Source of the DNA: Candidatus Electrothrix yaqonensis
GTDB lineage: Bacteria > Desulfobacterota > Desulfobulbia > Desulfobulbales > Desulfobulbaceae
Assembly: GCA_047651235.1 (NCBI GenBank)
Contig: CP178758.1
Coordinates: 1,140,001 to 1,172,000, forward strand
Direction: 5' to 3'
Length of the DNA: 32,000 nucleotides
The first letter of the stretch is position 1. Every line of letters begins with the position of its first letter. The notes beneath the pieces are model-generated. The model saw only the letters and a list, made by a program, of their open reading frames with translations. It did not search any database and was not told the origin of the DNA. This document shows positions 1 to 32,000 of this stretch, in pieces. Both the position numbers and the translations under genes were made by a program.

Positions 1-1644
1 GGACTCAGATTTGAAGTGCCCATCTACCCTGAGGCAAAACCGCTTACTGTGCCCTTTATCGCTGGTACGGTGATGTCATTTGCCGGGAAAACCGTTATTC
101 ATCTGCCGGTCAGTCTGGCCGGTACCTTGTCGCCGGGAACACGGGCCAGCGTGGTTCTGGAGGTCGCCTGCCAACCCTGTTCAGACCAGTACTGTCTGCT
201 TCCCCAAAAAATCAGGCTGGATGCGGACCTGCCTGTTGTTGCTCCCGGAACTGCGGTGAAAAAAATAAATCAGGAGCTTTTTGCCGGATACAGGCCCGAG
301 GCAGCCGCTGGGTCCGACAAGGTGGCCTTCGGTCTGTTCGGCTGGACTTTTTCTGTTGACGGCTCCTCCTGGGGCGGCATGCTGCTCCTCCTGCTGGTTG
401 CGGCGTTCGGCGGTATGCTGCTCAATTTCACGCCCTGTGTACTCCCGCTGATTCCCATCAAGATCATCAGCCTGTCCTATGCGGCAAAAGACCGTCGCCA
501 ATGTATCCTTCTGGGTCTGTCCATGTCCCTGGGGGTCTTGGTCTTCTGGCTTGCTCTGGGCAGCATGATCTCGCTGGTCACCGGTTTCAGCGCCACCAAC
601 CAGCTGTTTCAGTATCCTGTCTTCACCATTTCGGTAGGCGTGATTATCGCGATCATGGCTGGAGGAATGTTTGACTTTTTTTCTCTGCGCCTGCCGGAGT
701 TTGTCTACCTGATCCATCCTGAACAGGACACCCTGAAAGGTTCGTTCGGGCTGGGCATTCTGGCTGCTGTGCTGTCAACGCCGTGCACAGCGCCGTTTAT
801 GGGCGCAGCTGCAGCCTGGGCAGCAACTCAGCCTCCGGCGGCGACCCTGACCGTTTTTGCCGCTATCGGGCTGGGAATGGCCTTTCCGTACTTTATCCTC
901 TCTGTTTCACCGCATCTGGTCAGCAGAATGCCCAAGGCCGGACCTGCCAGCATGCTGATCAAGCAGGTGATGGGGCTATTCATGCTGGCAGCAGCAGCCT
1001 ACTTTATCGGAGTCGGGCTGGAAGTCCTTCTTTCCTCCTCTGCGGAACCCCCGGGGAAACAGTACTGGTGGCCGGTCATGCTCCTTTCCCTGAGCGCAGG
1101 CGGATGGATGGCATGGCGTACGCTGCAGATAGTCTCCAGCCGGAAAGTAAGAACGGTGTTTACTGCTATTGGGATAACCATCATGGCCATTTCGGTGGTC
1201 GGTGCAGTCCGGCTCACCCGGACCGGGCCGATCGACTGGGTGTATTATACCCCGGAACGGCTTGAGCAGGCAGCTGCAGAAGGAAAAATCGTGGTCATGG
1301 TCTTTACGGCGGAATGGTGCCTGAACTGCAAATTTTTGGAGCGGGGCATTCTGGACAGTCAGAAAATTGTCGAACTCATGGAAAAGGAAAATGTTGTGCC
1401 CATGAAGGTTGATATCACGGGCAATAATCCGGAAGGAAAAGAAAAGCTTCGGGAGGTCGGCAGTCTGACCATCCCGCTGCTGGTTGTTCTGTCACCGGAC
1501 GGAAAACAGGTATATAAGAGCGCTTTCTATACAGCAGATCAGATTTATAAAGCAGTCAGCGAAACATTGAACAAAAATACGAACATCGGAGAGGAAAGGA
1601 TCGATGTAGCATTGCAGCACCATCCGGGCAGTTCAGCAGAATAA
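1..1644 (+). CDS. dsbD: Thiol:disulfide interchange protein DsbD-like (5' end outside window)
   Basis: The frame is open from base 1, so the listed GTG at 16 is probably internal. N-terminal periplasmic Cys region ACQPCSDQYC. DsbD/CcdA membrane-core motifs FTPCVLPLIP and STPCTAPF. C-terminal thioredoxin fold with WCLNC. Confidence 0.8.
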   Translation, partial: GLRFEVPIYPEAKPLTVPFIAGTVMSFAGKTVIHLPVSLAGTLSPGTRASVVLEVACQPCSDQYCLLPQKIRLDADLPVVAPGTAVKKINQELFAGYRPEAAAGSDKVAFGLFGWTFSVDGSSWGGMLLLLLVAAFGGMLLNFTPCVLPLIPIKIISLSYAAKDRRQCILLGLSMSLGVLVFWLALGSMISLVTGFSATNQLFQYPVFTISVGVIIAIMAGGMFDFFSLRLPEFVYLIHPEQDTLKGSFGLGILAAVLSTPCTAPFMGAAAAWAATQPPAATLTVFAAIGLGMAFPYFILSVSPHLVSRMPKAGPASMLIKQVMGLFMLAAAAYFIGVGLEVLLSSSAEPPGKQYWWPVMLLSLSAGGWMAWRTLQIVSSRKVRTVFTAIGITIMAISVVGAVRLTRTGPIDWVYYTPERLEQAAAEGKIVVMVFTAEWCLNCKFLERGILDSQKIVELMEKENVVPMKVDITGNNPEGKEKLREVGSLTIPLLVVLSPDGKQVYKSAFYTADQIYKAVSETLNKNTNIGEERIDVALQHHPGSSAE

Positions 1645-1788
1645 TATTGAGGTAACAATCTTATACCGAGTTATCCGATTATCGGAACGTCCAGCTTTTT
1701 CTGCCGGATCCCTGCGGAATACGCCGGGGCTTCCGGCAGCCCCTCTCCCTATAACCTTTTTCTTCAGGATAATTCAGGGTAATTTTCC

Positions 1789-2970
1789 ATGCAGAACTTT
1801 GTCTTCCACAATCCGACAAAAATTATCTTCGGTCGGAATACGGTACCCTCTGCAGGTCCGGAAACGGCAGAGCTGGGCCGCAAAGCCCTGCTGGTGTACG
1901 GCCGGTCCAGCATCAGGGAAAGCGGCCTGTACGACCAGGTGCTCGATGCACTGAGCAATGCCGGAGTGAGCGTTGTCGAGCACGGCGGCACCCGGTCCAA
2001 CCCGGTGCTTGAGCATGTCCGGGCAGGTATTGCCAAAGCCAAAAAAGAGCAGGTCGAGGTTGTTGTCGCAGTGGGCGGCGGTTCGGTCATCGACACGGCC
2101 AAGGCCATTGCAGCCGGCAGTGTTGTGGAGCATGATGTCTGGAAATTTTTTACCGGGAAAAAATCCGTCAAAGCGGCCCTGCCTGTCCTCACCGTGCTCA
2201 CCCTTGCGGCTGCCGGTTCGGAAATGAATTCTGGCATGGTGATCACCAATCAGGACTCGCAGGAAAAATTCGGTTTCGGTCACCGCCTGCTCTATCCGAA
2301 AACTTCTATTCTTGACCCGGAACTTACCTATACCGTGCCGCCCAATTATACAGCCTACGGCGCAGTGGATGCCATCGCCCATGTGCTTGAATTCTATATG
2401 ACAGTACAGGACGACGACACACCAGTGCAGGGCCGGTTCATAGAAGGACTGATTCTCGACGCGATGGAATCCTGTGAACGCTGTCTTCTTGATCCCCACG
2501 ACTACGGCGGTCGGGCCAACCTGATGTGGACAGCCACCCTTGCCCTGAACGGCCTGACAGCGGCAGGCCTCGGTCAGGTCGGATTTCCCATGCATATGAT
2601 CGAACATTCCCTAAGCGCTCTGTATGATGTGCCGCACGGGGCCGGGCTTTCCGTGGTTATTCCGGGCTGGCTGCGCTGGCAGCAGCGGCAGGATCCGACC
2701 CGTATCGCCCGGCTGGGACGCGGTATCCTCCCGATAGTTGATCGGCACGAAAGCGCATCAGCGGATAATACCGAAGTTGCGGAGCGGACAATCGGCTTTC
2801 TCCGCGACTGGTTCATCAGGGTGAACAGTCCGGTTTTCCTGGAAGAATTGAATATTCCGACAGCAGATATTCCCAAAATCGCTGAAAACGCTCTGGCCCT
2901 GGCCCGTGTCTGGCGGCTGCACCAGTACTCCCAGGAGACTATTGAAGAAGTCCTGCATCTTTGTCGGTAA
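1789..2970 (+). CDS. Iron-containing (group III) alcohol dehydrogenase, YqhD/butanol dehydrogenase-like
   Basis: 393 aa. GGGSVIDTAKAIA nucleotide-binding motif, and metal-binding His motifs (DAIAHVLE, HMIEHSLSALYDVPHGAGL). Confidence 0.85.
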   Translation: MQNFVFHNPTKIIFGRNTVPSAGPETAELGRKALLVYGRSSIRESGLYDQVLDALSNAGVSVVEHGGTRSNPVLEHVRAGIAKAKKEQVEVVVAVGGGSVIDTAKAIAAGSVVEHDVWKFFTGKKSVKAALPVLTVLTLAAAGSEMNSGMVITNQDSQEKFGFGHRLLYPKTSILDPELTYTVPPNYTAYGAVDAIAHVLEFYMTVQDDDTPVQGRFIEGLILDAMESCERCLLDPHDYGGRANLMWTATLALNGLTAAGLGQVGFPMHMIEHSLSALYDVPHGAGLSVVIPGWLRWQQRQDPTRIARLGRGILPIVDRHESASADNTEVAERTIGFLRDWFIRVNSPVFLEELNIPTADIPKIAENALALARVWRLHQYSQETIEEVLHLCR

Positions 2971-3022
2971 ACGGAGGGTGCAAAGAATTCATAAGAAAAC
3001 AGCACCTTCAGAGAAAGCATTG

Positions 3023-3454
3023 TCACTTGCCCCCTTTTTCGTTCATGCTCCAATAATCAAATATTTTTTCAACGGTTTCTCTGATTTTTCCGGCTTCTAT
3101 CGGCTTCAGGATATAGCTGTTCGCGCCGTTTTTATACGCCATGTTTATATCCTTCCGGGAATTTGACGTGGTAAAAATAATTATGGGAACACTTCTTAAT
3201 ATTTCATTTTTCTTAAATGCTTTTAATACTTCGTGTCCGTCATATTTGGGCAGCTTCAGGTCGAGTAAGATAAGGTCGGGCGGAGTGTCCGAAACATGAA
3301 AACCTTGGATAAAGCCCATGGCCTGTTCCCCGTCTGGGAGCCTTTTTGTTTCCACGGTTTCTTGACAGACCTCATTTATATAGAAATCGATGAGTTCAGC
3401 ATGGTCATCATTATCCTCAATAAGAAGAACGGAGCATTTTTTAATTTCTTCCAT
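3023..3454 (-). CDS. Response regulator, receiver domain only (CheY-like)
   Basis: 143 aa. VLLIEDNDDH acidic pocket, phospho-acceptor context LILLDLKLP, IIIFTTS, and conserved Lys in YILKP. No output domain. Lies 8 bp downstream of the kinase gene. Confidence 0.85.
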   Translation of the reverse strand: MEEIKKCSVLLIEDNDDHAELIDFYINEVCQETVETKRLPDGEQAMGFIQGFHVSDTPPDLILLDLKLPKYDGHEVLKAFKKNEILRSVPIIIFTTSNSRKDINMAYKNGANSYILKPIEAGKIRETVEKIFDYWSMNEKGGK

Positions 3455-3462
3455 GATAAAGA

Positions 3463-5271
3463 TTAGTTGTTGTTAACTTTTTGTTCGGTGGGAAAAGAAA
3501 GCCAGAATGCAGCTCCTTTTCCGGGAGAAGATTCAACCCAGACTTTTCCTTCGTGGAACTGCATTACTTTTTTAACTACGGCGAGGCCAATTCCTGTTCC
3601 CTCTATCGTATTGTCGAGACGTTGAAAAAGACCGAAGATCTTTTGATGAAAATCCGGTTCTATTCCGGGGCCATCATCTTTGACATATAAAAGAGCCTCG
3701 TTCTTCCTGGTTATTCCTCCAATCGTTACCTTGCTCCCTTTCGGTTTGACGGCATATTTCAGCGCATTGCTCAGGATATTTTCAAAAACCTGGAGTACCC
3801 GGCTTTCATTGCCATAAATAAGCGGCAGGTTTTTCTCAACTATAAGGGTTATCTTGGCATTATGGAATCTGCGTTGTTTTTCTTCTTTTAATTTCTGTAA
3901 AAGAAGGTTCATGTCCAGTTGTTTTTTGTCGAGATCGATTCTTCCAACCCTGCTCAGCTCCACCAGATCGTTGATCAACTGCCCCATCCTGTTGTTTGCC
4001 TCAACCACTTTCTTTAGTTTTTCCAAAGCCTTTTCGTATTCGCCTCTTTTGGCCAGCTTATTTACAATGCCAATGAAGCCCATACTTGTCACCAGGGGGG
4101 ATTTCAGGTCATGGGAAACCGTGTAAACAAATTGCTCAAGTTCGTCATTTGACCGGGCAAGCTCCCTGCTCTTTTCTTCCAGCTCCCTTGTCATTTCTCC
4201 GGCTAAGGCTTCAGCCAGCTTTCTTTTTCTTGAATTGATAAGAATTACGAGGAAAAGCATTACGTCAACAAGGATGCCGCCAAAGGCAACAAACAACGGC
4301 TGGTTTTCCTCTTCCTGAGACGTGAAGCCCGGTTTTGAATAGAGGTAAAGCGACCAGACCCTGCCCGCAATGGTTACCTTATATAAGCCGTCATATTGAG
4401 GTTTATGCGCGCTGTTGTTATAAAGAAGTTTTTCCGGTTCCGCATGGTTATACAGGATTGTTTCAGGCGAGGGCGTTTCGCCGTCATATATTTCAAAACT
4501 GATGTCCTCCTGCGCGGCAAGGAGGATTCCCCGCATGAGGTCTTTCACCCGGAAGGGGCTATATACGTAGCCGACAAGCTCTTCCTGACGTTGGAGCACC
4601 GTTTCCAATGCTTTGTTTTTCCGGTAGAGAGGCAGATAAAGAAGAAAACCGTATTGGACGTCTTTATCGGTCTCCTGCACCAGGGTCACCCGCCCGGACA
4701 TGGCTGCCACGCCGGTGTCCCTGGCTCGTTCCATGGCGTTTTTCCTTGTCTCCTGGGAAAACATATCGTACCCAAAGGCCCGTTGATTCCTCCAGTCAAA
4801 GGGTTCCAGATAGATGATCGCACTGTACATGTCCCGTTCCCCATCGGGTTTGATCCGGTAATCCGGGAAACCTTCTGAGCGGATGGACCTTTCATGCTCC
4901 TCTTTTTTTTCAGGAGGCACCATCAGACTGAAGCCGATACCCTGAATGCCCGGATAGTATTTCTCGATATTCAGGTTGTCCGTAAGCGCCTTCCATTCCT
5001 CCCGGCTGACAACTTCGGATGCTTTGAACAAGCCGAGACCGCTCCGCAGCACCACTTCATATTCCTGCATTCTTTTGGTAATTGCAGATACAATGTCCGT
5101 TGCCTGGTATTCGAAACGCTCAGCAATTCGCTTTTCTACCGCACGATCCGCTATATGCCATGCAAACCCGGTGATAATAAGGGAAATAACAAGGACCACC
5201 CAAGGCGTCGCCTGGATTTGAAGAATGCGGTCAAGAGCAGTTTGTCGCGCTGTTTTGGGAAGTTTATTCAT
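3463..5271 (-). CDS. Sensor histidine kinase with periplasmic CHASE domain
   Basis: 602 aa. N-terminal TM helix, then a CHASE-like region (YYPGIQGIGF...YSAIIYLEPFDWRNQRAFGYDM...RDTGVAAMSGRVTLVQE) and a second TM helix. Coiled coil, HisKA H-box (SHDLKSPL), and HATPase_c N/G boxes (DDGPGI, GTGIGLAVV). Confidence 0.85.
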   Translation of the reverse strand: MNKLPKTARQTALDRILQIQATPWVVLVISLIITGFAWHIADRAVEKRIAERFEYQATDIVSAITKRMQEYEVVLRSGLGLFKASEVVSREEWKALTDNLNIEKYYPGIQGIGFSLMVPPEKKEEHERSIRSEGFPDYRIKPDGERDMYSAIIYLEPFDWRNQRAFGYDMFSQETRKNAMERARDTGVAAMSGRVTLVQETDKDVQYGFLLYLPLYRKNKALETVLQRQEELVGYVYSPFRVKDLMRGILLAAQEDISFEIYDGETPSPETILYNHAEPEKLLYNNSAHKPQYDGLYKVTIAGRVWSLYLYSKPGFTSQEEENQPLFVAFGGILVDVMLFLVILINSRKRKLAEALAGEMTRELEEKSRELARSNDELEQFVYTVSHDLKSPLVTSMGFIGIVNKLAKRGEYEKALEKLKKVVEANNRMGQLINDLVELSRVGRIDLDKKQLDMNLLLQKLKEEKQRRFHNAKITLIVEKNLPLIYGNESRVLQVFENILSNALKYAVKPKGSKVTIGGITRKNEALLYVKDDGPGIEPDFHQKIFGLFQRLDNTIEGTGIGLAVVKKVMQFHEGKVWVESSPGKGAAFWLSFPTEQKVNNN

Positions 5272-5713
5272 GCAATTTTTTTTGAGAAGGAGGTATCCTG
5301 AGTCTTCGCCTAAAGATAGTATACATTATTACATGTGCAACATATACCAGTATATGCTGCTTCAGCAAAATTAGGGGTAAATTAACCTTTTCTCATCAGT
5401 TGAGTTGATCGATTTCCGATCAACAAAATGTATGCGTTAACTTATGTCATATCGAGCTTGTTTACTGCTATGCTAACCGATTTTCTTCCAACTGCGTAAA
5501 ATTAACTTTGCAGGGAGTCCTGTAATTACTTGTCTTATAGCAGTATTTTTCAATTTGCATTCACTTTTTGTCCTCTCCCCCTGGGTCTGCAGAAACAGCA
5601 GTCCGATTTCACGAAGATTAAGCGTCAGACGGACTCAAAAAAGTAAATGTGCCCAAAGAAAACAATCAGGGCAATCAGCTATCCACTATCTTACGTCAAA
5701 CTTAGGCTAATAA

Positions 5714-5808
5714 CTGATGTTACGCACGCAAATAAAAGATCAGTAAGTTACGAGACACCCAAAGCATAGAATCTGCCGATTTTGCGTTTCGGCTGCGTAA
5801 CATCAGCT
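5714..5808 (-). repeat. Hairpin repeat element, copy 1 (core 5747-5808 on the minus strand) plus an outer 13-bp inverted repeat
   Basis: The reverse complement of 5747-5808 aligns with 14775-14840 at about 80% identity by hand alignment. Shared features are GTTACGCAG...CGTAAC outer arms and the loop CGGCAGATTC. CTGATGTTACGCA at 5714-5726 is the exact reverse complement of 5794-5806. Confidence 0.5.
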
Positions 5809-6039
5809 GATAAGATGACAGGTCAGGAACAACGGTCAGCTACAACGCCCTGAACCAGTTCTATATCTTTCCGGCTGACGGATTCAGCAGGAAGGGAGAT
5901 TCCTTTCTATATCGAGATCAAACCAGAGGACCAGATCAAGGATCCGGGGATTATCCGAATGGAAAAAGAAGAACAGGGCAAGGCAATGCAGCAGGGTGAG
6001 CAGAAGGACTATGGAACGGGAATTAAATAACTACGGGAT

Positions 6040-6605
6040 TCAAAGCCGTCCTGACGGAACAGCGGCATAATTCCACTTCGGCAGAAACTCGTCGAATTGA
6101 ATTTTCATATTTCATATTTTCTTTAAAACCGTCAGCCGTTTTGCGGCCTGTCTCGAAGAGGAATTCAGATTTTCCATGTGTCGTCCACCAGTTCCGAATA
6201 CAGGCGCACCCGAACTCGGAGGTGTCACCGCTTGTCCATAATGTGATATAACCGATATTACTGTATATATCATACAGTCCATAGGCGAACCCGCCGTGTG
6301 ATTTTTCAGCACCGCGAAAAATGCGTCGTCAAGACACCGACGGCGGTCGAGAGGACGGATTTACGTCCCCCGCCCGGTTTGCGAATTCGTTCTTCTTTTT
6401 CAGGCAGAGGCTGTTTCAGCTCATTCATCCCGCGACGGACCCGGTCAGAATCACACCGCAACACGTCGCATATATACGTTATGCCGCCGTATCCGAACTT
6501 TCCCGCTTCAACTGCGGCGTATCGACGGCGGTCTTTTTCAGACAGGCTGCCGTAAAAATTACGCATTCGCATTTCTATCTCAGGAGAATATGTCTTTATC
6601 TTCAT
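6040..6605 (-). pseudogene. ISAzo13-family transposase remnant (internally deleted, frameshifted)
   Basis: The 99-aa ORF at 6306-6605 matches the family N-terminus as I remember it (SLSEKDRRRYAAVEAGKFGYGGITYI...RIRKPGGGRK). A different frame near 6040-6100 reads FDEFLPKWNYAAVP followed by a stop, resembling the family C-terminal FHGEWNY. The total of about 565 bp is far short of an expected gene of about 1.3 kb. Confidence 0.55.
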
Positions 6606-6982
6606 AACCGGATGAGAATAAACGCAACTATGAAATTGTCAATGACCTGTCAGCAAGTTCCGTTGTTATTAAATTTTCATTCCTGAGTATATTATCCGGC
6701 GTCCGATTGTGAACTCTCTGGGATAATCAGGAAGGTTAACGAAACAAGGAGACGACAGATACTACACTGCAGGCTATAGTTGTTCCCATATAAGCTTCCA
6801 GGCCCATTTTTCGTTTTTCAAGTGGCTGTTTTTGGGGACTCGGAAGTTATTCCGGAACAACTCTAATCTAACCTGTTGACCTTTTCTGTTCCTCATTCCA
6901 CACCCACACAGATACTGCTGCAAGCGCAATGCAGAAGATCAGATTTCCAGCGGCCAACAGGTCAAATGGACTTCAGGCAGCA

Positions 6983-7981
6983 TTATCTCTCAAACAGATT
7001 GGCGATATTGCCGATTACAGAGCCTTCGCCCACGTTCTTTCCTCCGGCCTGCGGTGCTGCCGACCAGATGCGTCCGGCCAAGCGGGAGAAAGGCAGGGAC
7101 TGCAGCCAGACATGGCCCGGTCCGCGCAGGGTGGCAAAGAAGAATCCTTCCCCGCCGAACACGGCGGACTTCACATTGCCCACGTATTCGATATCATATT
7201 TCACGGTTTGGGTCAGAGCGACCAGACAGCCGGTATCCACCCGCATGGTCTCGCCTGCCTGCAACTGGCGTTCGACAATAGTCCCCCCGGCATGGACAAA
7301 GCAGAGCCCGTCGCCGTCTAACTGCTGCATAATGAAACCTTCCCCGCCGAACAGGGCCACGCCGATTCGCTTCTGAAAGGCCACCCCGATGGCAACGCCC
7401 TTGGCTGCGCAGAGAAAGGCATCCTTCTGGCAGATGATTCTGTTGCCGTATTTGCTCAGATCAAGGGGAATAATCTTGCCCGGATAGGGCGAGGCAAAGG
7501 CAACCTTGCCCTTTCCCTGACCGAGAAAGGTGAATATAGTGATAAACAAGCCTTCTCCGGTGATCAGCCGCTTGCCTGCCCCGAGCATCTTGTCGAAGAA
7601 ACCGCCCTGCTGCGAGGCAGCGGACCCGTCGCCAAAGATGGTGTCCATCTTGACATTATCGCTCATGTACATCATACTGCCTGCTTCAGCCACCACGCTT
7701 TCCTGCGGATCCAATTCAACCTCGACAAACTGCATCTCATGGCCGAAGATCTCGTAGTCAATCTCGTGGGACTGACGACCGGTCATGGGTGGCGGCGCAT
7801 TGCCTGCTGTACCGGGATCAGTCAGCTCCGTCACCTGTGCCAGAGGCAGCCAGTCAGTGAAGCCGTCCCGCCAGACCATAGTGGACTGACTGTACTGGCC
7901 GGAGCGCACTCCGGCGAGCATCTTCTGCTGGGAAAGAGGACCGACAGTCTGGCCGTTGACAGCCACATACCAGTTGGACAT
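6983..7981 (-). CDS. GYF_2 domain fused to TIGR00266/AIM24 (DUF124) family protein
   Basis: The N-terminus [14 protein letters not shown]...[16 protein letters not shown] is GYF_2-like. The rest ([22 protein letters not shown]...[29 protein letters not shown]...[22 protein letters not shown]) is AIM24/TIGR00266-like. I prefer the ATG at 7981 (GAGG 6 nt upstream) over the listed GTG at 7993. Confidence 0.8.
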
Positions 7982-8100
7982 AATGCACCTCACAGGTAAA
8001 ATTTTTCAGAATCCGCTGTGTCGATGAGACCTGCCATCCAGGGCAGGACATCAGGGATGAGCCAGGAGAATATCTGCTGTAGTCTGCTATAATTCCAGAT

Positions 8101-9474
8101 ATGGACAAAAAAATCATAAAAAAAATACAGGAGGCGGTCGGGAAAGGTAATCTGCTGACCAGTGCCGAGGAGTGTGCCTGCTACAGCTATGATGCCTCAG
8201 GCCGGACCTTCATGCCGGACGCCGTAGCCTTGCCGGAAACATCAGATCAGGTTGCCGAACTGATGCGGCTTGCTGACGAATACCGGTTTCCGGTGATTCC
8301 GCGTGGAGCAGGCAGCGGCACTACGGGCGGTGCTCTGCCTGTTGCAGGTGGCGTGGTAGTGGGCTTCAGCCGTATGAACAGGATCCTGGAGATCGATCCG
8401 ATGAATATGATTGCCGTGGTAGAACCGGGAGTTATCACCGGCGAGCTGCAGACGGCCTTAAAAAAACACGGCCTGATGTACCCGCCGGATCCGGCCAGCC
8501 TGAAGTTCTGCTCCCTTGGCGGCAATGCTGCTGAATGCGCAGGCGGTCCCAGCGCGGTGAAGTACGGAGTGACCCGTGATTACATCATCGGGCTGGAGGC
8601 AGTGCTGCCCGACGGCAAACGCATCCGCACCGGCGTGCGCACGGAAAAAGGCGTGGTCGGGTATGACCTGACCCGGCTGCTCATCGGCTCCGAAGGTACC
8701 CTGGCTCTGTTCACCAAGCTGATCCTCCGGCTCCTGCCTCTGGCCGAGGCCAAGGCGACTTTTCTTCTCAGCTTCTCCTCCCTGGACAGGGCCACCGGAC
8801 TGGTTGCGGAGATCCTCTCTGCCGGACTTATGCCCTGCACCCTGGAGTACATGGATAAAACCGCAGTGGAGGTAGTGCGGAACCGGCTTGGAACACCACC
8901 GCCCCCGGACACGGCAGCGCTGCTACTGGTGGAGTTTGACGGTACAGCTACGGAGGTAGCAGGGCAGGGAAGGCTGTTCACCGAGTTTGTCCGGCAACGG
9001 GAAAACTCGGTGCTCCGGCAGGCAGCGGATGATACGGAAACCGAAGAACTTTGGCAGGCCCGCCGCTCCATCGCACCTGCCTGCCTCTCCCTGCGGCCCC
9101 ATAAGATTGCCGAAGACGTGGTGGTGCCCCGTTCACGAATTCCGGAACTGGTCCGGTTCACTGAGCGGCTGGCCCGGGAGCTGAATCTGATCATCCTCAC
9201 CTTCGGTCATGCCGGAGACGGCAATATCCACGTCAATATCATGGTGGATAAACAGAACGATCAGGAGCTTCGTGCTGGCCTTCAGGCAAAAGAACGGCTC
9301 TTTCCGTTTGTGCTCGACCTCGGCGGCACCCTGTCCGGTGAACACGGGGTCGGTATCACCAAATCAGCCTTTCTGCCTCTGGAGATCGATCAGGACACTC
9401 TGTTGCTCATGCGGCAGATCAAAGAACTGTTTGACCCGCATAATATCCTCAATCCGGGGAAAATTTTTTTCTGA
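8101..9474 (+). CDS. FAD-linked oxidase, glycolate oxidase subunit GlcD-like
   Basis: 457 aa. FAD_binding_4 region (PVIPRGAGSGTTGG) and C-terminal FAD-oxidase domain (GTLSGEHGVGITK...FDPHNILNPGKIF). Confidence 0.85.
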   Translation: MDKKIIKKIQEAVGKGNLLTSAEECACYSYDASGRTFMPDAVALPETSDQVAELMRLADEYRFPVIPRGAGSGTTGGALPVAGGVVVGFSRMNRILEIDPMNMIAVVEPGVITGELQTALKKHGLMYPPDPASLKFCSLGGNAAECAGGPSAVKYGVTRDYIIGLEAVLPDGKRIRTGVRTEKGVVGYDLTRLLIGSEGTLALFTKLILRLLPLAEAKATFLLSFSSLDRATGLVAEILSAGLMPCTLEYMDKTAVEVVRNRLGTPPPPDTAALLLVEFDGTATEVAGQGRLFTEFVRQRENSVLRQAADDTETEELWQARRSIAPACLSLRPHKIAEDVVVPRSRIPELVRFTERLARELNLIILTFGHAGDGNIHVNIMVDKQNDQELRAGLQAKERLFPFVLDLGGTLSGEHGVGITKSAFLPLEIDQDTLLLMRQIKELFDPHNILNPGKIFF

Positions 9475-9547
9475 TTGCCGGGCATTTCTTTTACAGGTCT
9501 TTGACCTAACGGAATGTCAGAGGCACAGATGGTCCGGTCTAATCGTC

Positions 9548-10027
9548 TTATCTGCGGCGCTTCTTCCGCCACTCCCAGGGAGGCGTCGGCCTTTTATCCC
9601 GCCAGAGACCAGCCTTTTTCTTTTTCGCTCTTTCTTCGAGCTTCCTGAACTCGGTGCAGAGCGGCTGCTTTTTGCAGTAGGCGGGATAGACCCAGGCATA
9701 ACCGGCCCGCACCAGTTCCCGGTTGAGCATTTTACGGCCTATGCTGACCAGACCGACAGTGCGGCCATACTGGTCGGTATGCATAGTTTCCACCCGTACC
9801 TTCTTACCCAGAACCATCTGCCTAGCAAAGTCTGTTGCCTCTTTCCCGTATTTCTGCCTGCTTTCCGGGCAGTCAACGCCGTACAGCCGCACCTTGACGA
9901 TTTTCTTCCCCTGCTGCACATGCAGGGTGTCGCCGTCCGACACCCTGACCGCCTCGCCCTTCCAGCCGTGCGCAGAACTCGGCAGCAGCCAGTGCAGGCA
10001 GCAGAACCATTGTAGAGTTTTTTTCAT
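9548..10027 (-). CDS. Secreted thermonuclease (staphylococcal nuclease, SNase) family protein
   Basis: 159 aa. Signal-like N-terminus. SNase core DGDTLHV...VRLYGVDCPE...GKEATDF...DQYGRTVGLV...NRELVRAGYAWVY. Highly basic C-terminal tail. Confidence 0.8.
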   Translation of the reverse strand: MKKTLQWFCCLHWLLPSSAHGWKGEAVRVSDGDTLHVQQGKKIVKVRLYGVDCPESRQKYGKEATDFARQMVLGKKVRVETMHTDQYGRTVGLVSIGRKMLNRELVRAGYAWVYPAYCKKQPLCTEFRKLEERAKKKKAGLWRDKRPTPPWEWRKKRRR

Positions 10028-10261
10028 GTCTTATCCGTTAATTATCTGCGGAAAGATACCACCTGATTTTTAAGGTGACGGCTTTGACAAAAGGCCTCTG
10101 TTGTTCAGCAATTCTGCACCGGACGCGAGATAAAACCGCTCTGTCCATTTCTGCTGCAGAATAAAAATTTGTAGATTGCAAGCCGTATGTTCAATGTACA
10201 AGGTTGCAGCATTACAGCAAAGAAGAAAAAATATTTTGTCCGCCTGAGACAGCCGGTGCGG

Positions 10262-10511
10262 TTATAATCCCCGCATTCCTTCCGTTTTTAAAGCAACATT
10301 TCCGGCAAGGGCACGGTCAATGGTTGCCAGAAAGTTTTCCCTGTCTCTGGGCAGACGACCGTCAAGAGTGAAATAATTGGAGGCATGGTTGGCCTGAAAC
10401 TGGCAGTGGAAATCCTCCAGTCCGGCAATCATGGTGCGGAGTTCCCGGAACAGTTCGAGCTGGTCCGGCGGCTGAAAGGAACCGTCTGCCGCAGCACGAC
10501 CCAGTTCGGTA
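10262..10511 (-). pseudogene. Radical SAM protein, 3' fragment (82 codons plus stop), separated from its 5' part
   Basis: The minus-strand frame reads TELGRAAADGSFQPPDQLELFRELRTMIAGLEDFHCQFQANHASNYFTLDGRLPRDRENFLATIDRALAGNVALKTEGMRGL followed by a stop. It has no start codon and begins directly at the TA flanking the MITE at 10512. Confidence 0.75.
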
Positions 10512-10614
10512 TAGCTGGAGCAGTATAAACTGAATACAGGATCAGCTATCTGAAAGGCGTGAAGGCAAAACTTATGCCTCTTGTGGGCATATTCAAATTA
10601 TGTTGCTCCAGCTA
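10512..10614. mobile_element. 103-bp MITE, copy L (IS630/Tc1-mariner-like ends, TA-flanked)
   Basis: Perfect reverse complement of 11392-11494, checked base by base. 11-bp perfect terminal inverted repeat TAGCTGGAGCA, with about 21/26 matches over the extended ends. TA on both flanks (10510-10511 and 10615-10616). Confidence 0.8.
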
Positions 10615-10763
10615 TACTTCTTCGCCTTTTGCTGCTGTTCTGCCCATTCCAGTACTTGATCGAATTTGCTTTGGCCAGCAGGGGGGGCGGAAGAAACACG
10701 GGGGATAATTGCGGAAAACTCAGAGTGAACTTGAACACACTTAACCTGCTGAAAAAGTAAGTT

Positions 10764-11391
10764 TTGCATTACCAAGGCAACATCATCCGGCCTCCCAGTG
10801 AGGCCAATTCCATCATCCTCCAAGTCACGGTCGGCTGTTCGCACAACCGCTGCACTTTCTGCGGGGCCTACCGCGATCCTGAACAGCGGTTCTGGATCAA
10901 AGACGAACGCATTGTTACGGAAGACATCGCCTTTGCCGCCTGCTACTGCAGCCGTCAGAAGACCGTCTTTCTTGCCGACGGCGATGCCTTGGTTATCCCG
11001 CAGAAACGGCTGCTCAACCTTTTTGAGCAGATACGGAATGATCTCCCTTGGGTGCGACGCATCAGTCTGTATGCCAACTGCCGCAATATCCTCAAACGCT
11101 CTGCTGAGGAACTGGCTGAGCTGAAACAAGCCGGTCTGGGACGCATCTACATGGGCCTGGAAAGCGGCCATGATCCAACACTGAAGGCAATCCGTAAAGG
11201 GGCAACTGCAGCCGAAATGGTTCAGGCCGGCAGACGGGTACGGGAAGCAGGCATTTTTTTCTCTGTCACCTGTCTGCTCGGTATTGCCGGACCGGCTTAT
11301 TCGCAGCAGCATGCCGAGGCCACAGCAGCCGTGCTCAGCCGGATGCAGCCGAACCAGATCGCTGTGCTGACCCTGATGCTGCTGCCTAATA
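10764..11391 (+). pseudogene. Radical SAM protein, 5' fragment (209 codons), truncated by the MITE
   Basis: TTG start. HYQGNIIRPPSEANSIILQVTVGCSHNRCTFCGAY carries the CxxxCxxC radical SAM cluster. The listed ORF ends 17 nt into the MITE (IAGAT then stop), so the native sequence stops at the TA at 11390-11391. Confidence 0.8.
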
Positions 11392-11494
11392 TAGCTGGAG
11401 CAACATAATTTGAATATGCCCACAAGAGGCATAAGTTTTGCCTTCACGCCTTTCAGATAGCTGATCCTGTATTCAGTTTATACTGCTCCAGCTA
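11392..11494. mobile_element. 103-bp MITE, copy R (inverted relative to copy L)
   Basis: Identical to the reverse complement of 10512-10614. TA on both flanks (11390-11391 and 11495-11496). Confidence 0.8.
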
Positions 11495-11496
11495 TA

Positions 11497-12188
11497 TCCC
11501 GACGTTTATGAAAAGAGGCGTTGTCCATGACAACCACACTGCGTTCAGGCAGTTTCGGTAATAAATCCTGCCTGATCCATGCATAAAACACATCGGAATT
11601 GACGGTCCCGTCGAACAGAGTCACCGTCAGCAGATTTTTCCCGGACAGTGCGCCGACAGCATTGATACGGCCCTTCTCCCGCCAATTATGAATACCGGAG
11701 CATCGTTCACCTACGGGCGCATATCCGCAGGTGCGCGGCATATCATGAGCGAAGCCGCTTTCATCAATATAAATCAGAGGAAAACCGGATTCCTCATATG
11801 TGCTGATTTTATCGACAAAGACAGAGCGTTTCTTTTCATCCGCCTTCGGATGCGAAAGAATTTTTTTTACGGCTGATTTTCAGGCGTTTCAGAGCTTCCC
11901 CTATACCGCGCTGGCTGCATCCGAACCGTTCATACTGATACGCATCGGGATACAGTTCAACATCACGGGCGAGCAGTTCCATGTCAATATTTGTTGCCGG
12001 TTTATTTCGGCTCCGGCAGGGTTCGACACGTTTCGTCCATCGGCTCACGCTGGATTTACCGACTCCGAAACGGGCTGCGGTTTTTTCGAAACTCAGACCG
12101 TCCCGCTCTTTGACTTCCAAAATTTTACGGCGAAAATCTATTGAATATGTCATGCCGATATAATACTCATTTTATTCTGCTTCAGCTA
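11497..12188 (-). pseudogene. IS630-family element remnant: transposase frameshifted at an A8 run and truncated after the second catalytic Asp
   Basis: N-terminal HTH ORF at 11836-12153 (SIDFRRKILEVKERDGLSFEKTAARFGVGKSSVSRW). It continues in the +1 frame as LSHPKADEKKRSVFVDKISTYEESGFPLIYIDESGFAHDMPRTCGYAP...VVVMDNASFHKR, then runs into the MITE. The end at 12188 reads (reverse complement) TAGCTGAAGCAGAATAAAATGAGTAT followed by TA, matching 21/26 with the MITE end. Confidence 0.75.
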
Positions 12189-12290
12189 TATCACACAGGA
12201 ACACGGCACATGTCCTGATGGAGACAGATACGGGACAGGAGGATCCCTGTCCCGCAGGAAGGTAACAGCAAGCAGTATAGAAAACAGCAA

Positions 12291-13046
12291 TCAGGCTGCT
12301 TTTGAGCAGCAGTCTTGGGAAGGTTGTTCAGCGGGCTGTTTCAAAACTGACATGACGGCTGCCAGCTCCATCAGTATACCCATTCCCTCCTGAACTTCCG
12401 GACGTTTCAGGGCGGACAGCATACCGAAGATGCCGGTGACCGGTTTGACCTCGTCAAGGTTGATTGCCTTGACTCTGGCACTGACCCGCTCACCGATTTC
12501 CATCATCCGTTCAAAATCATCAAACAGGCCGCGTTGTTTGAGGCTGTCCAGACGTTCAACCACGTCATCAAAGATCGGGCCGCTCAACTCGGCAACATCG
12601 CGCTTCATATCCATCATTGAACTGAGCATCTTCATGACCTCGGCAATATTGCCCATGTTGACGATGAACTGTTTGATCAGCTCCTGCAGATTCTCCCCCT
12701 CAAAGCCATGCAGGGCGGTCTGCAGGCGGAGCGTCGCCTCTTGAAAGATGTCCTTTGTGTACGGCTCAAAATCCCTTTTAAAGTCCATGATGCTGTTCAG
12801 GGTCCGGAGAGCATCGGCAATATTTCTGCTGGAAGCCAGTGATTGGCCGACCATATCCCCGACCTCTTCCAGCTCCACATGCTTATTCAGGCCGTCCAGG
12901 CGGGCCGTGGCCTCATGGACCATCGAGTGGACCAAGGGTTCCAGCTCCTGCTTCAGCTCCACATAGGGCCTGACAGCCTGTTTGGCCTCCCGCACTTCCT
13001 CGGTGAGTTCATCGAGGCGGGCGAGAATTTTTTCTTCATTGGTCAT
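12291..13046 (-). CDS. DUF1641 domain protein with three internal helical repeats
   Basis: 251 aa. The C-terminus GIFGMLSALKRPEVQEGMGILMELAAVM is the DUF1641 signature as I recall it. Three repeats of about 55 aa (LEPLVHSMVHEATARLDGL / FEPYTKDIFQEATLRLQTAL / AELSGPIFDDVVERLDSL). Lies 11 bp downstream of the flavoprotein gene. Confidence 0.7.
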   Translation of the reverse strand: MTNEEKILARLDELTEEVREAKQAVRPYVELKQELEPLVHSMVHEATARLDGLNKHVELEEVGDMVGQSLASSRNIADALRTLNSIMDFKRDFEPYTKDIFQEATLRLQTALHGFEGENLQELIKQFIVNMGNIAEVMKMLSSMMDMKRDVAELSGPIFDDVVERLDSLKQRGLFDDFERMMEIGERVSARVKAINLDEVKPVTGIFGMLSALKRPEVQEGMGILMELAAVMSVLKQPAEQPSQDCCSKAA

Positions 13047-13057
13047 AATACGCCCCC

Positions 13058-14287
13058 TTATTCCTGAACCTTGCCCGCAAGAGACATCTGGGCCTCAAGC
13101 GGTAACTCCTCACCGGTCAGCAGTTTGTTCCAGTACACCCATTTGAACATCATCTTGCCCCAATGATTGGCCTTGGTGTCGCCGAGGAGAGAAAAGGGCC
13201 CGATGCCGGGCAGGGGAAATTTACCGGGCAGGGGCTCATACTCATAGTTGAAGTCAATGAGAGAGGCCTTACCATAGCCGGTCTCAATGAAACAGTTGGA
13301 ATGACCATCATAGTCCGGTTGAACAGGCTCGCCGTTGATCTCACGCATGAAGTTCTCTATCATGATTTCTGCGGAGAAGTGGGCCACTGAACCGGCCTTG
13401 GAGGTGGGAATGGTTGTATTGTCCCCGAGGACATACATATTTTTATGGTTTTCCGCCTGCAGGGTATTATTGTTGGTCTTGACATAACCGACTTCATCCA
13501 TAGCGACCCCGGAATTGACCAGATAGCGGGCTCCCACATTGGGCGGAATGGAAACCAGCAGATCCCATTCGATTTCATCCCCTGATGCGGAGACCAGTTT
13601 ATTATTGGTGCAGTCAACCTCGGCAAGGATAAAATCTGCAGTGACCTCGATGTTTTTGTCGAGCATCATCTTGGTAAAGTAGGCGGATGCCTTGGGCTTG
13701 GTAAAGGCGCCGGTCATGGGGGTGACAAAATGAATGTCGATCTGGTCACGCACACCCCGCTCGGCAAAATACCAGTCAGCAAGATAGACAAATTCCAGCG
13801 GCGCCACCGGACATTTATACGGGAATTCTGCAATGTTCAGCACCATCTTGCCGCTTTTGAAGCTGCGCAGTTTCTTTTCCAGATTTATCGCCCCTTCTAA
13901 GGTGTAAAAATCAAAGACCTTGGTCTGCCAGCCGTCCATCATGCCCGGAACTTCTTCCGGGGCCAAACTCACACCGGAACAAACGATGACTTTGTCGTAT
14001 TCATATTTACCTGCTGTGGTCTCAACGACTTGCGTCTCTGTATCAACACTGACAATTTCATCAATGACAAAATTGATCCCCTTGCCGATAAACTCGCTGC
14101 GGCTGCGGATAATCTCCTCGGGCTTGTACATGCCGAAGGGGATAAAGATCAGGCCGGGCTGATAAATATGTTTGTCATCTTTATCAATAAGTGTAATGGA
14201 CCATTCGTTGCGGTCCAGCTTCTTGCGCAGGCTATTTGCCACCATTGTTCCTGCACAGCCCGCTCCAAGAATAACCAGTTTGTTCAT
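13058..14287 (-). CDS. NAD(P)/FAD-dependent oxidoreductase, sulfide:quinone reductase / NDH-2-like
   Basis: 409 aa. N-terminal Rossmann motif LVILGAGCAGT, the FPYKCPVAPLEF motif, and a second dinucleotide-fold region YVLGDNT. Confidence 0.8.
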   Translation of the reverse strand: MNKLVILGAGCAGTMVANSLRKKLDRNEWSITLIDKDDKHIYQPGLIFIPFGMYKPEEIIRSRSEFIGKGINFVIDEIVSVDTETQVVETTAGKYEYDKVIVCSGVSLAPEEVPGMMDGWQTKVFDFYTLEGAINLEKKLRSFKSGKMVLNIAEFPYKCPVAPLEFVYLADWYFAERGVRDQIDIHFVTPMTGAFTKPKASAYFTKMMLDKNIEVTADFILAEVDCTNNKLVSASGDEIEWDLLVSIPPNVGARYLVNSGVAMDEVGYVKTNNNTLQAENHKNMYVLGDNTTIPTSKAGSVAHFSAEIMIENFMREINGEPVQPDYDGHSNCFIETGYGKASLIDFNYEYEPLPGKFPLPGIGPFSLLGDTKANHWGKMMFKWVYWNKLLTGEELPLEAQMSLAGKVQE

Positions 14288-14595
14288 TGTTCATCTCTCC
14301 CTTTAAAATTTCTTCTGTTGGCTGACCGGCTAATCCGACCGGCTCAGTCCTGACTGTCACCAGAGGCAGGTATGGGAACATATGATCTCAATGCCTGCAT
14401 GAGCTTCATAGCCTCTGAAGCGTCAACATTTGATGTACCACAAGGCATCTCGGCATGTCAAGAGAAGATGACTGCACTGTGGTACCTTTTAATATACATC
14501 ACGTTTATTTTTATGTAACTTATTGTTTTATTATAAAGATAAGAAGGGAGCTGGCCCTGCAGTTCCTGCTTCACGCTGACAGCTTGCTGCGCATA

Positions 14596-14698
14596 TAGCG
14601 ATTTCAGCTTGAATGAGTATCAATTGTAGGTTGATAACCTATTGATTATAGATGGCTATAAAGTCAAATATTGATTGTCACTCAAATTGAAACTGCTA
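14596..14698. mobile_element. Second type of 103-bp TA-flanked MITE-like element
   Basis: Ends TAGCGATTTCAGCTTGAATGAGTATCAAT and (reverse complement) TAGCAGTTTCAATTTGAGTGACAATCAAT form imperfect terminal inverted repeats. TA at 14594-14595 and 14699-14700. The subterminal AATGAGTAT also occurs in the IS630 end near 12160. Confidence 0.45.
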
Positions 14699-14774
14699 TA
14701 GCTGAAAATACCGCATCCGGCCCGGTTAAGGAAAGTCGTCAATCTGATTGATTCTCCTGCTATAATCCATTAAG

Positions 14775-14840
14775 AGCTGACGTTACGCAGCCCAAATGCA
14801 GAACCGGCAGATTCCACATTTGGGCTGTCCCGTAACGGAC
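14775..14840 (+). repeat. Hairpin repeat element, copy 2
   Basis: GTTACG-CAG-CCCAAATG [loop CAGAACCGGCAGATTCCA] CATTTGGG-CTG-(TCC)-CGTAAC gives about 18 bp of pairing. Homologous to the reverse complement of 5747-5808. Confidence 0.5.
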
Positions 14841-14859
14841 TCAAGACTCCGATACTCAG

Positions 14860-14913
14860 AAAAAAGAAAACCGTCTCTGATCCGAGATCATCCGGTTCGG
14901 ATCAGAGACGGTT
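14860..14913 (-). terminator. Rho-independent terminator of the 16642-14946 operon
   Basis: Perfect 17-bp stem (14869-14885 pairs with 14897-14913) and an 11-nt loop. On the minus strand it is followed by TTTTCTTTTTT. Lies 33 bp downstream of the stop at 14946. Confidence 0.8.
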
Positions 14914-14945
14914 GTTTCTCCGGATAAGGAGAGGGAGGGGATTGG

Positions 14946-15734
14946 TTACTTGCTGGCTGCCTGATGATGAAATTCTTCCAGATCCGTGAGTTCTTTCTCC
15001 AGTTTTTCCACTGATTCCAAAATAAGCACAGGCAGAGCAGCTCTCTCGATATCCACGAGGAACTCCTTGGCTACCGGCCAGAATTCATTGAGCCTGTCGC
15101 GGCTTTTCTGCGCACTGTCTGAATACTTTCTGTAATTATTCACTGTGGACAGAGCAGCATCAAAGTTCTGTACAGCCTGCTTCAGCTGGGACACATTGTT
15201 GTAATCCTTGAATTCTGCCTGGTAGGCGATGTAGAGTTTGTTGATACGCTCCAACAGAAAGAGCATCTGTTCGACCGTGACCAGCATTTCTTGCTCAGGG
15301 TTCGTTTTATGCACGTGCTGCTGCGCGATAAATTCCGCGCCTTCCAGCAGAGATTCGCTGTAGTCGATGATGAGCGCGCCATTCCCCCTGCTGTAGGGTT
15401 TGTCGAGTGTATTCTTCAGCTCATCATAGGTATATTCGAGAAAGACCGTTATATTTTTTTCTCCCTTGTCTCCTTCTCCTTTTTCTATCCCCTCCTGAAG
15501 GATGCTCAGATCCTTCTGCAGAAGGACGAGGCTTTTCTGCAGGTCTTCTGCTGCCCGGTGAGGACGGATCTCCTGCTGCTTGTAAAAATATGCCTTGGCT
15601 ATTTTCTGACTGAGAAATTCGACATTTTCCGCAGCCTCCAGCGTAGCCAGATCGTGGGCAAAGGATGTACTGATCCACAATGCGCAGGTGAAAAAGACTG
15701 CGGCTGATATCTTGAGAGCTTTTCTGCTGTTCAT
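14946..15734 (-). CDS. Secreted all-alpha protein, function unknown (two PilJ/NarX-like four-helix-bundle-type half repeats)
   Basis: 262 aa. Signal peptide ending STSFA. Two similar halves (LSQKIAKAYFYKQQ... and LFLLERINKLYIAYQ...). GGAGGTG Shine-Dalgarno sequence 5 nt upstream. Start overlaps the upstream stop as ATGA. Confidence 0.65.
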   Translation of the reverse strand: MNSRKALKISAAVFFTCALWISTSFAHDLATLEAAENVEFLSQKIAKAYFYKQQEIRPHRAAEDLQKSLVLLQKDLSILQEGIEKGEGDKGEKNITVFLEYTYDELKNTLDKPYSRGNGALIIDYSESLLEGAEFIAQQHVHKTNPEQEMLVTVEQMLFLLERINKLYIAYQAEFKDYNNVSQLKQAVQNFDAALSTVNNYRKYSDSAQKSRDRLNEFWPVAKEFLVDIERAALPVLILESVEKLEKELTDLEEFHHQAASK

Positions 15735-16642
15735 GATTTCACCTCCCCGACCTGTACAATTCCCGTGATTGCCCTGAAAATCTCTCCGGCACCTTTCTCG
15801 TCCGCAATCGGGATGAAATAGGATACGCTGCTTTCCACCAGTTCCTCCTCCATGTGCAGGATTTCCTGTAGCTCTGCAAAGATTTCACTCGCCATTTTTT
15901 CTGCAGCTGACGGCATCATGCGTCCGGATTTGCTGGTCGCCATCACACTGAAGGATATAAACTCCTTCTCGACCTTTTTCAGTTTCTCTTTGATCTCTTG
16001 TGAGACAAGTTTTTCGTCCTCTTCCAGCAGCTCCCTGTATATTTTTTCCGTTTGATCAACGACCTCTTTTACTTCCTCTTCGTAGTTGGGATCAGCAACG
16101 CCCCAGGCCTTCATCAGGTACAGAGCTGCCAGGCGTTGGGATTCCATACCCAGCTCGGCGACCAGAACTACATCGTGTTCGCCTTTAATTTTAGTATCCT
16201 TGGATAAATCCTCAGCGACATCTTCACAGCGCACAGTGAACTTCTCCACCATCACACGAAGATCGTGCATCTTTGTTTTGTCCGGCTTTTTCTGAAATTC
16301 AGGTTTGATGGCATTCCAGGATTTTTCAATCTCCACGATTTCCGCCACCAGTTTTTCGCTCAGTTTGTGGCTTTCAAGATCCTTGAATTCTTCTTTTATA
16401 GCTTTGAGGTTTTCTTCAAGGTCTTTCTTAGGATTATGATATTTCACCTCCATGCCGACCAGAGCATAATCCTTTAAAATACGGTTGGCCTGCATGCAGA
16501 TATCAGCCACTTTGTGAACATCCTCTGCAGAGGCGTTTGCCGATACCTCTGAGGCGAGCAGCAGCATGATAAAAGCTGCCACGGTGAACAGGTACCTGGC
16601 AGGCAGACAAATGAATTTCTGTTTCGTGCATCTTCGTTGCAT
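15731..16642 (-). CDS. Secreted all-alpha protein, paralog of the downstream gene, function unknown
   Basis: I place the start at ATG 16642 (MQRRCTKQKF..., GGAG upstream), giving 303 aa with a signal peptide ending EVSANA. The listed 346-aa form adds an unlikely Cys/Pro-rich extension. Half repeats (ANRILKDYALVGM..., ESQRLAALYLMKAWG...) parallel those of the neighbouring gene. Confidence 0.65.
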   Translation of the reverse strand: MQRRCTKQKFICLPARYLFTVAAFIMLLLASEVSANASAEDVHKVADICMQANRILKDYALVGMEVKYHNPKKDLEENLKAIKEEFKDLESHKLSEKLVAEIVEIEKSWNAIKPEFQKKPDKTKMHDLRVMVEKFTVRCEDVAEDLSKDTKIKGEHDVVLVAELGMESQRLAALYLMKAWGVADPNYEEEVKEVVDQTEKIYRELLEEDEKLVSQEIKEKLKKVEKEFISFSVMATSKSGRMMPSAAEKMASEIFAELQEILHMEEELVESSVSYFIPIADEKGAGEIFRAITGIVQVGEVKS

Positions 16643-17114
16643 AGTTTTCTCCTTTTCGCATGGGATTGATACAAAGTGCCGCACTGCAGGGGACTTTGCA
16701 GGGCAGGGCAACAAAGAACGGCATGGCCGTTCGTAAGCACAAGTGAGTACAACTGTTTGTTCTTGTGGCAAGACGATGAGGGAAGTTCAAGCTTTTCGGA
16801 AAGAGAGAAACAGCCGGATGATCACCCAGAGTATTTCCTGAGCGATAAGCAGAAAAAAATGGCAGCAGAAAAGATAATGAGACAGGAGGAGAAGGGAATC
16901 CTGCTGCGGGAGCGGGAATTGAGTATTCTTCTGGCAGGATGTAGAACATGCTTTCCGGTCTTCTGAAGTAGAAGCAGGTAGCTCGGCTGTCTCCCCTGGA
17001 GACCCGCAGCTTTCCGACACCACCTCACGGCGGCTGTGGCTTTATCAGCTTTCCGATTCCGACCAGAAAGCAGGTAATATTCATTACATGACTATTACCA
17101 TTTATTATCTTAAT

Positions 17115-17143
17115 GGTATAAAAAGTTTCTTTGTGCTTGTCAA
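17115..17143 (-). promoter_or_regulatory. Candidate sigma70-type promoter for the secreted-protein operon
   Basis: The minus strand reads TTGACA (17143-17138), N17, TATACC (17120-17115), preceded by an A/T-rich stretch. This would give a leader of about 470 nt. Confidence 0.3.
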
Positions 17144-17264
17144 TATTTTTTTAAAAGTAAATACCACGTAGTGTGTTGCCAGTATCGGGCCGAACGAGCA
17201 GGACGGTGTGCCTTTTGATGTATTATAAGGAATATGTGGAGTTGGGCAGGGGGGGGGAGGTGTT

Positions 17265-18435
17265 GTGCGTGCCGAAAAAAAGAAAAAAGAAAACCGTCCT
17301 CCGAACCCAGGGCTGTTCAGTTCTATAAGAGCTTGTATTTTCAAGACGTATGCAGTAATTGATACAGAAAAACTTTACACGAGGATTCTGCATGCTGTTT
17401 TTTTGCTGAACACAATCAAAGATCATCGACGCGGGCAGGGCCGGCGATATGAGCTTACGCATATTCTTCTGTTTTCGATCATGGCGATCCTGAGCGGTTC
17501 GGATTCTTATCGCAAAATCCATCTGTTCGTTGATGCGCATCGTGAAAGGCTCAATGAATATTTCGGCCTGGACTGGAAAAAAGCTCCTGCATATACAACG
17601 ATCCGCACTGTCATTCTGAATACTTCCGGTTCGGAACTTGAGCGGATTTTCAGGGAGCACGGCAAAGCTCTCGCGGAAGAGGAACCGGACGGAGAATTTA
17701 TTCGTTGCGACGGCAAAACTCTCCGGGGAAGTCTCGATAACATGAAGGATATTAATCAGCTTCAGATATTGAGTGCTTTTGCTGGCGACCGCGCCGTCGT
17801 TCTCGGCCATGAAGAAATCAGGGAGAAAAGCAATGAAATCCCGGCGGCGCGGAAACTGATGAAAGAACTCGGTTTATCCGACCGCATTTTTACCTTCGAC
17901 GCCCTTCATTGTCAGAAAAAAACTCTTCAGGCCGCCGCTGAAACGGGAAACGATGTGATTGCTCAGGTTAAAAAAAATCAGAAAACTCTCCTGAACGACT
18001 GTGAAAATATCGCGAATACGTCTGTTCCTGATGATGTTTTCACGGAGCCTTTTGAAAAAAAAACGAAACCGTATAGAGAGTCGCAAAGTGGAAGTTTTTA
18101 TCAGAATCGATCGATTTCGTCAGGTGTTTGATACAAAGAAGAAAAAATGGAAAAACACTCATGAGACATCCTTTTATGTTTCAACAGCCGGTTCGGACGC
18201 TGAAGAAATATGTCAGGGAATCCTGGGGCATTGGCGGATCGAGAATGGAAATCATTATGTTCGGGATGTTTCTATGGGCGAAGACCGCTCCCGAATTCGT
18301 TGCAATCCGCACATATTTGCGAAACTGAGAAGCTTTGCTCTCAATATTCTTCGTAAGAACAAGGTGAAAAATGTCAGCCGGGAGCTTTTCAGGAACTGTA
18401 TGGATTTCAATGTATTATGGGCTGAAAGTCCATAG
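17265..18435 (+). pseudogene. ISAs1-family transposase, split by a +1 frameshift in an A9 run
   Basis: ORF1 has IKDHRRGQGRRYELTHILLFSIMAILSG...IRCDGKTLRGS...FTFDALHCQKKT. After the A9 run at 18055-18063, the +1 frame continues KKRNRIESRKVEVF...GHWRIENGNHYVRDVSMGEDRSRIR. GGAGG lies 4 nt before the GTG at 17265. Confidence 0.8.
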
Positions 18436-18439
18436 AATG

Positions 18440-19010
18440 AAAGGCAACTGAAAGTCGCTATTTCGGCTAAAGCCGATTAAAACCGCTGACTAAAGTCAGT
18501 GTGTAACGACTGAAAGTCGTTATTCTATTTTAAATCGTCATTATTATGATTTGGGTCATTTCTGTGATTTTCAATATAATTCCGTATCATTTCATCAGTA
18601 ACGTGTCCGGAACTCAAAGCAACGCAGCCAATACCCCAAAAATGTTTTCCCCAGTATCTTCTGGACAGTTGAGGAAATTCTTCCTGAATCTTTTTTGAAG
18701 AGCGACCCTTGAAAAATCGCACCATTTCACTCACGGATATTTTGGGAGGATATGACACATAGATATGGACATGATCCTGACTGATATTCCCTTTGATAAT
18801 TTGAATATCTTTCGAATCACATATTCGGCGTATTATCTCTCTGATTCGAATACTTATATCTTTACTTAACACTTTGTAACGATATTTTGTTATCCAAATC
18901 AGGTGAACTTTCAAGTCATGTACGTTGTACGATGATTTTCTATAAGGCCTCATAAATGAGAGTCTACTAAAAGTCTTGGACTAAAGTCCATAGTTTTGAC
19001 TATCGATTGA
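18440..19010 (-). mobile_element. IS200/IS605-family element (approximate ends) carrying tnpA and flanking hairpins
   Basis: tnpA is flanked by short stem-loops at 18463-18476, 18486-18499 and 18504-18522, and at 18977-18990. The exact termini cannot be fixed from one copy. Confidence 0.4.
18525..18953 (-). CDS. tnpA: IS200/IS605-family Y1 (HUH) transposase TnpA
   Basis: 142 aa. HLIWITKYRYKVL, HUH motif QDHVHIYVS, and catalytic Tyr context EMIRNYIENH. Confidence 0.9.
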   Translation of the reverse strand: MRPYRKSSYNVHDLKVHLIWITKYRYKVLSKDISIRIREIIRRICDSKDIQIIKGNISQDHVHIYVSYPPKISVSEMVRFFKGRSSKKIQEEFPQLSRRYWGKHFWGIGCVALSSGHVTDEMIRNYIENHRNDPNHNNDDLK

Positions 19011-19022
19011 AACAATAAAGGC

Positions 19023-19229
19023 TTGGGCAGCAAGGAAGGTATAGCGATCCAGTATGGTAATCTGGGCCTTGTATATCAGAAACGTAAGGATATTGAGCAG
19101 GCGGAATCTTTATTGCAGAAGAGTCTGAGTCTATATCAGGAAATGAGGGCAATGGGGCACCCCGGTGCCAAGGAGGTGCAGCAGGCACTAAATGAGCTGG
19201 CCGAACAGTGCAGCACCACTACCCAATAA
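19023..19229 (+). pseudogene. C-terminal fragment of a TPR-repeat protein, 5' part lost at the IS insertion
   Basis: LGSKEGIAIQYGNLGLVYQKRKDIEQAESLLQKSLSLYQEMRAMGHP is a TPR_12-like repeat. The frame is open only from 19011. There is no plausible N-terminus, and the fragment directly abuts the IS200 end. Confidence 0.55.
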
Positions 19230-19330
19230 GCTCAGGGTCATCCCTCGCCTCAGTTTTTTCTATCTTCCTCGCCGACCTTCGCCGAAGCTCCTGCTCCGGC
19301 AACAATCCCGTTAACCTTTTTTCATAACGC

Positions 19331-20335
19331 ATGACATCCGTATCAGATACCCGAAAAACCAAAACCACCCTTTCCCTCAAGGCCCCGGCCAAGATCAACC
19401 TCTCCCTGAGAATCCTCGGCAGACGGGAGGACGGCTATCATGAGCTGGAGACCCTGATGCAGAAGATCGCCCTGCACGATGAGCTGCAGCTGACCCTCAC
19501 TGCAGAGCCGGGAGTGCGCCTGCGTTGTCCCGGCGCGGACTTGCCGGAGAATGAGGATAATATTATTGTCCGGGCTGCGCAGCTCTTTCTGACCCGGACC
19601 GGCAACAGCAAACAGGGTATCCATATCACCCTGAAAAAGAATATCCCAGTAGCTGCCGGGCTGGGCGGCGGTTCCAGTGATGCAGCCGCTGTCCTGAAAG
19701 GGCTGAACCAGCTGCTGAAGCCTTCCAGCTCATCCTGTTCAGTGGAGGAGCTGGCCGATATGGGACTGGAGCTCGGTGCGGACGTGCCGCTGTTTGTCTA
19801 TGATTTTCCGGCGGCCCGGGCAACAGGGATCGGAGAACGGCTGGAACCTGCTGCTCCCCTGTGCGGTTATCAGGTGCTGCTGGTGAATCCGGGGATTGCT
19901 GTTTCTACCCGCTGGGCCTATACGGCTTTTTCTTCAGCAGCCTTTTCCTCGGCAGGGGAAAAAATTGCGTTGACAGGACAGGGAAAAGCGTTTACTTTAT
20001 CCTGCTCTGCAGACGGCAGAAATAACCCATCCTCAGACGGTTCCCCGGAGCAGCACAGCTTTCATCCTGATGACCTGTACAATGACCTGGAACCCGTGAC
20101 TGCGGAACGATATCCTGTTATCCGCGCCCTGAAGGAGCGGCTGCTTGCGGCAGGAGCTGCCGGAGCAATGATGTCCGGTTCCGGCTCCACCGTCTTCGGC
20201 CTTTTTCAGGACACGGACGAAGAGCAGGCTGAAAAATGCTGCCGTCAATGCAGCAGAGAATACGAACAGGTCTATCTCGTCCTGCCTCTCGACGCTCCGG
20301 AAGGCGGCTGTGTTCCTGCGCACCAGGACAAATAG
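19331..20335 (+). CDS. ispE: 4-diphosphocytidyl-2-C-methyl-D-erythritol kinase
   Basis: KAPAKINLSLRILGRREDGYHEL, GHMP kinase motif PVAAGLGGGSSDAAA, and C-terminal MSGSGSTVFGLF. Conserved ispE-tRNA-Gln-prs context. Confidence 0.85.
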   Translation: MTSVSDTRKTKTTLSLKAPAKINLSLRILGRREDGYHELETLMQKIALHDELQLTLTAEPGVRLRCPGADLPENEDNIIVRAAQLFLTRTGNSKQGIHITLKKNIPVAAGLGGGSSDAAAVLKGLNQLLKPSSSSCSVEELADMGLELGADVPLFVYDFPAARATGIGERLEPAAPLCGYQVLLVNPGIAVSTRWAYTAFSSAAFSSAGEKIALTGQGKAFTLSCSADGRNNPSSDGSPEQHSFHPDDLYNDLEPVTAERYPVIRALKERLLAAGAAGAMMSGSGSTVFGLFQDTDEEQAEKCCRQCSREYEQVYLVLPLDAPEGGCVPAHQDK

Positions 20336-20355
20336 AAAAAAAGACAAGAACGGCA

Positions 20356-20430
20356 TGGGGCGTCGTCAAGCGGTAAGACACAAGGTTTTGATCCTTGCAT
20401 TCGGGGGTTCGAATCCCTCCGCCCCAGCCA
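20356..20430 (+). tRNA. tRNA-Gln (anticodon UUG), CCA encoded
   Basis: Acceptor stem TGGGGCG/CGCCCCA. Anticodon stem CAAGG/CCTTG with loop TTTTGAT. T-arm GGGGGTTCGAATCCCTC. Close to the E. coli tRNA-Gln sequence as I recall it. Confidence 0.9.
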
Positions 20431-20489
20431 TTTTCCATTTTCCGCTGCTCAGGTATTGACGACAAGAGGCGACGATACGAGGCCCTGAA

Positions 20490-21428
20490 ATGCCCAATAT
20501 AATGAAGGTGTTCACCGGTAACGCCAACCCGGAGATCGCTCAGGAAATATGTAACTATCTGGACATGCCCCTGTCCCAGGCTGATGTGAAGGCATTCAGC
20601 GACGGAGAGATTTCCGTTGACATTGGCGAAAATGTGCGGGGAACAGATGTCTTTGTTATTCAGCCTACCTGCACGCCGGTCAATGACCATCTGATGGAGC
20701 TGGTGATCATGGTTGACGCCCTGCGTAGGGCCTCAGCTAGGCGTATCACAGCGGTCCTACCCTATTACGGCTATGCCCGTCAGGACCGGAAGGTCCGCCC
20801 TAGGGTTCCCATCACGGCCAAAGCAGTTGCCGAGATGCTTATGGCTGTAGGTACCAGACGGGTTCTCTGCATGGATCTCCATGCCGGGCAGATCCAGGGG
20901 TTCTTCAACATTCCGGTGGATCACCTCTATTCCGCTCCGATTATGTTGAAGCATATCCGGCGGAATTTTGAAGACGTGGTCATGGTTTCACCAGATGCAG
21001 GCGGGGTGGAGCGGACCAGAGCCTTTGCCAAACGTCTGAATGCGGACCTTGCCATTATTGACAAGCGCCGCGAACGGGCCAATGAATGCAAGGCCATGAA
21101 TGTTATCGGCGATGTCAGCGGCAAGACCGCCATTCTGCTTGATGATATGGTGGATACTGCCGGGACCCTGTGCGGTGCTGCAGCCAGATTGAAAGAGAAA
21201 GGGGCAAAAGAGGTGCATGCCTGCTGCTCTCATGCCGTGCTTTCCGGCCCGGCCATTGACCGGATCAATAATTCGCAGATAAAATCCCTGGTGGTGACCA
21301 ATTCCATTCCCCTTGGCGACAAAGGTGATCGGTGCGACAGAATTACAGTGCTGTCCGTGGGTGAGCTGCTCGGTGAAGCGATCAGCCGCATTCATTCGGA
21401 AGACTCGGTCAGCTACCTCTTTGTGTAG
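20490..21428 (+). CDS. prs: Ribose-phosphate pyrophosphokinase
   Basis: 312 aa. [24 protein letters not shown], and PRPP-binding loop [12 protein letters not shown]. Confidence 0.95.
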
Positions 21429-21515
21429 CCTCTGAAGACCGACCGCTGTACGTTCTCCGGTTGCGGCAAAATATTTCAGAACATTAATTTGGACAGATAA
21501 CGAAAGAGGATTAAT

Positions 21516-22073
21516 ATGATTCAGGTTGATATTCCGGCTTCTGTACGGACAGTTTTCGGAAAAGGTGAATCACGGCGCCTGCGGCAGGACCAAAAGACAC
21601 CGGGCGTGGTCTACAGCAAAGGCCAAGATGCGCTTGCGGTGCAGTTTGACGAAGGTATCCTGTACAAAGACCTGCTGTTTATTCACGGCCGCAATGCCGT
21701 TGTCACCTTAAAGGTGGACGGGGACTCTGCAGATCAACGCCATGTGCTTGTTCAGGAAATCCAGAAACATCCTGTAATAGAAAGGGTGCTGCATGTGGAT
21801 ATGCTGGAGATAGACCTTGACAAAACCTTGGAATTCAAGGTTCCCCTGCAGCTAAAAGGAACGGCAAAAGGCGTGGATATGGGCGGCGAAATGTCCGTGT
21901 TCAAGGACTCGGTTGTCCTGCGCGGTCGGCCTCTGGATATTCCGGATGAAATTGTGGCTGATATCACACCGCTGGAACGCGGCGGCAAAAGCCTGAGCTG
22001 TGCAGATCTGGCCATTCCGGAGAACGTGGAGATGCTGGACGATCCTGCGGTTACCTGTGCCTCTGTTGAGTAG
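21516..22073 (+). CDS. rplY: 50S ribosomal protein L25 / general stress protein Ctc
   Basis: 185 aa. N-terminal R..GKG.SRRLR...PGVVY motif, and the two-domain Ctc length. Conserved prs-ctc-pth order. Confidence 0.9.
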   Translation: MIQVDIPASVRTVFGKGESRRLRQDQKTPGVVYSKGQDALAVQFDEGILYKDLLFIHGRNAVVTLKVDGDSADQRHVLVQEIQKHPVIERVLHVDMLEIDLDKTLEFKVPLQLKGTAKGVDMGGEMSVFKDSVVLRGRPLDIPDEIVADITPLERGGKSLSCADLAIPENVEMLDDPAVTCASVE

Positions 22074-22114
22074 GGTTACTGCACCGGGCAGGAACCCTAC
22101 TTTCTCCGCACAAC

Positions 22115-22153
22115 AAAACCGAAGGAGCGGCCGCCGTTCTTTCGGTTTTTTTT
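22115..22153 (+). terminator. Rho-independent terminator after rplY
   Basis: AAAACCGAAGGAGCGG / CCGCCGTTCTTTCGGTTTT gives a stem of about 12 bp (including G-U pairs), followed by a T8 run. Confidence 0.7.
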
Positions 22154-22184
22154 CTGCAGTTTGAGCAAAAAGACATTTTTTGCA

Positions 22185-22781
22185 ATGGATGATTCCCCCT
22201 ACCTGATTGCTGGTCTGGGTAATCCCGGCCCTCAGTATGAGCTGACCCGCCATAACGCCGGATTTCTCGCGCTGGATTATTTTGCCGATCAGCACGACTG
22301 CACTGTGCAGAATGAAAAATGGCAGGGACTGCACGGGTCGGGGCGTCTGGGGAGACAGCGGCTTCTCCTGCTTAAGCCGCAGACCTTTATGAACAAATCA
22401 GGTGAATGCGTGGCCCGTTTTGCTGATTTTCACCGCATTGATCCGACCGGAATTCTGATCATCCATGACGACCTGGACCTGCCGCCCGGCAGAATCAAGG
22501 TCTCTGCCGGAGGCGGACCCGGCGGACATAACGGGATACGCTCCGTAATCCGCCATCTCGGTACCCCGGAATTCGCCCGCCTCAAAATCGGCATCGGCCG
22601 CCCGGCCCGGAATGACCAGGGCCAGGGTATCCCTGTTGACCGCTATGTCCTGAGCCGTTTTTCCGACCAGGAGCTTGCCCTGTTCAATGACCGCCTTCCT
22701 CTGGTGGACGAAGCCGTTGAATTGTTCATCAGTCAGGGCGTGGACAAGTGCATGAACATGGTCAACGGACGTTCGTCGTAA
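22185..22781 (+). CDS. pth: Peptidyl-tRNA hydrolase
   Basis: MDDSPYLIAGLGNPGPQYELTRHNAGF is the canonical Pth N-terminus, followed by HDDLDLPPGRIK and GGHNGIRS. I prefer ATG 22185 over the listed TTG 22161, which sits in the terminator T-tail. Confidence 0.9.
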   Translation: MDDSPYLIAGLGNPGPQYELTRHNAGFLALDYFADQHDCTVQNEKWQGLHGSGRLGRQRLLLLKPQTFMNKSGECVARFADFHRIDPTGILIIHDDLDLPPGRIKVSAGGGPGGHNGIRSVIRHLGTPEFARLKIGIGRPARNDQGQGIPVDRYVLSRFSDQELALFNDRLPLVDEAVELFISQGVDKCMNMVNGRSS

Positions 22782-22845
22782 GCCGCCTTCCGCAGAGTTC
22801 ACCGTCAGAGTCTGTCCCGACATCAGCAGGATGCTTTTCCCTGCT

Positions 22846-22879
22846 TTGCTAAAAATGAAAAAATATGTTATAGTATAAT
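22846..22879 (+). promoter_or_regulatory. Candidate sigma70 promoter for carD/cdnL
   Basis: TTGCTA (22846-22851), N17, TATAGT (22869-22874), with an overlapping TATAAT at 22874-22879. About 85 nt upstream of the start. Confidence 0.45.
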
Positions 22880-22961
22880 TCTATGCCTTACGGCTTTTAC
22901 TACAATTTACCTATAAATTGTTGTCATCCGGGGTTTTTTATAAAAGGTCAAGGAGGGAGCA

Positions 22962-23441
22962 ATGTTTACAACAGGTGATATGGCGGTGTATCCTTCACAT
23001 GGTGTCGGTCAGATCGAAGATATTGAAATGCAGAGCATCGGCGGAATCGATCAGGCGTTTTATATTCTGAAAATTCTGGACAGCGACATGACGATCATGA
23101 TTCCTACTGCCACCAGTGACAATGTCGGGCTCAGGCCCATTATTACCAAAAAAGATGTAAAAAAAGTCGTTGATATTCTGAAAGACCGTGAAGCCAAGCT
23201 CACTTCCCGGACCTGGAACAGACGCTACCGTGATTACATGGAGAAGATCAAGACCGGTTCTGTTTATGAAGTTGCTGCAGTACTGCGTGATCTGCTTCTG
23301 CTCAAAGGAGACAAGGACCTGTCCTACGGCGAACGAAAAATGATGGATACGGCCAAGAACCTCCTGATCAAGGAAATGTCCCTTGCTGGGGAGATGGATG
23401 AAGAAAAAATGGCGCAGCAGATTGACGGCCTGTTTGTCTGA
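22962..23441 (+). CDS. carD: CarD/CdnL family transcriptional regulator
   Basis: 159 aa. FTTGDMAVYPSHGVGQIEDIE...FYILKI (CarD_CdnL_TRCF N-terminal domain). GGAGGGAG Shine-Dalgarno sequence upstream. Confidence 0.9.
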   Translation: MFTTGDMAVYPSHGVGQIEDIEMQSIGGIDQAFYILKILDSDMTIMIPTATSDNVGLRPIITKKDVKKVVDILKDREAKLTSRTWNRRYRDYMEKIKTGSVYEVAAVLRDLLLLKGDKDLSYGERKMMDTAKNLLIKEMSLAGEMDEEKMAQQIDGLFV

Positions 23442-23452
23442 CGGCCAACGCC

Positions 23453-24430
23453 TTGTCCGGTTCTTCTGTTCTACTGTATCCGGTCCAGCCGCCGGAAAGC
23501 AGGATGCGGCTGGATCATTATCTGGCCCTCCGCCTTCCTGATTATTCCCGTTCCAGTCTCGGCAGGTATATACGATCCTCGCATATTCTGGTCAACAACA
23601 GAGCTGTCAAGCCCGGTTACCGGCTGCGGACCGGGGATGATGTTCAGGTCAACCTTCCGGCCTTTCCTGATGCTGCTGATACTGCGGGCAGACCGGCAGC
23701 CCAGCCGGTGGAGTTTGAGGTGCTGTATGAAGACCGGGACTTGGTGGTGATCAACAAACCTCCGGGGCTGGTTGTGCATCCGGCTGCCGGACATACTGAC
23801 CGCACCCTGGTCAACGGACTGCTTCACCGGTATCAGGACATAGCTGCTCTGGAGGGCGACAGGCCGGGTATTGTCCACCGGCTGGACAGAAATACCTCGG
23901 GTATCATGCTGGCAGCCAGAACAGAAAGAATGCAGCAGTTGCTGGCAGCCGCCTTTAAAGACCGAAAAATCCGCAAGACCTATCATGCCCTGCTCCTGCA
24001 CACCCCGAAAGAAGCAAACGGACGAATCGTCGCGCCCATAGGAAGACACCCGGTACACCGGAAAAAAATGAGTATCCGCCCGGAAGGCCGCTATGCTGCA
24101 ACCTGCTGGCAGGTTCTGGAACTCTTTGCAAACAGCCTTTGTTTTGCGGAAATCAGGATAGAAACAGGACGCACCCACCAGATCCGAGTGCATATGGCCT
24201 CGCTCAAGGCCCCTGTGGCCGGAGATACCCTGTACGGCGGCAAACCGGACAGCAGTGCGGGAATAAAGGCGGAACGGCAGCTGCTTCATGCCTCCTCGCT
24301 TGCTTTTGTGCATCCGTCAACGCAGCAGGAATGCCTGTTCACTGCACCGCTGTGGCCGGATATGGAACAGGCCTTGGCCTGTCTGCGGGAACGACACAGG
24401 GCCGGTCAGCAACCAACAGTGGTAAAGTAA
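23453..24430 (+). CDS. rluD: RluA-family 23S rRNA pseudouridine synthase (RluD-like)
   Basis: S4 domain (RLDHYLA...), catalytic motif HRLDRNTSGIML, and GRTHQIRVH. The start is uncertain: TTG 23453 or ATG 23504. Confidence 0.85.
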   Translation: MSGSSVLLYPVQPPESRMRLDHYLALRLPDYSRSSLGRYIRSSHILVNNRAVKPGYRLRTGDDVQVNLPAFPDAADTAGRPAAQPVEFEVLYEDRDLVVINKPPGLVVHPAAGHTDRTLVNGLLHRYQDIAALEGDRPGIVHRLDRNTSGIMLAARTERMQQLLAAAFKDRKIRKTYHALLLHTPKEANGRIVAPIGRHPVHRKKMSIRPEGRYAATCWQVLELFANSLCFAEIRIETGRTHQIRVHMASLKAPVAGDTLYGGKPDSSAGIKAERQLLHASSLAFVHPSTQQECLFTAPLWPDMEQALACLRERHRAGQQPTVVK

Positions 24431-24441
24431 AATAATCTGAC

Positions 24442-25050
24442 GTGCATTCGGCCAGAAGCAAACCGTATCTTATTGGGATAACTGGAGGTATAGGTTCCGG
24501 CAAGACTATGATCTGTCAGTTCTTGGCTGATGCATACAGTACACCGGTTATTTCTCTGGATGCAATCTGCAGGGAGCTGCTGCATCCCGGCAATTCCGGC
24601 TGGTCCGGCCTGAAGACTCTCCTGTCAGATGATTTTTTCATCAGTTCCGGTGAAGTTGACCGAGGACGCTTCCGGCAGGCTCTTTTTTCCGATGCGGCTC
24701 TGCGCATCCGGGTTGATGCGTTGCTCCATCCCCTTGCCCGCCAGGAAATGGAAAAACAGGCGGCTGCGGTCAGCGGGCCGGTACTGGCTGAAATACCGCT
24801 TCTCTTTGAAGCAGGCTGGCAGGACGCTGTGCAGCAGATTATCGTGGTTTATGCCGATTTATCTGTGCGTCTGCAGCGGATTATGCAGCGGGACAGGGTT
24901 AGCGAGGAACAGGCCCGGCAGGCCATTGCCGCGCAGCAGAGCCTTGCCGAAAAAGCAGCGGTTGTCGATTATGTTATCGATAATTCAGGGAATTTGCTGG
25001 ATACTTGTATCTTGGCACGGCAGCTCGCTGCTGAACTCGGTCTGGCCTGA
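24442..25050 (+). CDS. coaE: Dephospho-CoA kinase
   Basis: 202 aa. P-loop IGITGGIGSGKT. GTG start. Confidence 0.85.
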   Translation: MHSARSKPYLIGITGGIGSGKTMICQFLADAYSTPVISLDAICRELLHPGNSGWSGLKTLLSDDFFISSGEVDRGRFRQALFSDAALRIRVDALLHPLARQEMEKQAAAVSGPVLAEIPLLFEAGWQDAVQQIIVVYADLSVRLQRIMQRDRVSEEQARQAIAAQQSLAEKAAVVDYVIDNSGNLLDTCILARQLAAELGLA

Positions 25051-25102
25051 AACTGACCTTTTCTGATTTTTCCCTGCATCCGGAATATTCCAGCAAAAAA
25101 TC

Positions 25103-25131
25103 TTGACAAAGCCATGCAAAGCGAATAAATA
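25103..25131 (+). promoter_or_regulatory. Candidate sigma70 promoter for rho
   Basis: TTGACA (25103-25108), N17, TAAATA (25126-25131). It would give a leader of about 500 nt. Confidence 0.35.
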
Positions 25132-25639
25132 ATAGTAACACATATCAAATTTATCCGTTATATTCGTTCAGCCGCTCTGCGCAGTCCGTATTCCACAGCC
25201 TGATATTCCATTATACAACGTCACTGTCTCCTATTATCTGTCTTTTCAGCAACAGATCGGATCAATCAACAACCGCCTGTAAACAACACCATTCTCCTGC
25301 TCTCATTATAACAATATATAACAATAGCTTCAAAGGCTCCGAATTTACCCTGTCCTGTTTTAAAAAAAATAAAGCGGTTGTCTCCAGCAGTACCGACACC
25401 GCTATCTGCAGAATTTTATAACCACCCGTAGATACGCAGATAACCTGACAACAACACAAATCGATGGATCAGAAAGTTTGATTTACTCTTTCGACACACT
25501 ACAGTATCTCCGGCAATGCATTCCGCAGTGCCTTCGCAGCAGAGACCGGATGATCTATTCCTATTTAATAACAGAGAATTTCTGACATAATATTGTTCCG
25601 TAACCCTTTACCTGCCCCCTGAGGAGGAAGAATCCGTTG

Positions 25640-26887
25640 ATGAATCCTACCGAGTTAAAAAATAAAAACATCAAGGAACTCGTTGCCTTGGCCGCATCGT
25701 TACGAATTGAGGGATACAGCTCCATGCGCAAACAGGAGCTGATCTTCGCCATCCTCAAGTCCCAGGCTGATGCGGACGGCAAGCTGCGCGGCAGCGGCGT
25801 TCTTGACGTCCTGCAGGACGGATTCGGTTTTCTCAGAGCACCGGACTACAACTACCTGCCCGGGCCGGACGATATCTATGTCTCTCCTTCCCAGATCCGG
25901 CGGCTGAACCTGCGCACAGGCGATACAGTGGAGGGAGAGGTCAGAGCGCCCAAAGAAAATGAGCGCTATTTCGCCCTGCTCAAGGTGGACCAGGTCAACT
26001 ACGATGATCCTGAAGCATCAAATAATAAAACCCTGTTTGTCAACCTGACTCCTCTGCACCCGGAAGAGCAGATCAACCTGGAAGACGAGCCGGGAAATTA
26101 TTCCACCAGGGTGATAAATATTGTTTCTCCGCTGGGCAAGGGACAGCGCGGCCTGATCGTGGCGCCTCCCCGAACCGGAAAGACGGTCCTTATGCAGCAG
26201 ATTGCCCGGGCTATTGTGAAAAATCACAAAGAAATCATTCCGATCGTCCTGCTGATCGATGAACGGCCCGAAGAAGTCACCGACATGCAGCGCAGCGTGG
26301 ACGCCGAGGTGGTCAGCTCCACCTTTGACGAGCCGCCCCAGCGCCATATTCAGGTGGCGGAAATGGTCATTGAAAAGGCCAGACGCCTAGTGGAACATAA
26401 AAAGGATGTGGTGATCCTGCTTGATTCCATCACCCGTCTTGCCCGCGCCTACAATACAGTCACCCCGGCATCCGGTAAGATTCTTTCCGGCGGTGTGGAG
26501 GCCAATGCCCTGCACCGGCCAAAACGGTTTTTCGGGGCAGCCCGGAATATCGAAGAAGGCGGCAGCCTGACTATCCTTGCCACTGCGCTGATTGAAACCG
26601 GCAGCCGGATGGATGATGTTATTTTTGAGGAGTTCAAAGGCACCGGTAATATGGAGCTTGTGTTGGACCGAAAAATGTCTGACCGACGGATTTATCCGTC
26701 TATAAATATCCAGAAATCCGGGACCAGAAAAGAGGATCTGCTCCTGTCGCCGGAAGACCTGAACCGGATGTGGATTCTGCGCAAGCTCCTTTCTTCCATG
26801 AACCCGGCTGATGCTATGGAATTCCTGCTCGGTAAGATGAAGCACACCAAAACAAATGTTGAGTTTTTTGCGTCCATGAACCGCTGA
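25640..26887 (+). CDS. rho: Transcription termination factor Rho
   Basis: N-terminal [34 protein letters not shown]-binding domain GFGFLR, Walker A PPRTGKT, and C-terminal [18 protein letters not shown] 25640 follows GAGGAGG. Confidence 0.95.
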
Positions 26888-27089
26888 ACCCGATAAAGTT
26901 CAGCAACCATCAGCAACTAAATCTGTTCTGCCGGAAAAAAGCGTTTTTTGAATTTTTTCCTTTTGCAAAAAAATTGCAGCAGGTAGAATGCATTTCTTTT
27001 ATCGGAAAACAGTAACCTGTCAACAACAAAACAACAAAGAACAACAACCCGCTCTAATGCGAAGATGTTCTTCGGAGGCCGAAAATACC

Positions 27090-27308
27090 ATGAAAGCTGA
27101 TATCCATCCTGAATATCATAAGATTAAGGCAAAATGCGCCTGCGGTAACGAGGTGGAACTGGGATCTGTGAACGAGACAATGGATGTTGAAATCTGTTCC
27201 GCCTGCCATCCTTTTTTTACCGGCAAGCAGAAACTCGTTGATACTGCCGGTCGTATTGAAAAATTCAAGAAAAAATACGCCAAGCACCTCAACAAAAAGA
27301 ACGCATAG
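27090..27308 (+). CDS. rpmE: 50S ribosomal protein L31 (Cys-containing type A)
   Basis: [21 protein letters not shown]...[17 protein letters not shown] lies 11 nt upstream of ATG 27090. The listed 106-aa ORF from 26988 over-extends the gene. Confidence 0.9.
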
Positions 27309-27343
27309 GCTCTCCAGGCTCTGCCGTCCGGACAGACACATGG

Positions 27344-27381
27344 CCACATGGCGGCGGTCAACCTGTCATGTGGTTTTTTTT
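27344..27381 (+). terminator. Candidate Rho-independent terminator after rpmE
   Basis: CCACATG (27344-27350) pairs with CATGTGG (27367-27373), followed by a T8 run. The loop is rather large at 16 nt. Confidence 0.55.
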
Positions 27382-27468
27382 CTTTCCGGGCCATTCTGCT
27401 TGTTCTGTCGATTCTGATCATCCTTAGTATCTTCAGCATCCTCATTCTGCTGCCTGCCGCACATATCC

Positions 27469-28539
27469 ATGTTTGAAAACCTCATCGACATTCACGAAAA
27501 ACTTTCTGCTCTTGAACGACAGCTTTCCGAGCCGGAGCTGCTCAGCAACCAGCAGAAGTATCAGGAGATTGTGCGCGAACATGCACGGGTCTCCAGGCTG
27601 AACGAGCTCTATACGGCCTATACGCAGGTCAGGAAAAACTTGAAAGAGAGCCGTGAGCTGATTCGGGAATCTGAAGACGACCCGGAGCTGGCGGAACTGG
27701 CACAAGCTGAAGTTGAGGAACTGACCGAACAGGAAGCCCGGCTGGAGCAGGGCATCTGCCTCCTCCTCCTGCCGCCGGATCCCAATGATGAAAAAAATAT
27801 TTTTCTGGAAATCCGGGCCGGAACCGGCGGGGACGAGGCTGCGCTTTTTGTGGCGGATCTGTTCAGAATGTATTCCAGATATGCGGAAACCCAAGGCTGG
27901 AAAATCGAGGTTATGAGTTCCAACCCTATCGGCATCGGCGGATTCAAAGAGCTGATCGCCATGGTCTCCGGGGGGCGGGTTTATTCCCGCCTGAAATACG
28001 AGTCCGGGGTGCATCGGGTTCAGCGGGTTCCGGAGACCGAGACCCAGGGACGCATCCACACCTCGGCAGTCACTGTGGCGATTATCCCGGAAGCTGAAGA
28101 GGTCGATCTGCAGATTGCCCCCAATGAGCTGAAATTCGATGTCTACCGGTCTTCCGGTCCGGGCGGGCAGTCGGTCAATACAACGGATTCTGCTGTTCGG
28201 GTGACTCACCTGCCCACCGGTCTGGTTGTCACCTGTCAGGACGAAAAATCACAGCACAAGAACAAGGCCAAGGCCCTGCTGGTTATGCGGGCCCGACTTC
28301 TGGACCGGCTGGAACAGGAACGGCACGACAAAATTGCTCAGGACCGCAAGGGACAGGTGGGCAGCGGGGACCGCAGTGAACGGATCAGAACCTATAACTT
28401 TCCCCAGGGCCGGATGACGGACCACCGCATCGGCCTGACAAGCTACCGGCTGGATCAGATTATGTCCGGTACCCTTGATGAGGTTATTCTGCCGATCATC
28501 ACCCATTACCAGACCGAGGCCCTGAAGGAGCTGGACTGA
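27469..28539 (+). CDS. prfA: Peptide chain release factor 1
   Basis: 356 aa. PxT-type region, and the GGQ motif in [17 protein letters not shown]. Confidence 0.95.
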
Positions 28540-28570
28540 GCTTTCCTCTTTTTTGTTGCGGAATCGGACA

Positions 28571-29434
28571 ATGCAGATACAGCATCTTCTTGCAGAAGCA
28601 GCGGATGCGCTTGCTGCTGCCGGAATCGAAGACAGCCGTCTGGAGGCGGAACTGCTGCTGCGGGGCTGTCTGAACCTGTCACGCAGTGAACTGTTTCTGC
28701 GCCTTGCTTCGCCCCTGCCGCCAGACCGGGAGACTCATTTTCAGAAGCTCCTCAGCAGAAGATGCCTGCGGGAACCGCTGCAGTATATCCTCGGCAGCTG
28801 CGAATTTTGGTCGCTTGATTTTCTGGTCACCCCTGCTGTCCTGATTCCCAGGCCGGAAACTGAATTTCTCCTTACTCACGCCCTTTCCATCCTGCAGAAA
28901 GAGGCAAAGATCTCCCCCCGGCATATTCTTGATCTCTGTACCGGCAGCGGGGTGATTGCCGTTGTTCTGGCCAAAGAATTTTCCGGAGCCCAAGTTACTG
29001 CTGCGGATTTTTCTTTGGAAGCCCTTGCCGTGGCCCGCGAAAATATTAGCCGCCATGAACTGACGCAACAAATTCGGCTGATCTGTGCTGACCTGCTGAC
29101 CTGTTTCCGGCCTGCACCGCTCTTTGATCTTCTTGTCAGCAATCCCCCGTATATCAAATCGGGTGATCTGCCTGTGCTTGCCCCGGAAGTCCGGGACTGG
29201 GAACCGCACCTCGCCCTGTCCGGCGGCAGTTCCGGTCTGGACACTATCAGGAGGATCTGCCGGTCTGCCGGACAGCTCCTGCGGCCCGGCGGCTGGCTGT
29301 TCATGGAAATCGGCGCAGATATCGGCAGGGAAACAGAGCAGGTCTTTCTGCAGGCAGGAGAGTATGAGCAGGTAAAAGTCGTTCCGGACTGGGCAGGCAG
29401 ACCCCGTGTGCTGCAGGCCGAAAAATTAGGGTAA
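28571..29434 (+). CDS. prmC: Release factor glutamine N5-methyltransferase
   Basis: PLQYILG, SAM motif LDLCTGSGVIA, and catalytic NPPY. I prefer ATG 28571 over the listed TTG 28553. Confidence 0.9.
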   Translation: MQIQHLLAEAADALAAAGIEDSRLEAELLLRGCLNLSRSELFLRLASPLPPDRETHFQKLLSRRCLREPLQYILGSCEFWSLDFLVTPAVLIPRPETEFLLTHALSILQKEAKISPRHILDLCTGSGVIAVVLAKEFSGAQVTAADFSLEALAVARENISRHELTQQIRLICADLLTCFRPAPLFDLLVSNPPYIKSGDLPVLAPEVRDWEPHLALSGGSSGLDTIRRICRSAGQLLRPGGWLFMEIGADIGRETEQVFLQAGEYEQVKVVPDWAGRPRVLQAEKLG

Positions 29435-29448
29435 CCGGGGTTGCCCGA

Positions 29449-30993
29449 TCAGCCCGCAGCCATTCTGCGCAGAGCCGATATCATACTCCGCCGCAGCTGT
29501 TCCACCCGTTTGAGAATATACGGTTCTGTTATTTCCCTGCTCATATCCTTGAGGAGCAGCAGGCTGCCGAATGCGCGGGCATTCGGCGAATCAGCGGAAA
29601 AATCATTGAGCGGCAGTTCAACTCTGAACCAGGATTCCCGACAGTCAGCCGGGAGCATCCCGTGATGGCGCGGAGCTGTCCAGCTGAAACGCTGTTCTGC
29701 CGGACCCGATGCGGTGCAGGATGAGGTGGTGGCAGGATGATCGGGCTGTGTCACGAAACGAAATTCCGCATAATCAAACTCCAGAGCCTCCAATGCAGCG
29801 TAGACCCCGTTCCAGAGCGCATCCGGCTCGGAGGCACCGGATATTCTGCGCTGATGGTGATAAAAAGAACGGCGCTGCATACTGATACCACTGATACCGG
29901 CTTCATCAGTGAAATTCCTGAACCAGGAAGAAACACCGTACCAGCTGATCAGGTCGGAGGCACAGAGATAACGGGTCATCCCGATCACCCCGATCCCCAG
30001 AACAAACAGAATAAGCGCAGCCATGTCGTTCTGGCTGTGGACCAGGACCAGAGAGCACAGGCCGAGAAGAATGGTAAAGGCATACAGCACCAGCACGGCC
30101 CGACGGTGGGTATATCCGAGCCGGACCAGCCGGTGGTGAATATGACGGTTGTCCGGCAGAAAAATATTCCGGCCGCTGGCAAGGCGTCGGAGCGGTGCCC
30201 ACAGAGTGTCAAACAGGGGCACGCCAAGAGCAATTACCGGGATCAGCATGGCCGTGGTCATCTGGCCCTTGATGGCATCGGCAAGGCTGAGCGCGGCCAG
30301 ACAGTAACCGAGAAAATAGCTGCCGCAGTCTCCCATGAAAATAGAAGCCGGATGAAAATTATAGCGCAGAAAACCGATCAGGGTGCCGACCAGGGCAGCA
30401 AAGGCCAGAGCAGCATTGATCCGGCTGTCCGCTATGCAGACAAAAAGCATGGCAAGGGAAACGAACAGGCAGATGCCGGCGGCCAGCCCGTCAAGCCCGT
30501 CAATCAGATTGATGGCATTGATCACCAGAACAAGCCAGAACACCGTAACAGGCAGAGCAAACAGGCCGATGGAAAAATCCGCCCCGAAAAAAGGCATGGT
30601 GACAGCGGCAATCCGAAAACCGCAGAAATAGACCAGCAGAGCAACAAGAATCTGACCGGCGAGTTTGAGCAGCGGAGACAGCCCCCGGATATCATCCAGC
30701 AGACCGAGGAGAAAGATTATTCCTGCGCCGGCCGCAAAGCAGGCAATGCGCTCATCGGCAAACAGATTTTGGACAGCGAGACTGTATTGCTGCAGTGGCA
30801 GCAGAAGGAGGAAGGGAAAAAAGAAGCCGGAAAAAAGGGCAACTCCTCCGGCTCTGGGCAGTTGTCCTGTGTGAATTTTCCGTGCTGACGGGGCGTCAGT
30901 CAGGCCGAAACGGACAGCCTGTCTGCCGACCAGCGGCGTCATAGCCAAGGTGAACAGACAGGCTGTGATCAGAACAAACAGAATGGTGGTCAT
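29449..30993 (-). CDS. Glycosyltransferase family 4 (MraY/WecA-type polyprenyl-phosphate sugar-1-phosphate transferase) with a C-terminal soluble extension of about 170 aa
   Basis: 514 aa. Multi-pass membrane core with NAINLIDGLDGLA, FMGDCGSYFLGY and DNRHIHHRL. After about aa 345 there is a non-membrane domain with no motif I recognise. Confidence 0.85.
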   Translation of the reverse strand: MTTILFVLITACLFTLAMTPLVGRQAVRFGLTDAPSARKIHTGQLPRAGGVALFSGFFFPFLLLLPLQQYSLAVQNLFADERIACFAAGAGIIFLLGLLDDIRGLSPLLKLAGQILVALLVYFCGFRIAAVTMPFFGADFSIGLFALPVTVFWLVLVINAINLIDGLDGLAAGICLFVSLAMLFVCIADSRINAALAFAALVGTLIGFLRYNFHPASIFMGDCGSYFLGYCLAALSLADAIKGQMTTAMLIPVIALGVPLFDTLWAPLRRLASGRNIFLPDNRHIHHRLVRLGYTHRRAVLVLYAFTILLGLCSLVLVHSQNDMAALILFVLGIGVIGMTRYLCASDLISWYGVSSWFRNFTDEAGISGISMQRRSFYHHQRRISGASEPDALWNGVYAALEALEFDYAEFRFVTQPDHPATTSSCTASGPAEQRFSWTAPRHHGMLPADCRESWFRVELPLNDFSADSPNARAFGSLLLLKDMSREITEPYILKRVEQLRRSMISALRRMAAG

Positions 30994-31032
30994 TCAGCAT
31001 GGGGCAGAAAAGCTGGCTGGCCCTCCGACAGA

Positions 31033-32000
31033 CTAAAAGGCCACGGAAACCATTTCGCCGAACGTGATCACGCCCCGCACCATTTCCAGCGTCCTGGCAC
31101 GCTCCATCGCCTCATCAAAGTTGTCCAGAGTAAAACGATGCGAGATCAGATCAGAAACAATAATCGCCTCTTCGGTGATCAGCTGCAGACATTTTCTGAA
31201 ATCAGCCGGGGTGGAGGCATAGGTACCGGTCACTGAAATTTCCTGCCGGTGCAGCCAGCGCGGATCGATTTTTACCTCCGTATCCGGGGCAGCAGCGAAG
31301 ATATTACACACGCCGCCTCTGCCTGTCAGTTTGAGACAATCCTCGATCACATCCGGAATGCCGATGGAGATAATCACCACATCAGCTCCGCGCCCCCCGG
31401 TACGCTGCATCACCTCATCATGAAGATTATCTTGGGCGGAATTAATCAGATGATCCGCGCCCATCTGTTCAGCCATGGCCAGCCGCGTATCAACGATGTC
31501 AGCGACAATCACTTCGCATCCGGTCCATTTCGCTGTCTTCAGATGCATCAGACCCATCGACCCGCCGCCGATGATCAGGACAGTCTGGCCATCCTCCATC
31601 CTGTTTGACCGAGATGCAGCAAAGGTGCAGGAAAGCGGCTCGGCCATGACAGCGTCTTCAAAGGAAATCTCTTCGTCAAGTCGGATCAGACCGCCGATAT
31701 TGAGTATTTCCTTAGGAATCCGGACATATTCGGCAAAGGCGCCGTTCAGGCCGTGTCCAAAGCCAAGAGAATTCTCACAGAGGTTATGCCGTTTCTGGCG
31801 ACAGTATCGGCATGTTCCGCAGACCGCCATCGGATAGACTGCAACCGGATCGCCGACGGCAAAGCCCTGCACGCCCTCGCCTGTTTCGCTGATTTCTCCG
31901 GCAAGATCATAACCGAGAATCGCGGGCAGGTCATCGGTTAGGCCCTGGCCGAGCATCGTTTTTACATCTTTTCCGCAGATCCCTGCGGCCTTTGTTGCCA
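31033..32000 (-). CDS. Zinc-dependent medium-chain dehydrogenase/reductase (sorbitol/threonine dehydrogenase-like), N-terminus outside window
   Basis: The frame stays open to the window edge (GICGKDVKTMLGQG...). Structural-zinc Cys cluster CGTCRYCRQKRHNLC. Rossmann motif VLIIGGGSMGL. Confidence 0.8.
   Translation of the reverse strand, partial: ATKAAGICGKDVKTMLGQGLTDDLPAILGYDLAGEISETGEGVQGFAVGDPVAVYPMAVCGTCRYCRQKRHNLCENSLGFGHGLNGAFAEYVRIPKEILNIGGLIRLDEEISFEDAVMAEPLSCTFAASRSNRMEDGQTVLIIGGGSMGLMHLKTAKWTGCEVIVADIVDTRLAMAEQMGADHLINSAQDNLHDEVMQRTGGRGADVVIISIGIPDVIEDCLKLTGRGGVCNIFAAAPDTEVKIDPRWLHRQEISVTGTYASTPADFRKCLQLITEEAIIVSDLISHRFTLDNFDEAMERARTLEMVRGVITFGEMVSVAF

Follow-up and report, generated by a model that had tools for sequence, protein, structure and literature searches.

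A radical SAM gene probably broken and partly inverted by an IS630-type MITE in Candidatus Electrothrix sp. YB6

Among the bacterial MITEs that are comparable to the element described here are RUP of Streptococcus pneumoniae and the Correia elements of Neisseria. It is also part of the general biology of bacterial genomes that homologous recombination between inverted copies of an IS or of another repeat can invert the DNA between them. Elements of the IS630 family insert at a TA, which is duplicated, and move by cut and paste (PMC2170065). MITEs that are related to IS630 and carry TA duplications are well documented, as are the annotation errors that result from them; for example, MITEPlu5 of Photorhabdus is a MITE of 123 bp that derives from the IS630/Tc1/mariner group and has a TA duplication (PMC6267812). 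In Photorhabdus there are also inversions of 3.4 and 5.8 kb, bounded by inverted repeats of 35 and 84 bp, respectively (PMC6267812).

Here we analyse a locus of Candidatus Electrothrix sp. YB6 in which a radical SAM gene lies in two parts on opposite strands, with a copy of a 103-bp unit at each break (Table 1). In the following, the window is the whole 32-kb stretch of DNA that was analysed (32,000 nucleotides), and all positions refer to it. We think it probable that a MITE inserted into the gene, that a chimera of IS630 and the same MITE came to lie upstream of it, and that homologous recombination between the two MITE copies flipped the DNA between them.

Table 1. Parts of the split radical SAM gene, transposon-derived units beside it and further transposase genes in the window
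Feature	Position	Strand	Remarks
Radical SAM gene, 3' fragment	10262-10511	-	Codons 210-291 and stop, from the TA at 10510-10511; TELGRAAADG...MRGL, then stop
Solo 103-bp copy (putative MITE)	10512-10614	+	Runs from end 1 to end 2; TA at 10510-11 and 10615-16
Interior between the copies, 777 bp	10615-11391		Inverted relative to the 3' gene fragment, from the positions of fragments and repeats
Region upstream of the radical SAM start, 147 bp	10617-10763	+	Belongs to the inverted interior
Radical SAM gene, 5' fragment	10764-11391	+	TTG start, codons 1-209 and first base of codon 210; CSHNRCTFC cluster
Second 103-bp copy (putative MITE)	11392-11494	-	Runs from end 1 to end 2; TA at 11390-91 and 11495-96; nested in IS630 orfB
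Chimeric non-autonomous unit, 797 bp	11392-12188	-	5' part of IS630 and nested MITE; terminal repeats and TA at both ends
Truncated IS630-family orfB	11496-11867	-	DDE domain, 124 codons; cut at the TA at 11495-96
IS630-family orfA	11836-12153	-	HTH, 105 aa; annotated as XOF34704.1
Left terminal inverted repeat of the IS630-family element	12164-12188	-	TAGCTGAAGCAGAATAAAATGAGTA; then TA at 12189-90
DDE_Tnp_1 and DDE_Tnp_1_assoc transposase (IS4/ISAs1-like)	17265-18131	+	Pfam scan
IS200-like Y1 transposase	18525-18953	-	Pfam scan

The original prediction, which was made from the DNA letters of this stretch, had described the two copies of the 103-bp unit as perfect reverse complements with 11-bp inverted-repeat termini and a TA on both sides. 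We could reproduce this in full (103 of 103 positions, both copies). If the TA flanks are included, the perfect inverted repeat is 107 nt long at 100% identity, and its arms are 773 nt apart. Each unit ends in TAGCTGGAGCA; its terminal repeats are perfect over 11 nt and can be extended imperfectly to 28 nt (86%). Sites that match TAGCTGGAGCA with at most one mismatch are found six times in the window, while 0.5 are expected. Taken as RNA, the unit has a calculated fold of -41.5 kcal/mol (z = -6). Each copy contains a terminator-like hairpin (10573-10591 on the minus strand and 11415-11433 on the plus strand) that reads TATGCCCACAAGAGGCATA, then AGTTTTGCCT, and the hairpin of the right-hand copy is found just past the stop of the truncated 214-aa ORF described below.

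The two gene fragments can be joined at one TA. Positions 10764-11391, followed by the reverse complement of 10262-10509, give a length divisible by three and a frame without an internal stop, which confirms the in-frame join that had been proposed. The joined protein has 291 aa (...LTLMLLPN/TELGRAA..., where the slash marks the join). This was also correctly given as the normal length for the family: the Electrothrix and Electronema orthologues have 291 aa as well, and the best matches among them show 77-81% identity at 100% coverage. An alignment with intact orthologues had been suggested as a check of colinearity, and in our alignment with 10 of them there are zero gaps across the N/T join, N209 and T210 being invariant. 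The orthologues read AAT ACx at codons 209-210, so that the uninterrupted gene has this TA as well. If one unit and one TA are taken out, the result is an uninterrupted gene of 291 codons that is colinear with the orthologues. These comparisons support the view that the radical SAM gene was hit at a single TA.

The ORF of the 5' fragment continues into the MITE up to position 11408 and has been annotated as a protein of 214 aa (XOF34703.1). The Pfam domain Radical_SAM (PF04055) is found in the product with E = 7e-17, and the protein P0046 is 100% identical to the joined protein across 72% of its length. XOF34703.1, which is annotated as "radical SAM protein", is the product of a truncated pseudogene. 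The inactivation seems to be recent, since both halves are free of stops and their DNA identities to the orthologues are similar (0.75 vs 0.73; the range for the 3' half is 0.71-0.73, and the DNA of the 5' fragment is 75% identical to the E. aestuarii gene). In all ten cable-bacterial and Desulfobulbaceae genomes that were compared, the gene is full-length (100% coverage). No second copy of the gene from YB6 is found among the best 120 matches listed, and thus YB6 has apparently lost this radical SAM gene.

To the right of the second 103-bp copy there is an IS630-family element on the minus strand (11497-12188), which the original prediction overlooked. Both domains of an IS630 transposase are found in it: orfA matches Pfam HTH_Tnp_IS630 (PF01710, E = 2e-14) and orfB, in a shifted frame, matches DDE_3 (PF13358, profile positions 2-94 of 146, E = 1e-19). 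The score for the NCBIfam family transpos_IS630 (NF033545) is below the cut-off (83 bits vs 100) because orfB is truncated. The outer end of the element carries a third terminal repeat, TAGCTGAAGCA at 12178-12188, which matches in 10 of 11 positions, is followed by TA and is the sixth of the TAGCTGGAGCA-like sites in the window. The longer homologues that are closest to orfB (P0122, P0125 and P0133, with 79-87% identity) continue with RRDIREAV or RQDIQEAV and further on to NPIE. A full-length relative was found on the metagenome contig L007, namely a TA-flanked IS of 881 bp with 80% DNA identity over 704 bp; 23 of 25 positions of the left end agree with an end of this IS, and 21 of 25 with end 1 of the MITE. 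The homology to the L007 element breaks between GGGA and TA, exactly where the 103-bp unit begins. Judged from this alignment, the right-hand MITE copy lies within orfB, nested at a TA, and is no solo MITE.

The 3' part of the IS630 copy, about 180 bp with the end of orfB, the NPIE(H/Y)KW region found in full-length homologues and the right repeat, is absent from the window. Of the two terminal repeats and the TA duplication that make up a complete IS, the left repeat and its TA are the only native parts. The element at 11497-12188 is a truncated IS630 derivative and not an autonomous IS. The end of the nested MITE (11478-11498 on the minus strand) resembles the orfB sequence that it replaces (L007 1252-1275), with 12 of 20 nt identical in register and IAGAV in place of IREAV. 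The interior of the IS seems to hold a stretch similar to a terminal repeat at the point of the MITE insertion; this could also be a matter of chance.

We considered whether positions 10617-10763 are the missing 3' end of the transposase, in which case a reversal of the flip would repair it. This was rejected: the region does not extend DDE_3 in any frame, and a tblastn search with the C-termini of full-length orfB proteins gave noise only. A minus-strand PP...W motif in the same region has the wrong spacing and was rejected as a transposase remnant. The region has no similarity to Pfam or IS630 in any frame, and none to the genes upstream of the orthologues.

With regard to its class, the 103-bp unit is well within the size of MITEs (under about 300 bp) and, with a longest open frame of 29 codons, too short for a transposase. 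Its two ends agree with the left end of the adjacent IS630 element in 21 and 19 of 25 positions and with both ends of the L007 IS in 19-21 of 25, and the TA on both sides of both copies is the duplication expected for the family. The structure of the unit supports its assignment to the IS630-type MITEs, a well-known kind in which it would form a new family.

The junction between orfB and the MITE is not confined to this locus. The junction peptide, ...FHKRRDIAGAV followed by a stop, is also present in three YB6 proteins encoded about 700 genes away (XOF35395, XOF35405 and XOF35414), which means that the junction is older than this locus and that the fused form is itself a multi-copy element. 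A further copy in YB6 reads ...RRDIREAV...NPIEH, like intact transposases. Besides the two copies in the window, at least three further loci probably carry the unit, as deduced from proteins that end in IAGAV and a stop; all of these loci are of the IS-fused form. The genome has at least seven copies of orfA at 90% identity or more. Between XOF35395 and XOF35414 we see four fragments of IS630 orfB within about 20 genes, three of which have the MITE-encoded IAGAV tail; possibly, the chimeric element is clustered or arrayed in tandem there. No intact orfB of the IS630 element in the window is found among the annotated proteins of YB6, and the members of its protein cluster (96, 127 and 169 aa) are all truncated. 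The short "IS630 family transposase" proteins ending in IAGAV are read-through into the MITE.

The 103-bp unit was not found in the GTDB representative genomes. Three matches to it in JGI metagenomes were discarded as unrelated, having the 11-nt ends alone in common with it. Related ends, TAGCTGRAGCAG..., are present in other cable bacteria and Desulfobulbaceae. For example, the MAG of Desulfobulbaceae bacterium S01.Bin068 contains six MITEs, each about 104 bp long, bounded by TA and having TAGCTGAAGCAGGATAAAATGAG... ends (L011, L013, L015, L017, L020 and L022), the interior of which is unrelated to that of the YB6 unit. The pattern points to a recurrent birth of MITEs from this subgroup of IS630.

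The history that we consider probable would have started with the insertion of the 103-bp IS630-type MITE at the TA of codons N209/T210, by which the TA was duplicated. The chimera of 797 bp, in which the 5' 692 bp of an IS630-family IS (left repeat, orfA and truncated orfB) are joined at a TA with a further copy of the 103-bp MITE, would have come to lie 147 bp upstream of the start codon, in the opposite orientation to the solo MITE. Homologous recombination by the host between the 107-bp perfect inverted repeats would then have flipped the interior of 777 bp, that is, the 5' 628 bp of the gene together with 147 bp of upstream DNA. Here, the order of the events, the mechanism of recombination and the insertion of the 797-bp unit in one piece beside the 147-bp region are what we infer, starting from the perfect repeats, the colinear join at a single TA, the identity of the IS630 element, the nesting in it and the recurrence of the junction elsewhere. 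With the flip undone, SQR, DUF1641, the chimera, the 147-bp region, the MITE-interrupted radical SAM gene and the SNase gene are all on the minus strand. Note that every junction carries a TA, so that the sequence confirms the pairing of the two gene halves but not that of the non-genic flanks. The original interpretation was largely right but incomplete: a TA insertion in the gene and an inversion of 777 bp do explain the geometry, while the "second copy upstream" is more than a MITE by itself, as it is nested in IS630 sequence and part of the 797-bp chimera.

The surroundings of the gene leave some room for a longer history. In E. aestuarii, Electrothrix Rat3 and Electronema PJ (L002, L004 and L006) rlmN is found directly downstream of the radical SAM gene, and upstream of it the relatives have Fic or another gene; there is no rlmN in the 32-kb window. 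In YB6, the 3' end of the gene is followed by a gap of 234 bp (10028-10261) and a thermonuclease gene, the synteny being broken just past the stop. A putative relic of an IS end at 10148-10166 that could have marked this break was rejected, as its match of 15 of 19 positions is shared by two other sites in the window and the score is reached by 8 of 30 shuffles. In Electronema aureum, different genes follow after DUF1641, and nothing is common with the reconstructed junction. The ancestral adjacency that the reversal would imply (DUF1641 gene, 100 bp, TA, 147 bp, radical SAM gene) has no counterpart in the relatives compared, so more than one rearrangement may have occurred. The window proteins in this neighbourhood have the consecutive accessions XOF34697 to XOF34722. 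At 90% identity, a 409-aa oxidoreductase (13058-14287 on the minus strand) with an ORF that is open throughout clusters with proteins that bear the name "type III sulfide quinone reductase, selenoprotein subtype". A Pfam scan of the ORFs between 1789 and 20335 gave no recombinase but only transposases (IS630, DDE_Tnp_1 and IS200 Y1), and the region is rich in mobile elements.

Potentially, then, the DNA to the right of 11495 (the IS part, DUF1641 and SQR) could have been brought in by an earlier and larger recombination between MITE or IS copies. The local inversion would still be real, while the 797-bp unit would never have inserted upstream of the gene in one piece. This would agree with a synteny that is broken on both sides of the gene, with the conserved partner RlmN missing from the window, with the many copies of this IS630-family IS in the genome and with two other transposase genes within 7 kb. 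On the other hand, it takes more events than the data require, and a poor synteny is to be expected anyway, as YB6 is early-branching with about 80% protein identity to its relatives (PMC12093952); we therefore hold such a longer history to be unlikely. It is about equally doubtful that insertion and inversion were one and the same event, in which the MITE module of the upstream 797-bp unit transposed intramolecularly into the TA of the gene, by a replicative or one-ended mechanism, and thereby made the copy and the inversion of 777 bp together. Replicative elements such as IS26 and Tn3 do produce a duplication and an inversion in one event. Such an event predicts exactly the order that we see (outer flank, element, inverted segment, inverted element and distal target flank, with TA throughout), and the 100% identity of the copies is what a fresh duplication would give. 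However, the same identity is expected from recombination of recent copies or from short-read polishing, and what speaks against the single step is solely that the IS630 family is known to cut and paste; replicative inversion is not known for this family. If it were true, a cut-and-paste family would be capable of inversions of the replicative type. There is a small chance that such a single-step transposition inversion by an IS630-family MITE took place, or else that the 777-bp segment keeps changing its orientation within the clonal culture of YB6. Under both readings the 797-bp unit would be a non-autonomous element of recent origin that propagates itself and still has the gene for the HTH protein of orfA.

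The remaining explanations concern the assembly and a possible function. For the YB6 genome, which comes from a clonal enrichment, Nanopore reads of at least 10 kb with a mean quality above Q20 were assembled with Flye into a closed circular contig, which was polished with Racon and Pilon (PMC12093952). In either orientation of the interior, both inner flanks abut end 2 of the MITE and both outer flanks end 1; the junction k-mers are therefore identical in both, and it takes reads across a full 103-bp unit to distinguish the two orientations. This, together with the fact that contigs from short reads are cut off within the MITE (at 10536 in L001) and that Pilon can homogenise repeat copies when reads map to several places, would allow for an error in the orientation of the interior or in the identity of the copies. 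But each Nanopore read of at least 10 kb spans the whole structure of 1.9 kb, and the Logan contig L001, which derives independently from Illumina reads (SRR31704081), is 100% identical to the window from 6823 to 10536 and confirms the left junction. Since the genome was closed with such long reads a misassembly is unlikely, and an artefact of assembly or polishing seems very improbable to us as the cause of the observed structure. L001 (k=31) covers the first 25 nt of the MITE, which is 3 nt less than it should if the two window copies were the sole cause of its break. Possibly, the sample includes a further sequence, a variant or a third related element, that agrees in the flank and in these 25 nt but differs at position 26.

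The original prediction had also raised the question whether this is an invertible cassette that exists in both orientations in the population. A phase-variation switch, in which the 777-bp cassette flips at a useful frequency, would be suggested by the geometry alone, that is, by perfect inverted repeats around the start of a gene and its upstream region. Against this, the Pfam scan of the ORFs within 1789-20335, which covers about 8 kb on the upstream and 9 kb on the downstream side of the locus, finds no gene for a serine or tyrosine recombinase, the repeats are copies of a transposon rather than short recombinase sites, and the promoter-like sites are at background level (3 found vs 2.4 expected). 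Moreover, the MITE breaks the radical SAM gene whichever way the segment lies, as had been predicted. With no invertase gene nearby and a gene that is broken either way, nothing suggests a functional switch; a cassette in both orientations is unsupported, there being no recombinase nearby and no functional difference between the states, and we consider a working switch to be extremely unlikely.

In summary, the locus is a tidy but ordinary case of transposon-driven gene decay within the known behaviour of mobile elements. As an example it is recent and exact to the base, and it illustrates how IS630-type MITEs knock out genes and seed small inversions in the transposon-rich genome of a cable bacterium. 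Its practical value lies mainly in annotation, where the product of a pseudogene is named a radical SAM protein and transposase fragments carry tails encoded by a MITE.

We can now compare the locus with the systems to which it is closest. Like the bacterial MITEs derived from IS630/Tc1/mariner elements, the YB6 unit is about 100 bp long, has a TA duplication and a strong potential to form a hairpin, and its terminal repeats are related to those of a resident IS630; also here, ORFs have been called into and out of the element. What sets it apart from the known bacterial MITEs is an interior that is unrelated to anything in the GTDB representative genomes or the JGI metagenomes, and that one of its copies is fused to the 5' part of the parent IS. 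The IS part itself has the layout of the IS630 family as seen in ISY100 (PMC2170065) and the 881-bp element of L007, with an HTH orfA, a frame-shifted DDE_3 orfB, TA flanks and 25-nt terminal repeats starting with TAGCTG. In contrast to full-length IS630 elements, however, the right terminus of the copy in the window is the far end of the nested MITE.

With Hin, Gin, Fim, the invertons and the shufflons, the locus shares the inverted repeats around a short segment next to the start of a gene. Unlike these systems, it has no invertase gene and its repeats are 103-bp copies of a transposon; no orientation of the YB6 segment yields an intact gene, and we see a structure without evident function. 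The locus can also be compared with inversions that arise by recombination between inverted repeats, for which perfect repeats of about 100 bp, as found here, need no dedicated recombinase. Compared with the inversions of the Photorhabdus type, the YB6 interior is very small (777 bp), and the split of a conserved gene allows the event to be traced to the single base.
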